Under the pieces are notes generated by a model. That model saw only the letters and a list, made by a program, of their open reading frames with translations. It searched no databases and was not told the origin of the DNA. Of a stretch of DNA of 64,000 nucleotides, positions 1-64,000 are shown piece after piece (the first letter of the stretch is position 1; each line of letters starts with the position of its first letter). The translations under genes were made by a program, and so were the position numbers. The DNA is from an uncultured Armatimonadia bacterium. Lineage in GTDB: Bacteria > Armatimonadota > Zipacnadia > Zipacnadales > VGFC01. Location: positions 4,539-68,538 of the forward strand of contig CAZKUN010000013.1 in NCBI GenBank assembly GCA_964555935.1, given 5' to 3'.

Positions 1-329
1 CTGGGCGTGAGGGCGCGCCCATCCTGCTCCTCCGCGCTTACCCCAACGGTCACTTCGAGAGTAGTCAGGAGGCCGGAGCGACCGGTCGAGATGCGCGCCG
101 GGCCATGGACGGCGTGCGATGCGAGGTAGGTACGAGCGACGGGAAGTGGACGACCGAGTGGGCGATTCCATTCGAGTCATTGCGGATCGCCCCGAAGGTC
201 AGTCGTCGGTTCGAGTTCAACATCTCCGTGCGCAAGCTGGCCCCCGAGGGTGTCTGGCTGATGTGGCGCGGGACGGGCGCGCATACGTGGGATATCGATA
301 GAGCCGGTATTCTGAAACTCGCGAAATAG
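1..329 (+). CDS. C-terminal fragment of a protein truncated by the window start; possible CBM9-like carbohydrate-binding module
   Basis: Frame 3 is open from nt 3 with no stop until 329. The listed ORF 105..329 is the tail of a longer ORF. A W/F-rich motif (GKWTTEWAIPFESL) is reminiscent of carbohydrate-binding modules. Confidence 0.45.
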   Translation, partial: GREGAPILLLRAYPNGHFESSQEAGATGRDARRAMDGVRCEVGTSDGKWTTEWAIPFESLRIAPKVSRRFEFNISVRKLAPEGVWLMWRGTGAHTWDIDRAGILKLAK

Positions 330-348
330 TCGCAATGGAGGACCGAAA

Positions 349-1638
349 ATGTCTGCGAAGCTGGCTGTGCTGGGCGGCGACCGGATCGTGCCGGAGGGAG
401 CCGTCAAACCGTGGCCGCATGTGACGGATGAGGACCGCGCAGCGGTGGCCGCTGTCTTGGCCGGGGATGACCTGGGCGAGCAGAGGCGCATCAACGAAGA
501 GGGCATCTCCAAGGAGTTCGGTGAGTACATCGGCGCGGAGCACGTCGTGCCCGTCAGCAGTGGCACGGCCGCGCTGCACCTCGCGGTTGCTGGCTGCGAG
601 ATCGGGCCTGGCGACGAGGTCATCTGCCCCGCGTTCACCTACTGGGCAACGGCCGCGGCTGTCCTCCACCACAACGGGATCCCTGTCTTCGTCGATGTTG
701 AGCCCGAGACGTGGACGATGGACCCGGCTCTGCTTGAGGGCGCCATCACGCCGCAAACGAAAGCGATCATGCCCGTGCACATCCACGGGATGCCGGCGGC
801 GATGGATGCGATCATGGAGATCGCCGCGAAGCATGACCTGAGAGTCATTGAGGACTGCGCCCAGGCCCATGGCGCGACGTTCAAAGGGAAGAAATGCGGA
901 TCGATCGGCGACGCGGCGGGATTCTCGCTGCAGTCGAGCAAGCTGCTCACGACGGGGAGTTACGGTGGGCTCTTCGCAACCAATAATGATGAGATCGCCC
1001 ACGTCGCGAAGACGCTCCAATACCTCGGCGAGATCGTGATCCCGGGCCGCGAGCGCACGGATCAGCGCTACAACGCCACCGGCCTCGGTTGGATGTACCG
1101 CGGGGATGTCATGGGCCAGGCATTCACTCGCAGCCAGCTCAAGCGGCTGGATCACTATAACGCGCTCCGCGGGAAGAACTGCGAGCTGCTCACCAGCCTC
1201 ATCAAGGACGTTCCCGGCATCCTGACCCCGCACGTCCCCGACGACCGCGGGATGCGGTGGTACACCTACGCCGTGCGGCTTGCGCCGGAGCAACTCGGGC
1301 TGGACGTGCCGGCGCCGGAGGTCCGCGAGCGGGTCGAGAAGGCCTTGGGCGCCGAGGGCGTTCCCGTCGGTCGCTGGCAGCGGATGCCCGTCCCGATGCA
1401 AGACATTTTCCAGTCTCGGGCCGGCTACGGTAAGGGTTGCCCATGGGATTGCGGCCACTACCACGGCGACGTCACCTACGAGATCGGGGACTACCCCGTC
1501 TCGCAGGCGTTCGTCGACTCGAACATGTACGTGTCTGGCATCTGGCCGCCGAACGAAGAGGGCCTGATCCGTCAGTTCGCAGAGGCCATCGAGAAGGTCA
1601 TGAGCCAGCCGGAAGAGCTGATGAAGGTCGAGCTGTAG
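349..1638 (+). CDS. DegT/DnrJ/EryC1/StrS-family PLP-dependent sugar aminotransferase
   Basis: 429 aa with the family hallmarks: VPVSSGTAALHLA, DEVICPAFTYWATAAAV, VIEDCAQAHGA, and the PLP-lysine motif GFSLQSSKLL. RBS-like GGAGG lies upstream of the ATG. Confidence 0.9.
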   Translation: MSAKLAVLGGDRIVPEGAVKPWPHVTDEDRAAVAAVLAGDDLGEQRRINEEGISKEFGEYIGAEHVVPVSSGTAALHLAVAGCEIGPGDEVICPAFTYWATAAAVLHHNGIPVFVDVEPETWTMDPALLEGAITPQTKAIMPVHIHGMPAAMDAIMEIAAKHDLRVIEDCAQAHGATFKGKKCGSIGDAAGFSLQSSKLLTTGSYGGLFATNNDEIAHVAKTLQYLGEIVIPGRERTDQRYNATGLGWMYRGDVMGQAFTRSQLKRLDHYNALRGKNCELLTSLIKDVPGILTPHVPDDRGMRWYTYAVRLAPEQLGLDVPAPEVRERVEKALGAEGVPVGRWQRMPVPMQDIFQSRAGYGKGCPWDCGHYHGDVTYEIGDYPVSQAFVDSNMYVSGIWPPNEEGLIRQFAEAIEKVMSQPEELMKVEL

Positions 1639-1647
1639 GCCGACGCG

Positions 1648-1717
1648 CAACGAGGCAGGCGCCTCGTTGCCACGCGACGGAGTAACGAAAGGGGCAGCGC
1701 CTTCAGGCGCTGCCCCT
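1648..1717. terminator. Two tandem GC-rich hairpins between convergent genes (probable bidirectional terminator)
   Basis: caacgaggc-aggc-gcctcgttg forms a 9-bp stem. aggggcagcgcc-ttca-ggcgctgcccct forms a 12-bp perfect stem followed by tgtagcttct. The region sits between the 3' ends of 349..1638(+) and 1742..2842(-). Confidence 0.55.
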
Positions 1718-1741
1718 TGTAGCTTCTGATGCGAAGACCGC

Positions 1742-2842
1742 TTACAGGTCGACCATCCCGCCCGTCTCCAGGCTCTCATGCACGCCCGACGCGATCCGGG
1801 TCGCCTCCAGGCCATCGACGCCGTCTGGGTACGGGGCGAGTTCATCGATCTTCGCGCCCTCGAGCAGGACGTTCACGTTCTCGGCGAAGTCGGCAATGCT
1901 GATGATCCCGTAGCCATCGAAGACCTCGCGCCCCTGCTTGTCGACCCGCGGACGCAGGAAGCTCATGTTGTGGGTCATCATCCCGTCATTCTCAGAACAC
2001 GAGACCGTGCCACGATCCTGCGAGTCGCACTCGATCATGCCCTCCGTGCCCACCACCCGGATGCCCTGGTTTACGATCGCCTCGAAACCGTCCGGCAGGA
2101 TCCAGCTCGAATCGAACGTGACGCACGCGCCGTTGTCGAACTCGACCTTGGCCTGGATCGAGTCATACGTGTCCACGCCAAGACCCGATAGCTTGCCCTT
2201 GCAACCCGTGGCCCACACGCGCTTGCCATTGGCGTCCATGAGGAAGCGGGCGAGGTCGTAGAAGTGGATGCCCAGGAACCAGCCGGGCGAGCTGTTGCGG
2301 GCCCAGCCGGGGAACCAGTCGCGCGGGACCTCAATCCGGTCCTCCATGTGGGCGTAGCCGTATTGGATCTTCCCGATGTCGCCCTCGCTGATCTTGCGCT
2401 TCATCTCCAGATGGTACTCGTCGAAGCGCTTGTGGAAATCGACCTGCAGCAGGATGTCGTTCTTGGTCGCCGCGTCGATCATCTCCTGACATCCCGCGAC
2501 CGTCACGTCGAGCGGCTTCTCGCAGAGGATATGCACGCCCGCGTCGGCGCACGCAATGACGATATCCTTGTGGAGAGGATCGGGAGTCACGACGGTCACG
2601 CCGTCGAGGTTCTCCTTCTCCAGCATCTCCTTGTAGTCCGTATACACGCTCATCCCGAACTCGGCCTGACGTTCGGTGAGCAGCTCCTCGTTGATGTCAG
2701 CCGCCGCGACGAGTTCGGCCACGCCGAGGTAACCGAGCTGGCGGAACGTGCGAAGATGGTTGATACCAAATGTCCCAACGCCGATGACGCCTATGCGGGC
2801 TTGTGCCAAGGGTGAACCCTCCGTTTTCGGAAAGAAAGGCAT
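1742..2842 (-). CDS. Gfo/Idh/MocA-family NAD(P)-dependent oxidoreductase
   Basis: N-terminal Rossmann motif IGVIGVGTFG plus EKPL and C-terminal alpha/beta-domain motifs. The track ORF extends to 2938, but the internal ATG at 2842 (MPFFPKTEG...) removes the overlap with the upstream gene and precedes the GxGxxG. Confidence 0.85.
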   Translation of the reverse strand: MPFFPKTEGSPLAQARIGVIGVGTFGINHLRTFRQLGYLGVAELVAAADINEELLTERQAEFGMSVYTDYKEMLEKENLDGVTVVTPDPLHKDIVIACADAGVHILCEKPLDVTVAGCQEMIDAATKNDILLQVDFHKRFDEYHLEMKRKISEGDIGKIQYGYAHMEDRIEVPRDWFPGWARNSSPGWFLGIHFYDLARFLMDANGKRVWATGCKGKLSGLGVDTYDSIQAKVEFDNGACVTFDSSWILPDGFEAIVNQGIRVVGTEGMIECDSQDRGTVSCSENDGMMTHNMSFLRPRVDKQGREVFDGYGIISIADFAENVNVLLEGAKIDELAPYPDGVDGLEATRIASGVHESLETGGMVDL

Positions 2843-2876
2843 GGTCGCGGCTATTCGCGCCCACGCGCGATGACGA

Positions 2877-4247
2877 CTACGCTCCACACCAATTGACCAG
2901 TGACAGCGCGAGCGCCTTGGCGCCCGCGAGAATCTCATCGACGCTAATGCTCTCGCCGTCGGCGTGGGCCTGCCGGATGTCCGATGGCCCGAAGACGATG
3001 GTCGGGAGGTCGGCGAGCGCCTTGTACAGCCGCGCGTCGCAGCTCACGTTCCAGCCGTAGATGTCATTCTCGATCCCCGCGTTCTTGCAGGCCTCGTGCA
3101 CCGCGACCGGCAACGGGTGATCGGCTGGGATCTCGTACGCGTCGTTGTGCAGCTTGGGGAACTCCAGCGTGAAGTGCTCTTTCAGCCATTCGTCGTCCGT
3201 CGACATGATGGCGTCGAGCAGTTCCTTCCGGATGTCTGACATTCGCGCGTTGGGCAGGAAGCCGACGCCGCCCTCGAGCACGCACTTGTCCGAGACCATC
3301 GACGGCCAGCCGCCAGCCTCGATGGTGCCGATGCAGAGCTGGACGGGATTGTCGTAGCGCGCGAACAGCGGCTGGCCCTGGCTCGCGGCGATCAGACGCT
3401 CCTCATACTCGAGCATCAGCCGAATCGCTTCCATCATCTTCTCAATGGCGTTGACGCCCTCGTGGCGCCGGCCCATGTGAAGGCTCTTGCCGGTGGTGGT
3501 CGCGCGGAACCAGATCGCGCCGCGATTCGCGGGATGGATCTGCATATCCGTGCCTTCGAGGACGATCACGCCGTCAGCCTTGCAGCCCTGGCGGATCAGC
3601 GCCAACGCTCCGTTCCCGCCGACTTCCTCCTCGATCACAACCTGACACTCCACATCGCCCTTCAGTTGGATACCGAGGTCATCCAGCGCCCGCAGGGCCA
3701 GCAGCATCGTGACAATCTGCCCTTTGCAGTCGGTCGCGCCGCGGCCGATGATGCGATCGCCGTCGATGACGGGATCGAACGCCTTGTCCCAACCTCCGGC
3801 CGGCACGACGTCGCTGTGCGTCTGCAGGATCACGCTGCGTCCGCCGCCGGTCCCCTCGCGGCTGGCTACGAAGTTGTGGCGGCCGGCGTATGGTCCCTCG
3901 TTGTCGCCGTGGGAGTACTCCTCATCGTCAAATAGCGAGTCGGGGATCGGCCGATATTCGCCAGGCAATCCATGTTCCTTGAACAGCTCCATGACGCGGG
4001 CTTGAATGCCAGGCTCATTCCCTTGGATGCTGTCAAAGCGGATAAGCTCGGGAAGGGAACTGAAGATGAAATCGCGGTAACCGTCGATGGTCGTGGATAG
4101 CTGGGTCAGATCCGTATCCGCCACTTCGGGTGCGCTCCTCACGTGCTCGGGGCTGAAGACAGGTCCGAACGTTCCCCGCGCGAGGGGGCATTCCTTCCGA
4201 GGTCGGCTGATTATTGGCGAGGAAGCAGCGTTGGGAGGACTCAGCAT
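2877..4247 (-). CDS. M20-family metallopeptidase/deacylase (ArgE/DapE/acetylornithine deacetylase-like)
   Basis: HSDVVP, GRGATDCKGQ, VIEEEVGGNGA and GxIEAGG dimerisation-domain motifs are present. The exact start is uncertain; the first ~50 aa are non-conserved. Confidence 0.8.
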   Translation of the reverse strand: MLSPPNAASSPIISRPRKECPLARGTFGPVFSPEHVRSAPEVADTDLTQLSTTIDGYRDFIFSSLPELIRFDSIQGNEPGIQARVMELFKEHGLPGEYRPIPDSLFDDEEYSHGDNEGPYAGRHNFVASREGTGGGRSVILQTHSDVVPAGGWDKAFDPVIDGDRIIGRGATDCKGQIVTMLLALRALDDLGIQLKGDVECQVVIEEEVGGNGALALIRQGCKADGVIVLEGTDMQIHPANRGAIWFRATTTGKSLHMGRRHEGVNAIEKMMEAIRLMLEYEERLIAASQGQPLFARYDNPVQLCIGTIEAGGWPSMVSDKCVLEGGVGFLPNARMSDIRKELLDAIMSTDDEWLKEHFTLEFPKLHNDAYEIPADHPLPVAVHEACKNAGIENDIYGWNVSCDARLYKALADLPTIVFGPSDIRQAHADGESISVDEILAGAKALALSLVNWCGA

Positions 4248-4288
4248 CCTCCTTGCGTTGATGCAAGTGGCGAATTGCCGTCTGCTGA

Positions 4289-5071
4289 TTGGCGGGGAAC
4301 GGACGAGCTGCGATGGACGAACGGCGACCCACTCTCTCGGTCATCATGCCCGCGCTCGATGAGGAGGGCACGATCGAGGAAGTGATTCGAGAGGTCTACA
4401 GGCTGCCCAACGTCCGCGAACTCATCGCGGTCGATGACGGCTCGAGCGACCGAACGCCAGAGATACTGGCGGCCTTGCGCGAGGAGTTTGGCGACCGGAT
4501 GCAGACTGTCCGGCACGAGACTCGCCAGGGCAAAGGCGCCGCCGTCCGCGCCGGCATCCCTCTGGCTCGCGGCGAATTGACCGTCATCCAAGACGCCGAC
4601 CTCGAGTACGATCCTCAGGACCTCCTGAAGCTCAGCGACCTGTTCGAGTCGCCGGACGTGGCGGTGGCATATGGGTCGCGGATCCTCGATGGGAGCGGGG
4701 CCACCTGCAGCAAGTGGTTCTACCTCGGCGGACGAGGGCTCTCGGTCATCACTAACATGCTCTATTGGGCAGGCATCACCGACGAGCCGACCTGCTACAA
4801 GATGTTCCGCACGAGCTTGCTGCAGGGCATCCGGCTTCGCTGCACGGGCTTTGAGTTCTGTCCGGAGGTCACGGCGATCGTCCGGCGGCTGGGGTTCAGG
4901 ATCCACGAACTCCCCATCACTTACCGGCCCCGTGGGTTCGAAGAGGGCAAGAAGATCCGCTTCACCGATGGCCTCGAGGCTGTCTGGACCCTCCTCAAGT
5001 TCCGCTTCATGCCCAGGGCCGCGTTCACTGCCGACCCCGACCTCATCGAGCAAGCGCGCCAAGGTCGGTAG
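4289..5071 (+). CDS. GT2-family glycosyltransferase (dolichol/polyprenol-phosphate mannosyl/glucosyltransferase-like, soluble)
   Basis: LSVIMPALDEEGTIEEVI...LIAVDDGSSDRT...VIQDADLEYDP are typical of DPM1-like GT2s, including the DxD motif. The gene is divergent from the M20 gene. The start may be the downstream ATG at 4313. Confidence 0.8.
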   Translation: MAGNGRAAMDERRPTLSVIMPALDEEGTIEEVIREVYRLPNVRELIAVDDGSSDRTPEILAALREEFGDRMQTVRHETRQGKGAAVRAGIPLARGELTVIQDADLEYDPQDLLKLSDLFESPDVAVAYGSRILDGSGATCSKWFYLGGRGLSVITNMLYWAGITDEPTCYKMFRTSLLQGIRLRCTGFEFCPEVTAIVRRLGFRIHELPITYRPRGFEEGKKIRFTDGLEAVWTLLKFRFMPRAAFTADPDLIEQARQGR

Positions 5072-5160
5072 GCTGGGGGGCCTCTCGTCGTTCAGAAGCT
5101 GGCGACCTCCTGGTCTCTGCCATCAGTTCCGTCACCAACCATCCCCTGCCGTCTTGCGCC

Positions 5161-5253
5161 AATCCCTGTAAGAGGGGCTTTAGCCCCGACGCCGTAGACG
5201 TCGGCACGGGCAGAAGCAACGGCGTCGGGGCTAAAGCCCCTCTTACAGGGATT
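5161..5253. repeat. 35-bp perfect inverted repeat (arms 5161..5195 and 5219..5253) flanking a 23-nt loop; each arm also contains the nested hairpin aggggc-ttta-gcccct
   Basis: Read directly: aatccctgtaagaggggctttagccccgacgccgt ... acggcgtcggggctaaagcccctcttacagggatt. It lies between convergent genes 4289..5071(+) and 5326..6765(-). It is related to the hairpin+CTACnnCGGCG repeat family seen elsewhere in the window. Confidence 0.8.
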
Positions 5254-5325
5254 AGGAAGATGGGCGCGCAATGCGATGGATGCGACACGTGGTTCTCGCC
5301 GAAGACGTTGCGCCCTGTCGTTTCT

Positions 5326-6765
5326 CTACGCCTCGCTGATGCGCTTCAGCATGGCCGTCGAGCGTGGCCACTCCAGCTCAACCCCCTGTCCCACCAGCCT
5401 CGCCCGCAGTTCGTCTGTGGGGACCTCGCGTAGTGACACCTTCCGGTCTCGCGCGATCGCTGCGGCTGTGCCGGCGGCTTGGCCAAGCTGCATCATCGTG
5501 CGGGAGAGCCGACAACTCGATGCCGCGAGAGAGCTGAACCCGGCGGCGCGACACGCGATCAGCAGGTTCTCGGTACGCTTGGGCAGCAGGCAGCGATACG
5601 GAATGCCGTACGGCTGCTTCAGCTCCCCGCAACCATGCCCATGCCCCCCGTGCGTGTCCATGGCATGATCGGCGATCGCGACGATGTCGTCGTCCGTCTG
5701 CCCGCTCAGCCCGGCGAGCAGGTCGTGTTGCGTGAGCACCTTCTCGCAGACGATCCGGCGTGTCTCTCGCACTCCGAGGGCCGGCGCGATCCAGCTCCGT
5801 CGATAGCGCTGAAACTCGGGGAAGTTGACCTGGCTGTGGTGCCAGTGGGCAATGGACCGGCGCAGGCACTCCGCGTAAGCCGCTTCCGGTCCGAGCCGCA
5901 GGAACTCCTCTCCCTCCATCGTGGGGAGCACGTTTACGTTCCAGTCGCCGCACGGGTACTGCGTGACGCTCGCCCCCGGGAAGGATGCCCGCCACCAGCA
6001 GTCCTTCGGGACATCGGGCGGCAGGGCCTCGACGGACGGCTGACTGGTTGGCGTGATCCGATATATCAGCGTGATTCCATTCACGCGGTCGGTGGCTTCC
6101 TCGGGCGCGCCGGGCTCGCCGAACGCGTCCCTCCCCTCCTGGCCCATCATCTCCCCGCATCCGCAGGCCATTGCCAGCAGTCCGTCGCCCGTCGCGTCCA
6201 CGTAGACGTCCGCCTGCAAGGCGTTGCCACCATCAAGTCGGAGGTGAGCGATGCGCCCATCGCGCATGTCGGCATCGGCGAGGCCCGTGTCCGTGGCGAC
6301 GTCACACCGCCCCGTCTCGTCGAGCAACGCATGGACAACGGCGCGGTAGACATCGGGCTCAAACCCGACGCCGTGCCAGTGTTCGCGGACGAAGGCCTCG
6401 TCCTCAGCCATAGACCGCGCGCCGTGGCGGAGCAAGCTGTCAACGTACGAGCGGGTGTAATCGACCACCGCCTCGCCGCCCGGGTAGCGCTCTTCGCCGG
6501 GCCCGGGGCAAAGGCAGTGTCGACCAATCGTGTAGATGCCGACGGCTTGGGGGATTGGTCTGAGAGCGCGGTAGATGTCGAGCGGGATACCCGTTCCGCC
6601 GACGCCCGGCTCCCAGACGCTCACGCCGGCGCGCGTGGCGGTGCCGCCGATGACGGGCGCTTTCTCGACGAGGCAGACCGCAAGGCCCTCTCGCGCCGCC
6701 GCGAGCGCCGCGCCGATGCCCCCGCTTCCAGCCCCGATGACAGCGACATCATACTGACGTAACAT
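5326..6765 (-). CDS. FAD-dependent oxidoreductase (FAD_oxidored/PF12831-like)
   Basis: N-terminal dinucleotide-binding motif DVAVIGAGSGGIGAAL...EKAPVIGG, in a 479-aa protein. Confidence 0.8.
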   Translation of the reverse strand: MLRQYDVAVIGAGSGGIGAALAAAREGLAVCLVEKAPVIGGTATRAGVSVWEPGVGGTGIPLDIYRALRPIPQAVGIYTIGRHCLCPGPGEERYPGGEAVVDYTRSYVDSLLRHGARSMAEDEAFVREHWHGVGFEPDVYRAVVHALLDETGRCDVATDTGLADADMRDGRIAHLRLDGGNALQADVYVDATGDGLLAMACGCGEMMGQEGRDAFGEPGAPEEATDRVNGITLIYRITPTSQPSVEALPPDVPKDCWWRASFPGASVTQYPCGDWNVNVLPTMEGEEFLRLGPEAAYAECLRRSIAHWHHSQVNFPEFQRYRRSWIAPALGVRETRRIVCEKVLTQHDLLAGLSGQTDDDIVAIADHAMDTHGGHGHGCGELKQPYGIPYRCLLPKRTENLLIACRAAGFSSLAASSCRLSRTMMQLGQAAGTAAAIARDRKVSLREVPTDELRARLVGQGVELEWPRSTAMLKRISEA

Positions 6766-6917
6766 GACACCCCTTCCGCGTCTGGTGCCATGCGGGTTCG
6801 CGTGAAGCAGCTCCGTCGCCTGCCACCTGGGAGATTCGCTTCCACCCGTACCCTCCAGGCCATCATCGTGGTATACTCTTCCGTCGTCATCCCATACCGT
6901 GGTGGGCAGGTCGAGCG

Positions 6918-8870
6918 ATGCCGCTGCTTTATGCTGAGAATGTCACCAAATACTACGGAGCCGACCTGGTCCTCGAACGGGTCTCGCTGACGGTGGACGA
7001 GCGGGATCGGATCGGGCTGATCGGCGCGAACGGCACCGGCAAGACAACGCTGTGTCGGATGGTGCTCGGGCAACTGCAGCCCGACGATGGGCAGATCAGC
7101 CTCGTGGGTGGCACGACCGTTGGCTACCTCTCGCAGGATCCGGACTTCCCCGAGGGCCAGACGCTATGGGACGCCGCGATGGCGTGCTTCCCTGAGTTGC
7201 GCGAGATGGAGGACCAGCTAGCGAGTCTCGAGGAGCGGATGGCCGACCCCGGCGGCGCGGACTTGGACGAGTTGGTCGAGCGTCACGAGACCGTCCGGTC
7301 GGAGTTCGAGCGCGAGGGCGGGTACGACTACGAGAGGCGAACGCGCATCGTGCTGACCGGGCTGGGTTTTCGGGATGATGACTTCCACCGGCCGATCGAC
7401 GAGTTCAGCGGCGGCGAGAAGAACCGCGCGGCCCTCGCGACTTTGCTACTGACCGACCCAGACCTCCTGTTGCTCGACGAGCCGACCAATCATCTGGACA
7501 TTCAGGGCACGGAGTGGCTTGAGGGACATCTCCAGACCTATCGCGGCGCCGTCATCGCGATCAGCCACGACCGTCGATTCCTCAACGCGACCGCGCGCCG
7601 GATCATAGAAGTCTCAGGTCACGAGTTGGTCGAGTACACCGGCAACTACGACGACTACAATCAGCAGAAAGAGACCCGACTGCTGACCTACCAGCGCGAG
7701 TTCACGAAGCAGCAACGGGAAAAAGACCGCCAGCTCGAGTTCATCCGCTGGGCTCTGGGGACGCAGCAAGAGAAGCGGGTCCGCGCGGCGAAGAGCCGGA
7801 TGAAGCTCCTCGATAAGGTCGAATGGCTCGACCCGCCCGAGGGCCAGCGGCGGAAGATGACCCTGCGGTTCACGCCACGCATCCGGGGTGGCGACGAGAT
7901 CATCGACCTCGTCGATGTGGCGGCCGGATACGATGACCCGATCGTCAGCGGCGTCAATCTGCAGATGCGGCGGGGCGACCGAGTGGGGATCGTTGGGCCG
8001 AATGGTTGCGGCAAGACGACGCTCCTGAAGGCCATTCTCGGCGAGTTGGAGCCGATGTCGGGGCAGATGCGAGTTGGTCGCAGCATGGAGGTTGGCTACT
8101 ACGCCCAAGCCCGCATGGCGTTGACCCCAGCCAACACTGTGATGGAGGAGTTCGCCGAGGTTGTGAAGGACGCCAGCATCGGCGAGCTACGCAATCTGCT
8201 GGCGCGCTTCCTCTTCATTGAGGAGGACGTCTTCAAGCGAGTGGGGCAGTTGTCCGGCGGCGAGCAGAGCCGCCTGACGCTGGCGAAGCTCATCATGACC
8301 CGGCCGAGTTTCCTCGTGCTTGACGAACCGACGAACCACCTGGACATCGATTCGCGCGGCGCGCTTGAGAACGCGCTGGGGCTCTATACCGGCACGCTGC
8401 TCGTCGTATCTCACGATCGGTATTTCTTGGACGCGGTGGTCAACCGCATCGTGGCCATCGATGGCGAGACCTCGCGCGAGTTCGAGGGCAACTACACCGC
8501 CTATCGCGAGGCCTTGAGGCGCGAAGACGAGCTGAAGGAGCAGTCCAAGGCGGCGCAGCGGGCAGAGGAGCGGCAGCAGCGTCTTGAAGTCGAGAAGCAG
8601 GCGCGCAATAAACGCAAAGCCAAACGCGCGGCGGAGGAGTCATCGTCGGAATACAAGCTCCGGATACGAGCCGCTGAGCTTGAGAAGCAATCCGCCGAAC
8701 TCGAGGCGAGACTCGCCGAACTCGAGCAGCTTCTTGCCAATCCGGAACTCTACGATGAGCCCTCGCGGGTACAGGAACTCAACATCGAGCACCATCGGGT
8801 CCAAGGGACGCTGAAGGAGACCTACGCCGCGTGGGAGTCGGCTGTCGACCAACTGGGGGACGATGGGTAG
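6918..8870 (+). CDS. ABC-F family ATPase (two tandem ABC ATPase domains, no TMD; translation-factor type) with Lys/Glu/Arg-rich C-terminal coiled coil
   Basis: Two Walker A motifs (GANGTGKTT; GPNGCGKTT) and two ABC signatures (LSGGEKNRAAL; LSGGEQSRLTL). Linker, Walker B and H-loop are present. The C-terminus (approx 8530..8800) is a charged heptad-like region. Confidence 0.9.
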   Translation: MPLLYAENVTKYYGADLVLERVSLTVDERDRIGLIGANGTGKTTLCRMVLGQLQPDDGQISLVGGTTVGYLSQDPDFPEGQTLWDAAMACFPELREMEDQLASLEERMADPGGADLDELVERHETVRSEFEREGGYDYERRTRIVLTGLGFRDDDFHRPIDEFSGGEKNRAALATLLLTDPDLLLLDEPTNHLDIQGTEWLEGHLQTYRGAVIAISHDRRFLNATARRIIEVSGHELVEYTGNYDDYNQQKETRLLTYQREFTKQQREKDRQLEFIRWALGTQQEKRVRAAKSRMKLLDKVEWLDPPEGQRRKMTLRFTPRIRGGDEIIDLVDVAAGYDDPIVSGVNLQMRRGDRVGIVGPNGCGKTTLLKAILGELEPMSGQMRVGRSMEVGYYAQARMALTPANTVMEEFAEVVKDASIGELRNLLARFLFIEEDVFKRVGQLSGGEQSRLTLAKLIMTRPSFLVLDEPTNHLDIDSRGALENALGLYTGTLLVVSHDRYFLDAVVNRIVAIDGETSREFEGNYTAYREALRREDELKEQSKAAQRAEERQQRLEVEKQARNKRKAKRAAEESSSEYKLRIRAAELEKQSAELEARLAELEQLLANPELYDEPSRVQELNIEHHRVQGTLKETYAAWESAVDQLGDDG

Positions 8871-8926
8871 GTGACAGGACGAGGCGGGTGACGGTCGGCT
8901 GCGGCAAAGTGCCACCCGCCCGCGGA

Positions 8927-11080
8927 TCACGAGGCCTGCAGAACGGCGATGAGCCGCAACATGCGTTCGCGCAGTTCGCGCATGCGGCGGACGGTCAGTT
9001 CCGGAGCGGGAGTGTACTCCCAGATGTAGCGATCATCGAAGGGGCGGTCCGCGAAGCTATTCACGGGGGACATCCGGCGCGCCTCGGCGAGTAACGCTCG
9101 GGCCTCGGACGGGGCGGCGCCCGAGCGAGACCGGCATAGGCGCTCAAGCGTGCGGAGACAGCGGTAGTCCTCGACGCCCTCGCGTCGCCCCTCCCAGCCG
9201 ATCGTGCCTACGGGTCCCTGCTCCGAGGGTGCCATGTACCACTGACTCCAATCCTCGGGCACGGCCCATGTCCCGTCGGCGTCGCGGGTTAGGGGTTCGG
9301 TCGAGTAGTAGGCCCACTGGCCGAGGCCGCGCAGGCCCGCGCTCCACGTGTAGAAACCACATGCGTATCGGTCAAAGCGCGGGCTCTGGCCACGCTGGTT
9401 GCAGTCGTATCCCCACAGCTCCTTCCCCATCTCCTCTGCGCGGGCGACCGTCGCCTCATCCACGTCCGAGACGCCCGCGATCCACACATCGTAGAGTTCG
9501 CCCACATGCTCGACGCCGTACTGGCCTATGGCGGTGACGGTCCGAGCCTCGGGAACCTGTGAGTAGAGCCGGCCGAATGTCTCCCTCACTCCGGCAACGC
9601 GTTCTGCGTTGTTGGGCTCATCAGCCACGTAGAAGAGCAGAGGAGGCCACCCGAGAAGCTTCCGCCGCTGCAAGAGGTCCCGGACGGTGCCTGGGTCGCG
9701 GAATGCTCCCCAGCCCGGAATGCCCCCGCCGGCAGACAGCAGTATCAGCGGTCTGTCTGGAGCCACGAGCCCCGCGGCCTGTGCGAGCGCCAGCCGTTGC
9801 CGCAGGCCAAGGTAATGCCGAGCGTCGGAGGGCTCGTACTGCATGTCGAGGTCCAGCTCGACCCTAATGTCGCCGCCGCGCGTCTCGCGTTCGGGCGCGA
9901 CGTAGAGACTGACCGATGTCATCCCGTGCTCCGCCATGTCGCGGTAGTAGAGCCTCTGTAGTCGAGGTGATGCCATTGGCTCCGTCAGGTACACGTCGGC
10001 GTAATACATGAAAAACGACACATCGGCGGGATCGAGTTTCACGCGGGGCACGGTGACGGCGATGCTGATGGGGAATCGCCCGCGTTCAGTTTCCGCCTCC
10101 AACTCCAGTCGCAACTCCGGCAGTGACCAGTCCGGGGGCACGCGCACCCGCACGGCGTGCTGCAGGACGTCGCCCCGCTTCACGTCCTCGCGCGCGTGGC
10201 CCTGCTCGGACTCAGCAGGCGGCAGAAGCAGCAGAGGGTAGCGGATGTGTGCCTGGCTGTTGAGCTCGCGCTTGCTGTAACCGATGCGAAACAGCGCGAC
10301 GTCGTCGGCACGTAGCCCCGGGGGCAGGCCTTGGACGCGAAGACGCGCGCCCTCAATATCCCGCAGCGCGTGAAGCATCACCATGACGGTTTCGCGCTCG
10401 CCTGGCGGGCAAGTGGCTCTGATCTCCCCGTCGGGGGCGAGACACTCCTCGCGCAGGGGCATGTACCGCGCCGAGGTGCCCTGCTCCAGTGGGCGCGTGA
10501 ATGCGAGGAAGCCGAGGTCCGATTCGAGCGTCGTCGGGTCGACCGGCGGGTTAACGACGGGACTTACGTCGCCGATGCGAACGGAGTCATCCTGAACGAA
10601 AGTGATCCCGTCCCAGTGCGACTCCGGAGCGTACGACAGGAGCCCGATCTTAACGACGCTGTCAGTCTCCCGCGTCCGGAAGTCAAGCTTGAGTTCGGTC
10701 CATTCGGGGAACCTGGCCCAGCCCGTGGATGCGACACAGATGCCGTTGAGCACGGCGTCATACGCGACGAGCGAGTGGTGCCCGGCGGCCGGCGTGCGGA
10801 TCCAGGCTCGCGCGCGATAGCCCGTGTTGGGCTTTACCGTGATGGGCTGGTAGGCCAGGGCATACGCCGAGCCCTCCTCACGCTGCAGGCGCAGCCACCG
10901 GTCGCCGTCGGTCGCGTCATCTGTCTCCACCGTCGCCGTGACGTTCGTCGTGACGGCCCAGCCCTCGGGCAAACCATCGGCAACGGCCTCGAAGGACGGG
11001 TTGCTCGGAAGATTCGGCGCCCCCTGAGCGACGCCCGCTGACGCGCACAACCAAGCGGTCACGGCTATACAGGTAGTCAT
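8927..11080 (-). CDS. Secreted protein: N-terminal CBM4_9-like beta-sandwich plus TIM-barrel glycoside-hydrolase-like domain (DUF4091/GH123-like?)
   Basis: Signal peptide MTTCIAVTAWLCASAGVAQG. NPSFE...GWAV resembles CBM4_9 entry motifs. YVADEP and W/Y-rich C-terminal segments suggest a glycosidase-like barrel. There is a 4-bp ATGA overlap with the upstream gene (operon). Confidence 0.6.
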   Translation of the reverse strand: MTTCIAVTAWLCASAGVAQGAPNLPSNPSFEAVADGLPEGWAVTTNVTATVETDDATDGDRWLRLQREEGSAYALAYQPITVKPNTGYRARAWIRTPAAGHHSLVAYDAVLNGICVASTGWARFPEWTELKLDFRTRETDSVVKIGLLSYAPESHWDGITFVQDDSVRIGDVSPVVNPPVDPTTLESDLGFLAFTRPLEQGTSARYMPLREECLAPDGEIRATCPPGERETVMVMLHALRDIEGARLRVQGLPPGLRADDVALFRIGYSKRELNSQAHIRYPLLLLPPAESEQGHAREDVKRGDVLQHAVRVRVPPDWSLPELRLELEAETERGRFPISIAVTVPRVKLDPADVSFFMYYADVYLTEPMASPRLQRLYYRDMAEHGMTSVSLYVAPERETRGGDIRVELDLDMQYEPSDARHYLGLRQRLALAQAAGLVAPDRPLILLSAGGGIPGWGAFRDPGTVRDLLQRRKLLGWPPLLFYVADEPNNAERVAGVRETFGRLYSQVPEARTVTAIGQYGVEHVGELYDVWIAGVSDVDEATVARAEEMGKELWGYDCNQRGQSPRFDRYACGFYTWSAGLRGLGQWAYYSTEPLTRDADGTWAVPEDWSQWYMAPSEQGPVGTIGWEGRREGVEDYRCLRTLERLCRSRSGAAPSEARALLAEARRMSPVNSFADRPFDDRYIWEYTPAPELTVRRMRELRERMLRLIAVLQAS

Positions 11081-13896
11081 TTCGCAGCCGTCCAGTGGAT
11101 GGTGTTGGGCATCCGGAAGGTTGGGGCGCCTGGTATGGTTCGATGGGGGTGGTGCGTGTGCGCGGCGCCACGTCCGCCCTCGATGAGATCGAAGCCGGGA
11201 CGGTGTCGCAGAGCGATCGTCGCGCGTCCGTCAGGATTGGCTTGGACGCCGTCGACGGCCAGCGCATAGGTAGTTCCGTCTCCGAACTCGACAGTTACGC
11301 GTTCGTTGGGCAATCCCTCGCGCGCGGGAATCTGCGTATCCACAACAAGCGCGTCCTCATCGTCGCCCGCCTCGACGCAGAGCACGTCCACCACGTTCCC
11401 CTCCGCCGCCGGGGGAGCCGTGATGCTCTGGCCAGCCATCGCGACCTCCGTTCCGTCTACGAGGACCATCTCGGTGGGCTCGTCATCGACCACACGCGCG
11501 AAGGCGTAGCGTCCGGTCACTCGCAGGTCGATATTGGCAGCACCTACGCTGACATCCGGACCCGTGGTTAGGGCGTGGTAGTCAGTGAAGCCTTCGCCGC
11601 GGCAGACGATCCCGACGGCACCCGCTCCGTCGCCTTCGAGCGGCAAGCTCTCGACGCTGGTGAGCCTCGGCGCGTCCCGGAACGGCTCATGGACGGCGGC
11701 GAAGACGCTCTGTAGATCGGAGCCCTCTCGGCGCACGAGCAGCGCGGGCATCGTGTGGTCGAAGACCGCCGCGTTGCTCTCCTTGGCCCGGCGGATCGAC
11801 GGCAGCGCCGCAGTGTAGACCGTCGTGTCGGGCTGGCCCAATAGCGAGGTGTGGAGGCCGCGAGACGGATCGTCCGCATACCGGAACGTCGCCGACCACG
11901 CCTGCGCGCCGTCCCCGCGAGCCACGTCCTCGAACAGGCCATAGAGGGTGTTGACGCCGTCGACGACCGGGTTCCAGCTCTGGGCGATTGTATCCGTCCA
12001 CGGCCGCCGCGCCCAGCCCGGTGGGAGAAGACCCGCCGCATGGGGTTGCATCGGCAGACTGGCCTCCAGCGTCTGGTCGTAGTCGGCGCTGCCGTGGAGG
12101 CACCAGTCGTGCTTGTCCCCGCCCGTGACGCGGAAGACATCGACCACGTAGCCTCCTCCGCCGGGCAACGCCACGAGCGCGAGCGCTCTGCGGTACAGGG
12201 ATGCGATGTCGGGGTAGGCGCCCTCCGACGAGGCCTCGCAGAAACGCAGGAGATCGCCGCACCGTGCCCACGCCATGAGCGCGCCATCCGCGGGAGGGTC
12301 GTCGCCCGACGAGCGCTGATTGGCCTCATTCACGACCACCGAATTATGAGCAACCGTGCTGCATGCGAAGGGCCGCAATATCGTGTGCGTGTAGCCCAAG
12401 TCGGGCAGGAGTTGTCGGCCCGCTCCGAAGAGAAGCAGATCGAGAGCATCGGCATGTTGGTGTCCGTAGCCGCCTGAGAAGTGGAGGTTTGCTTGCACGC
12501 CGCTCTCGCCCGCGCCGACCCCGAGGATGGCATGCCCCATGGCCCACGCAAGTGCCGTGCCGACCGGCCCCTCGCGCGCCTCGGGGATGGGGCGACCGAG
12601 GTTGGCGGCGGGCCAGGCATCGTGGATGGGCGTGACCTCGCCGTCCGGCAACCGCATTCGGTTCAGCGCGGCGATCGACTCCTCGAGCATCGGGACATCA
12701 CTCGCGCCCGAGAATCTGTCGATGTGCAGACCGTCGATGGGGTTGACGTACCCCTCCGGGTCTGAGTAGCCCTTGAGCGGTCCTTCGACGCAGCTCTGCA
12801 GAGAGTAGACCGTTTGGGAGTGATACGATGGGGAGGCCTCGCGCCAGATGCCGTCCGGGTAGAACTGCCGCTCGAGGATCCCGTCCACGCGTCGCAGAGC
12901 GTCGTGGACGAACTCCGGCTCGCCGATGACCCGCCCGATCACCGCCAGCCCTCGTATGAGCGAGCCGTCCATGTTCCCCAGGTAGATCGGGAAGGTGCGC
13001 GTGAAGTTGGCGGTCGCCCGGTGGAATTCTTCAATGTTACGGCGGACATCGGTGCCCAGTTCATCTGAGAGAGCGTCAACCGCCTCGCTGTCGGCCACCC
13101 GGTCGTACGTGCGAGCGAGAGCGGGCGACATCTCCGAGTAGAACCAGTTGTCCAGGCCATCGCCGCGCAAGGTCGAGCAGTACGGGTATGGCGTGCTGTA
13201 TCCTGGGAGGTCTTTCGCCATGCCCGGCACGGGCTGCAATCCGTTGGGCGGTCTCGGCAGCGGCTGGGTGTCGAAGACCTTCATCGCGAACATCGACCAG
13301 TTCTCAATCCCATGCGGGCTGTAGTGCGGATACACCTCCGCCAGCCGGTTCAGGATGATCCCCGCCTGCCGCGCGTGCGGCTCGTCTCCCGTCGCGTGGT
13401 ATATCTTGGCCAGCGCGCCGGCCATGGACTCCATGTATCTCTTCTTGCAGTTCTCGACACGCATCTGCATGAAGTGCTTATAGCCGTCCTCGCCCTCCCA
13501 GTACCGGTAGACGTGCTCCTGTCCGGTGGAGTCGGTGACGCGCGTCTCCTTGTCCAGCGGGTACTCCTCGTTGGGGAAGACCATGTTGCAGAACTTGCAC
13601 TCGATCTGGTCCGGCTCCTCCGGCGACCAGAGCCAGTGGTAGGTATCCGAGACGTTGCCATCATCGCAGTTCGGGCAGAGGATGTGATAGAAGGTCGTTC
13701 GCGGAACGATGAACTCGTCGATCTGCTCGCGTCCGAGGGACATGACGTGCGTGGCCTGCTCTCGGAGCGAATCCACTTCGGCGTCAGTCAACTCCACCGG
13801 GAAGACGGGGTGTTTGACCGGATAGGCCATCGCGGAGGAACAGATCACCACGCTCATTAGGAGCGCCAGGCCACCGAGCATGTTCGCGTGGAGCAT
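11077..13896 (-). CDS. Heparinase II/III-like polysaccharide lyase (alpha/alpha toroid + beta-sandwich), secreted
   Basis: Signal peptide present. Hallmark GGYGHQHADALDLLLFGAGRQLLPDLGYTHT...HNSVVV matches the Hepar_II_III motif H.H.D......D.GY....HNS. There is an unusual N-terminal CxxC...CxxC insert. Confidence 0.8.
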   Translation of the reverse strand: MLHANMLGGLALLMSVVICSSAMAYPVKHPVFPVELTDAEVDSLREQATHVMSLGREQIDEFIVPRTTFYHILCPNCDDGNVSDTYHWLWSPEEPDQIECKFCNMVFPNEEYPLDKETRVTDSTGQEHVYRYWEGEDGYKHFMQMRVENCKKRYMESMAGALAKIYHATGDEPHARQAGIILNRLAEVYPHYSPHGIENWSMFAMKVFDTQPLPRPPNGLQPVPGMAKDLPGYSTPYPYCSTLRGDGLDNWFYSEMSPALARTYDRVADSEAVDALSDELGTDVRRNIEEFHRATANFTRTFPIYLGNMDGSLIRGLAVIGRVIGEPEFVHDALRRVDGILERQFYPDGIWREASPSYHSQTVYSLQSCVEGPLKGYSDPEGYVNPIDGLHIDRFSGASDVPMLEESIAALNRMRLPDGEVTPIHDAWPAANLGRPIPEAREGPVGTALAWAMGHAILGVGAGESGVQANLHFSGGYGHQHADALDLLLFGAGRQLLPDLGYTHTILRPFACSTVAHNSVVVNEANQRSSGDDPPADGALMAWARCGDLLRFCEASSEGAYPDIASLYRRALALVALPGGGGYVVDVFRVTGGDKHDWCLHGSADYDQTLEASLPMQPHAAGLLPPGWARRPWTDTIAQSWNPVVDGVNTLYGLFEDVARGDGAQAWSATFRYADDPSRGLHTSLLGQPDTTVYTAALPSIRRAKESNAAVFDHTMPALLVRREGSDLQSVFAAVHEPFRDAPRLTSVESLPLEGDGAGAVGIVCRGEGFTDYHALTTGPDVSVGAANIDLRVTGRYAFARVVDDEPTEMVLVDGTEVAMAGQSITAPPAAEGNVVDVLCVEAGDDEDALVVDTQIPAREGLPNERVTVEFGDGTTYALAVDGVQANPDGRATIALRHRPGFDLIEGGRGAAHTHHPHRTIPGAPTFRMPNTIHWTAAK

Positions 13897-14082
13897 GTAG
13901 GACCTCCAACGGCCGTCGATGCGGTAGTGGATGTCTGAGATCAGCTCCGCCCGCCACCCTCGTCCCCACCCGCTTCGCCCAGCGGCGTGGCTCCACCTCG
14001 CCTTGGCCGTCCAGCGGGCGAGGCGTGAGCGAGGAACCGGTGGCGGGAACGCGGAACATGCATGCCCATGCCGTCCGTGTCC

Positions 14083-14160
14083 GCGGGTCGCCCGACCCGC
14101 GAGAACTCACCCGGGATTGGGCGTGCGGGTCGGGCGACCCGCAGGCACGAACGACCGGGG
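14083..14160. promoter_or_regulatory. Pair of 14-bp palindromes GGGTC-N4-GACCC (gggtcgcccgaccc and gggtcgggcgaccc) ~25 bp apart, upstream of the amidohydrolase operon; the second is followed by gcaggcacgaacgac
   Basis: Read directly in the 280-bp intergenic region. The same palindrome+tail is found at 51483..51512 and 62290..62330. This is a candidate operator or a REP-like element. Confidence 0.5.
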
Positions 14161-14176
14161 ATGGGGAGTTACGCCC

Positions 14177-15772
14177 ATGAGCCTGAGGCTGTTCGACGCC
14201 CACTGCTACCTCGGCCGGTTCAAGCACCTCGACGAGCGCTACTTCCACGCGCGTGAAGACTTGCTCGCGGAGATGGATCACTTTGGCATTGCCGAGGCGC
14301 TCGTTTGCGACACGCTATCGCGCGAGTTGGACCCTCGAGCCGGTAACCCTCGCATCGTGGATCTGTGCAGGGACGAGCCCCGCCTCCACCCGTCGTGGGC
14401 GCTGGCCCCGCCCGTGCAGTCGCTGCCGTTCCCGCTTGACGAGTTGCCCTCGGCCATGGCCGACGCGGACGTGCGGGCTGTCCGGCTGTTCCCCGGCCAC
14501 CTGGAATTCACGCTCGACGAGTGGTGCGTCGGTCCAATCCTGGAAGTGATGCAAGACATCCGCGTGCCGGTCCTCATCGACCCAACGCCGGCCCTCAAGG
14601 CGGCGGGGCGAGACCTCACCGACTGGGACGCGATGGTCCGGCTGTGCAAGGCATTCCCGGATCTACCGATCATCGCCGCCGAACAGCGGTGGTACTGGCG
14701 CGATCGCACGTTCTACCCCGCGCTGGAGGCCTGCGAGAATCTTCACCTCGAGCTGAGCGCGTTCTGGATGTTCCGCGGCATTGAGTTCGTCTGCCGGGAA
14801 TATGGGGCGCATCGATTGCTGTTTGGCACGAGGCTGCCGGTCCGAGACGCGGGGGCAACGGTGGCGCAACTCCAATACGCAGAGATCTCCGACGAGGAGA
14901 AGCAAGCCATCGCGGGGGACAATCTGCGCCAGATGCTCGACCTCGATCCCCAGCCGATCGAGCAGGTCGCGCCGGACCCCGGCCTCGGCACGTGGTACTC
15001 GGCAGTCCGGGCGGCCCAAGAACCCTTCGCGGGCGAGACGCTGGTCGACATCCACGCGCACATCGGCCCGGGCTCACCGTACTTTCTCCCGGATTCCGAA
15101 CCGGACCAACTCGTCCGCCAGATGGACCGACACGGCATCAGCAAGATGGTGAGCTTCGCCTTCGCCGGGATGAACGCGGACTGGGCCTGGGGCAACGACT
15201 TCGCGCACCAGGCGGCCTGCGATCACCCCGGCCGGATCCTGCCGCTCGCCCAAGTGAATCTGTGGGATGATGCGGAGATGACTCGCGAGATGGAGCGCTG
15301 CTGCGACGAATTCGGCTTCTGGGGCGTGAAGCTGCACCCTTGGTGGAACGAATACCCCGAGACGGGCGATCATGTCAGGCGGTGCTGCGAGTTCGTCAAC
15401 GATCGAAAGCTCATGTTGCTCAACCACCACTGGGGCCCGCCCACCGCCCTCGACGAGATCGCCAAGGACTGTCCGAACGCTCAGCTCATCGTCGGACACT
15501 TGGCTCTGGATGCCGAGTACGCGCGGGTGATCAATGAGAACGACAACGTGCACATCTGCACGTGCCTGCCGGTCCTGCGAGGCGAGGTCGAGCAAGCGGT
15601 GAAGCTGATCGACACGAGCAAAATCATGTTTGGCTCGGATGTCCCCGACCTGCCCATTCCCATCGGCTTCGGATCGATTCTCTACGCGAGGATCGATGAC
15701 GAGGCGAAGCGCGCCATCATGGGCGTAAACGCTCAGCGACTACTGGAGAAGATCACATGCGCGAAAACATGA
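14177..15772 (+). CDS. Tandem-fused double amidohydrolase-2 (PF04909-like metal-dependent TIM-barrel hydrolase; sugar-lactonase/decarboxylase family)
   Basis: Two repeats each begin with a metal-binding motif (LFDAHCYLG and LVDIHAHIGPGSPYF) and carry C-terminal HxxW/D motifs. The start is reassigned to the ATG at 14177 (MSLRLFDAH), which has a GGAG RBS. The upstream part of track ORF 13931 overlaps repeat elements. Confidence 0.75.
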   Translation: MSLRLFDAHCYLGRFKHLDERYFHAREDLLAEMDHFGIAEALVCDTLSRELDPRAGNPRIVDLCRDEPRLHPSWALAPPVQSLPFPLDELPSAMADADVRAVRLFPGHLEFTLDEWCVGPILEVMQDIRVPVLIDPTPALKAAGRDLTDWDAMVRLCKAFPDLPIIAAEQRWYWRDRTFYPALEACENLHLELSAFWMFRGIEFVCREYGAHRLLFGTRLPVRDAGATVAQLQYAEISDEEKQAIAGDNLRQMLDLDPQPIEQVAPDPGLGTWYSAVRAAQEPFAGETLVDIHAHIGPGSPYFLPDSEPDQLVRQMDRHGISKMVSFAFAGMNADWAWGNDFAHQAACDHPGRILPLAQVNLWDDAEMTREMERCCDEFGFWGVKLHPWWNEYPETGDHVRRCCEFVNDRKLMLLNHHWGPPTALDEIAKDCPNAQLIVGHLALDAEYARVINENDNVHICTCLPVLRGEVEQAVKLIDTSKIMFGSDVPDLPIPIGFGSILYARIDDEAKRAIMGVNAQRLLEKITCAKT

Positions 15773-17079
15773 GTATGGCCATAGCGCTAGTCGGCATCGC
15801 GTCGCTAGCGCCGGTTGCCCTGGCCGCCGAGACCCTCCCGGACGGCTTCCCCACCCAGCGAGGCCGGTTCGCCTTCACCAGCGCGCAGATCCTCGCGAAT
15901 CCTGGCGACCATGCAGAAGAGCTGGAATACCTCTCTCAGTTCGATGTTGTCCTGACGAACGGACTCGGGATCGCGCCAGAGGCCACCCGGGACCACCTGC
16001 AGGCTCAGGGCTGCGAGCTGTTCCTGTACTTCTGGACCAACGGCCTCTACGCGGAGAATCGGGTCGCCAACCCGCCGATGGGCGATTGGTGCGATACGCT
16101 CGTCGCCAGGCCCCGCATTAACTTCATCGGCGGCGTCCCGCTCCCCAGCCTGGCGGGCAAACCGGCCTACTACTACGATCTGACCAATGGCGAGCTGGTG
16201 GATCGGCTGTGCGCTGAGATGGCGAAATCCCGTGCGGAAACGGGCTATGACGGCATCTTCTTCGACTACACCGGCGTGTACCCGCTGCCACCGGAGGTGC
16301 TGGAGGTCTGGCAACGCGAGCACCCGGACACGGCGTACGACGAGGGCGTTCTGGACCTGCTCCGTCGACTGCGCGAAGTCGACCCGGAGTGCCTGATCTT
16401 CACGAATCAAGCACACCGCGCGGACGTGCCGCTGCTGGCTGAGGCCGACTACGACTTGGCCGAGAGCCTGGCGACGAGTTTCATGTGGGGCCCCGAGACG
16501 GAGATCGACGGCGAGAAGATCTCAGAGACCTACTTCCGCACTTGGCCCGGCGAGTTCGGCATCGAGGGCTCGTATGGCGAGCTGGAAAGGGCTGCCCGCG
16601 AAACGCCTCCCCGCCGCGACATGTTCTACCTCGACTACATGCAGCCCCGCTACAGGACGCAAGCCGACGAAGCGCCGGAAGGGTCGCTTGACCTGGAGGC
16701 CGTCTACTACTCCTACTGCGCCGCCGCGCTTTGGGGGAGGGCGGCGGCTTGTAGCGGCTGGTACGCAGGGCATGAGTATCGCGGGCCGCTGCACTTCGCC
16801 GACCTCGGCGACCCACTCGGAGATGGCCCGGTCGAGGAGGACGGGGCGGTGGTAAGGGAGTATCAGCGAGGATTGGTCGTGCTGACCGCGGGTGTCGACC
16901 CCGTCTCGATCCCGTATCCTGTTGCAGCGGGCGAAGCGCTGTATGACCTGTTCAGCTCGGCGTGGATCGAGCCTGTCGATGGCGAGTGCGAGTTGACGCT
17001 GGCGCCTGGCGTGAGAAGCATCTCGGGTGAGCCTCACCCAATCGGACGCGTGTACCTGAAAACAAGCCGGACCAACTAG
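15769..17079 (+). CDS. Secreted TIM-barrel glycoside-hydrolase-like protein (GH114-like/GHL family, putative)
   Basis: Signal peptide MAIALVGIASLAPVALAAE. The GYDGIFFDY motif resembles the GH114 G(F/Y)DG(V/I)FLD catalytic segment. There is an ATGA overlap with the upstream gene. Confidence 0.55.
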   Translation: MSMAIALVGIASLAPVALAAETLPDGFPTQRGRFAFTSAQILANPGDHAEELEYLSQFDVVLTNGLGIAPEATRDHLQAQGCELFLYFWTNGLYAENRVANPPMGDWCDTLVARPRINFIGGVPLPSLAGKPAYYYDLTNGELVDRLCAEMAKSRAETGYDGIFFDYTGVYPLPPEVLEVWQREHPDTAYDEGVLDLLRRLREVDPECLIFTNQAHRADVPLLAEADYDLAESLATSFMWGPETEIDGEKISETYFRTWPGEFGIEGSYGELERAARETPPRRDMFYLDYMQPRYRTQADEAPEGSLDLEAVYYSYCAAALWGRAAACSGWYAGHEYRGPLHFADLGDPLGDGPVEEDGAVVREYQRGLVVLTAGVDPVSIPYPVAAGEALYDLFSSAWIEPVDGECELTLAPGVRSISGEPHPIGRVYLKTSRTN

Positions 17080-17085
17080 GGAGAG

Positions 17086-18237
17086 ATGAGCATGTGGCAT
17101 TACTTCGACGACGCAGATCTAGCCGCAGTGAAGGAAGTGCTCGACCGAGGCGTTCTGGGGAGCATCGGTGACGCACCCGCGACACGGGGCTTGGAGGCGG
17201 CGTTCTGCGAGGAATTCGGCTCAGCCCACGCGCTTGGCGTCTGCAATGCGATGGCCGGGCTGCACTCAGCCGTCGCTGCGTCCGGAGCGGGAGCCGGCGA
17301 TGAAGTCGTTGTCGATTCGCTGGTGGGATTCGGCGCTTTGGCGGTGCTGTTCAACAACGCGATCCCTGTGTTTGCAGACGTCCGTCGCGACACTCACACG
17401 ATGGATGTCGAGTCGCTCCGCTCGCGGATCTCAGAGCGCACGAAGGCGATCATCGTCACCCAGCTCTGGGGCCTGATCGCCGACATGGACGAGATCATGG
17501 CGATCGCCAAGGAGCACGATCTCCTCGTCATCGAGGACTGCGCGCACGCGATCTACGCCACGTACAACGGCAAGTATGCGGGCACGATTGGCGACGTCGG
17601 CGTCTTCAGTTTCCAGGAGAGCAAGCAGCTCTCGACCGGCGATGGTGGGATCGTCCTGTTCCAGGACCCGGATGTCGGCGAACGGATCAATGATATGGTC
17701 ACCTTCGGCACGATGCCCTCGCGGGTGGCGCTGAACTACCGCATCACCGAGGTGATGTCGGCTATCGCTAAGGTGCAACTTGGGAAGACGCCCGGGTACG
17801 TCGATATCTGCGTCCGCTCCGCCAACCAGTTCAACGACGCCGTCGCGGGCAGCCCTTTGATCGCGCCCCAGATCACGCCCGAGGGCCGCGTGAACACCTA
17901 CCATCTGTGGGCGGCCACGTACGAGGGCGACGATCAGGGCCTGCCGTACGATGACTTCCAAAGAATCGCCGCCGAGCAGGGCGTCAACTTCATGTGGCGC
18001 TACATCCAGCAGGCGCCGTACCTGTTCGACGTCATCCGCGAGCCGGTTGCCTTCGGTCGCGGATGCCCGACCCAGTGCCCGCTGCGGGCGCGAGATATCA
18101 GCTACGATGAGGGCACGTGCCCGACGGCGGAGCTGATCATGGATCGGATAATGCTGGCCTACACGGGCGGCGACCCAGACGCCAACGCAGTGACCGCGGA
18201 CGGATTGCGCAAGGCGCTCGAGATCGCCCAAGGTTAG
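17086..18237 (+). CDS. DegT/DnrJ/EryC1/StrS-family PLP-dependent sugar aminotransferase (second paralogue)
   Basis: VIEDCAHAIYA and the PLP-lysine motif FSFQESKQLSTGDGG are present. The gene sits 6 bp after the previous gene, with a GGAGAG RBS. Confidence 0.9.
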   Translation: MSMWHYFDDADLAAVKEVLDRGVLGSIGDAPATRGLEAAFCEEFGSAHALGVCNAMAGLHSAVAASGAGAGDEVVVDSLVGFGALAVLFNNAIPVFADVRRDTHTMDVESLRSRISERTKAIIVTQLWGLIADMDEIMAIAKEHDLLVIEDCAHAIYATYNGKYAGTIGDVGVFSFQESKQLSTGDGGIVLFQDPDVGERINDMVTFGTMPSRVALNYRITEVMSAIAKVQLGKTPGYVDICVRSANQFNDAVAGSPLIAPQITPEGRVNTYHLWAATYEGDDQGLPYDDFQRIAAEQGVNFMWRYIQQAPYLFDVIREPVAFGRGCPTQCPLRARDISYDEGTCPTAELIMDRIMLAYTGGDPDANAVTADGLRKALEIAQG

Positions 18238-18288
18238 GATGCGTTGGGACCATTGTGCGCGACCTACCAGCCGCCTCGGAGGACCCAC

Positions 18289-20985
18289 ATGAAGCTCGTC
18301 TCGCTCATGCTCCTGCTGGCGATGCTCGCCGGCTCCGCGGCCTGCGACCAGTGGTGGCAGTACCGCAAGGACCGCCGCCTCTCCGGGCGTTCATCAGCGA
18401 CCGGCAACATCCAAACACCCGCGGTCAAGTGGTCCCACTCGATCGCCGCGCGCGAGACGCTGCTCGCCGCCGGGCTGGGCAAGGGCCCGAGGCAGATCGA
18501 TCTGCCTCTCGATGATCTCGCCACGTTCGATTCGACGATCGCCGACTGGGGCGTCGCGGGCAGATACCGCACCTCATGGCTCGACCTCGACGGCACTCGT
18601 AATCTCACGCCGGACTCCGCGCACTACAACCGCAAGATCGGCAAGGTGCTGCCCGATGCTCCGGGCTTGCAGATGATCGAGACCGAGCCCCTTGGCTACC
18701 CGAAGGTGCCCGGCGTGTACAAAGGTACCGTGCGGCTGAAGATCCGGCGCGATGGCGAGTGGGTCACGCATTGGGAGGTCGAAACCGACACGCTCATCTG
18801 GAGCTGCGAACCGATCTTTGGTGATTTCGATGGCGACGGGGCTAACGAGATTGCCCTGCTTCCCTGGTACCGGCTCATCATGCTCGATGCCGCCACGGGC
18901 GAGCTGAAAGAGCAGTGCAACTACCTCGCCGAGGACGGGAGCGAGATCCCTGGCCATGGCGGCCGCGCCTACGGTTGGTTCGGGGCCGTCGATCTCAATG
19001 GCGACGGTCAAACCGAGTTCGTCATCGTCGAGGACTTCATCCGTTACACCACTGTCATCGGCCGGCGAAACGGTAAGCTCGAGAGACTGTGGCTGAAGGT
19101 GTGGGAGCCGCCCGGAGAGGGCAGCGACACTCCGACAGACGACGAAACGGTCGTCGTGCGCCTCAACCCGGAGCCCTTGCAGGACATCGACGGCGACGGC
19201 GTGCCCGAGATCGTCGTCTCGATCTTCAACCAGACACAGGACAACCGCTGGCACATCACCGCGCTCGATCCGCTGACCGGCGAGACGAAGCTCGACCTGC
19301 CGGGGCAATTCCTCACCGGCTTGCGCGATGCGACGGGCGACGGCGCCCCCGAGCTGTTCTGCACGGCCGCCGGTCTCGGGCCACGCATTCCGGAGCCCAC
19401 GGGACTCTCCATCGTGACGTGCCTGTCCGGCGCCCCCGAGACGCTCTGGGAGATCGAGGGCTCGGCCTTCGTCACCCACCACACCGGGCACTACCCTCCC
19501 CACGTGAACTCCGGCGCAGCCCTGGGAGGGGAGACGATCTTGTGCGGGCCCGTCGCGCCGGATCAGCCGAGCGTCTTCTTCACCCGCGGAGCTGTAGCCG
19601 ACGCTGCGGGCGAGACCGAGGTCACTTGCTGGCAGGCGAGCCCGTCTGGCCGCTTCCGGCGCGCGGCTCGGTGGACTGGGCCCAACCTTGAGCCTCTGAT
19701 GACGCGTGCCGACGATGCCGACTCGATCCTGTTGAGGGCAAGCGCCTTCGAGGGCGAGTCCGCGCGCGTCCGCTGCCCCGGCCGGGGCGCCGACACGACC
19801 GCAGTGGCCTCTAAACGCGTCCCGGCGCCGACCAGTCCGGTGGTAGTCGGGCGCGTGGATGCGGACTCGCCGCCGACGCTCGTCGTTCAGGGCGCGAACG
19901 AGACGGTCGACGCGTTCCGCCCGAGCGGCGAATCGACCGAGCGTCTCTGGCGCGTGCCCGGACGAGGCATGACGTGCAACAACTACTTCGAGGGCCTTCT
20001 CCTGGCCGATCTGACGGGTGATGGCACGCCGTCCGTCGTCGCCGGGCGTCGGGGCGAGGGCGACTGCGCGCGGCTGGCCGTGCTGTCTCTCGACACGGGC
20101 CAGGAGGTCTGGCACCACGATTTCCCGGATTTCCCAGGTGCGCCGCCGCCATGGAACGTCCCTGGGTTGATGTACTGGCAAGGCGGCCATTTCCGCGACA
20201 CCGAGCGGATGGATCTGCTCGTCCAGATGCGCCGGGTCTGGGGGGAGAGCACGCTGTTTGACGGCCGAACGGGCGAGCCCGTCTGGAAGCAGACCAAGGG
20301 CAGGCCGGGCAGGGGCTTCGGTCGTTGGTGGATGTCGATGTACGACTTCGATGGCGATGGGCTTGAGGACATCCTCAACATCTATCCGGACATGTTCTGC
20401 GTGGCGCGCGGCACCGACGGCGAGCTGCTGGTCGCCGAGGAGGTCGCGAAGTACGTCGACGAGTACGCCTACTACGCCGACTGCATTGTGGCTGACTTCC
20501 TGGACCGGGGCACTCCCCAGATTCTCTACTGCCACGAGTTCGTCACCGCGCTGCTCGACGGCAACGGTGACCGCATCTGGAAGGTCGCCCACGTTCACCC
20601 GATGGGCTGGCGCAACCAGGCCGCCCACGGCGATGTGGACGGCGACGGGAAGACCGAGTTGCTCTTCCCTGGGGCCATGGGTGAGGATGGCAGGGAATTC
20701 CGGTGCCTCGACGCGGCCACGGGCGAGGTGCGGTGGAGTTTCCCGATGCCTGACGAGGCGATCAGCTTCCCCGCCGTGGCCGACATGAACGGCGACGGGC
20801 GCGACGAGTGCGTCTTCACGATGGGGAGCACGATTCATGCCGTCGGCAATGGCGAGGTGCTGTGGACGCTCGACTTGCCCGGACGCCTTGGCCCGGTCGC
20901 GATTGCCGAGGTCGATGACAGCGGGGCGGCCCAGATTGTGGTGGCGTGCGCCGACGGACACGTGTACGGGATTGGCCCGGAGTGA
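18289..20985 (+). CDS. Secreted/lipoprotein-like FG-GAP/VCBS repeat beta-propeller protein
   Basis: Signal peptide MKLVSLMLLLAMLAGSAAC. At least eight Ca-binding DxDGDG repeats (DFDGDGANE, DLNGDGQTE, DIDGDGVPE, DVDGDGKTE, DMNGDGRDE...) are typical of integrin-alpha/FG-GAP propellers. Confidence 0.8.
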   Translation: MKLVSLMLLLAMLAGSAACDQWWQYRKDRRLSGRSSATGNIQTPAVKWSHSIAARETLLAAGLGKGPRQIDLPLDDLATFDSTIADWGVAGRYRTSWLDLDGTRNLTPDSAHYNRKIGKVLPDAPGLQMIETEPLGYPKVPGVYKGTVRLKIRRDGEWVTHWEVETDTLIWSCEPIFGDFDGDGANEIALLPWYRLIMLDAATGELKEQCNYLAEDGSEIPGHGGRAYGWFGAVDLNGDGQTEFVIVEDFIRYTTVIGRRNGKLERLWLKVWEPPGEGSDTPTDDETVVVRLNPEPLQDIDGDGVPEIVVSIFNQTQDNRWHITALDPLTGETKLDLPGQFLTGLRDATGDGAPELFCTAAGLGPRIPEPTGLSIVTCLSGAPETLWEIEGSAFVTHHTGHYPPHVNSGAALGGETILCGPVAPDQPSVFFTRGAVADAAGETEVTCWQASPSGRFRRAARWTGPNLEPLMTRADDADSILLRASAFEGESARVRCPGRGADTTAVASKRVPAPTSPVVVGRVDADSPPTLVVQGANETVDAFRPSGESTERLWRVPGRGMTCNNYFEGLLLADLTGDGTPSVVAGRRGEGDCARLAVLSLDTGQEVWHHDFPDFPGAPPPWNVPGLMYWQGGHFRDTERMDLLVQMRRVWGESTLFDGRTGEPVWKQTKGRPGRGFGRWWMSMYDFDGDGLEDILNIYPDMFCVARGTDGELLVAEEVAKYVDEYAYYADCIVADFLDRGTPQILYCHEFVTALLDGNGDRIWKVAHVHPMGWRNQAAHGDVDGDGKTELLFPGAMGEDGREFRCLDAATGEVRWSFPMPDEAISFPAVADMNGDGRDECVFTMGSTIHAVGNGEVLWTLDLPGRLGPVAIAEVDDSGAAQIVVACADGHVYGIGPE

Positions 20986-21054
20986 TTGCCGTCGGAGGGG
21001 GTGAATGGGGGGATATTCGGGGCCGCGGCGTCTCTTGGGTGTTTCGGAACAACT

Positions 21055-22491
21055 CTAGCGTCTCGACCATCGCCGGTAAACGTCCTGCGCCTCACGGAAG
21101 AGGTCCTGCACTTCGCGTTGGTGAGCGGCCGTCCGGTACTTGCCCTTCGTCGCGGTCCATTCGAGCGCTTCGTCGAGCTTGCGGACGAACGCCGTTGCCG
21201 CCGGGCCCGCGCTCGCGTTTGGCCTCCCGCACTTGACGTACAACGGACTCGTGTGGGCGAAGAGCGGCTGGTGGAAGCTGTCGCGGACGTTGCTGGCCAG
21301 CCGCGCGGCAAGCCACCCGTCCTCGGGAATCTCAATCTCCACCGACAACTCCCCCGCACGCGTATCCATCCGATGGTCATGCACCACGCGCCCGTTCCGG
21401 ATGATTTGCACGGTGTCGACGGAGTAGAACGAATGCCACGACACCGTCACGTGGGCCGTTGATCCAGGCTCAAGCTCGAGCGTATCGCCGGGACGCTGCC
21501 CGTTGGCCTCCATGAACAGCGCCGGACCATTGGTCACGAACGTCCGCCCCTCGCTCAAGCCCCGGTACCACGCGTCTGGCTCAAAGTCCCCGGCCGTATC
21601 GACGTACACGCGATTTGCCGAGCAGACGAACCAATCCGAGCCGGTTGATGCGGGCAACGTGATGCCACAGTTCAGCATGTCATACCAGAGATCGTATTCG
21701 GGATCCTGCCAGAACGGATCGAACAGGTTGATCGCGTCGAGTTTCCCCAGCGCCGCGGCGACCGGGGCCTCCATCCCGCGACCGTTGTGACACCAGATCA
21801 CGAGGCCGCCTTGCGCGCGGGCTTCATCACACGCGAGAGATAGCGGCGGGTAATCCGGGTCGGTTTCATCGACGAGGAAGCCACGACTGATAGGCTCGAC
21901 GATGTCCTTGATTCTTAGGAACATCACGTGCCCGTATCCGTGCTCGATGCTGTCGGCGCTGTCGTTATGCCGGCATTCCTCGCCGCATTCGACGTAGTGA
22001 TGATCTGTCGAGAAATCGGTCAGGAACCCCGGCGAGTACTTGTTGCTGGCGTACGGCAAATCCCACCGCGTCAGCACGCTGATCGCGGTGACGCGCAGAT
22101 CCTCAACGCGTGGGTCCAGCCGAAGTCGTTCGTCCGGGCGCTGCTCGTTGTGGTCGTAGTGGATGTGCGTGTTGCCGGGGTGCCAGCCTTGTTCGCCGAG
22201 CGTGGTCCAGCGCGTGAGGGGGATATCGACCGCCATCGTCCCGGCCGTTGTGGCCTCGACGGTCATCGAGTAGGGCTCGTACTCCGTGCCGCGCTCGACA
22301 ACAACCCGCGTTCGCCCGCACCCGACGTCGACGGCAAAGCTGCCGTCGCTGTAGAAGAACGGACGTCCCGGACCAACCTTGAGAATCGCATCCTTGGGGT
22401 GGGCGAAGTGCCCGCTGGAGGTGAGGACCTCGACGCGCGCCTCGACCGGATGCCCGGTCGAGGCGTCAGTGATTCTGCCGGTGAGCTTCAT
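21055..22491 (-). CDS. Hypothetical metal-dependent hydrolase with N-terminal carboxypeptidase-regulatory-like beta-sandwich (CehA/McbA- or PHP-like, putative)
   Basis: The N-terminus KLTGRITDASTGHPVEARVEV resembles CarbopepD_reg. His-rich motifs GNTHIHYDH and HGYGHV are present. The protein is 478 aa. Confidence 0.5.
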   Translation of the reverse strand: MKLTGRITDASTGHPVEARVEVLTSSGHFAHPKDAILKVGPGRPFFYSDGSFAVDVGCGRTRVVVERGTEYEPYSMTVEATTAGTMAVDIPLTRWTTLGEQGWHPGNTHIHYDHNEQRPDERLRLDPRVEDLRVTAISVLTRWDLPYASNKYSPGFLTDFSTDHHYVECGEECRHNDSADSIEHGYGHVMFLRIKDIVEPISRGFLVDETDPDYPPLSLACDEARAQGGLVIWCHNGRGMEAPVAAALGKLDAINLFDPFWQDPEYDLWYDMLNCGITLPASTGSDWFVCSANRVYVDTAGDFEPDAWYRGLSEGRTFVTNGPALFMEANGQRPGDTLELEPGSTAHVTVSWHSFYSVDTVQIIRNGRVVHDHRMDTRAGELSVEIEIPEDGWLAARLASNVRDSFHQPLFAHTSPLYVKCGRPNASAGPAATAFVRKLDEALEWTATKGKYRTAAHQREVQDLFREAQDVYRRWSRR

Positions 22492-22515
22492 CTGAAGCCT
22501 CCGTCTGCATGCCGT

Positions 22516-22550
22516 CCGCGTAGCGACGGGGCTCCCGCCCCGTCGAATCC
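22516..22550 (-). repeat. Copy of dispersed hairpin repeat (ggattcgacggggcgggagccccgtcgctacgcgg, reverse orientation)
   Basis: Matches the element at 27977..28010 over 35 bp with no mismatch. Confidence 0.8.
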
Positions 22551-22560
22551 TCCCGCGCCT

Positions 22561-23598
22561 CTAGGCGTAGAATCCGCTGTCGCGCTTGCAGGCCTGGGTC
22601 ACCCGGACGACCTCAACGGCCTCTGCCGGCTTGACGATCAGCGCTTTGCGCTCGCGCAGGTGGGCCCAGACATTGTCGTAGAAGTCGCCGATGTTGTCGC
22701 CGACCGACGGGACCTCTTCGCTCTGCCACGGGATGACGTCGTCGTTCCCGTAAGCGCGCCCCGGTGGCGGCTCCTCGACGACCTCGAGCTTCGCGAGCTT
22801 CTTGGGATCGAACGATTCGATCGTGCTCGTCCGCCCGTCCGAGACCAGCGTCCCCTCGGACCCTAGCACGGTCCACAAGGGCTCGGGGAACTTGCAGGCG
22901 CTTGAGACTTCCATGTCGAACACCCGCCCGTTCTCCGCGCGCAGCAGAACCTTCACGTGGTCCTCGACATCCCCGATTCCGCTGATCAGCCGCAGGTCGC
23001 AGAAGACGTCCTTCACGGTCGAGCCCAGCATCTGCAGCCCCGCGTCGATGTAGTGAGGGCAGGTGTTGTTGAGCACGCCGCCGTGGTGGCTGCGCATCGT
23101 CTGCCAATCGTTCCGGCGGCTGAACCCAAACGACCGCATCCGGATCTCAAAAACATCTCCGATCCGCTTCTCGCGGATGACCTTCAGGATGTGCTGGATG
23201 CAGGGGTTGTAGCGGTTATTGTGGTGAACGAGGAGCTTCTTCTTTGCCTTCTTCGCGGCGGCGACCATGCTGTTTGCCATCGAGACGCTATCGGCGATGG
23301 GTTTCTCGCAGATCGCGTGCCGTCCGCTGCGGAGCACATCCTTCGTGATCGGCCCGTGCGTGTCTGAGTAGCTCGCGACGACCACAACATCCGCGTCGGC
23401 GCCCTTCAGCAGCGCCTGGTGATCATCAAAGCACTCGCAGCCCAACTCCTCCGCGACCTCCGCGCGTCGCTCGGGCAGCCAGTCGGTGACGGCGGTGACT
23501 TGGTAGCGCTTGTCATCGCGCACGCGTTTGACGTGGATGTTGTAGCCCGAACGCCCGAGTCCGACGATACCCAACTTGATCGGCTTCTTGCTTGCCAT
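22561..23598 (-). CDS. Gfo/Idh/MocA-family oxidoreductase
   Basis: IKLGIVGLGRSG Rossmann motif, EKP motif, 345 aa. Confidence 0.85.
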   Translation of the reverse strand: MASKKPIKLGIVGLGRSGYNIHVKRVRDDKRYQVTAVTDWLPERRAEVAEELGCECFDDHQALLKGADADVVVVASYSDTHGPITKDVLRSGRHAICEKPIADSVSMANSMVAAAKKAKKKLLVHHNNRYNPCIQHILKVIREKRIGDVFEIRMRSFGFSRRNDWQTMRSHHGGVLNNTCPHYIDAGLQMLGSTVKDVFCDLRLISGIGDVEDHVKVLLRAENGRVFDMEVSSACKFPEPLWTVLGSEGTLVSDGRTSTIESFDPKKLAKLEVVEEPPPGRAYGNDDVIPWQSEEVPSVGDNIGDFYDNVWAHLRERKALIVKPAEAVEVVRVTQACKRDSGFYA

Positions 23599-23619
23599 TT
23601 GCGGCCTCCCGAAGGCGCG

Positions 23620-24360
23620 TTACGGCGAGTGTTCGTTCACATATTCCAGCGCGTCGCGTAGATACTGCAGCGTGTTCTCGCGGTCTTGCACTTCCATCTC
23701 GACCACGACATCCCCTGGGTAGCCATCCTCTGCCAGCCTCGCCAGCAACCCAGGCAGATCGATCTCACCCGTTCCGAACGGCACTGATTGCCGCCCGACT
23801 TGGTCCTTGATGTGCACCAGCTCGAATCGCCGGTCTAACGCCTCACAAGCCTCGCGCCAGTCAATGCCCACTGAGTGGAACTGCCCGACCTCGAGCGTGC
23901 ACTTCAGCCGCGCGTCATCGACGGTCGACAGGATTCTGTCGTAATCCTCAAGCGTCTCGATTGCCGAGCCCGCGTGGTTCTGCAGGACGGGGATCACGGG
24001 CAGGCCATCGATCTCGTCGAGCAGCGCCTTAACCGCCGGCGCGTCTCGATCCAGGTCCGTCGGCTTCACGAGCGCGGCTCGCACACCTAGCTCCGCGCCC
24101 AACCGGCACGTCTTCGCCGCGTTGGCGATTGATGTCTCGTGGTCCTCGGTAATTGGGGGAAGATGTATCGATGAGAAGTCGATGCCGTACTTGTCGGTGA
24201 AGCCGAGATACGCGTCCGGATCCGCATCAGCAGACAGCGCCGACTTGCACCAACTCGTGAACGCCTCAAAGCGCGTGTAGCCAATCTGCGCGTAGGCTGA
24301 GAGCACCTCGGCGAGGCTCATCTCGGGGTTGGAGCACGGGCTAACGGCGAACGAAAGCAT
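23620..24360 (-). CDS. Sugar phosphate isomerase/epimerase (xylose-isomerase-like TIM barrel, AP_endonuc_2 fold)
   Basis: Conserved acidic/His positions (HLPP, E...HIKD, VVEME) are typical of the family. The internal ATG at 24360 (MLSFAVSP) is preferred over 24432. Confidence 0.75.
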   Translation of the reverse strand: MLSFAVSPCSNPEMSLAEVLSAYAQIGYTRFEAFTSWCKSALSADADPDAYLGFTDKYGIDFSSIHLPPITEDHETSIANAAKTCRLGAELGVRAALVKPTDLDRDAPAVKALLDEIDGLPVIPVLQNHAGSAIETLEDYDRILSTVDDARLKCTLEVGQFHSVGIDWREACEALDRRFELVHIKDQVGRQSVPFGTGEIDLPGLLARLAEDGYPGDVVVEMEVQDRENTLQYLRDALEYVNEHSP

Positions 24361-24447
24361 GGCGTCTCTCCCGGCGTGGCGGTTCGCCCGGCGACGGTGA
24401 TTACCTGCACGCTGCCCCCGTGGCGCAGGCATTCTTGCCTGCGGCCG

Positions 24448-26028
24448 CTACTCCGGCTTGAACATCTGGAAATCGCCGCTGCCAACATCTAGGTCGGCAT
24501 ACTTATCAAGCCGGAACGTATGCCAGTAGCACGCCCAGCGCGCGTCGGCCTCCAACACGGCGCCCAGGCGGCGAATTATCGCTCGTTTCGCGTCCCCACG
24601 CCCGGGGTCGCTTGATAGGTCGCGATACGTCGCGTCCGCGAGATCGTACAGCTCGTCGCGGTCAGACGTGAGGTTGTAGGTGTACATGTACTTGGTCCCG
24701 TCGACCTCCGCGAAGGTCGAGACCGCCGGGTTCGGCGCGACATGCCAGCCGCACTCGAAGAGGATCGGGTCGCGCTCCGGAATCGCTTCGCCGCGGATGT
24801 GCGGCAGCAGTGATTCACCATCGAGACGCTCCGCCGGAGCGATGCCGGCGGCCTCGAACACTGTCGGCGCGATGTCGAGCAGCGAGACCATCTCGTCAAC
24901 CGTCCGTCCCGCGCCCCTCTCCCTGGGGAGCTTCACGCTCAGCGGCACCATCGCCACCTTTGGGTGGCCGTAGACACCCTTGTCGACCAACGCCCGCTCG
25001 CAGTTCATCTCGCCATGATCGCCCGTGAGGACGATGAGGGATTCATCGTAGATGCCGCGCTCGTCGAGCGCGTTCAGGAAGCGCCCTATCGCGGCGTCGA
25101 GCGCCTCGATCTGCACGAAGTTCATCAGCATGTACTGGCGCGCGGTCGCCTCGTCATACATCCCCCAGTTGCGCAGGTACACGTCATACACGCGCGGCCA
25201 GTCCTGCCCCTTGAGCGCCGCGTGGTAGCTCGCCGGCAACTGGATGTGTTCGGCCAGCTCCCGCGCCCGCTCGGCGTAGCACCCCGGCACCAGGAACGGC
25301 TGGTGTGGCGCGAAATAGTCGAGTTGGAGATACACGGGGTCGCCGGCTGATTGCCCGAGCGCGCTATCGAGCGTCTCAGTCGCCAGCCTCGAGAGGTACT
25401 GACTGTACGTTCCCTCCTCGGGGAACTCGCGTCCATCGGATTGCGCGATCCAGCCGCCGCAGTTGTTGCCGGGCGTCTGGCGATCCGGGCGCAGGCCCTT
25501 GATGGGATTAGGCCACGTCGGCGGGGTGACGCCCAAGTCGCGGAGGTACCGGTGGTAGCCGTCGTCATCAGCCAGCGGCGGCGCCCAACGGTTCCAGGGC
25601 GAGTCGCTCTCGCCGAACGCGTCCATGAACTTGGCGGCCCCGACGTGGCACTTGCCGACATGTTTCGTGGTGTAGCCGGTGGCTCTTAGGTACTCCGGGA
25701 AGATGGCATCCGAATCCCGCAGGCCCACTTCCCAGCCGTCGTGCGCGCGCTCCTCGTTCGCCGTGAGGTAGGGGTACCGCCCGGTGAGGTATCCGGCTCG
25801 CGATGGGCCGCACAGTGGCGAGCAACTGAACGCGTTGCTGAATCGCGTTCCGTCGGCCATGATCCGGTCGATGTTCGGCGTGCGCAGGTGCTCGCGAATT
25901 GGGGCGGCAGGATCGTAGCTCTCGCGTGGAATCATGTCCACGCTGATGAAGAACACGTTCGGCCCGGTTCGGCCATCATGCTCGAATGGATGGGCTCCGG
26001 TGCGCTCGTTCAGGTAGCGTTGTCTCAT
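24448..26028 (-). CDS. Cys-type (formylglycine) sulfatase, no signal peptide
   Basis: The canonical signature CGPSRAGYLTG is present. Alkaline-phosphatase-like core motifs are found (NVFFISVD, GKCHVG, LTGDHGE). The start is assigned to the internal ATG at 26028. Confidence 0.85.
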   Translation of the reverse strand: MRQRYLNERTGAHPFEHDGRTGPNVFFISVDMIPRESYDPAAPIREHLRTPNIDRIMADGTRFSNAFSCSPLCGPSRAGYLTGRYPYLTANEERAHDGWEVGLRDSDAIFPEYLRATGYTTKHVGKCHVGAAKFMDAFGESDSPWNRWAPPLADDDGYHRYLRDLGVTPPTWPNPIKGLRPDRQTPGNNCGGWIAQSDGREFPEEGTYSQYLSRLATETLDSALGQSAGDPVYLQLDYFAPHQPFLVPGCYAERARELAEHIQLPASYHAALKGQDWPRVYDVYLRNWGMYDEATARQYMLMNFVQIEALDAAIGRFLNALDERGIYDESLIVLTGDHGEMNCERALVDKGVYGHPKVAMVPLSVKLPRERGAGRTVDEMVSLLDIAPTVFEAAGIAPAERLDGESLLPHIRGEAIPERDPILFECGWHVAPNPAVSTFAEVDGTKYMYTYNLTSDRDELYDLADATYRDLSSDPGRGDAKRAIIRRLGAVLEADARWACYWHTFRLDKYADLDVGSGDFQMFKPE

Positions 26029-26247
26029 GTGGTGCTCCGCGCCGACATCGGGCTCCTGGGGGTGTCTACGTAGAAAGTTGGCGCAAATGGAGTGGCCGCG
26101 TCGACTATATGTGTAGGGAAGCCTGGCATTTGGGCTTTCGCCCAATTACGAAACTCCCCTTTACATAGGATCAATCACCCCCACCAAACCGAATCAACGA
26201 ACAGGGAACCCGCAGGTTGGGTCGCCCGCGCTACCGAACGTCCCGCC

Positions 26248-27954
26248 ATGAGAAACATGGCTCTTTCGATCACACTCGCGCTAGGCGGGAGCATGGTCCC
26301 CGGCCTGCTCCGGGCCGAGGCTCAGACAGGCAGCAGTGCCCAGACCGTCCGCGTGAGGTTCTTGGCCGAACGAAGTGAGTTTGTCGACACGATCTACGGC
26401 ATATTCCGGCGTCAAGTCCAGGACCGTTGTGGGGCGGCGGTCAAGCTGTTCGGCACCGGCGATGTCACTGTGGAATTCGCCATTGACCCAGACATCGGCG
26501 CGGAGGGTTTCCGGATCGAGGATGGCGACGGCGGAGCCGTGCGAATCGTCGGGAACGACGAACAGGGCCTGCTGTATGGAGTTGGGAAGTTCCTGAGAAC
26601 AAGCCGATATGACCAGGGAGGTTTCGGCCCCGGTTCGTGGCGGGGGACGTCGGTGCCCGACTGCCCGTTCCGTGCGGCATACTTCGCCACCCATTTCGGC
26701 AACTGGTACCAGTCGGCGCCTCGGTACGAGATAGAACGCTACATAGAAGACGTGGCTCTGTGGGGATTCAACACCTGGGTTTTTACCTTCCCGGTCGATG
26801 CCTATCCCAGTTTCCAGGCCGCCGAAGGACACATCAAGCAGTTGCGCGCGCTCATGGCGACCGCCAAGCGAGTCGGGCTTGAAGTGGCAGTAGGCAACGC
26901 CGTCAATAACGCGCTCACCACCGCCCCCACGGAAATCGCGGCCACGCAACCTCCAGGGAAGCCGCCGGGAGGAGGCATCGTCTGCCCGAGCATTCCTGCT
27001 GGTCGCGAGTACCTGCTCGATATCTGGCGCCAGACGATGCGCGCGTTCTCTGATGTCGGCGGCGGCATCGACTACATCTGCGTCGCTCCGTATGACACGG
27101 GCGGCTGTGGGTGCGAGCAGTGCATGCCGTGGGCCAGCAATGGGTACTTGAGGATCTCGAAGGATGTGATAGAGCAAGAGAAGACAGTGAATCCCGAGTG
27201 CAAGCTGATCCTGTCGACATGGCTGTTCGACGCGGCTGAATGGGAGGGGCTGCACCAGGCGCTGGGGACAGACAGCTATGACGGATGGGTCGACTACATA
27301 ATGGCAGGGGGAATCGTGGTCTCGGGCATGGATGGGTATCCCCAGTATCCTCTGGATCACGGCACGCCAAGCAACATCCCGCTGGTGAATTTCCGGGATA
27401 TCAGCATGTGGGGCATGCAGCCTTGGGGCGGCTACGGCGCCAATCCACAGCCTGAGCGCTTTCAGAAGCTGTGGAGAGCAGAATCACGGATGCTGGCGGG
27501 CGGGATCCTCTATTCAGAGGGCATCTATGAGGATATCAACAAGGCGATCAACGGTCAGCTATTCTGGACGAAGGACGGTGATACCGAGGACACGGTGCGG
27601 GAGTATATCGCCTTCGAGTATTCGCCCGATGTGGTGGATGATGTGTTGGCGGCGATCCACATTCTGGAGGGCTCATTGACGACCGCCTTCGGGAGCACGG
27701 AGCGTGACAACATCACCGAGAGCGTCTGCGAGGCGCATGACCTCATCACGAAGGCTGAGGCGAAGCTGAGCCCGCGGGCCCGGAATTCGTGGCGGTGGCG
27801 GATTCTCTCGCTGAGGGCGACAATCGACAACGAGCTGTTCAATAACCAGGGCAAGCTCGAGGGCCCTGTCCTGAAGCGGGCGTTCGATGAGCTGACCGAG
27901 ATCTACCACGCCGAGAACACCACTCCCGGGCTGCAGCCACCCAAGTTGCCGTAG
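26248..27954 (+). CDS. Hypothetical secreted protein, possible glycoside-hydrolase-like TIM barrel with Cys-rich CGCEQC motif
   Basis: Signal peptide MRNMALSITLALGGSMVPGLLRAEA at the internal ATG 26248, which is preferred over 26092. No confident family assignment. Confidence 0.55.
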   Translation: MRNMALSITLALGGSMVPGLLRAEAQTGSSAQTVRVRFLAERSEFVDTIYGIFRRQVQDRCGAAVKLFGTGDVTVEFAIDPDIGAEGFRIEDGDGGAVRIVGNDEQGLLYGVGKFLRTSRYDQGGFGPGSWRGTSVPDCPFRAAYFATHFGNWYQSAPRYEIERYIEDVALWGFNTWVFTFPVDAYPSFQAAEGHIKQLRALMATAKRVGLEVAVGNAVNNALTTAPTEIAATQPPGKPPGGGIVCPSIPAGREYLLDIWRQTMRAFSDVGGGIDYICVAPYDTGGCGCEQCMPWASNGYLRISKDVIEQEKTVNPECKLILSTWLFDAAEWEGLHQALGTDSYDGWVDYIMAGGIVVSGMDGYPQYPLDHGTPSNIPLVNFRDISMWGMQPWGGYGANPQPERFQKLWRAESRMLAGGILYSEGIYEDINKAINGQLFWTKDGDTEDTVREYIAFEYSPDVVDDVLAAIHILEGSLTTAFGSTERDNITESVCEAHDLITKAEAKLSPRARNSWRWRILSLRATIDNELFNNQGKLEGPVLKRAFDELTEIYHAENTTPGLQPPKLP

Positions 27955-27976
27955 GCGGGAAGGGGAGCGTCGAGAG

Positions 27977-28025
27977 GATTCGACGGGGCGGGAGCCCCGT
28001 CGCTACGCGGCTACGGCGGGCAGCG
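27977..28025 (+). repeat. Copy of dispersed hairpin repeat (ggggcgggagcccc hairpin + tcgctacgcggctacggcgg tail)
   Basis: Identical over 35 bp to the inverted copy at 22516..22550. The tail resembles copies at 31546 and 62246. Confidence 0.8.
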
Positions 28026-28117
28026 TCGTGGAAACTCAGACGTCCAGTTCCCCTGCTAAAGGCGCTCTCACGGGGGTAGCGCAACGCGAGGCGTGGGAGG
28101 GGCATGAGGGGGGGTGA

Positions 28118-30718
28118 GTGAACCTGCCTGGCATGACACGCACGCTTGGGTTCTCAATCGGTTTGGCCCTCCTCTCAGGCACCATCGTCGCGCAAGGAGA
28201 TGTGGTCCCGGTCGGCCCAGGGGCGGGCTGGGTCGAGGCGGTCACGGGCGCCTTGGAGGCGGGGGCGACCGTCCGCCTGCAGGCGGGGCGCTATGAACTG
28301 ACCGAGCCGATTCGGCTGACTCCCGAGCACTCCGGAACCATCGAAGCGGCGCCGGGCGCCGAGGCGATCGTCAGCGGCGGCGTCATCATCGATGGTTGGG
28401 AGATCGACGGCGACCGGTGGACCGTCACGCTGCCGGAGGTCGCGTCGGGCGACTGGCACTTCGCCCAGCTCTGGGCCAATGGCGAACGGCGGTACCGGCC
28501 GCGCTGGCCCGAGGATGGCTACAGCTACATCGCCAGGTCGGCTCCCTCGACGGAGGAGGGGCAAGGGCACGACCGGTTCCGCTTCGACGCGGGTGACATC
28601 CGCGCGGACTGGCAGAACCTCAACGATGTCGAGATGCTCATCTTCCACAGTTGGAGCATGTCGCGGATCCCGCTGGCGAGCGTCGATGAGGACCAGCGCG
28701 TGGTGACGCTGGCCGGGCGGACGTGGAACAGCCAGATCGGCGCGCTCGCCCCGAGAAAACGCTACATCGCCGAGAACGTGCTGGAGGCGCTGAACGAGCC
28801 CGGCGAGTGGTACCTCGACCGTGGCACGGGCCTGTTGACGTACATCCCGAAGCCCGGCGAGACACCCGACAACACGGAGATCATCGTCCCGCGGGCCGAG
28901 CAACTCGTAAGCATCGTCGGCGATCCGGAGATGGGGATGGCGGTCAGTGACATCACCATCAGGGGGATTACCTTCGAACACGCGAACGTCACCGTTCCCG
29001 AGACGGGCTACTGCGTCGCGCAGGCGGAGGTGGGCGCGCGAAGCACCAATGGCAAGAGCCCGTTTGGATCGGCGATTGAGCTGAGCGGCACGCGGGACTG
29101 CGTCATTGAGGGTTGCGTCGTCCGGCACGTGGGCTACTACGCGGTTGAGTTTGGCGTCTCATGCCACGAGAACGTGTTGGGGTTTTGTGAGGTGTGGGAC
29201 GGGGGGGGGGGGGGGGTGAAGCTCGGGACAGCCAATCGCTACCCCGAGGGCGATGGGCGGAATGCCGCGGGCAACGTGGTCGAGGACTGCGCGATGGCCC
29301 ATGGCGGGCGCATGCACCCGGCGGCAGTGGGCGTGTGGATCGGCAACTCGGGCGATAACCAGGTCATCCACAACGACATTCACGACTTCTACTACACGGG
29401 CGTCTCGGTCGGGTGGAACTGGAGCTGGGGCTACAGCCCGGCGAAGAATAACCTCGTCAGCCATAACCACATCTACGATATCGGCCAGCAACGATTGAGC
29501 GACCTCGGCGGGATCTACACGCTCGGCGAATCAGAGGGCACGGTGCTGAGTTACAACCGCATCCACGACGTGTCGCGCGTGGCGTATGGCGGCCTCGGCA
29601 TCTACCACGACCAGGCGACGATGGGTATTCTGAGTGAGAACAACATCGTGTATCGGACGCAAGACAGCGGCTTCAACGTTCACTGGGGCAAGGACAACAC
29701 CGTCCGGAACAACATCTTCGCGTTCGGCGAGACCAGCCAGATCAATCCCGGTCGCACGGACCTCACCGGACCGATTACGTTCGAGCGGAATCTCATCGTC
29801 TGGGACGGCGGATCGGTGCATCGGGCGCGGGGCATTCGGGATGATTTCGCCTCGGACAGAAACCTGTATTGGCCGGGCGCGGCGGATGGAGAGATGACCT
29901 TCGATGGTGATCTGTCGCTGGACGAGTGGCAGGATGCCGGACGGGACGTGAACTCCATCGTCGCCGATCCGGGCTGCGCTGACCCGGCGAATGGTGACTT
30001 CACCCTCAAGCCGAATTCACCCGCGCTGGACATCGGCTTCGAGCCGATTGACGCGAGCGAGATTGGTCGCCAGGCGGAGACGCGAGATGTCGGCGACGTG
30101 CCTCACGCGTTCCCCGTGGCGGGGCCGCCGCCGCCGAAGCCGATTGCCGAGGACTTCGAGTTTGAGACGGTTGGCGCGCCGGCGGGCGGAGCGAAGACCT
30201 TCGAGAACAACGAGGCGGAGACGGCCCGCATCAGCGACGAACAGGCGGCATCTGGGAAGCAATCGCTGAAGCTGATGGACGGACCGGGCGAGCCGACGTT
30301 TAACCCGCACGTCTACTATGTGCCGGGCTTTGATGATGGGATGCTGCGAGGGGCGTTTGACATCATGCTTGAGCCGGGGGCGATGCTCTCGCACGAGTGG
30401 CGCGACCGGTCGGCGCCGTACAAGGTCGGCGCATCGATCCGGATCGACGCGGATGGAATGCTCCTGGCGGGCCAGCAGGAGCTGATGCAGCTTCCGCACG
30501 GTGAGTGGATACATGTGGAGATCACGAGGGGTATGGGCGTAGAAGCAACGGCGACGTTTGAGCTGAGCGTGACCTTGCCGGGCGAAGCACCGCACGTGTT
30601 CGAGGGTCTTCCATCGGATCCCGAGTGCACCGAACTGCATTGGCTGGGATGGGTGGCGGGGGCGGTGGCGCCGGTGGCGATCTACATCGACAACATCATG
30701 CTGGCACCCGCTGAGTGA
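28118..30718 (+). CDS. Secreted right-handed parallel beta-helix repeat protein (pectin-lyase fold) with C-terminal beta-sandwich domain
   Basis: Signal peptide present. Repeated NxxxN/asparagine-ladder segments are seen (NNIFAF, HNDIHDF, NHIYDIG, NRIHDV). The coding sequence contains an in-frame G16 tract (VWDGGGGGVKLG). Confidence 0.8.
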   Translation: MNLPGMTRTLGFSIGLALLSGTIVAQGDVVPVGPGAGWVEAVTGALEAGATVRLQAGRYELTEPIRLTPEHSGTIEAAPGAEAIVSGGVIIDGWEIDGDRWTVTLPEVASGDWHFAQLWANGERRYRPRWPEDGYSYIARSAPSTEEGQGHDRFRFDAGDIRADWQNLNDVEMLIFHSWSMSRIPLASVDEDQRVVTLAGRTWNSQIGALAPRKRYIAENVLEALNEPGEWYLDRGTGLLTYIPKPGETPDNTEIIVPRAEQLVSIVGDPEMGMAVSDITIRGITFEHANVTVPETGYCVAQAEVGARSTNGKSPFGSAIELSGTRDCVIEGCVVRHVGYYAVEFGVSCHENVLGFCEVWDGGGGGVKLGTANRYPEGDGRNAAGNVVEDCAMAHGGRMHPAAVGVWIGNSGDNQVIHNDIHDFYYTGVSVGWNWSWGYSPAKNNLVSHNHIYDIGQQRLSDLGGIYTLGESEGTVLSYNRIHDVSRVAYGGLGIYHDQATMGILSENNIVYRTQDSGFNVHWGKDNTVRNNIFAFGETSQINPGRTDLTGPITFERNLIVWDGGSVHRARGIRDDFASDRNLYWPGAADGEMTFDGDLSLDEWQDAGRDVNSIVADPGCADPANGDFTLKPNSPALDIGFEPIDASEIGRQAETRDVGDVPHAFPVAGPPPPKPIAEDFEFETVGAPAGGAKTFENNEAETARISDEQAASGKQSLKLMDGPGEPTFNPHVYYVPGFDDGMLRGAFDIMLEPGAMLSHEWRDRSAPYKVGASIRIDADGMLLAGQQELMQLPHGEWIHVEITRGMGVEATATFELSVTLPGEAPHVFEGLPSDPECTELHWLGWVAGAVAPVAIYIDNIMLAPAE
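29201..29216 (+). repeat. Homopolymeric G16 tract inside the beta-helix CDS (encodes Gly5)
   Basis: Read directly: gac gggggggggggggggg tgaag. Confidence 0.9.
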
Positions 30719-30728
30719 GGAGCGAAGC

Positions 30729-31523
30729 ATGTCCACATTGACCACGTGCCTGATGTTGGCGCTCGCGCTGACCGCGCAGTCGATCGGGCAGCCTCCGGGA
30801 CCCGAGCAATGGGAGCCTCTGCCGGAACTCACCGATGAGTTCGATGGCGACGAGCTGGACGTGACGAAATGGCATGACCACAACCCGGGCTGGAAGGGCC
30901 GACAGCCAGCGTTCTTCGCCCCCGAGAACGTGACGGTCAGCGACGGGAGCATGCATGTTGCGGCCAAACGGGAGGACCGCGAAGGGCTTCCCGAGGGGTA
31001 TCACACATTCACGACGGGCGCGGTGCAGAGCACGGTGCTCGTGAAGTACGGGTATTTCGAGGTGCGGTGCAAGGCCGGACATTCGCGGGCGTCGGCGGCG
31101 TTCTGGTTCTATGAGAACACGCCGCACATGTGGACGGAGATCGATGTCTTCGAGATCGGCGCGGGCGCGCCGGATCACGCGAAGAAGATGCACATGAACG
31201 TGCACGTGTTCCACACGCCGGTTGAGAAGAAGCACTGGGCCAAGGCGGGCGTCCACGAACATGCGGAGAACCTGTCTGAGGACTACCACGCGTATGGGCT
31301 GAAGTGGACGCCGAAGGCGATCGTGTTCTACTTCGACGGCGAGGAAGTTGGGCGTCGTGAGAACACGCACTGGCACCAGGCGCTGACGATGAACTTCGAT
31401 TGCGAGACGATGCCGACGTGGTTCGGACTGCCGGATGAGGCCAACCTTCCGGCGGCGTTCAGCACGGACTACGTTCGGGCGTGGAGGCTGGCGGGGGCGA
31501 CGGAGGTGCGGACGAGGGAGTAG
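30729..31523 (+). CDS. Glycoside hydrolase family 16 (secreted)
   Basis: Signal peptide present. The catalytic ExDxxE motif is WTEIDVFE. Size (264 aa) and beta-jellyroll W/F pattern fit GH16. Confidence 0.85.
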   Translation: MSTLTTCLMLALALTAQSIGQPPGPEQWEPLPELTDEFDGDELDVTKWHDHNPGWKGRQPAFFAPENVTVSDGSMHVAAKREDREGLPEGYHTFTTGAVQSTVLVKYGYFEVRCKAGHSRASAAFWFYENTPHMWTEIDVFEIGAGAPDHAKKMHMNVHVFHTPVEKKHWAKAGVHEHAENLSEDYHAYGLKWTPKAIVFYFDGEEVGRRENTHWHQALTMNFDCETMPTWFGLPDEANLPAAFSTDYVRAWRLAGATEVRTRE

Positions 31524-31545
31524 GGGTGGGTGGACGGCGACGGCC

Positions 31546-31585
31546 GACGGGCTGGAAGCCCGTCGCTACGCGACGGCGGACGGCG
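31546..31585 (+). repeat. Copy of dispersed hairpin repeat (gacgggctggaagcccgtcgctacgcgacggcggacggcgg)
   Basis: Same architecture as 27977..28025 (hairpin + tcgctacgcg tail). It lies in the GH16-GRE intergenic region, upstream of the reassigned GRE start. Confidence 0.75.
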
Positions 31586-31603
31586 GTGAAGGCGAGGGAA
31601 GAG

Positions 31604-33757
31604 ATGGCGACAGTCGATACTGATTTGCGCGTGCGGACGGAAGCTACAGAGCGGGTCGGCAGGCTTCGAGAGGGAGCCTTGGAGAACCCGCCCGCGAACT
31701 GGCAGGCGGCGCTTCATGGCACGGAGTCGATGATGGCCTCCGTGGGGGAGACGTGGTGGGTCGCGCGGCGCGGCCGGCGGGTGGCGGACATCCTCCGGAA
31801 CATGGAGCCCGAGATCGGCCCGGATGACCCCATCGTGGGCCGGACGCCGGCCCGGCCGCCCACTGAGGCGGAGTCAGAGCGGCTGGCCAAGGCGCACGCG
31901 TTCAACCAGACGCAACCGGCGGCGGGCGGGCAGTCGGGTCACATGTCGCCGGATTTCGACACGCTGCTTGCGCTCGGGTGCCGGGGCGTGCAGGCGCGGA
32001 TCGACGCGATTGTGGGCGGGCTCGCCCCGTCCGACCCGGAGGCGACGGAGCGGCTGGCGTTCTACCGAGGCGCGCGCGAGGCGCTGGATGGCCTGTGCGA
32101 CTTCGCGGCGCGCCATGCTGATGAAGCGGAGCGGCTGGCGGCGGAGGCGGATGGCGCTCGCGCCGACGAGTTGCGGGAGATCGCGGCCGTCTGCCGGCGC
32201 GTGCCCGCGCAACCGGCCGAGACGTTCCACGAGGCGCTGCAAGCCGCGCACTTCCTGATCTACGCGCTGAACATGGCGGACGGAACCGGCCTCTCATCGC
32301 CCGGCAGCGTGGATCGCTGGGCCGCCTCGCATCTGCAGGCTGATCTAGAGTCGGGACGCATCACGCGCGAGCGGGCGCAAGAACTGCTGGATTGCTTCTT
32401 CCTGACATTCAACGCGTACATCGGCAAGGGCCTGGCGATTGGCCTGCTGATCGGTGGACGCGACGCCGACGGCGAGGACGTCAGCAACGAGCTGACGTGG
32501 ATGGTGCTGCACGCGATCGACCACACGCGGCTGAGCTACCCCGGCGCGGGCTTGCGCGTTCACGCCGGCACCGATCCCGGGCTGATCGACCTCTCGCTCG
32601 AGATCCTGGCTGAGGGCACGAGCCACCCGGCGCTGTTCAATGACGAGGTCATCACGGCGTCGCTACGGCAAATGGGCCTGCCACCGGAGGACGCCTGTGA
32701 CTACATGAACTCGACGTGTGTTGAGATCACGCCGTCGGGGAAGAGCAACGTCTGGGTCGCGAGCCCGTACTACAATCTCCCGCAGGTGCTGCTCGATATT
32801 GTCGGTGATGTCGCGTGCGGAGTAGTTGGTGAGCCGGGCACGCTGGACGAGATCATCGAGGAGTTCTCCGGCAGGTTGGCTGAGCAAATATCGTCGGGCG
32901 TCGCCGAGCAGAACCGCTTGAGGCACTCGTGCATGGCGCACCGCAACTTCCCGCTGGCGTCGTGCTTTGTCAGCGATTGCATCGAGCGCGGCCTCGACAT
33001 CGACCAAGGCGGCGCGCGCTACAACTGGGTCGAGTGCAGCTTCGTCGGGCTGGCGACGGCGGCTGATAGCCTGGAGGCGGTGCGAGAGTTCGTCATTGGC
33101 GGCGCGCTGACGTGGGCCGAACTGCGCGCCATGATGGAGGCGAACTTCGAGGGACATGAGGCCTGGCGACAGAGGCTCCTGAACGAGCCGGCGAAGTATG
33201 GGAATGGCGAGGCTGGGGTGGATGGGATCGCAGCGAGGTTGATGGAGGTCGCGGTGGGCCACTGTCGCAGACACCGCGTGGTGCTGGGTGGGACGTACGA
33301 GCCAGGGCTTTTTGCGTGGATCATGCACGGGGAATTGGGTAAGGACACGGGCGCGACGCCCGACGGTCGGACGGCAGGCGAGTGCCTCAGCCCTGGCCCG
33401 GACCCGATGCCCGGACGAGCGACGAATGGTCCCACGGCGGCGACGTTGTCGGTAACGAGCTTCGACCACCAGCCGCTGATCGGCGGCGTGGCGTTCAACC
33501 TGAAGTTCTCGCCCGCGACACTGGCCAAACCCGAGCAACGCAAGAAGCTGGCGGCGCTCGTGCAGACCTACTTCGACCGGGGCGGCTTCCAGACACAGGT
33601 CAACGCTGTATCCGCCGAGACGCTTCGCGACGCTCGCGAGAACCCGGAGCAGCACGCGGATCTCTTGGTGCGCGTGGCGGGGTACTCGGACTACTTCGTC
33701 AACATGACGCCGCTCATGCAAGATGAGTTGATCGGGAGGACGGAGTCGGAGTTGTAG
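31604..33757 (+). CDS. Glycyl radical enzyme (PFL-like superfamily, 1,2-eliminase/dehydratase-type)
   Basis: C-terminal glycyl-radical motif VRVAGYSDYFVNMTP. Cys loop NSTCVEITPSG with the Cys-Val-Glu typical of non-PFL GREs. 717 aa from the ATG at 31604. The upstream part of track ORF 31481 is a repeat element. Confidence 0.85.
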   Translation: MATVDTDLRVRTEATERVGRLREGALENPPANWQAALHGTESMMASVGETWWVARRGRRVADILRNMEPEIGPDDPIVGRTPARPPTEAESERLAKAHAFNQTQPAAGGQSGHMSPDFDTLLALGCRGVQARIDAIVGGLAPSDPEATERLAFYRGAREALDGLCDFAARHADEAERLAAEADGARADELREIAAVCRRVPAQPAETFHEALQAAHFLIYALNMADGTGLSSPGSVDRWAASHLQADLESGRITRERAQELLDCFFLTFNAYIGKGLAIGLLIGGRDADGEDVSNELTWMVLHAIDHTRLSYPGAGLRVHAGTDPGLIDLSLEILAEGTSHPALFNDEVITASLRQMGLPPEDACDYMNSTCVEITPSGKSNVWVASPYYNLPQVLLDIVGDVACGVVGEPGTLDEIIEEFSGRLAEQISSGVAEQNRLRHSCMAHRNFPLASCFVSDCIERGLDIDQGGARYNWVECSFVGLATAADSLEAVREFVIGGALTWAELRAMMEANFEGHEAWRQRLLNEPAKYGNGEAGVDGIAARLMEVAVGHCRRHRVVLGGTYEPGLFAWIMHGELGKDTGATPDGRTAGECLSPGPDPMPGRATNGPTAATLSVTSFDHQPLIGGVAFNLKFSPATLAKPEQRKKLAALVQTYFDRGGFQTQVNAVSAETLRDARENPEQHADLLVRVAGYSDYFVNMTPLMQDELIGRTESEL

Positions 33758-33764
33758 GACGGCA

Positions 33765-33797
33765 GGGCGCGATAAATCGCGCCCCTACGATTGGCGG
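33765..33797 (+). repeat. Copy of dispersed hairpin repeat (gggcgcgat-aaa-tcgcgccc + ctacgattggcgg)
   Basis: Hairpin + CTAC..GGCGG tail. It overlaps the stop codon of the convergent sulfatase gene. Confidence 0.7.
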
Positions 33798-35041
33798 GGC
33801 GGGACGGCGAGTTCGGCGTCGAGGCCGGCGTCGGATTGCTGGGCCATCCAGTCATCGAGGAGGGCGCGGAGGGCGGTGAGCGCGTGGGTGGGGTCGTCGG
33901 CGAGGTTGGTTAGCTCCCACGGGTCGGCGCGAAGGTCGTAGAGTTCCTCAGCCGGGCGCCGTTGGTGCAGCGCCACGCGTTGCGCTGCAAAGTCGTCCGA
34001 CTTTGCCTTCTCCACCCATGATCGACAGAGCCGACCGTCCTCGTGTGGATTGCCCTCCGGGGGGTGGGTCATGATGTTCGTGAACTCGCCACCATGGTTG
34101 AGGTTGCGGATGTACTTGTGGGTCTCCGTGCGGACGGAACGGATGGGGAACACTGAGCCTGCGATGATCCCGTTCGTCGTGTGGGCGCCGTAGATGACGT
34201 CGCGGTGCGTGTCCGCATCGCCCAAGAGCACGGGCAAGATGCTCCGGCCGTCGATATCGGTCGGAGGATCGCCGCCCGCGATCTCGATGCACGTCGGCAC
34301 TACGTCGGCGAAGCTGACCATGGCGTCGGTGATGCTGCCCGGCGCGATTCTCCCGGGCCAGCGCGCGATGAAGGGCACGCGAAGTCCGGCCTCGTAGCAG
34401 GACCACTTGGCGAAGATCCCGTAACCGTGATCGCTCGCGTAGATGAAGAGCGTGTCGTCAGTCAGACCTCGCCGGTCGAGGGCTGAGAGCGCCTCGCCGA
34501 CCTCGCGGTCGCACTTCTCGATGTCGGTGTAGTAGTCGGCTTGCGTCTGGCGCATCTCGGGGGTGTCGACCTGGAACGGGTGGATCGGCACCTCGTCAGG
34601 GGAGAAGCCACCACCCTCGTGGGGCGTGTGAGGCTGGTTGGATGCGATGACGAGGCAGAACGGATCCCCCCCCGCATCATCGAGGAAACCAGGCACGTCA
34701 CGTTGGGCGATGTACTCGAAGGGGAACGCGGAGGCCGGCGCGATGTGGCGTTTTTCAGCGAGCGCGACGCGGTAATCGAGAGGTTGGAGGTAGTGAGGCA
34801 ATGACCGCGTGCCATCGAACACGCGGCCATGATTCATGTGGCAACCGTTTCGGTGGGGGAAGAGCCCGGTGTACATGCACGATCGGCTCGGCGCGCACAT
34901 GGCGGTCGGCGTGAAGGCGCGATTGAACATCATGCCATCGGATGCCAGAGAGTCGATGTTAGGCGTGCGGATGCTTTCGTTGCCGTAGCACCCGGTGTCA
35001 GATGTGCTGTGATCGTCCGACAGGAAGATGACGATGTTCAT
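33785..35041 (-). CDS. Cys-type (formylglycine) sulfatase, no signal peptide
   Basis: Signature MCAPSRSCMYTG (CxPSR), N-terminal IVIFLSDDH, and YASDHG motifs. Confidence 0.85.
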   Translation of the reverse strand: MNIVIFLSDDHSTSDTGCYGNESIRTPNIDSLASDGMMFNRAFTPTAMCAPSRSCMYTGLFPHRNGCHMNHGRVFDGTRSLPHYLQPLDYRVALAEKRHIAPASAFPFEYIAQRDVPGFLDDAGGDPFCLVIASNQPHTPHEGGGFSPDEVPIHPFQVDTPEMRQTQADYYTDIEKCDREVGEALSALDRRGLTDDTLFIYASDHGYGIFAKWSCYEAGLRVPFIARWPGRIAPGSITDAMVSFADVVPTCIEIAGGDPPTDIDGRSILPVLLGDADTHRDVIYGAHTTNGIIAGSVFPIRSVRTETHKYIRNLNHGGEFTNIMTHPPEGNPHEDGRLCRSWVEKAKSDDFAAQRVALHQRRPAEELYDLRADPWELTNLADDPTHALTALRALLDDWMAQQSDAGLDAELAVPPRQS

Positions 35042-35160
35042 GCGCGTCCTCTGAGGGGCAACTTCACGTGAGGCCGAGGCTGTACCTTCCGGAAAGGGCG
35101 AGGAAGCGGCGAACGAAGGGGGGAACTTGCCGGGAGAGAAGTGATCCTAAGGAGCTTGAG

Positions 35161-35988
35161 ATGGCTGAACTGAGTGATGAAGCGCGTGTGGGCGGGCCGA
35201 TTCCGTTGTATGAGGATGGTCCGCCGCCGGTTGATGACAGTCACTCGCCGGGGGAGGTCCCGACGATCGTGCCGTTTCCCGTGGACGCGGATGAATCGAC
35301 AGGAGCAGTGGTCGTGTGTCCCGGCGGCGGCTACGGGGGGCGCGCCGACCATGAGGGTGAGCCGATCGCGCGGATGCTGAACGAGCATGGCATTGCGGGA
35401 TTCGTCTGTCACTACCGGGTGGCCCCGTATAGGCACCCCGTGCCGCTGATGGATGCCTCGCGGGCGATCCGCTGGGTGCGACGCCATGCGGATGAATACA
35501 ATGTGAATCCGAAGCGAGTGGGAGTGCTGGGGTTCTCGGCGGGCGGGCACCTGGCGTCGACCGTGGCGACGCATTACGACGCGGGCGAGGCCCGGGCGGC
35601 TGACCCGGTCGAGCGCGAGGGATCGCGGCCGGACGCGGCGGTTCTTTGCTACCCAGTCATCTCGTTTGAGCCGCCGTTTCGGCATGTGGGCTCGATGAAC
35701 AACCTGCTGGGCGCGGACCCGCCGGATGGGCTGAGGCTGTCGCTATCGAACGAGTTGCAGGTGACGGAGGACACGCCGCCGACGTTCCTCTGGCACACGG
35801 CTGAGGACGCCGGCGTGCCGGTCGAGAACAGCCTGCTGTTCGCGAGCGCGCTGAGCGCAAAGGGCGTGCCGTTTGAGCTGCACGTGTACCCGCACGGCGC
35901 GCATGGGCTCGGCCTGGCGCCGGATGATCCGCACGTCGCGACATGGGCCAGGCTGTGTGGCGAGTGGCTGAAGGGACTGGGGTTCTGA
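35161..35988 (+). CDS. Alpha/beta-hydrolase fold esterase (carbohydrate esterase-like, Abhydrolase_3/BD-FAE type)
   Basis: Oxyanion-hole-like VCPGGGYGG, nucleophile elbow GFSAGGHL (GxSxG), and His near the C-terminus. The start is assigned to the internal ATG 35161 (MAELSDE). Confidence 0.75.
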   Translation: MAELSDEARVGGPIPLYEDGPPPVDDSHSPGEVPTIVPFPVDADESTGAVVVCPGGGYGGRADHEGEPIARMLNEHGIAGFVCHYRVAPYRHPVPLMDASRAIRWVRRHADEYNVNPKRVGVLGFSAGGHLASTVATHYDAGEARAADPVEREGSRPDAAVLCYPVISFEPPFRHVGSMNNLLGADPPDGLRLSLSNELQVTEDTPPTFLWHTAEDAGVPVENSLLFASALSAKGVPFELHVYPHGAHGLGLAPDDPHVATWARLCGEWLKGLGF

Positions 35989-37538
35989 TGGGAGGAGCAA
36001 TCGCAGCTGTCGTCATACTGGGACTGTGCGGCGGATCGCGCGCCGACGACCTGACGTTCACGCGCGAGCGGTCTGATGAGATGGCGGAGGCGACCCTGAA
36101 CGCTACTGATCTCTCGGAGGCGGAGGGCAATGATCTGGCGTGGGGGATGGGCTACGTGCTCAACGGGTACATGGAGTTGTATGAGGCGACGGGGGATCGC
36201 GATTACCTGCGGAAGGGCGTTGCGCTGGCCGACCAGATGCTGGCCGTGCGCGACGACAAGCTTGGACGCGAGGACTTTGCCGGTCGGTCGCTGCCGGTGT
36301 GGGGAGTTGGCGCCCAGTTCACCGTGGCAAGCGCGACGCTGAAGGATGTCGATGGACGGGACGCGGTTCTGCTGAGATCGATACGGTATGCCTACAACGA
36401 CCAGACGGTGGTGACCGTTGAGACCGGCTCAGAACCGGGGACGTGGAAGCTATCGCACGTGAACGAGCAGTGGAAAGAGCGCGCCACGCAGAGCTTCGAC
36501 AATCTGAGTCTTGACCCCGACTCGCCGAGGTACATTGAGACGGTCATCGCCCAGGTGGAGTACCATCCGGACATCGACTTCGAGCGGGATCTCGAAGAGA
36601 CGCCGTCGTTTCTGCTGATCGCGCTGGACCTGAGGCCGGATGCCACCGACAAGACGCTGGCGCCGGTCGACGACCTGAGGCTCGCTCCGCAGCGGGTGGC
36701 GTACGGGGGATACATCGGCCCGATCTGCGCGCCGATGATGCGGTTGGCGGCGGTGGTGATGAAGGACCGGGCGTTGCGGGAGGAGTTTGGCGAGGCTGCC
36801 AAGCGCTACAGCGATGCGTGTGAGGAGTCGTTCGCGTATTGGCAGGACTCGTGGCGGAACGGCCCCGGCAAGGGTGAGGGCTACTACCTCCTCGTGGCCA
36901 AGGGCGATCCGTTCTGGTGCGATGGCGTGGGCGCGCCGCTGAACTACCTCTGCGCGGCGGGGCAAGCGCTGATACACCTGTATGACGCGACGGGTAAGGC
37001 CAAGTATCGGCGCAAGGCGGCGCGGATTGCGCGGCTACTGAAGAGCCAGCTTGAGCTGAGTGAAGACGACACGTATACCTGGACCTACTGGTGGGGCGCG
37101 GCGGAAACTGGGTGGACGAAGGAGGACGACCTCAGCGTCTACACCCCCGCTTACCCCGGCGGCAAGTACATCGAGGACATCTCACACGGCGCCTGGGATG
37201 TCGAGCACGCGCTGCTCATGTATGAACACGGGCTCGTGTTCACTCGTGAGGACATGGAGCGGTTCGCGAACACGTTCACAGAGAACATCATCATGCCGGG
37301 CGAGGACCGCGTCGCGGATCGCGTCGACGGAAGCACGTACACCGAGGGCACGAATAACATCGCGGGCGGTCGGTGGATGGAACTGAGCGAGTTCGATCCC
37401 GCGATCTTCACGACGATGCGCGACATCTTCGAGGCGAACGGTTACCACAAAGGCGCGTATGGTCACCTCGCGGAGGTGTACGCGAGGCTGTACAAGTGGC
37501 AGGAGAGGCTCGCGGGTGAGGACGGCGGGAGTCAGTAG
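35988..37538 (+). CDS. Hypothetical secreted/lipoprotein, possibly (alpha/alpha)6-toroid polysaccharide-lyase/epimerase-like
   Basis: Start at 35988 overlaps the previous stop (TGATG). N-terminal hydrophobic segment MGGAIAAVVILGLCGG. W/Y-rich helical repeat pattern. No confident family assignment. Confidence 0.5.
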   Translation: MGGAIAAVVILGLCGGSRADDLTFTRERSDEMAEATLNATDLSEAEGNDLAWGMGYVLNGYMELYEATGDRDYLRKGVALADQMLAVRDDKLGREDFAGRSLPVWGVGAQFTVASATLKDVDGRDAVLLRSIRYAYNDQTVVTVETGSEPGTWKLSHVNEQWKERATQSFDNLSLDPDSPRYIETVIAQVEYHPDIDFERDLEETPSFLLIALDLRPDATDKTLAPVDDLRLAPQRVAYGGYIGPICAPMMRLAAVVMKDRALREEFGEAAKRYSDACEESFAYWQDSWRNGPGKGEGYYLLVAKGDPFWCDGVGAPLNYLCAAGQALIHLYDATGKAKYRRKAARIARLLKSQLELSEDDTYTWTYWWGAAETGWTKEDDLSVYTPAYPGGKYIEDISHGAWDVEHALLMYEHGLVFTREDMERFANTFTENIIMPGEDRVADRVDGSTYTEGTNNIAGGRWMELSEFDPAIFTTMRDIFEANGYHKGAYGHLAEVYARLYKWQERLAGEDGGSQ

Positions 37539-37611
37539 CCCGGAGTCCTGGGAATGACCGGAAACCACGAAGACACAGAGGGCGCTAAGGACGGCGAGAA
37601 ATGAGGGCAAC

Positions 37612-39048
37612 ATGAGATCCAACACGCTATCGATCGGCTTCCTGACGTTGTGCGCGGCGGCAGTCATGGCACAGGACGCGGACGTGCCGAGTTTGGCGGA
37701 GGTGCGCGAGCAGCTTCTCGGGACGCCCGCGACGAGTGCGAATCACGCGGATCGCTTACCGATTCTGGTCGCGCTCGACTACCACCTCGAGCAACCGAAC
37801 TCAGAATATGCGGATGCCGTGGTCGAGCACTATGGGCTGATGGTCGACAAGGTGCTGGATGAGGTGAAGAAGACGGTGGTTGACGAGGGCGTGGTGGTTT
37901 GGAAGCTGTACAGCAGCAGCATCATCGTGAAGACGCCGAAGACCGTGTTTGCCTTCGACCTTGACGAAGGCCCGTACACCGGAGTTGGCGAGCCGGATCG
38001 CGTCAAGCCAGACGGCCCATTGCGGATGCACTTCACCGAGAAGCAGCGCAGGCGGATGGCCCGGTTGGTGGATGTGTCGTTCCACACGCACGGCCACCAT
38101 GATCACGTGGACTACGCGCTGACGGAGGCGATGATCAAGGCGGGCACGCCCGTGATCGTGCCGGATGACATCCGCAGGATGTGGGCGCGCGCGCCTTTCG
38201 CCGACGAGCTGACGACGGTCGACGGCGAGCCGACGACCACGTTTGAGATCGCCGGCCTGAAGGTCGAGACCTTCTCATCCCAGCAGTGGATGGCTCCCGA
38301 CCACAGCATCAAGACCCCCTGCAACGCGTACCTGGTGACGACGGATAGCGGCGTCACCGTGCTGGCGAAGGGCGATATCAACGAGGGCGACGACATCCTG
38401 CCGTGGTTCTCGGATCTGAAGGAGCGCGAGATCGGCGTCGACTTGTACGTGGGCCATATCTTCTATTGGTGGGGGCGCGACGTGCTGCCACAGATCCTCC
38501 GGATGCACGACCCGTTCATCATCCCCGGCCATGAGTACGAGTTCGTCCACCGCAAGCCCGACGAAGCGGGGTCCGGGACGGGGTCGTACACGACGCTCAG
38601 CAAGCGATTCGCGAATCAGCTCGAACGGGAGAAGGCGGTTGTGCTGAGCTGGGGCGAGGCGTTCGCGTACTTGCCCGAACTGCACCGCGAATCGAAGTCG
38701 CCGCTGATCTTGACCTGGATTGAGATCGACCCCCAGCCCCGCAAGGTCGAGGTCCGGGTGGGGGAGACGCTTGAGGTCGATCTGAACGCGACGAGTGAGG
38801 GCGTGACGATCCGGCGCTGGTACCTGTCGTTCAGCAAGACGGATGCGCTGAGGAACGTCCCGGGCTTTGACGAGCGCGAGTGGGGCGGGATCCTGCACGA
38901 TCCTGATGGCGACGGCAAGTTCAGCGTTTCCACTGCGGGTTGGCCGGTCGGCGAGTATACGCTCGGATGCACCGCGGACGACTGGCCGGAGGGGGGAACC
39001 CGCACCTCCGGCAGTATTCACGTGACCGTTCTGGCGGGTGAAGGCTAA
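37612..39048 (+). CDS. Secreted MBL-fold metallo-hydrolase with C-terminal Ig-like beta-sandwich
   Basis: Signal peptide present. The HxHxDH motif is SFHTHGHHDHVDY. Downstream His/Asp ligands are present. Confidence 0.75.
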   Translation: MRSNTLSIGFLTLCAAAVMAQDADVPSLAEVREQLLGTPATSANHADRLPILVALDYHLEQPNSEYADAVVEHYGLMVDKVLDEVKKTVVDEGVVVWKLYSSSIIVKTPKTVFAFDLDEGPYTGVGEPDRVKPDGPLRMHFTEKQRRRMARLVDVSFHTHGHHDHVDYALTEAMIKAGTPVIVPDDIRRMWARAPFADELTTVDGEPTTTFEIAGLKVETFSSQQWMAPDHSIKTPCNAYLVTTDSGVTVLAKGDINEGDDILPWFSDLKEREIGVDLYVGHIFYWWGRDVLPQILRMHDPFIIPGHEYEFVHRKPDEAGSGTGSYTTLSKRFANQLEREKAVVLSWGEAFAYLPELHRESKSPLILTWIEIDPQPRKVEVRVGETLEVDLNATSEGVTIRRWYLSFSKTDALRNVPGFDEREWGGILHDPDGDGKFSVSTAGWPVGEYTLGCTADDWPEGGTRTSGSIHVTVLAGEG

Positions 39049-39728
39049 CGCGACCGGACCGTTGCCGGCTCTTCGTAGTCGACGAGGATAAGGTCTGATT
39101 CGTCGATGAGGTGCTCGTAATCGCCCTTCGAGTCGATCCTGCGGTAGGCGTCGTATTTCTCGCGGACCTTGACCGGGAACGAGTAGCCGTAGTGGCGGAT
39201 CTTCACGTCCGACAGGCCCCCAGGTCCTTGCATGCCAAGCACGTGCGCGCCATGGATCGGCTGGAACGGGTAGCGAAGGCTCGGCTGGTTGCGGAACAGC
39301 CGCGTGTGGACATGGTGCAGCGTCTCCTTGCCCCATTTCCCGTCCATTCGATACTGCGTCTTGCCATGCCAGAAGTGCAGCATGTGGAAGCCCCAGACCA
39401 CGTACTCATCTTGGTGAGTGAGTTCGTCGATCCGGGCTGCGATGCGGTCCTCGAACACCTCGTCGATGTCCATCATCAGGATCCAGTCGGGCTCCGTGCC
39501 CTTCACCAGCCCCAGCAACACGTTCCGGTCGAGCCCCTCGTCAAAGAACGTCTTTGGCCACGGCAGCACGGTGCTGACCTTCGGGAACGACCTGCAGATC
39601 TCCACCGTGCGGTCAGTGCTCCCGTCGTCAACCATGACGATTTCATCCACGAACTCGCTTAGCCCCCGGAGGCACTCTTCCGCCCACATCTCTCCGTCTT
39701 TCACCCGTATCCCCGCTGTCAGCTTCAT
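39045..39728 (-). CDS. GT2-family glycosyltransferase (small, soluble)
   Basis: VMVDDGSTDRT and MMDIDE (DxD) motifs, 227 aa. Transcribed divergently from the GT4 cluster. Confidence 0.7.
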   Translation of the reverse strand: MKLTAGIRVKDGEMWAEECLRGLSEFVDEIVMVDDGSTDRTVEICRSFPKVSTVLPWPKTFFDEGLDRNVLLGLVKGTEPDWILMMDIDEVFEDRIAARIDELTHQDEYVVWGFHMLHFWHGKTQYRMDGKWGKETLHHVHTRLFRNQPSLRYPFQPIHGAHVLGMQGPGGLSDVKIRHYGYSFPVKVREKYDAYRRIDSKGDYEHLIDESDLILVDYEEPATVRSR

Positions 39729-39949
39729 GGTGGTCCTCTCAGTGTGATGGTGGCATTATGCCACTGCACACATATTCACTGGCGATTAATCGCTTTTACA
39801 GGGTTAATTAGTGAAATATATGTTGACATGGCCAGTCGCTGCGAGTAGTATTATACAAGTAGCGCATATTCTGTCAATAAATATTACTAAGTTGGATCTG
39901 TGAGCGTCAGGACGGGCGGACAGGTCCACGGGCCAGAGCGAGGGCGCGC
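39729..39949. promoter_or_regulatory. AT-rich intergenic island with sigma70-like promoter (TTGACA 39823..39828, 17-bp spacer, TAGTAT 39846..39851) and 12-bp perfect palindrome GCGATTAATCGC (39782..39793)
   Basis: Read directly. GC is far lower than the surrounding ~67% GC context. The island separates divergent genes 39045..39728(-) and 39950..(+). Confidence 0.55.
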
Positions 39950-41953
39950 GTGCGCATCCTGGATTTCATCACACACCCACCATTCCAGAGCGAGCTGTGC
40001 AAGACCGGGCATGAGTTCGTGCTCGCGGCGAGCGAGTGCTGGGACCACTGGGACGTCAGCCTGAGGCCGCTGCCTGGCAACGCGTCAGTTGTCTCCGAGA
40101 TCGACCCCGAAGGACTCGACTTGGCGATCGTCGCGACGCGCGAGCAATACGTGCGGGCGGCGCGCCTGGACATTCCCGTCATCTTATTGAGCCACACAAT
40201 CATGCACCCATGGGATCGGGAGTTCTTCGCCGCTCTGCCCGATCATGTGGAGATGGTCTACGTAAGCGACCACAAGCGCGCGACGTTCGGGGACCTCGGC
40301 CAGAGGGGCCGGACCATCCGCCTGGCGGCGGACGCTGACGAGGATTTCACCGGCTACTCCGGCGCGGACGCCCGGATTCTCAACGTGACAAACCGGTTCT
40401 CGCAGCAGGGGGACCGAGGCTATGACCTGTATCGGCGCCTGACCGAGGGGTTGCCGGTGCAGGTCATCGGGCATCATAACGACCCGATACCGGGGGCGCG
40501 CGCCGCGACCGATCTCGACGACTTGCGGCAGCTGTATCGCACGAATCGCGCGTACCTGAACACGGACCCCCAGGGGCGATTGCACCTGGCAACGCTCGAG
40601 GCGATGGCCACGGGGATGCCGCTGGTCTCGCCCCCGATCGCGGAGTTGATGCCATACGTTGACGACGGAGTCAACGCGTTCGTTAGCACCGACGAGGGTG
40701 CGCTCCGCGACGCCCTGGAGGAGCTTCTCGAGGACGAGGAGCTAGCGCAGCGTGTCGGCGAGGCGGGACGCGCGATCGTCCGGACCCACTTCGGGATCGA
40801 TCGCTTCCTGCGCGAATGGTCCGAGGCCATTGGCGACGTCGCGGATCGACGCGGCAAGAGCGCCGGCCGCGGATCGCCGCTTCGCCCGCGCCGCGCGGGG
40901 GACGATTCGGGGCTGCGCGTGGCGATCAATGTCGGCCTGCTCGGAACGATCAAGACCGGCATCGGCCAGCACGCCGCGAACCTGGTGGAGGGTCTCGCCG
41001 CGACGGACGGGCCGAACTCGTATCATCTGATCGTGGGCACGTCATCCGTGGACAAGCTGCCCACCGGCCACAACCTGCACCCGCTGCTCGTCCGCTCAGG
41101 CGACGAGATGTGGGAAGAGACAGGACTGCCGTCGGTGCTGGAGGAATGCCGGGCGGATGTATATCACAGCCCCGCATTTGGTATCCCGATCGTGAAACCA
41201 TGCCCGTGTGTGGCGACGGTTCACGACTGCATCCCGAAGCTATTCCCCGAGCACGCGCCCCCGTTTCTCAGGCGTTTCTTCGACGATTGGGCGCCGACTT
41301 GGATGAAACTCGCCGACCACCTGATCGCAGTGTCAGAGCACACCAAGCACGACATCGCGCATCTGTATGGGGTGTCCGAGGACAAGATCACGGTCATCTA
41401 TCAGGCGAGCCCCAGCCGCCGGCGAGTTGATGATGAAGAAGCGATCTCCGACGTGAAGCGGCGGCTGGGCATTCCCGGGCCATACGTTCTCTATGTCGGG
41501 CGCATCGAGCTGCGGAAGAACATCGCAGGCATGATCGATGCGTTCCGGCTATTGCGAGCACGGGGGGACTTTGATGGGACCCTCGTGCTCGCCGGGCCGC
41601 GGGACCCCGAGCCTCACGATCCTGAAGGGGTGTTGCCGCCGGAGGGCGAGTACGGCGACATCATCGTGCCGGGCTTCGTCGCGGAGGACGACCTCTCGGG
41701 CTTGTATTCGGGGGCGCAGGCGTTCTGCTTCCCGTCCTTCTACGAGGGTTTCGGGCTGCCCGTCCTCGAGGCGCTGGCCTGCGGGGTACCGGTCGTGACA
41801 TCCAACGTGTCATCGCTTCCTGAGGTCGGCGGCGACGCGGCCATCTACGTGAACCCACACGACATCGAAGACATGGCGGACGGCATGAGCCGTGCCATTT
41901 CCGACACCCAGCTCCGGGGGGGAGCTGGTCCGGCGCGGGCTCGCGCAAGCTAG
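39950..41953 (+). CDS. Two-module GT4-family glycosyltransferase, C-terminus apparently truncated by a frameshift at a G7 run (would extend to 42020 in the other frame)
   Basis: The N-terminal module has a partial Glycos_transf_1-like domain. The C-terminal module is a full GT4 with EX7E-like EGFGLPVLEALACGVPVV. After ggggggg (41916..41922), the alternative frame encodes a canonical GT4 tail (ELVRRGLAQASRFTAEDAARKTIEVYEKAARS). Confidence 0.75.
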   Translation: MRILDFITHPPFQSELCKTGHEFVLAASECWDHWDVSLRPLPGNASVVSEIDPEGLDLAIVATREQYVRAARLDIPVILLSHTIMHPWDREFFAALPDHVEMVYVSDHKRATFGDLGQRGRTIRLAADADEDFTGYSGADARILNVTNRFSQQGDRGYDLYRRLTEGLPVQVIGHHNDPIPGARAATDLDDLRQLYRTNRAYLNTDPQGRLHLATLEAMATGMPLVSPPIAELMPYVDDGVNAFVSTDEGALRDALEELLEDEELAQRVGEAGRAIVRTHFGIDRFLREWSEAIGDVADRRGKSAGRGSPLRPRRAGDDSGLRVAINVGLLGTIKTGIGQHAANLVEGLAATDGPNSYHLIVGTSSVDKLPTGHNLHPLLVRSGDEMWEETGLPSVLEECRADVYHSPAFGIPIVKPCPCVATVHDCIPKLFPEHAPPFLRRFFDDWAPTWMKLADHLIAVSEHTKHDIAHLYGVSEDKITVIYQASPSRRRVDDEEAISDVKRRLGIPGPYVLYVGRIELRKNIAGMIDAFRLLRARGDFDGTLVLAGPRDPEPHDPEGVLPPEGEYGDIIVPGFVAEDDLSGLYSGAQAFCFPSFYEGFGLPVLEALACGVPVVTSNVSSLPEVGGDAAIYVNPHDIEDMADGMSRAISDTQLRGGAGPARARAS

Positions 41954-42059
41954 TCGGTTCACGGCCGAGGACGCGGCGCGCAAGACGATTGAGGTCTACG
42001 AAAAGGCGGCGCGGAGCTGACTCCGGGCCGACGAGAAGATCGACTGGGGCAATAAGCCA

Positions 42060-43223
42060 ATGCGGGTAGCCATTGACTGTCGGAGCGTGTTCGCCGGGTG
42101 CGGCGGAATCGGGCGCTACACTACGCAGCTCGTGAAGGCCATCGCGAGGATCGATCGCGATACCGATTACTACCTCGTCCGCACCAAGGCCAAGAACGAA
42201 GGGCCGATTGTCGAGCAGGACAATGTCTACGAGATCGTCGTCTCGGCAGGCATGCTTGACGAGAACTTCGAGCAGCTCCACCTCCCGCAACTGCTGGAAA
42301 GCTACGAGATCGATCTGTACCACAACACGACATTCTCGCTCCCGATCGTCCAGCCATGCGTGACGGTCACAACGATTCATGACGTCGTCTTCCACTTCCG
42401 GCCAGACCTGGTCAGGCCGGGGCTGAACGAGTACCTCGCCAAGTGGTCGCGCGTCGCGGCGGAGACGGCAACGCGCATCATCACGGTGTCTCAGTATTCC
42501 AAGGCCGCTATCTGCGACGCGTACGGCGTCGATCCGGCCGGCGTGTCGGTGATCCATGAGGCGGCGGACGCCGAGCGTTTCAGGCCGCGGTACGGTGGCG
42601 CGCTGGAGATCGAGTTCCGCAAGTGCTACGACATCAGCGGCCCATTTGTGCTGTACGTCGGCTCGCTCGAACCGAAGAAGAACATCGATCGCCTGTTGGC
42701 GGCGTTCAAGCGCGCGCGGCGCGATTCACGCTTACCGCACCGGCTCGTGCTGGCCGGAGGAGGGGGCGGCATGGATTACGACGTGCAAGCGGCGATCGAG
42801 GAACTCGGGCTGGAGCAACTTGTGACGGTAACGGGCTACTTGCCTGACAGGTACCTGCCGGTGGCGTACAACGCCGCTGATCTGTTCGCGTACCTGTCGC
42901 TCTATGAGGGATTTGGCTTGCCACCGCTTGAGGCGATGGCGTGCGGAACGCCGACGCTGGTGACGGACTGCACGTCGCTACCGGAGGTGGTGGGGACGGG
43001 CGCTGTTAGGGTGTCGCCGACCGACCCGGATGAGATCGCCGCCGCGCTGGCGTGGATGCTTACCGACCGGGCGCTGCAGGAGAAACTGAGGGAGCGTGGC
43101 CCGGAACGCGCCGCTCAATTCTCGTGGCAGCGCGCGGCGCTAGAGACGCTCGAGGTCTACCGGATGTGTCAGTCGCGCCAGTGGCTGCCCGCCGAGGCCA
43201 TGCTTGAGGAGGCGCACCAGTGA
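42060..43223 (+). CDS. GT4-family glycosyltransferase
   Basis: MRVAIDCR N-terminus, LYEGFGLPPLEAMACGTPTLV (EX7E), 387 aa. Confidence 0.85.
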   Translation: MRVAIDCRSVFAGCGGIGRYTTQLVKAIARIDRDTDYYLVRTKAKNEGPIVEQDNVYEIVVSAGMLDENFEQLHLPQLLESYEIDLYHNTTFSLPIVQPCVTVTTIHDVVFHFRPDLVRPGLNEYLAKWSRVAAETATRIITVSQYSKAAICDAYGVDPAGVSVIHEAADAERFRPRYGGALEIEFRKCYDISGPFVLYVGSLEPKKNIDRLLAAFKRARRDSRLPHRLVLAGGGGGMDYDVQAAIEELGLEQLVTVTGYLPDRYLPVAYNAADLFAYLSLYEGFGLPPLEAMACGTPTLVTDCTSLPEVVGTGAVRVSPTDPDEIAAALAWMLTDRALQEKLRERGPERAAQFSWQRAALETLEVYRMCQSRQWLPAEAMLEEAHQ

Positions 43224-44422
43224 GAGTTATGCACATCGCATCCGAGTACCCGCCGATCCAGGTCTTCGGCCTTGGTCGAGCGGTGCGCGACCTGGCGGTC
43301 GCTTCGGCCGCCGCGGGGCACGAGGTCCACGTCGTTACGAACAGCATCGGTGGTCGGGACAAGAGCGCCGTCATGGACGGCGTGAACGTACATCGGATCT
43401 CGTTTCCGCCGCCACCAAAGCCGCCCGACGGCGTGACCGCCGTGATGCAGTTTGACGTGCTTGCGGTACAGGCCGCCATCGAGGCCGTGAAGCGCCATGG
43501 TCAGCCGGATGTCATCCACGTGCATGACTGGCTGACGGCGCTGCCGGGACGGGTACTGAAGTGGACGTGCCCCGACGCGAAGCTCGTTGTGACGATTCAC
43601 GATACGGCGCATGGGAAGCACTTCGGAGAACTCGATCCTTCGCAACAGTCCACGGCTGACCTGGAACGTTGGATCGGCGAACACGCCGACGAAGTTGTCT
43701 GCTGCAGCGAGCACGTGCTCCGAGAGCTGACCGACACGTACGGTGTCGATCCAAGCAAGATCACGATCATCCCGTGTGGCGTCGACAGGTCGTCGTTTGA
43801 AGTGGATGGCGACCTTGACGCCCTGCGCGAGACCTTCGCCGAGTCAGACGAGCGCATCGTGCTATATGTGGGCCGACTGGATAAGGAGAAGGGCATCCAG
43901 TACCTCGTCGAGGCGGTGAGTCGCGTCATGACGGTTCACCCCAAGACCAAACTCGTCATCGCGGGCAAGGGCGTGCTCCAAGAAGCCATCCAGAAGCACG
44001 CGCACAACGTGGGGGTCGGCGACCGAGTGCTATTCGTCGGGTACGTAACGGGGAGCGTGCTATCGGGGCTGTACCGGCGTGCCGATGTGCTCGTAGTGCC
44101 CAGCACGTACGAGCCGTTCGGTCTCGTGGCGCTTGAGGGGATGGTCTGTGGCGCGCCGCTCGTGGCGTCGACGGCGGGTGGCTTGGGCGATATTGTCGAG
44201 CACGAGCAGACGGGGCTGTCGGTGCCGCCCGCGGATGTCGGAGCGCTGGCGGAGGCCATCACGCGCCTGCTGTCAGATACATCGCTAGCCGAGAGGCTGT
44301 CAGACGCCGGCGTCCGGCGCGCGGAGGAGCAGTACAACTGGACGCGGATCGCCCTCATGCACGAGCCGGTCTACGGCGTGACGGCGAAGGCTCCAGTCGC
44401 CGCCTTGCAGGAGCAAGTCTAG
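43220..44422 (+). CDS. GT4-family glycosyltransferase (paralogue of 46383..47555)
   Basis: MRVMHIASEYPP...GLGR N-terminus, STYEPFGLVALEGMVCGAPLVAS. There is an ATGA overlap with the upstream gene. Confidence 0.85.
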   Translation: MRVMHIASEYPPIQVFGLGRAVRDLAVASAAAGHEVHVVTNSIGGRDKSAVMDGVNVHRISFPPPPKPPDGVTAVMQFDVLAVQAAIEAVKRHGQPDVIHVHDWLTALPGRVLKWTCPDAKLVVTIHDTAHGKHFGELDPSQQSTADLERWIGEHADEVVCCSEHVLRELTDTYGVDPSKITIIPCGVDRSSFEVDGDLDALRETFAESDERIVLYVGRLDKEKGIQYLVEAVSRVMTVHPKTKLVIAGKGVLQEAIQKHAHNVGVGDRVLFVGYVTGSVLSGLYRRADVLVVPSTYEPFGLVALEGMVCGAPLVASTAGGLGDIVEHEQTGLSVPPADVGALAEAITRLLSDTSLAERLSDAGVRRAEEQYNWTRIALMHEPVYGVTAKAPVAALQEQV

Positions 44423-45222
44423 TGGACATCTACCACAGCGGGCGCGAGATCAGCCCGGATTACGCGAGCGTCGTGATCCCCGTCTACAACCAGCTCGAGC
44501 ACACCCGCGTGTGTTTCGACAGTCTCAGCGAGCACACGCGCTACCCGTGGCGTCTGATCGTCGTGGACAACGGGAGCAGCGACGGCACGGGCGAGTACCT
44601 CGCCGAGCGCGCGGCTGAGTGCGACCATCTGACGGTTATCACGAACGAGGAAAACGCCGGCTTTACGCTCGCCGTGAATCAAGGGATGGAGGCCGCGGAT
44701 GGCCGGCACGTGGTGCTTCTGAACAACGACACGACGGTCACGCCGGGCTGGCTGATGGGCCTCGTGATGCTCGCGGAGAGCGATGATCGGATTGGCCTGG
44801 TCGGGCCCAAGATCCTGCATCCGGAGACAGGCCAGATCCGGACCATTGGGGGACTCGTCTTCCATATGGGCGGGAAGGTCAGTCCGCCACCGGGGCAGGA
44901 CCAGGACGCCGCCGATCCTCGGTTTGCGGAGCCCTTCGAGTGTCAGTACGTTGAGGGCTCTTGCATGCTGATCAAGCGCGCCGTCATCGATGAGATTGGC
45001 GTTCTCGACGAGGTCTTCGCGCCGGCGTATTACGAGGACACAGACTACTGCTTCCGCGCGCGGGAAGCGGGTTTTCGGATCGTGTACTCGCCCTACTCAG
45101 AGATCTACCACCACTCGACAGTCACCGCCCAGGCCGTCAACGCGGAAGACCCGTCGTATGCGGCAGCAGCACGCCGGAACGACATGATCTTCAAGGCGCG
45201 CTGGGCGCACAGGTTCTGGTGA
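44422..45222 (+). CDS. GT2-family glycosyltransferase
   Basis: SVVIPVYNQ, VVDNGSSDGT and DxD (NNDT) motifs, 266 aa. Confidence 0.8.
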   Translation: MDIYHSGREISPDYASVVIPVYNQLEHTRVCFDSLSEHTRYPWRLIVVDNGSSDGTGEYLAERAAECDHLTVITNEENAGFTLAVNQGMEAADGRHVVLLNNDTTVTPGWLMGLVMLAESDDRIGLVGPKILHPETGQIRTIGGLVFHMGGKVSPPPGQDQDAADPRFAEPFECQYVEGSCMLIKRAVIDEIGVLDEVFAPAYYEDTDYCFRAREAGFRIVYSPYSEIYHHSTVTAQAVNAEDPSYAAAARRNDMIFKARWAHRFW

Positions 45223-46361
45223 GGCGGAGAATGAGCAAGAGGAAACGCCGGACGATTGCCGTTGACTGCCGCATCTTGAGCGCGCCGCCGGGTGGGAGCG
45301 CGTTCTACACGCGGCACGTGCTGAAGGCATTGGCGAAGCTGGGCGTGCGCGACGACTACGCGCTGATCCAAGGGCCGGGCGCTCAGAACGGACAGACGAT
45401 CCGCTCGCCGAGATTCCGCGACGTGATGGTCGATGACGCGAGCCTCTGCGACGAACGCTGGGAGCAGTGGCAGATGCCGAGCCAGCTCACCGAACTCGGC
45501 GCCGACCTGCTATTGGCTCCCACGATGGTGCTTCCGGCGCTACGCAGTTGTCCCTGCGTTCAGGTCATATACGATCTTGGGTTCGAGGTCCACGCGAGCT
45601 TCTACACTCCGGAGTTGAGGCGCTACTTGCGCAAGTGGGTCCGGCTTAGCGCGCGCAACGCGGACCACATCGTCACCCTCAGCGAGCACGCGCGAAGCGA
45701 GATCACGAGCATCTACTGCGTTCCTGATGAGAAGATCACGACCATCCCCGGCGCGCCCGCCGCGCATTTCGCCCCCGCGAGACGCGATGACATCGAGGCC
45801 ACGTTGCGGCGCCACCGGATCAGCCGCCCGTACGTTCTTAGCGTCGCAAGCGCCGAGCGCAACAAGAATCTGCCGGCGCTCATCGAGGCGTTCTCAACGG
45901 CTTGCTTGGGCGCGAAGGGCGGCTGGCAACTCGTGCTGACCGGCCGGGCCGGCGGGGGCGAGCGCGAAATCAGAGAAGCGCTCGGGCGGAATGGGATTGA
46001 GGACAGAGTCGTCATGACCGGCTTCGTCCCGGACGAGGATCTGCCGGCCCTGTACTCGGGGTCAGAGATCTTCGCATTCCCGTCGCTGTATGAGGGCTTT
46101 GGTCTTCCGCCGGTGGAGGCGTTGGCGTGTGGGACGGCAGTGCTCTGCTCCAACGCCGCTTCGCTACCCGAGGTCGTGGGTGACGCGGGCTTGCTTGCCG
46201 ACCCGACGCCTGAATCGTTCGCCGACGGGCTGGAAACGCTGATGGGCGACGAGAAGCTGAGGTCGGCCCTTCGCGTCAAAGGCCTCAGCCGCGCGCGCGA
46301 GTTCTCGTGGGAGGCGTCGGCCAAGCTGCTGCTGGGTGTGATCGAGACGACGGTTGGATGA
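45219..46361 (+). CDS. GT4-family glycosyltransferase
   Basis: IAVDCR N-terminus, LYEGFGLPPVEALACGTAVLCS. The start may be the ATG at 45231. Confidence 0.85.
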   Translation: MRRRMSKRKRRTIAVDCRILSAPPGGSAFYTRHVLKALAKLGVRDDYALIQGPGAQNGQTIRSPRFRDVMVDDASLCDERWEQWQMPSQLTELGADLLLAPTMVLPALRSCPCVQVIYDLGFEVHASFYTPELRRYLRKWVRLSARNADHIVTLSEHARSEITSIYCVPDEKITTIPGAPAAHFAPARRDDIEATLRRHRISRPYVLSVASAERNKNLPALIEAFSTACLGAKGGWQLVLTGRAGGGEREIREALGRNGIEDRVVMTGFVPDEDLPALYSGSEIFAFPSLYEGFGLPPVEALACGTAVLCSNAASLPEVVGDAGLLADPTPESFADGLETLMGDEKLRSALRVKGLSRAREFSWEASAKLLLGVIETTVG

Positions 46362-46382
46362 ACCCGAGGAGGACCCGATAAC

Positions 46383-47555
46383 GTGAAGGTGCTTACGCTC
46401 GCCACCGAGTTTCCCCCTGCCCGTGGATATGGTTTGGGGAGGTACATCGCCGAACACAGCGCCGCCCTCGCCGCCGCCGGCGTGGAGTCGCACGTCGCGT
46501 GCAACAACCACGACGGGGTCAGCGATAGCTACGACCGCGAGGGCGCGCGCGTGCATAACGCGCCGTTCCCTATCCCGGTCCAAGGTCACACTTGGATCAA
46601 CGAGGCGATGCAGGGGAACTCGCTCCTGGTCGCCCGCGGCGCGAGAATCGCGGATGAGCACGGGCCCTTTGACGTCATTCAGGCCCATGACTGGCTGGCG
46701 GCGAGCGCCGCGCGGTCTCTGCAGGAGATGCTGGGGATCCCTCTCGTGTTGACCATGCACGACACGCAGATTGGGAAGGCGCTTGGCGAACTCACCGACG
46801 ACCAGCGCTACATCGCCGAGGTAGAGGCGTGGATTTGCGGTCATGCCGACGCCGTGGTCGCCAACTCGTTCTTCATGGGCCGCGAGCTGAGCCAGGCCTA
46901 CAAGGTCCCGGACGAGAAGCTCGACGTGATCCACTGCGGCGTCAACCCGAAGTCGTTCGAGACGGACGCGGATCCCAAGCTGTTCAGGACCCTTTTCTGC
47001 GAGCCCGGCGAGCGGCTCGTGGGGTTCGTCGGCCGGCTGGCGCAGGTCAAGGGGCCGCACGTTCTGCTGGAGGCCGTGCCGAAGGTGCTGCGCGCTTGCC
47101 CAAACACGAAGTTCGTGATAGCCGGCGAGGGCGCTCTTCGCGACGGTCTCGAGCGCCACGCGGCAGGCCTCGACGTGCAGTCGCGCGTGCAGTTCACGGG
47201 GTACCTCTCCGGCCAGGTGCTATCGACGTTCTATCGGGCGGCCGATGTGATGGCGGCGCCGAGCCTCTACGAGCCGTTCGGCATGGTCGCGCTTGAGGCA
47301 TCCGTCTGCGGGACGCCCGTGGTCGCGGGCGATACCGGCGGGCTGTCTGAGATCGTCGAGGACGGGGAGACGGGCGTCAAGGTCCCGCCCAACGACCCGG
47401 ACGCACTGGCTTCGGCTATCGTGAAACTCCTCGTCGACGTGCGAAGGATCGAGCGGATGGGCATCGCGGCCAATCGTCACGCGCGATCGAACTTCTCCTG
47501 GCACGCGGTCGCGCGCAAGCAGATCGAGGTCTACGAGAAAGTGCTGGCGGCGTGA
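46383..47555 (+). CDS. GT4-family glycosyltransferase (paralogue of 43220..44422)
   Basis: MKVLTLATEFPP...GYGLGR N-terminus, SLYEPFGMVALEASVCGTPVVAG. Confidence 0.85.
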   Translation: MKVLTLATEFPPARGYGLGRYIAEHSAALAAAGVESHVACNNHDGVSDSYDREGARVHNAPFPIPVQGHTWINEAMQGNSLLVARGARIADEHGPFDVIQAHDWLAASAARSLQEMLGIPLVLTMHDTQIGKALGELTDDQRYIAEVEAWICGHADAVVANSFFMGRELSQAYKVPDEKLDVIHCGVNPKSFETDADPKLFRTLFCEPGERLVGFVGRLAQVKGPHVLLEAVPKVLRACPNTKFVIAGEGALRDGLERHAAGLDVQSRVQFTGYLSGQVLSTFYRAADVMAAPSLYEPFGMVALEASVCGTPVVAGDTGGLSEIVEDGETGVKVPPNDPDALASAIVKLLVDVRRIERMGIAANRHARSNFSWHAVARKQIEVYEKVLAA

Positions 47556-47574
47556 GGCGTGGGTGCGGAGCCGT

Positions 47575-48303
47575 CTACACCAGCCACCAGTGGCCGGGCT
47601 CGAGTTTCTCGATGTTGAAGTTGCGCTGGTCCTCGGGAAGCGATTCGAGCAGCTCGCGGGCCTTCGCGCCGATCGCGGCGGAGGCCAGTTCGGCGTTGCG
47701 CATTCCGACCTCGGGCGTAGCGTGCTCGCGCGGGTCCATGCCGCCGATTCCGTGGGGGGCCGACATGTCGAAGACGATTTCCTCGCCGTCGAGCGTCGAC
47801 ATGTCGACGGTGTCGGGATAGAAGAACATCATGTTGGATGTCTCCCACTTGGCCGCGTGATCGCTGTTGGACTCCTCGCCCTGGCTGAGCGTCATCTCCC
47901 ACAGTCCGACCCCGGCGCACGTGCTGTCTGCCGTGACCGGTTCGAGAGCGTTCTCGATCATCTCGATCTGCTCTTTAACGTTGTGTCCCGACACGCCGAT
48001 GATGACCCGGAATCCCGTCTTCTTGAGCTGGTCGAAGAGGTTGGTGATGCTGGGGACGAGGTGCTCCTGATCGAAACCGGCGTGGAAGAACACCGGCGGG
48101 TACACGACGCCGCCAAACTGCTCGGCACACTTGACGAGAATCGCGTGAGCCTTGATCGCGTCGTTGCCGAGCGGCAGATGAGTCCCATGCCACTCGATCA
48201 GACCGAATGGGACGTAAACGACGGGGAATTCGCGGGCGGCGGCCTCGAGTTGGCCGGGCCGCATGAACTGCATCTGCACGTCGGGCGAGAGCGTGTTGTC
48301 CAT
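47575..48303 (-). CDS. Creatininase/creatinine-amidohydrolase-family protein (MftE/ArfB-like amidase)
   Basis: PVVYVPFGLIEWHGTHLPLGNDAIKA matches the family metal-binding N-terminus (..G..EqHGpHLPlgtD). The start is reassigned to the ATG at 48303 with a GGAGGTG RBS. The upstream part of the track ORF is low-complexity shadow. Confidence 0.75.
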   Translation of the reverse strand: MDNTLSPDVQMQFMRPGQLEAAAREFPVVYVPFGLIEWHGTHLPLGNDAIKAHAILVKCAEQFGGVVYPPVFFHAGFDQEHLVPSITNLFDQLKKTGFRVIIGVSGHNVKEQIEMIENALEPVTADSTCAGVGLWEMTLSQGEESNSDHAAKWETSNMMFFYPDTVDMSTLDGEEIVFDMSAPHGIGGMDPREHATPEVGMRNAELASAAIGAKARELLESLPEDQRNFNIEKLEPGHWWLV

Positions 48304-48415
48304 TGGTCGGCACCTCCGTGGTGGGTGAGTGCTTCGCCCATCATCCGGGCGGACACCTTCTCCGTTGCGGTCCGAGCCGGCGGGTGTTAGTGTATGGGTG
48401 AGGAGGCGTTTGCCG

Positions 48416-50228
48416 ATGATTCCGCTCATTGCCCTCGCGCTGCTACCCGTGGCGTTGCCTGCCGCTGAGCTTCCCCTGCCGCCCGGCGACACGATCTCGG
48501 GGCCGTGGGTTGTGAAGCTGTTCCTGGATGATGGCGATCCGACAAGCCTTGGGGAAGCGGCGATTATCCAACTGGGTGACGACGCGGAGGTCGGTCGGAC
48601 GCTTACTATCGGGCCGTGGTGGCGGGGCAACTGGTCAGCACGCGTCCAGCATGTCGAGAACCTCCCAGTTGAGCCGATCGTCGCGCGCGGGATGTACAGA
48701 ACCGATGGCCTGCTCGCGCTCATGGCGGGCGGGAGGGTGGAGTATTTCGACACCGCCGGCAAGCGCGTCGGCATGATGCCGTTCGCGCTGGCCGCCGAGG
48801 ATGAATGGACGCCGTTCGCTTTCAGGATCGACAAGTTCCCGCCAGGCGCAGAGAGCATGCAGCTCGCCTTCGGACTGCGGACCCACACCTCGGGGCGGGT
48901 GCAGTTCGCCAGACTCGGATACGACGCCGCGGGCCCGCATCCCCTGTCCGGCATGGCCGGCCCGGTCATCACGCGGCCTCGCCCGCCAGTCGGTTCTGAG
49001 GCCACCGGGTTCTTCCGCGTGGAGAAGACGGATGGCTCGTGGTGGCTGGTCGATCCCGATGGGCGCCCGTTCTACTCGTTGGCAACCGACCCACCTTCCC
49101 CCCCGTTCGGACGATGACCTCATCGCGAACTGCAGTCGGTATGTCGATCAACTGCGCGGTTGGGGTTTCACGGGGATCGCCGGCTGGGCGAGCGCGACGA
49201 CGTACGCGAAGCACAATGATGTGATGCTCGAACAGGGCAAGCCCACGTTCGCGCTTTTCAAGGTCATCAACTTCCACGACGCCGGCAAGTACGGCGAGTT
49301 CGACATGCTGACCGATCGCGATGGCAACCAGAAGTCCGGCGAGCACGGTTTCCCGGATCCGTTCGACCCGCGCTTCGAGGTGACGGCCTACAAGAAAGCT
49401 GCGGCGACGGTGGAGTCGCTGGCGGACCGGCGGGACGTCATCGCATGGTTCGTCGATAACGAAATGAGCTTCAGCGAGTTGTATCGGTACGTCTGGAGCG
49501 AGCACTGTGGCGAGGCGCTCTTGAAGCACTTGCGGGGGAAGTATGAGACGATCGGAGCCCTCAACGAGCGATGGGGAGCGGGGTTTGCGGATTGGGATGC
49601 GTTACGGGCTCAGAGGCCCGCGCCCCTCATGCCCAAGGGGCCGATGTATGATGACCTTGTGGCCTTCGAGCGCGTCCTGGTGAAACGGTATGTCGATATC
49701 AGCATCGCGGCGATCCGCGCGGTCGACGCGAACCACCTCATCGCCTCGAACCGGTTTAACATGGGCGGCCATGAGGCGTGGATGCGGACCATCGACCTCG
49801 CCTCGGCCTATGACATCGTGGCGTGCAACTTGTATCCCTCGAACCAGGAGCCGGGCGTGGGGAGGGCGGGCTTGCAGGTGCTGCGCGAGGTCGCGAGACG
49901 GACCGGCCGTCCGATGATCATGGGTGAGTGGAGCGTTCCGGCGATGGACAGCGGGCTGTATGAGATGCGCAAGGCGAAGCTGGACTGGTCATTCCCGCAG
50001 ACCGTGCCGACGCAGGAGATCCGCGCCGCGCAGGCCGCTCGGATCGCGGCTGATTACTTCAACGAGCCCTACATGGTCGGCGCGCACTGGTTCATCTATC
50101 GAGACTTCGACAGCGAGAAGCGCGAGGCGAACCGTGGCTTGGTCAGGAGCGACGGCGCGCCATACGAAGCGCTGACGGAAGCGCTGACCGACGTTCACGC
50201 GTCGATCGCTGACCACATCTCGCGGTAG
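48416..50228 (+). pseudogene. Secreted clan GH-A-like glycoside hydrolase interrupted by a frameshift at a C7 run (49098..49104); two ORF pieces 48416..49117 and ~49100..50228
   Basis: Signal peptide MIPLIALALLPVALPAAELP. The coding sense continues across frames (…FFRVEKTDGSWWLVDPDGRPFYSLATD | PPSP… then …DDDLIANCSRYVDQLRGWGFTGIAGW…). The C-terminal piece carries a GH-A-like motif GAHWFIYRDF…NRGLV. Confidence 0.65.
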
Positions 50229-51454
50229 ACTTGCGATCCGAACGCCTTGAAATCCTCAAGCAGCATGAACATCCCGCCGCCGATGAGCCGGCCGCCGGAG
50301 GCCATGTGATCGAGCATGGCGCGGCGGAGGCTGGTGTCGCGCGGGGCGGATTCCATGTCGACATCCTCGTCGACGCCGAATACGAAGTAGACCCCCGAAC
50401 GGTCGCCTGAGGGAATCGGGAAGAGGTACAGCTCGTTCTGCCAGAGGACCATGTTTGAGTCCGGGCGGTACCACTGGGTGATCTCCGGATTCAGAATCCA
50501 AGAGCCGCACGCGAAGCCGACGAATCGCTGTTTGGGGAAGTAGTGCGGGAAGAACTCCAGCGCCCGCCGCATAGACTCGTGGCAGGCTTCGGGCGTCATG
50601 TTGCCGCCGGCGGGGATGTGCATCTCGAGGATGTAGTCGCCGGGCGACAGGGCGAGTTCCCATTCGTCGAGAGACAGCGTTACCTCGCGGTGTGCGGCTT
50701 GCCCGGATGGGGAGATGGGGTAGCCGGTGACGCTGCCCTCGCTCTCGGTCAGGCCGGCGACCCAAGTGTCGGCCCCGTCAGGCCGCGCGACGAAGCCATC
50801 GGGCGCGTATCGGTAACCGTCAGCGGCCAGCGCGATGACGTTGCGCGTCTCGCGGTGGCGGTAGGCTTTCAGTCCTCCGTGGAAGGGTTTTAGCATGTAC
50901 TCGTGTCGCCCAAGCCGGTAGAGAATACCCCTGACGTGGTTGCGGAGCCAGTAGAGCGTCCGCGGCGAGACGCCCCAGTGGCCATCGTGTTGGTCGCGAT
51001 AGATGCGCGTGGACTCGGGGTAGTGGCTGAACGTGTCGCGGCTGACTTGTCGGGGGATTCCGAGCGGCTCGTGGGTGGCCAGCATCCGCGGGACGGCCTC
51101 CAGCCCGATCAACAGGTAGAACGCGCCCGACAGGTCGCCAAGGGCGCCGGTGAGTACGGGCCACTGGCCGAGGTTCTGCGCCTCGTAATCGAGGTGCTCG
51201 TAGACGAGACGGTGGCAGTGCCAGGCGAGATGCACGAGCGCCGGCGACTCGGCGATCAGGCGCGCTGCCTGGTGTAGCTCCGCGTCGGCGTCGGCCGGAA
51301 GACCCCCAAACTCGCGAGTATTGGTGATCATCTCAGGGCGCAGGAATCGCGGAAGCTCGTCCGGGAAGGACGCCTCGGATTCGTCCCAGTGGTCCTCGAA
51401 CAGAGGCTTGGAGTCTGTGATGTTGAGTTCGGATAGAACGTCAGTGAGGGTCAT
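50195..51454 (-). CDS. Conserved hypothetical protein (419 aa, cytoplasmic)
   Basis: A long ORF on the strand opposite to its neighbours, with no overlap problems. No family recognised from sequence. Confidence 0.55.
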   Translation of the reverse strand: MTLTDVLSELNITDSKPLFEDHWDESEASFPDELPRFLRPEMITNTREFGGLPADADAELHQAARLIAESPALVHLAWHCHRLVYEHLDYEAQNLGQWPVLTGALGDLSGAFYLLIGLEAVPRMLATHEPLGIPRQVSRDTFSHYPESTRIYRDQHDGHWGVSPRTLYWLRNHVRGILYRLGRHEYMLKPFHGGLKAYRHRETRNVIALAADGYRYAPDGFVARPDGADTWVAGLTESEGSVTGYPISPSGQAAHREVTLSLDEWELALSPGDYILEMHIPAGGNMTPEACHESMRRALEFFPHYFPKQRFVGFACGSWILNPEITQWYRPDSNMVLWQNELYLFPIPSGDRSGVYFVFGVDEDVDMESAPRDTSLRRAMLDHMASGGRLIGGGMFMLLEDFKAFGSQVYREMWSAIDA

Positions 51455-51480
51455 GTGGTCGCCCTCCCGGGCGAACGGCG

Positions 51481-51543
51481 TCGGATCAGGAGATCCGACC
51501 TACGAACGGCGTCGGGGTCGAAACCCCTCCTACAACGGCGGCG
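51481..51543 (+). repeat. Tandem pair of dispersed hairpin repeats: ggatc-agga-gatcc + cctacgaacggcg, then ggggtcgaaacccc + tcctacaacggcggcg
   Basis: Read directly. It lies in the divergent intergenic region between 50195..51454(-) and 51640..(+). Confidence 0.75.
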
Positions 51544-51639
51544 TTTCTCCGCAGCGGTTGCGATGCCCTTGGGGAAAGGTGCGGCGGTGACATACAGCCA
51601 ACAGCCAGAGACCGAACGTTCGTATTGGGGAGGCCTCGG

Positions 51640-53706
51640 ATGGTTGCTCACCATTGGTTGCTCGTGCTGGCGCTCGCGCTGCTTGCCGCTAGCGGCAGCG
51701 CGGCCGAACCGCGGCGCGACGTGTTTGTCGACTGCAAGGCTGAACCGGGCGGCGATGGTAGCCGCGAGCTTCCGTACGCCACAGTCCAGGAGATGGTCGA
51801 CCAGCACGACGCGGACTGGGGCCAGGTCTTCCTGCAGCCCGGCACGTATCGCGAGGATGTCAACATCCACCGGGGGCGCTTCTGGTTCTTCCCCGCTCAG
51901 CAGTATGGCGTGCATATCGAGGGCTCGATGACCGTGCGGATGCCCGGCACGAAGATCCGCGGGATGATCCTCCGCTCCGAGGGCAGCGCGATCGTGCTGG
52001 CGGATGGCGCGAGCGGGTGCGAGGTTCAGCACTGTCGCATTGAGGCCGTCGGCGAAGGCGGCGCGGGGATCGAGATTGCGGGCAGCGACGTATCGGGCTG
52101 CTTGATTAACGGGAACGTGGTTGAGCTGGTCGAGGGCGGCGGCCGAGCGGGGATTCGCGTGGCCGTGCAGACGGGAGTCACCAGCAACCACATCGACCAT
52201 AACAAGATCGCCGGGTGCGAAGAGGGCATCGCTCTGCTCGCCGACGGCGGCACGGAGGATCAGGTCAACGTCGTCACGAGCAACCGGCTGTATGGGTGTG
52301 GGATCAGTGTTGAGCCCGAAGCCGGGGAGGTGACAGTCGCGTGGAACGAGATCGATGGGGAGCTGGACGCGGATCTCTACGCGGAGGCGACGGCGCAGCC
52401 TCACGAGCCTCGCACGGTCCGCGTGGCGTCCGACGATGAGCTGTCAGCGGCCGTCGCGGAATTGGGCCCCGGTGATGAAGTCATCCTGGCCGACGGCGAG
52501 TATGCCGAGACGCTGGAGATCCGCGCGGTGGGGACGCCGAAGGCGCGGATCACGATTCGAGCCGCGAATCCGCTGGGGGCGGTCGTGCGTGGCGCGGCAT
52601 GGACGCTGAGGCATGCGGCCTACGTGCGGATCGAGGGGCTTAGCTTCGTTGACGTGCCGGGCTCGGCCGTCATTTTGGGGGCCTACGCGCAGCACTGCGA
52701 GGTGGCCGACTGCCGGATATCCCGCGAGGCCGAGGGTGGGGGAGGGGCGATATCGGTCTCGGGGCCGTCCGCCAGCCACAACGTCTTCTGGGGCAACACG
52801 ATTCGCCTGAACCACGGCGGCGTCGGTATCCAGATCACCTGTCAGCGCTGGAACTGGCATCTCACGATGAGCGCCAATGACATCTCAGGATGCTACTATG
52901 GCATTCAGACTGGAGCCGGCTCGTACCCGACCGCTCCGCCGGGGTACCACCGCATCGAGGGCAACGAGTTGCACCACAACTGGAAAGAGGGCTTCCACAG
53001 CAAGACGACCGACAACATCATCCGCGGGAACCACGTGCATAACAACGATAGCTGCGGGATGACCACGCGCTACGGCTCGCGGAACGTGTTCGAGGGCAAC
53101 TGGATACACAGCAACAGCCGGGGAATGCGGCTGCACAGCAAGAGCCACTTCGTGGTGAACAACGTCATCTTCAACAACGGCGGGGATGGGATCTACCTCG
53201 GTTCGTGGCCCGGCGACAAGGAGGGCGAGTACCCTTACAGCTTCGAGCCCTACTACGAGCCGCCGCATGAGGTGTGGATTGCGAATAACACGATCGCCCA
53301 TAACAGCGGCGCGCCGATCTTCGCGGACAACGGGACGCAGGTGATGGCGCTTCGGAACATCCTGGTGGGCACGGGTGAAGACGCGCCGGGCGTGAAGTTC
53401 GCCGTCGGCGGCGTCGCGCGCCAGGTTGAGCAGAATCTGTATTGGCAGTGTCGCCCGCCGCTGCTGCGCGAGTACGAGGGCGGCGAATACGATGTTCTGG
53501 CGGATCCGCTGTTCGTGGATCCCGAGAACGGTGACTACCGCGCCGACCGCGACGGCCCGGCGTGGGATGTGTCCGCGATCGGCGACGCGTTTTGGGAGAT
53601 GCTGAGACTCAGCGTGCCGATGGCGGAGGCGCCGCCCAAGGAGCATATTGGCGCGCACTTGGGCCCGCCACCGGCGAGTCTCGCCGGTAAGGAGTCGGAC
53701 GAATGA
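51640..53706 (+). CDS. Secreted right-handed parallel beta-helix repeat protein (two pectin-lyase-fold modules)
   Basis: Signal peptide MVAHHWLLVLALALLAASGSAAEP. Repeated asparagine-ladder motifs (IRGNHVHNN, EGNWIHSN, VVNNVIFNN). The start at 51640 is preferred. Confidence 0.8.
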   Translation: MVAHHWLLVLALALLAASGSAAEPRRDVFVDCKAEPGGDGSRELPYATVQEMVDQHDADWGQVFLQPGTYREDVNIHRGRFWFFPAQQYGVHIEGSMTVRMPGTKIRGMILRSEGSAIVLADGASGCEVQHCRIEAVGEGGAGIEIAGSDVSGCLINGNVVELVEGGGRAGIRVAVQTGVTSNHIDHNKIAGCEEGIALLADGGTEDQVNVVTSNRLYGCGISVEPEAGEVTVAWNEIDGELDADLYAEATAQPHEPRTVRVASDDELSAAVAELGPGDEVILADGEYAETLEIRAVGTPKARITIRAANPLGAVVRGAAWTLRHAAYVRIEGLSFVDVPGSAVILGAYAQHCEVADCRISREAEGGGGAISVSGPSASHNVFWGNTIRLNHGGVGIQITCQRWNWHLTMSANDISGCYYGIQTGAGSYPTAPPGYHRIEGNELHHNWKEGFHSKTTDNIIRGNHVHNNDSCGMTTRYGSRNVFEGNWIHSNSRGMRLHSKSHFVVNNVIFNNGGDGIYLGSWPGDKEGEYPYSFEPYYEPPHEVWIANNTIAHNSGAPIFADNGTQVMALRNILVGTGEDAPGVKFAVGGVARQVEQNLYWQCRPPLLREYEGGEYDVLADPLFVDPENGDYRADRDGPAWDVSAIGDAFWEMLRLSVPMAEAPPKEHIGAHLGPPPASLAGKESDE

Positions 53707-56700
53707 TCGGGACCTGTCTGATTGCGTTGGTGGCGGGAGGGACAGTCGTGAATAGCCAGGAGTGGGACGAGCGACGGCAGCGAGACGAGGCGCTGTACGA
53801 GAGCCTGACGATCACGGCCGACGAGCTTCGGCCTGCCGCCGCGCGGACGGAGATCGTCGTCGACGGAGAGCCACGGGCGGTGATCTGTCACGCGGATTCG
53901 CCGGCGTGGTTTGAGGCGGCGACGGCGGCTCAGGAAGCGGTGCGGGACGCGACCGGCGTGGAGCTTCCGATGGTGACTGACCAGGAGCTGGGCGAGGACG
54001 ACCGCAATGTCATCTTGCTGGGGACCCTCGATAACAATAGCGTCGTCGCGCGGCTGTACCACAACTACTATGTCTGCCTGGACGCTGGCTACACCGGGCG
54101 AAACGGCTACGTGCTTCGCTCGGTCATCGATCCGTGGGGCGATGGGCGCGACACCATTCTTGTTGGAGGCTCGCACGCTGAGAGCACAGCCAGGGCGGCC
54201 GAGGTTTTCGGGGACATCGTAGCGCGTGAGGCTGCGCGAGCGGCTGAGGAGCTTGGGGAGATCGTGGCGGGCGAGGCCGAAAGGGATGCGCTCGAGTTGC
54301 CCCGGCTGATGGAACTGGAGTTCGATGCTCAGGACCGAGTTGAGCCCGCACGCGGGCCCGTGAAGCCGGAGGAGCGCGACAGCGCAATCGCCCGGGGACG
54401 CGAGTATTTCGCGAGCGCCGGGCGAGGGCGAAACGGGACATCCCAGCTCGTGAGATGGGGCGTGAGATACCATCGGACGGGTGACCCGCTGGCGCTTGAG
54501 GCCTACCGCGAGTTGATGCTGGCGATGCTGGAGTACTATGCCACGGACGAGACCATCAACGAGCAGGGAATGCGCCGGTATGACAACGACTTCCGCGATG
54601 CGTCGACCTTCACCGTCGCGATTACGTGGGACCTCGTTGAGGAGAGCGGCGCCTTCACGGATCAAGAGCGGCTCGACATCACCAACCTGATGATCCGGCT
54701 GGCGTTGGAGTGCGAGCTATACCAGGGCTGGGACCGGCCTGACAGCTACGAGAAGTGGAGCGCGAACGAAGACATCGTCCACAACCACAACACGTTCCCT
54801 GCGCTGGGCGCTTACTTTCTGGGCAACTACATGCTGCGTCACTATGGCCTCGCTCATGCCGAGAAGTGGCTGACCGTGGCGCATGGGATTTTCAACGGGC
54901 AGAAGCATGTCAGCAAGCCGCTGGAGGATGCGGCGGCGTACCAGTGGCTGCCGATTATCCACACGATGATCTACTCGTTGGCTGAGGGGGACACGACGTT
55001 CTTTGATGAGGGCCACGCCCGCGAGGCGGCCCAGGTCGCCATGATGGTGATGGACAACGCGGGATATCAGTCGGCGTTTGGCGATCACTCGGCGTACAAG
55101 GCGAGTTCGGGTATCAGTCAGATGCTGAAGCCGATTGCCTGGCATTACAAGGACCCCGAAATCCTGTGGATGGCGGGTCACGCAGCGGTCGAGGGCAGCT
55201 ACCTGCTCGGTCAGCGCTATAATGCGGACTTTGAGCCAGAGCCGCCGACATCGCACGCGGGGGTAACGGTCTCGAAGCTGCCGAAGCTGTGCTACGACTA
55301 CGCGGCGCGCAGCCCTCAGTACCCCACGGCGCCAAACGTCCCGTGGGAGGCGACCTTCGATAAGATCGCGCTGCGGGGCGGGATCGAGCGTGATGACGAG
55401 TACCTGTTGCTCGATGGATTTGGGCGCGGGACGCACATGCACTTCGACACCAACGCGATCATTCGCTATGCCGCCGGTGGCGAGCCGCTGCTGGTGGATG
55501 GCGAGTACATCAAGAACGCGCCGAAGTACCACAACTCGATGGTCATCATCCGCGACGGGCGCGCGGAGCTGACCCCGACCGTGGCGCGGCTTGTGGAGGC
55601 GAAGGGGGATGGCGGAACGGCCCACACGCGGAGCACGATCGAGGACTACAACGGGGCCGACTGGACTCGCGAGATCCTGTGGGTGAGGGGCGAGTATTTC
55701 GTGGTGTCCGATCTGATTACGGCTCGCGAGGCGGGAGACTACACGCTACGGTGCTGCTGGCGGCCATGGGGCGACACGTCGCTCGACGGGAGCGTGCTGA
55801 CGGTCGACCACAAGCCGATGCGGATGCAGATCGTCAACGCGGACGGGGCGAGTTGCCGCGTCGAGAAACTCAAGACGTCTGAGATGATGCCGATCAGCCG
55901 GCTGAGTCAGCAGGTGAGCGTGCGGCTGGAGGCCGGTGAGGAGTACCGGTTTGTGAACCTGGTCCATGCTGAGGCGGAGGGTGATGCGGTTGACGTGTCG
56001 ATCGCGCCGGTGGGGGACGGCACCTATGTCGTGACGGGCGCGGGCGGGGCGCAAGTGGTGACGCTGGGTGACAAGGCGGACATCAAGGATGTGGGTGGCG
56101 GCATTGCCGTGGCGCGCGTGCCGGTGGTCGCGCCGCGAGAGGACAAGGAAGGGCCGCCGTCGATGGAGCGCTCGTGGGATTTCACGGGCTTTGAGGCCGC
56201 GCCCGCACTTCTGCGTGTCGAGCGCGTCACGAGCAACGAGCCTCACAGCGGGCGGTACGGGCCGGTTGGGAAGCTCGTCGACGGCGAGTTCAGCTCATCG
56301 ATGAGTTCGGTCATGTGGCCGGCGGGCGTCACGCCGACCATCGTCGCCGAGCTGCCGGAGGAGGCCGAGATCAGCAGCGTCGTGTTGCGCGAGTGGCATA
56401 TGAACGAGGGGTGGGATGTCGGAGACCGTAGACTTCAGATCAGCAGCGACGGCTTCGACCAGGACGTCCGCGGGATCGACGCGCCGTTTGAGGAGGCCGG
56501 GACTCAGAGTTGGGGCGGCAACACGAACTCGATGTATGAGGTGAAGATCGGTCAGAGGGCGCGCCAGATCCGCCTGACTGTCTCGCCGGCGCGCGATGAC
56601 TCGAACGTCTACATCGCGGAGTTGCAGATCCATGGCACGGGTGAGGGCGTGATGCCGGAGATCCGGGCGGTCGCGACGGGCGACCTGACGGGCGACGGCG

Positions 56701-57662
56701 TGGATGAGATCGTGGCGTGCAGCGACTCCGGTGAGGTGGTCGCGCTTACAGCGGCTGGCGAGATGCTCTGGTCGTATCGCCAGACCGAACGCGCGATGCT
56801 GAACGCCCTCGCGTGCGGCGATGTGGATGGCGACGGCAAGGCGGAGGTCATGTTCGGCGGCAACGGGTCGCGGCTCGGGCTGCTATCGAGTGATGGCGAG
56901 TTGCTCTGGACCGCCGAGCCGCCGAAGTTTCGTGGCATTGCGGCTGATGTCATGTGCATCGTCGCGGCGGATGTTGATGGCGACGGCAACGCGGAGGTTG
57001 TCTGTGGATGCAAGAACTGGATGTACTTCGCCTACGATGCCGACGGTTCGATGATCTGGGAGAACGTGATCTACGCCCATTCGGCGACGGTGACGTGCGC
57101 GGATGACTTCGACGGCGACGGGCTGCCGGAGATCATCGGCGGGAACGCATACTACACGCTGAACATCATCGATCATGACGGCGAGCGGATCTACAACGGC
57201 GGGCGCTTCGGCCCGGAGCAGACGGCGGTCGGGTCGGCCGACGTGGACGGTGACGGCGTGCCCGAGATCCTGGTGGGCACGGATGGGGGAGAGCTGATTT
57301 GCTTCGACGGCGACGGGACGAAGCTGTGGGAGACGAACGTCGGCGACAAGGTGACGCGAATCCTGTCGGTTGATGGGCGGATCGTCGTTGCCGCCGAGAG
57401 CGCGCACGTGTTTGCGCTCGATGTGGACGGGTCGCTGCTATGGCGGACACCGCTGCCCGGTGGCGCGTCGGACGCGTGTGTCGTTGACGACTCAAGCATC
57501 CTGGTGACGGCTGGCAGCGCTGGGGTCCTGAGGGTCGATGCGGCGGGCCAGGTGGTTGCCGCGGCAAGGACGTCCGATGCGGCGAAGGCGGTCGTGCTGG
57601 CCGGCGACACGGCAGTCGTGACGACGAGTGGAGGAGCGGCCGAGGGTTTCGCGATCCGCTAA
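53703..57662 (+). CDS. Large multidomain protein: heparinase II/III-like lyase + discoidin/CBM32-like domain + C-terminal FG-GAP beta-propeller
   Basis: Hepar_II_III motif HMHFDTNAIIRYAAGGEPLLVDGEY...HNSMVI. Seven or more DxDGDG repeats in the last ~450 aa. ATGA overlap with the upstream gene. Confidence 0.8.
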   Translation: MIGTCLIALVAGGTVVNSQEWDERRQRDEALYESLTITADELRPAAARTEIVVDGEPRAVICHADSPAWFEAATAAQEAVRDATGVELPMVTDQELGEDDRNVILLGTLDNNSVVARLYHNYYVCLDAGYTGRNGYVLRSVIDPWGDGRDTILVGGSHAESTARAAEVFGDIVAREAARAAEELGEIVAGEAERDALELPRLMELEFDAQDRVEPARGPVKPEERDSAIARGREYFASAGRGRNGTSQLVRWGVRYHRTGDPLALEAYRELMLAMLEYYATDETINEQGMRRYDNDFRDASTFTVAITWDLVEESGAFTDQERLDITNLMIRLALECELYQGWDRPDSYEKWSANEDIVHNHNTFPALGAYFLGNYMLRHYGLAHAEKWLTVAHGIFNGQKHVSKPLEDAAAYQWLPIIHTMIYSLAEGDTTFFDEGHAREAAQVAMMVMDNAGYQSAFGDHSAYKASSGISQMLKPIAWHYKDPEILWMAGHAAVEGSYLLGQRYNADFEPEPPTSHAGVTVSKLPKLCYDYAARSPQYPTAPNVPWEATFDKIALRGGIERDDEYLLLDGFGRGTHMHFDTNAIIRYAAGGEPLLVDGEYIKNAPKYHNSMVIIRDGRAELTPTVARLVEAKGDGGTAHTRSTIEDYNGADWTREILWVRGEYFVVSDLITAREAGDYTLRCCWRPWGDTSLDGSVLTVDHKPMRMQIVNADGASCRVEKLKTSEMMPISRLSQQVSVRLEAGEEYRFVNLVHAEAEGDAVDVSIAPVGDGTYVVTGAGGAQVVTLGDKADIKDVGGGIAVARVPVVAPREDKEGPPSMERSWDFTGFEAAPALLRVERVTSNEPHSGRYGPVGKLVDGEFSSSMSSVMWPAGVTPTIVAELPEEAEISSVVLREWHMNEGWDVGDRRLQISSDGFDQDVRGIDAPFEEAGTQSWGGNTNSMYEVKIGQRARQIRLTVSPARDDSNVYIAELQIHGTGEGVMPEIRAVATGDLTGDGVDEIVACSDSGEVVALTAAGEMLWSYRQTERAMLNALACGDVDGDGKAEVMFGGNGSRLGLLSSDGELLWTAEPPKFRGIAADVMCIVAADVDGDGNAEVVCGCKNWMYFAYDADGSMIWENVIYAHSATVTCADDFDGDGLPEIIGGNAYYTLNIIDHDGERIYNGGRFGPEQTAVGSADVDGDGVPEILVGTDGGELICFDGDGTKLWETNVGDKVTRILSVDGRIVVAAESAHVFALDVDGSLLWRTPLPGGASDACVVDDSSILVTAGSAGVLRVDAAGQVVAAARTSDAAKAVVLAGDTAVVTTSGGAAEGFAIR

Positions 57663-59272
57663 CGGTACTGAATGATCTGCGCTTCGACCCAATGCGTGGC
57701 GCGGCTCTTGTCGCGGTTTTCGTTGAGGTAAGGCGCGGGCGTGTAGGTGATCGCGCACGGCTTGGCAGGCGCCACGGCGTCGGTGATATCGATGTCCCAT
57801 GGCGTGACGATGTCGCCGGGCGCCCAGCCTGCGCGGTCGAACTTCCACGTGCCCCCTTGCGGCCGGCATGGGTTCAGGTAGACATCGGTCTTCCAGAGCG
57901 TGTTCTCGTACGATGTCTCGTTGACAGTGACCGTTCGGCCGGCGGGCATGAACTCGGCGGCGTTCTTGCTGCTAGGGCTCATCCCGTGCCCGGTGACCAT
58001 GAACCGCAGCTTGGCGGCCTTCGCATCGGCGCCGATGACGCCCGTGCGGGGCGCGAACCAATCGGCCATCGGGTGGTCCGGATTCCCGTACTCAGGCTGG
58101 CCGGACCAGAGGTTCGTAACGCTGAACGCCTCGCGTTCGGGTGTGCCGGGGTAGTAGTCGAGATCGACGCTCACCTTCCATCCCTGGCGCGTCTCGTGGG
58201 TCTCCCCGCCGACCCAGGTGTCGATGTAGAGTCCCATTTTCCGGTGCCCGCGCAGGATGGACTGGTAGTCCGTCACGTCGACCTTCCACGTGTAGCCGCG
58301 GCCGAAAGGCGTGATGTAGCGGCAGATCTCGTAGCGCTCGCCGTCATCCCCCCACGCGTAGATGGCAGCCGAGCGGTCCCAGGGATCAAAGTCTCCCGGC
58401 GGCGCAGCGAGGGAGAGCGTGAGGATGATCCGGGCGACCTGCAAGTCGGGCGGCGCGAGCTGGAATTCGCCCACCGGTGTCCGGTTGCCCGCGTGGACGA
58501 TCTCGCGAGCGAAGAACTGGTAGCGCTGCCGCGCGGCGCGGTCGGCGGAGGCGATTGGGTCAAGATACTCGACGGTCAGATCGTCAACGGCCAGGCGAGT
58601 GGTCATGCCACCCGTTCGGCCCGCGAGGGCGACGCGACACTCGTGAGGCACCATCTCCGCGATGAAGTGGTCGTGGTAGATGTCGGTGTCGTCGATGGTC
58701 ACGCTCACCAACGCTCCGCCGATGACATGGCGGATCGAGATGTGGACGTCGTGGAACTCCCCGCCGCGGAACTCCACGGGGGAGAGGGCATTCGCGACCT
58801 CGGTTCCGTCCCAATGGACCGAGACCTCGCGCTGGGGACGGCTGTAGACGTTTCCGTTCTCGTCGAATCGATTCTCGGTGGGGGGATTGTAGATGTCAAA
58901 GCCCACGGCAAATGAACGGGTGAGATTTGGCTCTTCCCACTTCCCGACGTTTGGCCCCGCGCCGTGGGTCCCGTAGACACCTGTGTTCAGCAGGGCAAAC
59001 GCCGCGCCGTCCGCGCCCTCATCGCAGCGCAGCCGGAAGGATGCCTCGATCCGCGAATGGGCGCCCTGGGCGGATCGGGGGAAGGCGACCACGTTGCTTT
59101 GATCGGTCTTGCCATGCAGCAGGTGTAGCACCCCATCGCCGATCCGAGGGCCGGGTTGAGAACCGTAGGCCGTAAGGGCGGCGTCGGCGCCGGAGCGCAA
59201 GCGGTCGAATGTGTGGGTCTGGGAATGCGCCGGCGATACGAGAAGGGCGAGGGCGCAGAGGGCGGGGAGCAT
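57659..59272 (-). CDS. Secreted protein with N-terminal L-type (legume-like/ConA-like) lectin domain and uncharacterised C-terminal domain
   Basis: Signal peptide MLPALCALALLVSPAHS from the internal ATG 59272. Lectin-like motifs ADGAAFALL and SFAVGFD (cf. ADGlAFfl / vAVEFDt). Confidence 0.6.
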   Translation of the reverse strand: MLPALCALALLVSPAHSQTHTFDRLRSGADAALTAYGSQPGPRIGDGVLHLLHGKTDQSNVVAFPRSAQGAHSRIEASFRLRCDEGADGAAFALLNTGVYGTHGAGPNVGKWEEPNLTRSFAVGFDIYNPPTENRFDENGNVYSRPQREVSVHWDGTEVANALSPVEFRGGEFHDVHISIRHVIGGALVSVTIDDTDIYHDHFIAEMVPHECRVALAGRTGGMTTRLAVDDLTVEYLDPIASADRAARQRYQFFAREIVHAGNRTPVGEFQLAPPDLQVARIILTLSLAAPPGDFDPWDRSAAIYAWGDDGERYEICRYITPFGRGYTWKVDVTDYQSILRGHRKMGLYIDTWVGGETHETRQGWKVSVDLDYYPGTPEREAFSVTNLWSGQPEYGNPDHPMADWFAPRTGVIGADAKAAKLRFMVTGHGMSPSSKNAAEFMPAGRTVTVNETSYENTLWKTDVYLNPCRPQGGTWKFDRAGWAPGDIVTPWDIDITDAVAPAKPCAITYTPAPYLNENRDKSRATHWVEAQIIQYR

Positions 59273-59342
59273 GGGTGGTCTCCTTGCGTCGGCGGGTGCC
59301 TTCGGCATTGACAGGCGAGGAAACTCGCCGAGTTTCCGCGAC

Positions 59343-62201
59343 CTACGACGGCGAGAGCGTGTAGCTCTGGCCTGGCTTGGTTGCGAACTCGATGACGTTC
59401 TTGTCGACGGATTCGGCGGCGAGTTTTGGGCGGGCATCGAGGCGAAGGGCCGAATGCGCGCGGACGCGGCACGTGTTGCCAATCGAGGAGTGGACAATGG
59501 CGTGGGTGAGCTTGCCGTCGGCCCACTCGATATCGACCTCGAAGCCGCCGCGAGCGCGGAGCCCGGTCACGTGTCCGGTCGGCCAGGCTGCGGGGAGCGC
59601 GGGCAGCAGGTCGATCTCGCCATCGTGGCTCTGAATGAGCATCTCGGCGATGGCCGCGCAACCGCCGAAGTTGCCATCGATCTGGAAGGGCGGGTGGTTG
59701 TCGAACATGTTCGGCAGCGTTGACTTGGCGAGCAGCGCCTGGAGGTTCTCGTGGCACGTCTCGCCATCGCGTAAGCGCGCGAAGAAGTTGGTGATCCAAG
59801 CCCGGCTCCAGCCGGTGTGGCCGCCGCCGTGGGCGAGGCGGTGATCGAGGGTGGCGCGCGCGGCGTCGGCGAGTTCGGGCGTGCTGAAGACTGTGATCCG
59901 CCGACCCGGGTGCAGGCCGTAGAGGTGGGAGATGTGGCGATGGCCCGGTTCGGGTTCCTCGAACTCCTCGGGCCACTCCTGGAGGCGGCCGTCGCTGCCG
60001 ATCTTCATCGGCGTCAGGCGCGCGCGGGCGGCCTTGACCTCCATGCGGAAGTCGGCGTCGGTGTTCAACGCCTCGCTCGCCTCGATGCAGTTCTGGAAGA
60101 CGTCATCGATGATCTGATGGTCCATCGTCGCGCCCATGACGACATTCGCCACCTGCCCGTCGGGCGTGCGGAACGAGTTCTCTGGCGAACTCGACGGCCC
60201 GCTGACGAGCATCCCCGTGCGCGGGTCCTCAACGAGGTAATCGAGGAAGAAGAGGGCGGCTTCCTTGATGATCGGATAGCCCGTCTCCGCCAGGAACTCG
60301 CGGTCTCCGCTGTACTCGTAGTGCTCCCAGAGGTGACGCGTGCACCAGGCCGCGCTGAAGGGCCAGAGGCCATACCCCGTAGCGCCGATGGAGCTGGCGT
60401 ACCACCAGGCATCAGTGGTGTGATGCGCCACGAACCCGCGGCAGCCGTAGATCTTCCGGGCGGCCTCGCGACCACGTGGGAGGAGGTTCTCAGTGAGCTG
60501 GATGAAGGGCTCGTGGCACTCGGTGAGGTTGGCTACCTCGGCGGGCCAGTAGTTCATCTGGATGTTGATGTTGATGTGGTAATCAGCGTTCCAGGGCGGG
60601 CTCATCCCGGCTTCCCACAGCCCCTGGAGATTGGCGGGCATGCATCCGGGTCGCGAGGAGCTGATCAGCAGGTAGCGGCCGAACTGGAAGTACTGCTCGA
60701 GGAGTTGGGTATCGACAGCGCCTTGCTTCACGGCGGCGAGACGTTCGTCCGTGGGGAGGTTGGTGGCTTCGGTAGCGCCGAGGTCGAGATCGACCCGGCG
60801 GAAGAGCCGCTGGTGCTCCTTGACATGCCGCTTGCGGAGTTGGGCGTAGCCCTTGGCGGATGCGTCGGCCATGCGCTGGATGCACAGCTCGCGCGGGTCA
60901 TCGCCGAAGTAGCTTGTCGCGGCCACGATGAGGATTGTGGCCGAATCGGCGCCATCGATCCGCAGACCATCGTCCGCGGGGCTGACCGTGCCGCCATTGG
61001 TTCTCACCTTCAGCCGGGCTTCGTATCGGACGCCCTTCCCGTCGCCCGCGTGGCCGTACATGATGAGTCCGCCAGATCCATCGGACTCGACGGTCACGTC
61101 CCGCGAGCGAGAGAGGCCGACCGTGCATGATGCTGGACCGGAGAGGCGCGCCACTAAGACGTCATCAGCGGCGCTGGAGAAGACCTCGCGCGAGAGCCTC
61201 TCGCCATCCGCGCTGTAGGCAGTGGCCGCGATGGCGGAATCGAGGTCGAGATCGCGGCGGTAGTCGACGACGGTCCGGGGTCGGTCGAACGTCAGCGTGA
61301 GGTCGCCGAGGGCCTGGTACGTGTGGAGGCCGGGATCGATTCGCGTGCCCATGAGCTTCCCTTGGGCCAGGCGCTGACCCTCGACATAGTTGCCCTCGAA
61401 GAGCAACCGGCGGACCTCGTCGAGGTTACCGAGCGCCTCCGGGTTCTCGCGCTGGAAGGGCTCGCCGGTCCAGAGGCTGTCTTCGTTGAGTTGGATGAGT
61501 TCCCGATCAACACCGCCGAAGACCATCGCCCCGAGACGCCCGTTGCCAACCGGCAGAGCCTCGATCCACTCGTTGGCCGGCCGACGGTACCAGAGCGTGA
61601 GATCGCCCTCTGGCGGCGCGGCCTCGCCCGCGTGCTGGGTCACCTTGCCGCCGAGGTCGCTTGCTGCCGTGCATTGCTCAGCCAAAGCCTTGCCCTCCGG
61701 GCTGTCGGGGTCCGCGGGCCAGTCGGCCCACGTCAGGTCGTCGCCGGCGCGGAGTTGCCAGGAACCGCTCAGGCTCATAGATCCCTTGGCGCAGCCGAGG
61801 GAAAGCTCCGGGCCGGTCATCCCGCCGTTTCCGCCGTTGTCAAAGACGCGGACGGCGATGAGGTTGTAGTCGCCCCAGCGGACGGCACCCGGCGGAACTT
61901 GGCATTCGCGACGGGTCTGCCACGCGGTGCGGGGCTCGGGCGGGAGCTGGCCGGTGGCGCCGATCTTCTCACCGTTGAAGAACGACTCGTCGCAATCGTC
62001 GATGGCGCCGAGTTTCAGCGTCAGAGTCTCGCCGCGCCACTCCTTAGGGACTTCCACGAAGCATCGGTACCATGCGAAGCCGTCGTGCTGGCCCAGTCCG
62101 ACGCGGCCCCAGTCGGCGGGCACGGGGACGGTGTCCCAGGAGTTCTGGGCAAGGCTGACCGACGCGATGAGAATGGCGAGAGAGGTCGTGATGAGGCGCA
62201 T
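59343..62201 (-). CDS. Glycoside hydrolase family 95 (alpha-L-fucosidase/alpha-L-galactosidase type) with extra N-terminal ~170-aa sugar-binding domain
   Basis: Signal peptide present. GH95 N-terminal signature [28 protein letters not shown]...IQLNEDSLW. (alpha/alpha)6 catalytic region with NADYHININ. Confidence 0.85.
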
Positions 62202-62245
62202 GTTCCCTGAGGTCGTGTAGGTGGTGGACAGTCCCGGCCGGCGAC

Positions 62246-62330
62246 GGCGGGGCGTGATGAATCACGCCCCTACAACGGCGGACGACGCGGGTCAGGAGAC
62301 CCGCAGGCACGGACGACTACGGCGACTACA
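62246..62330 (+). repeat. Tandem pair of dispersed hairpin repeats: ggggcgtga-tgaa-tcacgcccc + tacaacggcgg, then gggtc-agga-gaccc + gcaggcacggacgactacggcgactac
   Basis: Read directly. Its composition parallels 51481..51543 and 14120..14160. Confidence 0.75.
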
Positions 62331-62342
62331 ATCGCGCGGGCG

Positions 62343-63437
62343 CTAGGCACCGTTTCGGCCGAGGTGGCGGCCGCGCTCGACGAAGTACTTCATGGTCTCG
62401 TAGTCGATCTCAGGCGGCTCGGAGTGGTCGGAGTGAAGTACGTATCCGCCGCCGCCCTGGACGACCGGCAGTATCTTCTTGTCCATCTCCTCGTCGATGG
62501 CCGCGCGGTCGTTGGAGATCAGGCAGCGCACGTCCACGCCACCGTAGAAGCTGATATTGTCCCCGAAGTCCCTGTAGAGCGTCGGGAGGTCCATGCCAGC
62601 CTTGACCTCCATCGCCTGGAGGCAGTCCATGCCGGCCTCGATGAGTCCCGGTACGAGCGGCGCGACGTGCCCGCACGAGTGGATGATGACCTTGCAGCCG
62701 ATGGAGTGGGAGTAGTCGAAGATGCGCCTGTGCCCGGGGAGCAGGATCTTCTCGTACATCTCGGGCGACATGAACGGCTGGGTCTTGAAGCCCATGTCCT
62801 CGTAGAAGAACATGCCGTCGGGCTTGCCCTCCTCGGCGAAGAGGACCTCGAGGTGGCTGATGGTGAGGTCGACGTAGACCTTGACCATGTCGTCGACCCA
62901 ATCCGGCTCGAGCGCCATGCCGATCAGCATGTACTCGTGCCCGCAGATGGGGTGCATCTGCTCGAATGGGGCGACGCCGGCCCAGCAGAAGAAGCGCTGC
63001 TTGTTCGCGGCGTTCTCGCGGGCCGCGCGGTAGGCCTCGAAGGGGATGCGCCGGCGGTCAAGCTCGATGAGTTTCTCGCGGCCATGCTCGTTCCACGTGG
63101 CTTTGTCGTGAACGGTGAAGTCGACGTGCTCGGGCGTGGAGTCGTGCTGCTTGTGGCGCCGGAGCTGGGCCCCGTTGCCGTCGAGTTGGAGGATGGTTTC
63201 TTCGTCTTCCTCGATGGTGACGGTCTCGTGGTCGAGGTCGGCGACGGCGTTGAGCCAACCACCGGTGGCGATGTCCTGGCCGAAGTGGTCGGCGATGTCT
63301 TCGGTTTCGCCGATATGGCCTTCGCTGCGCCAGCGCTGGACGGTGGCGCCCCACGGGCTGACGGCGATCGGCGTGGAATCGACGGGCTTGTGGTCGAGGA
63401 CGTTCTGCATGCGCTCGATGCTGGTCATCTCAGACAT
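62343..63437 (-). CDS. Uroporphyrinogen-decarboxylase (URO-D)-like family protein (MtaA/CmuA-like methyltransferase fold)
   Basis: The URO-D/MtaA-like C-terminal half includes IIHSCGHV...LIEAGMDCLQ, 364 aa. Confidence 0.65.
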   Translation of the reverse strand: MSEMTSIERMQNVLDHKPVDSTPIAVSPWGATVQRWRSEGHIGETEDIADHFGQDIATGGWLNAVADLDHETVTIEEDEETILQLDGNGAQLRRHKQHDSTPEHVDFTVHDKATWNEHGREKLIELDRRRIPFEAYRAARENAANKQRFFCWAGVAPFEQMHPICGHEYMLIGMALEPDWVDDMVKVYVDLTISHLEVLFAEEGKPDGMFFYEDMGFKTQPFMSPEMYEKILLPGHRRIFDYSHSIGCKVIIHSCGHVAPLVPGLIEAGMDCLQAMEVKAGMDLPTLYRDFGDNISFYGGVDVRCLISNDRAAIDEEMDKKILPVVQGGGGYVLHSDHSEPPEIDYETMKYFVERGRHLGRNGA

Positions 63438-63638
63438 CGGTTTCCTCCGAAATGGGCCCGCGCGTAGGGCCGCGTTGGTGACGGCTCGGTGTTCGTCGGA
63501 GGGCGTGCGGCGGCCTGCCTGGCGACGACAACGGAACGAAAGCGGGAAGACTCGAAGATTCGAAGAACGGCAGGGCTAGGGGAGCGGCAAGGCCGAACCA
63601 CCAAGAGCGCCAAGGCCACCAAGGATGGGCACGGGCCA

Positions 63639-64000
63639 CTACGGGATGGTGAGTTCGTAGCGGAAGGCGCCGAGATCGGTAGGGAGCAAGACCCGCGTGT
63701 CGAAGACGGTTGTCTCGGGGAGTTCGAGTGGCGCGCCGTCTTCGTCGAAGGCCTGCACGGTCACGGCGTCAGCCGGTACGGAGACCGTCAGCGCGGTCAT
63801 GTTGCCGAGCGGCCAGAGCGTCCAGCGCTTGTCGCTAGCCTTCTTCAGGAGCGCGGCGCCGTCGGTCTTGAGCGGGCCGATGGGTTGGAGCTTGCCACGT
63901 GCGTCAGCAAATGCCACGTCGCCCCACGAGGCGGAGTCAACTCGCGCGCCGTCGAGCAACGCCGAGAAGACCAGCAACCCGCTCGGACCCGATGCGAGGA
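63639..64000 (-). CDS. Partial ORF (C-terminal part) running off the window end; hypothetical
   Basis: The open frame continues to the window edge. No family recognised. Confidence 0.3.
   Translation of the reverse strand, partial: LASGPSGLLVFSALLDGARVDSASWGDVAFADARGKLQPIGPLKTDGAALLKKASDKRWTLWPLGNMTALTVSVPADAVTVQAFDEDGAPLELPETTVFDTRVLLPTDLGAFRYELTIP

Follow-up and report, generated by a model that had tools for sequence, protein, structure and literature searches.

Glycyl radical enzymes (GREs) carry out chemically hard steps in anaerobic metabolism. Those with a CXE motif, in which a single cysteine is followed by glutamate at position +2, constitute the class of 1,2-eliminases and isomerases (PMC13450708). 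In glycerol dehydratase (GD), His164 serves as general acid, while YbiW and PflD open C-O bonds of sugar rings (PMC13450708). This histidine is located on strand beta1, and the equivalent site is occupied by His160 in HypD, Asp216 in CutC and Gln193 in IslA (PMC8473560). YbiW and PflD, the C-O lyases for 1,5-anhydroglucitol-6-P and 1,5-anhydromannitol-6-P, open the carbohydrate ring by ketyl-radical chemistry and are the sole GRE precedent in sugar catabolism.

The GRE gene described here is found in a 64-kb stretch of DNA from a marine Armatimonadota bacterium, which was analysed as a whole and is referred to as the window (Table 1). Its product matches the Pfam families PF02901 (PFL-like, 5.6e-106) and PF01228 (Gly_radical, 3.4e-28) and is a member of the GRE superfamily, with a PFL-like barrel, a C-terminal glycyl radical domain and an RVxG[YF] loop. 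The assigned start is the ATG which gives 717 residues; an alternative upstream GTG at 31481 would lead to a 43-nt overlap with the GH16 gene. A first-pass annotation had reported a glycyl radical motif and a TCVE cysteine loop, and both were confirmed, with G693, C372 and E374 present. The glycine loop reads LLVRVAGYSDYF and includes G693. All invariance figures rest on 78 aligned sequences of the clade described below: R690 and G693 are found in 78 of 78, as are C372 and E374, while S370, T371 and I375 occur in 77. The enzyme, like all 78 sequences, is thus of the CXE type (C372-V373-E374), and S370-T371 and I375 are signatures of the clade within the cysteine loop.

Table 1. Features of the window around the GRE gene.
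Feature	Position	Strand	Basis or remark
GFO/IDH/MocA oxidoreductase	22561..23598	-	Pfam
Xylose-isomerase-like TIM barrel (AP_endonuc_2)	23620..24432	-	Pfam
Second Cys-type sulfatase, CGPSR, no evident leader	24448..26145	-	Pfam; motif
GH141-like right-handed beta-helix protein with leader	28118..30718	+	Pfam Beta_helix, GH141_M
GH16 with N-terminal hydrophobic leader	30729..31523	+	Pfam GH16
Hairpin GACGGGCT-GGA-AGCCCGTC in GH16-GRE spacer, without T-run	31546..31564	+	Read from sequence
GRE, 717 aa, member of the 'STCVEI' clade	31604..33757	+	Pfam PFL-like and Gly_radical
His113, strand beta1	31940..31942	+	78/78 in clade; pairwise alignments
Cys loop NSTCVEITP	32708..32734	+	C372 (32717-32719) predicted thiyl radical; E374 (32723-32725) predicted general base
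Gly loop RVAGYSDYF	33671..33697	+	G693 (33680-33682), predicted radical site
Leaderless Cys-type sulfatase, CAPSR, 418 aa	33785..35041	-	Pfam Sulfatase; motif
GH95 fucosidase-like	59343..62201	-	Pfam Glyco_hydro_95_cat, 2.4e-180
URO-D-like protein	62343..63437	-	Pfam; 29 kb from GRE

MAFFT proved unreliable near the ends of the fragmentary PDB references (CutC and GD at positions 113 and 278), and pairwise HMMER alignments were used there. In these, H113 aligns with GD His164 and with His166 of propanediol dehydratase (PD). The mapping of the beta1 columns is backed by the Arg and His which HypD-like loci carry at these columns, and by PMC8473560. An AF2 model of the protein (pLDDT 89.5, pTM 0.92) matches GRE eliminases with a TMq of about 0.9, but this fold search has no power to separate GRE subfamilies, as all eliminases score alike (0.87-0.92). 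With respect to a relative with 90% sequence identity, dN/dS is 0.11, and the gene is therefore not decaying; the identical protein was found again in several independent metagenome assemblies. Selection is purifying, the fold is intact and the catalytic residues are invariant, which disposes of an earlier hint at gene decay. The gene product is predicted to be an intact, oxygen-sensitive radical enzyme.

In a tree built without full-length IslA, HpsG, HpfG, HplG and arylacetate decarboxylase sequences, the enzyme falls outside pyruvate formate-lyase into a monophyletic clade of uncharacterised CXE-type GREs (96 of 100 bootstraps), set apart from GD/PD, HypD and YbiW/PflD. Sequence identity of the clade is 32-35% to GD, PD, HypD, CutC, YbiW and PflD, and 24% to PflB. 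The latter shares the superfamily fold and the glycine loop but has a Cys-Cys pair where the window GRE has T371-C372 with Glu at +2, and the TIGR01255 model (pyruvate formate-lyase) gives 99 bits against a cutoff of 994. The initial assignment to the eliminase-type GREs rather than to true pyruvate formate-lyases therefore holds. The database label 'formate C-acetyltransferase' is unjustified for the window GRE, and clade members are wrongly annotated as pyruvate formate-lyase. CutC differs by having Asp216 at the position of His113 and Thr502 at that of Val385 (TIGR04394, 277 bits against a cutoff of 1050).

The clade is characterized by the S-T-C-V-E-I cysteine loop, Gly109 and His113 on beta1, Tyr389 on beta6, and Phe570, Trp572 and His575 on beta8. 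Its members measure about 700-740 residues, and its pocket differs from those of all solved GREs. The clade-specific residues Y389, F570, W572, H575, S370 and T371 are present in at least 75 of the 78 sequences. It had been remarked that 717 residues is short for a GRE, which is true in comparison to characterised enzymes but is the normal length in this clade. Members occur in Armatimonadota, Planctomycetota, Lentisphaerota, Chloroflexota and Clostridia, including the strictly anaerobic Oligosphaera ethanolica DSM 24202, which is in culture. The two signature peptide patterns of the clade, one of which also catches HypD-like enzymes, match at least 599 stretches in genomes taken at one per species, and 925 protein clusters, a count that includes other GREs, match the query at E<=1e-20. 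The closest relative among the matches listed from a scan of species-representative genome contigs is 48% identical. Our literature search retrieved no paper describing the clade and none in which a GRE is tied to loci for sulfatases or polysaccharides.

The gene is preceded on the same strand by GH16 and GH141-like genes, with gaps of only 10 nt (GH141-like to GH16) and 80 nt (GH16 to GRE). The GH16 protein is nearest to beta-porphyranases and carrageenases (PDB matches 8ep4, porphyranase A/B and carrageenases). Judged from the spacing, and with a hairpin present in the spacer, the GRE is probably co-transcribed with both genes, the GH141-like gene being the first of a putative GH141-like/GH16/GRE unit. 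No terminator-like site was detected on the plus strand between the three genes in a promoter/terminator scan, the results of which were not above shuffled expectation. A search for riboswitches and leaders with Rfam gave no match in positions 20000-40000 of the window and none at the GRE in nine clade loci. The 418-residue sulfatase is convergent with the GRE, with stop codons 27 nt apart, and is considered leaderless as there is no possible upstream start. The neighbourhood described previously, with GH16 upstream, a leaderless Cys-type sulfatase downstream, and a second sulfatase and GH95 in the same island, was thus confirmed by Pfam and motif analysis.

The same gene order (GH141-like, GH16, GRE) is repeated in independent metagenome contigs (L004-L006), and there is recurrence in marine metagenome contigs labelled FUCH17/FUCH22; for the FUCH17 contigs an origin in a marine oxygen-deficient zone (ETNP) is likely. 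In four of six close relatives the GRE directly follows a glycan-cleaving gene. A conserved heparinase-II/III-like protein of 1,170 residues is encoded directly upstream of the GRE and co-oriented with it in L001, L002 and L108. Sulfatases occur within 10 kb of the GRE in the window and in L001, L002 and L003. The first-pass annotation had considered the linkage of a GRE to sulfatases unusual. Within the subclade of the window GRE this link is real, but across the clade it is weak: sulfatases lead the neighbour families, yet no more than 5 of 100 immediate neighbours are sulfatases, and the phyla concerned are rich in them.

All-against-all clustering and Pfam counts of 172 neighbour proteins revealed no conserved pathway near the clade GREs. 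Regulators, URO-D-like proteins, sulfatases, AP_endonuc_2, SDR, GFO/IDH/MocA and DegT are neighbours at low frequency, and MTTB and Amidohydro_2 also recur. URO-D-like proteins are the commonest non-regulatory family (8 of 55 loci) and are also found beside AE-GRE2 in L105. AP_endonuc_2 proteins represent 4 of 100 immediate neighbours and recur in L001, L007 and L105. Proteins of the GFO/IDH/MocA family form one neighbour cluster in L008 and L044, and genes with a GFO_IDH_MocA domain occur in L108. Most clade members are found outside CAZyme loci. Many, above all those from Clostridia, form bare modules of an AraC/IclR regulator, the GRE and its activating enzyme (activase) next to housekeeping genes.

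We consider it probable, though with reserve, that the gene codes for a functional member of this uncharacterised CXE-type clade which performs radical C-O cleavage on a substrate plausibly derived from sulfated algal galactan. Among the conceivable reactions, radical cleavage of a C-O bond in a hydroxylated substrate of the cytoplasm is the likeliest, and this substrate possibly originates from a glycan. An activase encoded elsewhere in the genome would place the radical on Gly693, from which it would pass to Cys372, and the resulting thiyl radical would take a hydrogen atom from the carbinol carbon of a small cytoplasmic substrate. Deprotonation of the carbinol hydroxyl by Glu374 would yield a ketyl radical. 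His113, acting as general acid as in glycerol dehydratase, would protonate the leaving oxygen at the adjacent carbon, which may belong to a hydroxyl, a ring or an ether, and the C-O bond would break; Cys372 would give the hydrogen atom back at the end of the cycle. By such a reaction a sugar or sugar derivative from sulfated algal galactan may be processed anaerobically in the cytoplasm. As the GH141-like and GH16 proteins carry leaders and are likely co-transcribed with the GRE, and as leaderless sulfatases adjoin, a galactan-derived sugar is a plausible substrate. Against this reading we count the lack of a conserved catabolic partner across the clade, the bare regulator-GRE-activase modules, the small share of sulfatases among the neighbours, the hairpin in the GH16-GRE spacer and the HypD-like pocket residues.

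The HypD-like residues belong to the case for an alternative in which the enzyme is a HypD-like dehydratase or lyase for an amino-acid-derived or other non-carbohydrate hydroxylated metabolite, the CAZyme setting being incidental. HypD and its relatives HplG, HpyG and HpzG have in common with the window GRE a Ser before the cysteine loop (S370), Val385, Tyr389 (HypD Tyr450) and His575. His113 corresponds to HypD His160, and the glycine loop, RVAGYSD(Y/H)F, includes the SDYF tail. At S370, V385, Y389 and H575 the enzyme resembles HypD, which dehydrates an amino acid, more closely than it does YbiW and PflD, which act on sugars. The position of most clade members outside CAZyme loci and the recurrent URO-D-like, MTTB and Amidohydro_2 neighbours would fit. 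HpyG and HpzG use N-methyl-hydroxyprolines, which arise from demethylated betaines. However, Arg156 of HypD is replaced by Gly109, Asp278 by Gly229 (Gly, Gln or Leu in the clade, but Asp in 20 of 23 HypD-like loci) and the Thr-Thr pair on beta8 by W572-I573. Identity is 32%, the NF043068 model (HypD) scores 305 bits against a cutoff of 1100, and the clade is not paired with HypD in the tree. In addition, an activase lies next to the GRE in almost all HypD-like loci, unlike in the clade, and the frequent position of the GRE directly behind a glycan-cleaving gene in close relatives speaks against an incidental setting. We regard the HypD-like alternative as unlikely, but as one to be taken seriously.

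A more specific proposal on the carbohydrate side is the opening of the ether bridge of 3,6-anhydrogalactose, or a ketyl-radical elimination of sulfate or ether from a sugar, with one activase serving several GREs; we see this as quite unlikely. YbiW and PflD likewise have a CXE loop and the beta1 His, but they show only 32-33% identity and no affinity in the tree, and their cysteine loops read IGCIET or VGCVEL. In E. coli their genes have an activase next to them and are accompanied by those for PTS components, an aldolase and a sugar phosphatase, none of which is found near the window GRE.

Two functions had been suggested by the first-pass annotation, and both lose ground in the comparison. 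One is a lyase that splits the C-S bond of a sulfonate such as isethionate or DHPS, or an enzyme acting on sulfate esters, which would release sulfur beside the sulfatases. Sulfatases do occur on both flanks, and IslA, IseG and HpsG, which are C-S lyases, share the CXE loop and the overall fold; HpfG (DHPS dehydratase, 312 bits) and HpsG (296 bits) are among the better NCBIfam matches, but both fall far short of the cutoff (1000). The Arg/Gln/Arg anchor for the sulfonate (IslA Arg189, Gln193 and Arg678) is missing: the clade has Gly109 at the site of Arg189 (76 of 78) and His113 at that of Gln193 (78 of 78), and residues 560-582 of the window GRE, where the beta8 anchor position was judged by spacing only, contain no Arg. 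Of the eliminases, IslA, IseG and HpsG are the least similar in both fold and sequence. Genes for sulfite reductase, a sulfonate transporter or sulfoacetaldehyde metabolism were not found in the window, and a radical elimination of sulfate esters is without known precedent. Either of these roles is therefore highly unlikely.

The other suggestion, which we consider about equally remote, is a B12-independent 1,2-propanediol/glycerol dehydratase that ferments propanediol from fucose or rhamnose set free by GH95 and other hydrolases. GD (1R8W) and PD (5I2A, 9RCO) share the ten-stranded barrel (TMq 0.91-0.92), the RVAGYS glycine loop, the CXE loop and the beta1 His, which makes H113 the counterpart of the residue proposed to protonate the departing hydroxyl. 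Two PD structures, 5i2g and 9rco, even came out on top in the fold search, although such matches are undiscriminating among eliminases. Of the pocket, only the beta1 His is kept: H281/S282 are replaced by G229/L230, Tyr339 (Phe in PD) by A278, the W-H-D after the cysteine loop (Asp447) by W-V-A, and Y-x-S/V-S-x-N on beta8 (Tyr640 region) by F570-x-W572-I-x-H. The cysteine loop is IGCVEP in GD/PD but STCVEI in the clade, identity is 32-35%, and the window GRE is about 70-120 residues shorter, with N-terminal and loop segments missing. The TIGR01774 model gives 407 bits against a cutoff of 678, and GD/PD are separate in the tree. In contrast to GD/PD loci, microcompartment shell genes are absent from the window, as are genes for aldehyde dehydrogenase, lactaldehyde reductase and the pdu and fucose pathways. 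The GH95 gene is present, but 26 kb away and on the opposite strand.

Another difference from GD/PD is that the clade activase is usually unlinked. The claim that the window codes for no activase was borne out: none of the 38 large ORFs called, all of which were scanned, has a Radical_SAM Pfam domain, tblastn with 34 GRE activases gave a best E-value of only 0.045, and in a six-frame search of the 64 kb each CX3CX2C match fell into a short or antisense ORF. This absence had been viewed as an oddity but is the majority state: an activase adjoins the GRE in 7 of 31 clade loci with at least 3 kb of flanking sequence, leaving 24 without, and in 4 of 20 with at least 8 kb, so that an unlinked activase is the norm for the clade. 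The distance between an adjacent activase and the GRE is 1-160 nt, except in the Clostridiaceae locus L007 (pair at 10001-12109 and 12881-13816), in which an intervening IclR gene extends it to 772 nt. A Latescibacterota locus, L030, also has such a pair. The activase is also unlinked in Oligosphaera ethanolica. In Armatimonadetes CG2_30_59_28, where the clade GRE (L032) is an orphan, an activase is encoded on a separate contig (L105). Under the ether-bridge proposal, a single unlinked activase, situated next to a second new GRE family with a GCTET loop, would serve several paralogous GREs. That the gene is a decaying or non-radical relic in an organism without activase, a notion to which the empty 64 kb, the failure to assign an activase to the MAG of the window among the best 120 matches listed in each of two homology searches and the aerobic lifestyle known from cultured Armatimonadota would lend themselves, is hardly credible in view of the low dN/dS, the invariant radical-chemistry residues, the confident full-length model, the recurrence of the identical protein in independent assemblies, the usual unlinked state (Oligosphaera ethanolica included) and the activase of the Armatimonadota MAG with an orphan GRE.

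Every newly characterised GRE clade so far has represented a new pathway, as for choline, hydroxyproline, isethionate and anhydro-sugars. The clade described here is large and phylogenetically broad, and the embedding of one of its lineages among genes for the degradation of sulfated galactan suggests that the turnover of algal polysaccharides includes an anaerobic step that has so far been missing. As the clade is represented in cultured Oligosphaera ethanolica and by compact GRE-activase operons in Clostridia, the question is open to experiment. If opening of the anhydrogalactose ether bridge, or sulfate or ether elimination from a sugar, were true, anaerobes living in guts, sediments and anoxic particles of the sea would have an oxygen-independent route for a carbohydrate unit that is specific to the sulfated glycans of algae or hosts, a step which aerobes perform differently.

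The glycyl radical enzyme (GRE) that the first-pass annotation had noticed is encoded by a real ORF, which matches two Pfam domains, carries LLVRVAGYSDYF at its C-terminus and NSTCVEITP as its Cys loop, and lacks a leader. An alternative GTG start at 31481 would lead to a 43-nt overlap with the GH16 gene, and the ATG start was picked by gene callers on independent contigs. Five residues are invariant in 78 sequences of its clade: R690 and G693 in the Gly loop, H113 on beta1, and C372 and E374 in the Cys loop. Compared with L099, a relative at 90% identity from a different metagenome, the gene has a dN of 0.052, a dS of 0.47 and a dN/dS of 0.11, which indicates strong purifying selection. A decayed gene, as had been hinted at, is contradicted by this ratio and by the invariance of the residues required for radical catalysis. 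Judged from its sequence, the gene is intact and belongs to a large, distinct and uncharacterised GRE clade.

No curated NCBIfam model reaches its cutoff with the window GRE (bits/cutoff: PFL2/glycerol-dehydratase subfamily 407/678; HpfG 312/1000; hydroxyproline dehydratase HypD 305/1100; choline TMA-lyase CutC 277/1050; pyruvate formate-lyase PFL 99/994). A homology search (E<=1e-20) returned 925 proteins. The best 120 of these are nearly all 700-745 aa long. They carry either no name or 'pyruvate formate lyase family', and their source MAGs belong to Armatimonadota (Zipacnadales and Chthonomonadales among them), Anaerolineae, Latescibacterota and Clostridia. When one genome per species was scanned, at least 599 stretches matched the two signature peptides of the clade, the RVAGYSDYF-type Gly-loop pattern also catching HypD-like enzymes. 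The 80 loci that were kept, all with at most 48% identity to the window GRE, include Clostridia/Oscillospiraceae, Lentisphaeria, Victivallales, Kiritimatiellia, Planctomycetota, Armatimonadota, Chloroflexota and Gemmatimonadota, and among them is the cultured Oligosphaera ethanolica DSM 24202 (Lentisphaeria).

A joint alignment of 109 sequences was made from 78 clade members, 23 HypD-like sequences of the same scan, YbiW, PflD and PflB from E. coli, and five PDB-derived sequences (aligned parts only) of glycerol dehydratase (GD), 1,2-propanediol dehydratase (PD), a second PD (9rco), HypD and CutC. Neighbour-joining recovered the clade as monophyletic in 96 of 100 bootstraps, and this tree contains no stable characterised sister. 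Eliminases and isomerases each share 32-35% identity with the clade, PflB 24%. The AlphaFold model of the window GRE is confident (pLDDT 89.5, pTM 0.92) and resembles all GRE eliminases (TMq 0.87-0.92) without discriminating among them. With 717 aa the protein is indeed shorter than the 780-850-aa enzymes, N-terminal and loop segments being missing; however, all clade members are equally short, so that the length is neither anomalous nor a truncation. The C-terminus of two clade GREs, encoded in unrelated MAGs of Firmicutes, reads RVAGFPLGD instead of RVAGYSDYF, owing perhaps to a variant Gly loop or to a frameshift common to both.

The window lacks an activase, as had been reported. None of its 38 large ORFs has a Radical_SAM domain in a Pfam scan of all called ORFs, tblastn with 34 GRE activases from related loci gave only noise (best E 0.045), and all six-frame CX3CX2C matches fall within short or antisense ORFs. 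This is not an anomaly, since activase-less loci are the majority in the clade: of 31 loci in which both flanks measure 3 kb or more, 24 lack an activase, as do 16 of 20 with 8 kb or more, the latter including Oligosphaera ethanolica and all Armatimonadota. An adjacent activase occurs in 15 of 54 loci, at a distance of 1-160 nt except for L007 (772 nt, with an IclR gene in between), while HypD-like loci of that genome scan almost always have one. Activases linked to clade GREs, used as queries, led to P0238 from 'Armatimonadetes bacterium CG2_30_59_28', on contig MNXM01000018.1. In this MAG, no activase lies near the clade GRE (L032, contig MNXM01000192.1); thus, an orphan clade GRE and an activase encoded elsewhere coexist in at least one Armatimonadota genome. 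GREs with similar Gly loops can be cross-activated, e.g. TdcE by PFL-AE.

P0238 lies directly upstream of a different GRE, which belongs to a further uncharacterised CXE family (GRE2; Cys loop GCTET, Gly loop RIGGYSE/T, 707-735 aa). The GRE2 copies of L105 and L050 are 38% identical to each other and ~29-32% to the window GRE, and both directly adjoin an activase. The order in L050, a Sedimentisphaeraceae locus, is clade GRE, activase, GRE2.

The CXE motif is common to all 1,2-eliminases and the newer isomerases, its Glu forms a hydrogen bond to the substrate hydroxyl, and His164 of GD protonates the leaving hydroxyl (superfamily review, June 2026, PMC13450708). According to our alignments, H113 corresponds to this His164, to His166 of PD and to the His of YbiW and PflD. 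The beta1 position is a common substrate-contacting site, equivalent to Gln193 of the sulfonate lyase IslA, Asp216 of CutC and His160 of HypD, and four residues before it IslA and HypD have an Arg (Arg189 and Arg156, respectively; PMC8473560). HypD-like loci show the His in 23 of 23 and the Arg in 22 of 23 cases, which validates the alignment columns, while 76 of the 78 clade sequences have Gly109 at the Arg site. With a His at this beta1 site, where CutC has Asp and IslA has Gln, an oxygen leaving group would be favoured. The clade is further characterised by S370-T371 before the Cys (others: (I/S/V)-G), I375 after the Glu, W384-V385-A386 after the Cys loop (W-H-D in GD and PD), Tyr389 on beta6 (equivalent to Tyr506 of CutC and Tyr450 of HypD), and F570, W572 and H575 on beta8. 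Each clade-specific pocket residue is kept in at least 66 of the 78 sequences, most of them in at least 75.

Features of the window and of related loci
Feature	Location	Strand	Remarks
Heparinase-II/III-like	11077-13896	-
ORF, 440 aa	15757-17079	+	no significant Pfam match
ORF, 478 aa	21055-22491	-	no significant Pfam match
Second Cys-type sulfatase	24448-26145	-	CGPSR; no hydrophobic leader
GH141-like beta-helix	28118-30718	+	10-nt gap to GH16; N-terminal hydrophobic leader
GH16	30729-31523	+	80-nt gap to GRE; N-terminal hydrophobic leader
Hairpin, 8 bp, GC-rich	31546-31564		GACGGGCT-GGA-AGCCCGTC; in GH16-GRE spacer
GRE	31604-33757	+	717 aa from ATG; PFL-like 5.6e-106, Gly_radical 3.4e-28
Cys-type sulfatase, 418 aa	33785-35041	-	CAPSR; converges on GRE, 27 nt between stops
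ORF, 531 aa	35943-37538	+	no significant Pfam match; weak GH88/GH127-like hits only (E 0.0013, 0.039)
Seven glycosyltransferases	39045-47555		GT2 and GT4 types
GH95	59343-62201	-
URO-D-like	62343-63437	-	29 kb from GRE; uroporphyrinogen-decarboxylase/methyltransferase family
~1,170-aa protein	L001:6458-9979; L002:4203-7760; L108:6506-9988		no Pfam match; directly upstream of GRE
URO-D-like	L105:3850-5055		near GRE2-activase pair
GRE2	L105:7674-9869; L050:12964-15087
GRE ending in RVAGFPLGD	L019:9022-11106; L061:34-1272

The neighbours described earlier (GH16, GH95 and two Cys-type sulfatases, one leaderless) were all recovered, and the 418-aa sulfatase is leaderless since an upstream start is not possible. 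The nearest relatives of the GH16 are beta-porphyranases and carrageenases, and the window also codes for lambda-carrageenase-propeller-like, chondroitinase-B-like, heparinase-II/III-like and GH123-like proteins; it is a sulfated-galactan-type degradation island. Several marine metagenome assemblies with the labels FUCH17 and FUCH22 show the same order of genes. No riboswitch was found, and the hairpin before the GRE has neither a T-run nor an Rfam match. Neither a formylglycine-generating enzyme nor an anaerobic sulfatase-maturating radical-SAM enzyme is encoded within the window. Three island ORFs remain without Pfam assignment. The glycosyltransferase block, which adjoins the degradative genes, probably serves exopolysaccharide or cell-envelope synthesis. 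GC skew is persistently positive from ~26 kb onward (26000-64000; cumulative 0.04 to 1.95) despite genes on both strands.

In the subclade of the window GRE (61-70% identity), the GRE directly follows a co-oriented glycan-cleaving gene in four of six loci. This is the GH141-like and GH16 pair in the window and a ~1,170-aa protein in the other three, the copies of which are 72% identical to each other and distantly related to the heparinase-II/III-like protein of the window (E = 2.5e-14). Sulfatases occur within 10 kb of the GRE in the window, L001, L002 and L003. Across the whole clade the glycan/sulfatase context is weaker: sulfatases are found near the GRE in 7 of 55 loci, and of 100 immediate neighbours in loci lacking an activase 5 are sulfatases. 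Frequent partners are limited to the activase, AraC/IclR regulators, URO-D-like proteins, sulfatases, AP_endonuc_2/UxuA-like TIM barrels, SDRs, GFO/IDH/MocA oxidoreductases and DegT aminotransferases. URO-D-like genes, found in 8 of 55 loci (L002, L008, L015, L017, L021, L028, L050, L053), often occur together with the TIM barrels. Firmicutes operons with clade GREs are heterogeneous one by one.

The missing leaders of both sulfatases suggest cytoplasmic desulfation. As the GRE is leaderless, too, oligosaccharides would, on the simplest reading, be imported and then lose their sulfate and be cleaved within the cytoplasm, with the GRE acting on a small hydroxylated molecule that arises from their breakdown. 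YbiW and PflD catalyse radical opening of an anhydro-sugar ring (PMC13450708), and by this precedent sugar C-O cleavage by the window GRE is plausible. A substrate other than a carbohydrate, as in HypD, is a serious competitor to this reading. The His on beta1 and the Tyr on beta6 are shared with HypD, the Arg four residues before this His is not. The 1,2-propanediol dehydratase proposed in the first-pass annotation finds no support, as only the beta1 His of the GD/PD pocket is retained (His281/Ser282, Tyr339 and Asp447 of GD are G229/L230, A278 and A386) and the window has no microcompartment or pdu-type genes. The proposed C-S/sulfonate lyase is likewise unsupported: the Arg/Gln/Arg anchor, conserved and essential in sulfonate lyases (PMC13450708, PMC6453916), is missing, with Gly109, His113 and no Arg among residues 560-582. 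The assignment to eliminase-type GREs holds, the CXE loop being present and identity to PflB low, and the enzyme is not a PFL since the Cys-Cys pair is absent. With its cultured and operon-encoded members, the clade is experimentally tractable.

Follow-up and report, generated by a model that had tools for sequence, protein, structure and literature searches.

Within the 64-kb stretch of DNA that we analysed (the window), the start codons of two divergent glycosyltransferase genes are separated by an intergenic island of 221 bp (39729-39949), to the left of which lies a GT2 gene on the minus strand and to the right of which begins a block of six genes on the plus strand. The original prediction had placed a low-GC stretch of 221 bp exactly between the divergent GT2 gene and a GT4 cluster, and both the coordinates and the gene context proved to be right. 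Genes in the window were called from a list of open reading frames (ORFs), a gene set based on GC3, and Pfam; the Shine-Dalgarno-like motifs were read from the sequence. The features that delimit the island are:

39045..39728, minus strand: GT2 glycosyltransferase gene "B", 227 aa (Pfam PF00535), the left-hand diverging unit
39735..39740, minus strand: Shine-Dalgarno-like GAGAGG, 6 nt upstream of the GT2 ATG
39940..39944, plus strand: Shine-Dalgarno-like GAGGG, 5 nt upstream of the GT4-667 GTG start codon
39950..41953, plus strand: GT4-667 gene "A", 667 aa, with Glyco_trans_1_2 and GT4 domains, heading the plus-strand block
42060..47555, plus strand: five more glycosyltransferase genes (GT4, GT4, GT2, GT4, GT4; Pfam), tightly packed

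The orthologs of A and B both align to the window proteins from residue 1, which supports both start codons. An NCBI protein identical to A is annotated as "Armatimonadota bacterium" and derives from a metagenome-assembled genome (MAG). The intergenic gaps between the six genes of the plus-strand block are 106, -4, -1, -4 and 21 bp, and this tight packing makes a single promoter for the whole block reasonable; A and the five genes at 42060..47555 likely constitute one operon. The GT4 genes of the cluster also match Pfam "GT4-conflict".

The 3' end of GT4-667 contains a run of seven G residues (G7, 41916-41922) that shifts the reading frame. The annotated protein ends in DTQLRGGAGPARARAS followed by a stop codon, and the C-terminal tail conserved in all A orthologs (ending in ELVRRGLAQASRFTAEDAARKTIEVYEKAARS and a stop codon) is encoded one frame over, to 42019 (41952-42019). 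A run of six G residues at 41916-41922 would restore the tail; G7 is present in all contigs carrying the GT4-667 protein. The run could represent a fixed inactivating or truncating mutation, or alternatively a slippage-prone tract. In one population variant, L008 (ERZ23491134), a 7-bp deletion at window positions 40976-40982 splits GT4-667 at the domain boundary into ORFs of 357 and 322 aa, and contig L011 breaks at the same point. Taken together, the deletion, the break and the frameshift point to decay or variability of the gene that heads the block.

The base composition of the island differs sharply from that of its surroundings. The window has a mean GC content of 64.9%, somewhat below the ~67% originally given for the flanking DNA, and the whole 221-bp gap has 48%. 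The low GC resides in an AT-rich core of ~177 bp (39729..39905, 41% GC), whereas the final ~45 bp before the GTG of GT4-667 form a GC-rich leader. A sliding-window GC plot, which had been proposed as a check, placed the lowest 100-bp value of the 64 kb within the island (33% at 39794; sd of the window 4.6), ~6.9 sd below the mean. It had also been allowed that similar AT islands might prove to be common. They are uncommon within the 64-kb window, where one other 100-bp stretch falls below 50% GC (47%, near 26100), and the 17 other intergenic gaps, three of them between divergent genes, have 60-73% GC with a gene set that is approximate in three larger gaps. The genes flanking the island have normal GC, and nowhere in the 64 kb does composition deviate more strongly than in the AT-rich core.

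Overlapping promoter elements on opposite strands

A promoter scan of the island gave the elements below, which are listed together with an inverted repeat (I2):

39795..39824, plus strand: weak third promoter-like site, TTTACA-18-TATGTT, 9/12
39815..39828: left arm of the inverted repeat, AATATATGTTGACA (arms 86% complementary), comprising AT-rich UP-like DNA and the plus-strand -35
39823..39828, plus strand: -35 hexamer TTGACA
39846..39851, plus strand: -10 hexamer TAGTAT, 17-bp spacer, site score 10/12
39850..39855, minus strand: -10 hexamer TATAAT, sharing 2 bp with the plus-strand -10
39872..39877, minus strand: -35 hexamer TTGACA, 16-bp spacer, 12/12 overall
39872..39885: right arm of the inverted repeat, TGTCAATAAATATT, bearing the minus-strand -35

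The plus-strand TTGACA-17 bp-TAGTAT (39823-39851) is the promoter named in the original prediction. Two features had been overlooked, namely the perfect TTGACA-16-TATAAT on the opposite strand (39877..39850) and the inverted repeat, whose 14-nt arms contain both -35 boxes. Hexamers near TTGACA and TATAAT with a spacer of 16-18 bp, the hallmark of sigma-70 promoters, are present on both strands, although this consensus may not be the norm in the host. The 3' ends of the opposing -10 hexamers coincide over 2 bp (TAGTATTATA, 39846-39855), an overlapping or abutting arrangement of the kind by which bidirectional promoters are recognised. Because the two promoters overlap, we read the island as a bidirectional promoter rather than as a plus-strand promoter with an upstream operator. 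The original proposal of a divergent promoter controlling the whole glycosyltransferase block holds in so far as the island appears to be the promoter region of both units, but its 12/12 half faces GT2 and not the GT4 block. From the usual distance of 7 nt between the -10 element and the start site, plus-strand transcription is predicted to begin at A39857/A39858 with a leader of ~92 nt, and minus-strand transcription at ~39842-39843 with a leader of ~115 nt. The predicted start sites diverge and are ~15 bp apart.

Only three sigma-70-like sites in the 64 kb score at least 10/12 when both strands are considered, and two of them are in the island. When the AT core was shuffled 20,000 times, 12/12 matches appeared at a frequency of 1e-4, and matches of at least 10/12 on both strands at 1.5e-3, so the promoter matches exceed what AT-richness alone would yield. 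The interval 37000-49500 contains three promoter-like sites, all of which are inside the island, and no terminator-like site was found on the plus strand of the glycosyltransferase block or in the island itself. The data support the island as the sole plausible promoter region for both diverging units.

The remaining site of at least 10/12 in the window (TTGACA-17-GAGAAT, 58871-58899, minus strand, 10/12) sits in a 1.2-kb stretch (58155-59342) with uncertain gene models and long overlapping ORFs on both strands. In the 17 other gaps the best sigma-70 match ranges from 0 to 10/12, and only this site (58899..58871) exceeds 8. Since the other gaps are mostly devoid of a sigma-70-like consensus, the native promoters of the organism may look different or use alternative sigma factors, and the island may be atypical DNA whose consensus matches do not function as assumed. 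Poor promoter escape can also limit a promoter of perfect consensus, and a 12/12 match need not mean high output. Cultured representatives of the Armatimonadota have many ECF sigma factors and show dispersal of genes out of operons (PMC4959169), and these two properties fit, respectively, the missing sigma-70 consensus in the other gaps and the relocation of the GT2 gene described below.

It is conceivable that the 43-bp centre can invert between the arms with their -35 boxes, so that the two directions would exchange the perfect and the imperfect -10 and the promoter would be invertible, or phase-variable. A 14-nt inverted repeat does bracket the -10 region, tyrosine or serine recombinases are found directly upstream of the A homolog in several relatives, and glycan loci are classic targets of phase variation. 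However, 14 same-species contigs, which come from ten assemblies or sequencing runs, all share one sequence over 39601-40100 (100% identity) and show one orientation, with the reservation that assemblies show the majority state only. No recombinase domain was found by Pfam among the annotated ORFs of the 64-kb window (ORFs 3-329, 57900-58154 and 63639-63998 were outside the scan). The 43-bp segment is, to our knowledge, far shorter than known invertons. Within 1.5 kb there are no better flanking inverted repeats, the weak pairs being confined to coding DNA. With neither a second orientation among the 14 contigs nor a recombinase among the window ORFs, the inverton is disfavoured as a candidate, and we regard inversion at this site as extremely improbable.

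Palindromes in the island

Two perfect palindromes are present to the left of the promoter elements:

39750..39764: GTGGCATTATGCCAC (also written GTGGCATNATGCCAC), GTGGCAT-T-ATGCCAC, in the predicted GT2 leader, 21 nt upstream of the ATG
39782..39793: GCGATTAATCGC, 12 bp, once in the window

The 12-bp palindrome had been reported originally and is located as described, upstream of the plus-strand -35 with a start-to-start distance of 41 bp. The other had been overlooked; it forms a hairpin in the predicted leader fold. The centre of GCGATTAATCGC is at ~-70.5 from the predicted plus-strand start and ~+56 from the predicted minus-strand start, a placement that would be compatible with an activator or a roadblock site but is no proof of either. 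Perfect palindromes of this class (arms of at least 6, loop of at most 1) number 56 in the 64 kb, corresponding to ~0.19 expected per 221 bp; a single palindrome is for this reason unremarkable, and the probability of finding two in the island is ~0.02. An operator would be expected to recur upstream of other genes or to be conserved in orthologous regions, and neither was observed within the window and the related loci. Near-matches to either palindrome elsewhere in the 64 kb (at most 2 or at most 3 mismatches) occur at shuffle expectation, and GCGATTAATCGC is absent from every related locus. The search for further GCGATTAATCGC sites that had been suggested thus returned, in the 64-kb window, only the known copy and a chance number of near-matches. 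The description of the promoter as "strongly regulated" is not borne out by a palindrome that does not exceed chance, is not repeated in the window and is missing from all relatives. A one-mismatch copy (GCGATAAATCGC, 33769-33780) lies in a 27-bp gap between convergent glycyl-radical-enzyme and sulfatase genes, and the count of such near-matches equals chance.

A tightly regulated promoter would nevertheless be expected if GCGATTAATCGC and/or GTGGCATTATGCCAC were the operator of a dimeric regulator, or if the AT island were coated by a silencer, in which case the glycosyltransferase block would stay off until an activator or anti-silencer intervened. The presence of two perfect palindromes against 0.19 expected is in keeping with this, and we infer from its position that GCGATTAATCGC is near the classical class I activator positions for the plus-strand start and could be a roadblock in the GT2 leader. 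AT content well above the genome average (41% GC in the core against 64.9%) is the type of composition that xenogeneic silencers prefer. A weaker plus-strand promoter facing a perfect opposing one would plausibly need help, given competition as described in PMC12825309. On the other hand, each palindrome taken alone is within chance, the near-matches and the absence of GCGATTAATCGC from the relatives argue against an operator, and the AT tract extends over just ~177 bp. No DNA-binding regulator domain was detected by Pfam among the annotated ORFs of the 64-kb window, where gene models are approximate in three gaps and the scan excluded the same three ORFs as above, and no silencer-protein domain (H-NS/Lsr2-like) among the annotated proteins of these 64 kb of the genome. 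We know of no xenogeneic silencer of the H-NS, Lsr2, MvaT or Rok type in the Armatimonadota. Tight regulation of this kind, which had originally been suggested as H-NS/Lsr2-like silencing or activator dependence, appears unlikely, what speaks for it being limited to position and composition.

A further reading is that the island codes for a small RNA or short peptide, instead of or besides promoters. The island contains ORFs of 27-41 codons, and two palindrome hairpins are possible in the minus-strand leader. Nevertheless, there is no Rfam match (island at E<=5, whole window at gathering thresholds) and no tRNA or tmRNA, the folding z-scores of the leaders (-1.6 and -0.6) are unremarkable, the island lacks a terminator-like site, and the short ORFs are without Shine-Dalgarno motifs and largely upstream of the predicted starts. 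A known cis-regulatory RNA or sRNA was rejected as a candidate on the Rfam and folding results, and it is very unlikely that the island harbours a small gene.

Gene order in relatives and relocation of the GT2 gene

In nine related loci (L018, L020/L021, L023, L024, L026, L028, L051, L052 and L053) B is directly downstream of A on the same strand, usually overlapping the A stop codon, and is followed by the ortholog of C. The B orthologs of these nine loci show 60-82% amino acid identity, the highest value being that of L018 (82%). Only in the window lineage is B located upstream of A and inverted, which places the island at a lineage-specific rearrangement junction. The GT2 gene would have left an ancestral A-B-C operon and re-entered, inverted, upstream of A. 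The island probably arose or was acquired at this relocation, after which a promoter at the junction would have been needed by both units. The 3' end of the relocated GT2 gene overlaps a convergent gene encoding a 478-aa protein of the metallo-beta-lactamase fold by 4 bp (39045-39048), and this overlap leaves zero intergenic DNA on that side of the rearrangement.

Among the relatives of A, the closest non-clonal one (P0002) shows 66% identity and the others ~48-56%. A scan of species-representative genomes with the GT4-667 protein gave no A ortholog, the matches being distant GT4 proteins with 26-30% identity. No similarity between the island and the upstream region or locus of any relative was detectable, and the 14 same-species contigs are identical over the island, which makes them uninformative as to both conservation and orientation. 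Contig breaks at 38510-38517 (inside the 478-aa gene) and at 44057 (inside GT4-400) recur in several independent same-species assemblies, which hints at strain variation or a repeated k-mer.

Sharp AT-rich heads occur upstream of A in L022, L023 and L052 (minimum 100-bp GC of 0.38, 0.37 and 0.38, respectively), with a milder one in L018 (0.46), and are absent in L019, L020, L024, L025, L026, L051 and L053. Their presence in these four loci makes the AT-rich head a recurrent feature of the cluster that is analogous rather than homologous, and it counts in favour of the island as a promoter region. Palindromic extended -10-like elements precede the A homologs of L019 (GTGATATAATATCAC, 5908-5922), where the element lies between divergent genes, and of L022 (GTGATATGCTATATC...GTGATATAGT, 5787-5815). 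These may represent another symmetric bidirectional -10 or a shared operator of that sub-lineage. Homologs of the glycosyltransferase cluster adjoin tyrosine integrases, a serine recombinase with a GerE domain, RHS/YD-shell and Fic genes and an AEP-TOTE primase-like gene (neighbour-gene intervals L019 1-5746, L022 527-5545, L023 185-865 and L024 2031-3149, and one further locus), and the company of integrases, recombinase, RHS and Fic genes suggests that the cluster travels in mobile or hypervariable regions.

These findings raise the question of whether the island is a scar, or foreign low-GC DNA, left by the GT2 rearrangement, in which case the promoter matches would be a by-product of AT-richness and the real promoters would use other sigma factors or lie elsewhere. 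The island is exactly at the junction, its composition is 6.9 sd off and it has no homolog in the relatives. Apart from the one site in an uncertainly annotated gap, no other gap comes near the sigma-70 consensus, and relatives of the cluster adjoin integrases, recombinases, RHS and Fic genes. Yet the shuffle frequencies for the AT core (1e-4 for 12/12, 1.5e-3 for at least 10/12 on both strands) argue against a by-product, and both genes require a promoter for which nothing else in 12.5 kb qualifies. A MITE or IS remnant was considered and rejected, as the island lacks terminal inverted repeats with target-site duplication, occurs only once in the window and gave no blastn match in plasmid or phage collections. 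A search of JGI metagenomes with the degenerate pattern of the inverted-repeat cassette gave 0 matches, a weak null in that the locus itself is absent there. Foreign origin and promoter function can moreover coexist, and we think it improbable that the island is a scar without promoter function.

A candidate bidirectional promoter and its known counterparts

Our preferred interpretation, which we put forward as probable, is that the island is a compact, pseudo-symmetric bidirectional promoter of the sigma-70 type, that it forms the shared control region of the two diverging units, and that it was probably formed or acquired when the GT2 gene was relocated. Transcription of GT2 would start near 39842 from the minus-strand TTGACA-16-TATAAT, with both palindromes in the ~115-nt leader, and the plus-strand TTGACA-17-TAGTAT would start transcription at 39857-39858, giving a ~92-nt leader and reading through GT4-667 and the five further glycosyltransferase genes. 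The AT-rich, UP-like DNA that precedes each -35 belongs to the arms of the inverted repeat. A single RNA polymerase is expected to cover the ~70-bp cassette (39815-39885), and since it would fill the whole of it the two directions would have to compete sterically. From sequence alone the GT2 direction appears to be favoured, as the GT2-facing promoter is the perfect match. The island belongs to an ordinary kind of regulatory region and is an unusually clean example at a gene-relocation junction.

A further elaboration, which we consider distinctly unlikely in its entirety, would make the island a competition switch. A short low-GC insert at the GT2 relocation would have supplied the near-perfect symmetric bidirectional promoter, the two units would compete for one polymerase site, output of the GT4 block, which begins with a gene already frameshifted at its C-terminus, would be held down by the perfect GT2-facing promoter, and a factor bound at the palindrome at -70.5/+56 could flip the balance.

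If the preferred interpretation holds, the island would give a phylum for which promoter or transcript-start data are not known a textbook-clean natural example of a bidirectional promoter. It would also indicate that the housekeeping-sigma consensus is in use in an Armatimonadota genome of 65% GC whose other intergenic regions are mostly without it, and would show how a gene leaving an operon gains a promoter. The ~70-bp cassette (39815-39885) is a candidate compact two-way promoter. Were the competition switch to be confirmed, it would constitute natural rewiring of an operon via polymerase competition outside model organisms. In other respects the island is unexceptional as a regulatory region and raises no long-standing question.

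Several known systems resemble the island in part. The invertible promoters of Bacteroides capsular polysaccharide loci likewise head a glycan-synthesis cluster and have inverted repeats around them, but the repeats of the island are 14 nt long and 43 bp apart, there is no nearby recombinase among the annotated ORFs of the window and one orientation was seen in 14 contigs. Islands silenced by H-NS, Lsr2, MvaT or Rok are, like this one, locally much poorer in GC than the genome as a whole, contain a promoter-rich AT tract and are associated with rearranged or acquired DNA. They differ from it in that the AT stretch is here only ~177 bp, the flanking genes have normal GC and no silencer is known for the phylum or was found among the annotated window proteins. 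Divergent promoters of the acrR/acrAB type (PMC12825309) also oppose a short gene to a multi-gene operon, with overlapping promoters and possible polymerase competition. In those systems the short gene encodes a repressor, whereas the short gene at the island encodes a glycosyltransferase, with no adjacent regulator gene and no demonstrated operator.

The closest counterparts are the bidirectional promoters of Warman/Grainger. By definition, overlapping -10 elements give a bidirectional promoter divergent start sites separated by 7-25 bp. Such promoters are over-represented in horizontally acquired DNA and frequently lie between divergent mRNA genes; the preferred spacings of start sites in E. 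coli are 29, 23, 18, 12, 10 or 7 bp (bioRxiv 10.1101/2020.01.31.928960). The predicted spacing of ~15 bp in the island is inside the 7-25 bp range but is not one of the preferred values. The Warman/Grainger promoters are from E. coli, in contrast to the uncultured Armatimonadota host of the island, in which the starts are predicted only. Basal activity is low in the characterised E. coli promoters, whereas both -35 elements of the island are full consensus and one direction is 12/12. In an E. coli bidirectional promoter, strengthening of one direction represses the other through steric competition of RNA polymerase (PMC12825309). The island resembles the Warman/Grainger promoters in its overlapping opposite-strand -10 elements of the sigma-70 type with predicted starts a few bp apart, in its position between divergent protein-coding genes of related function and in its AT-rich, possibly recently acquired DNA. 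In those promoters one polymerase-binding event excludes the other, as we propose for the island.
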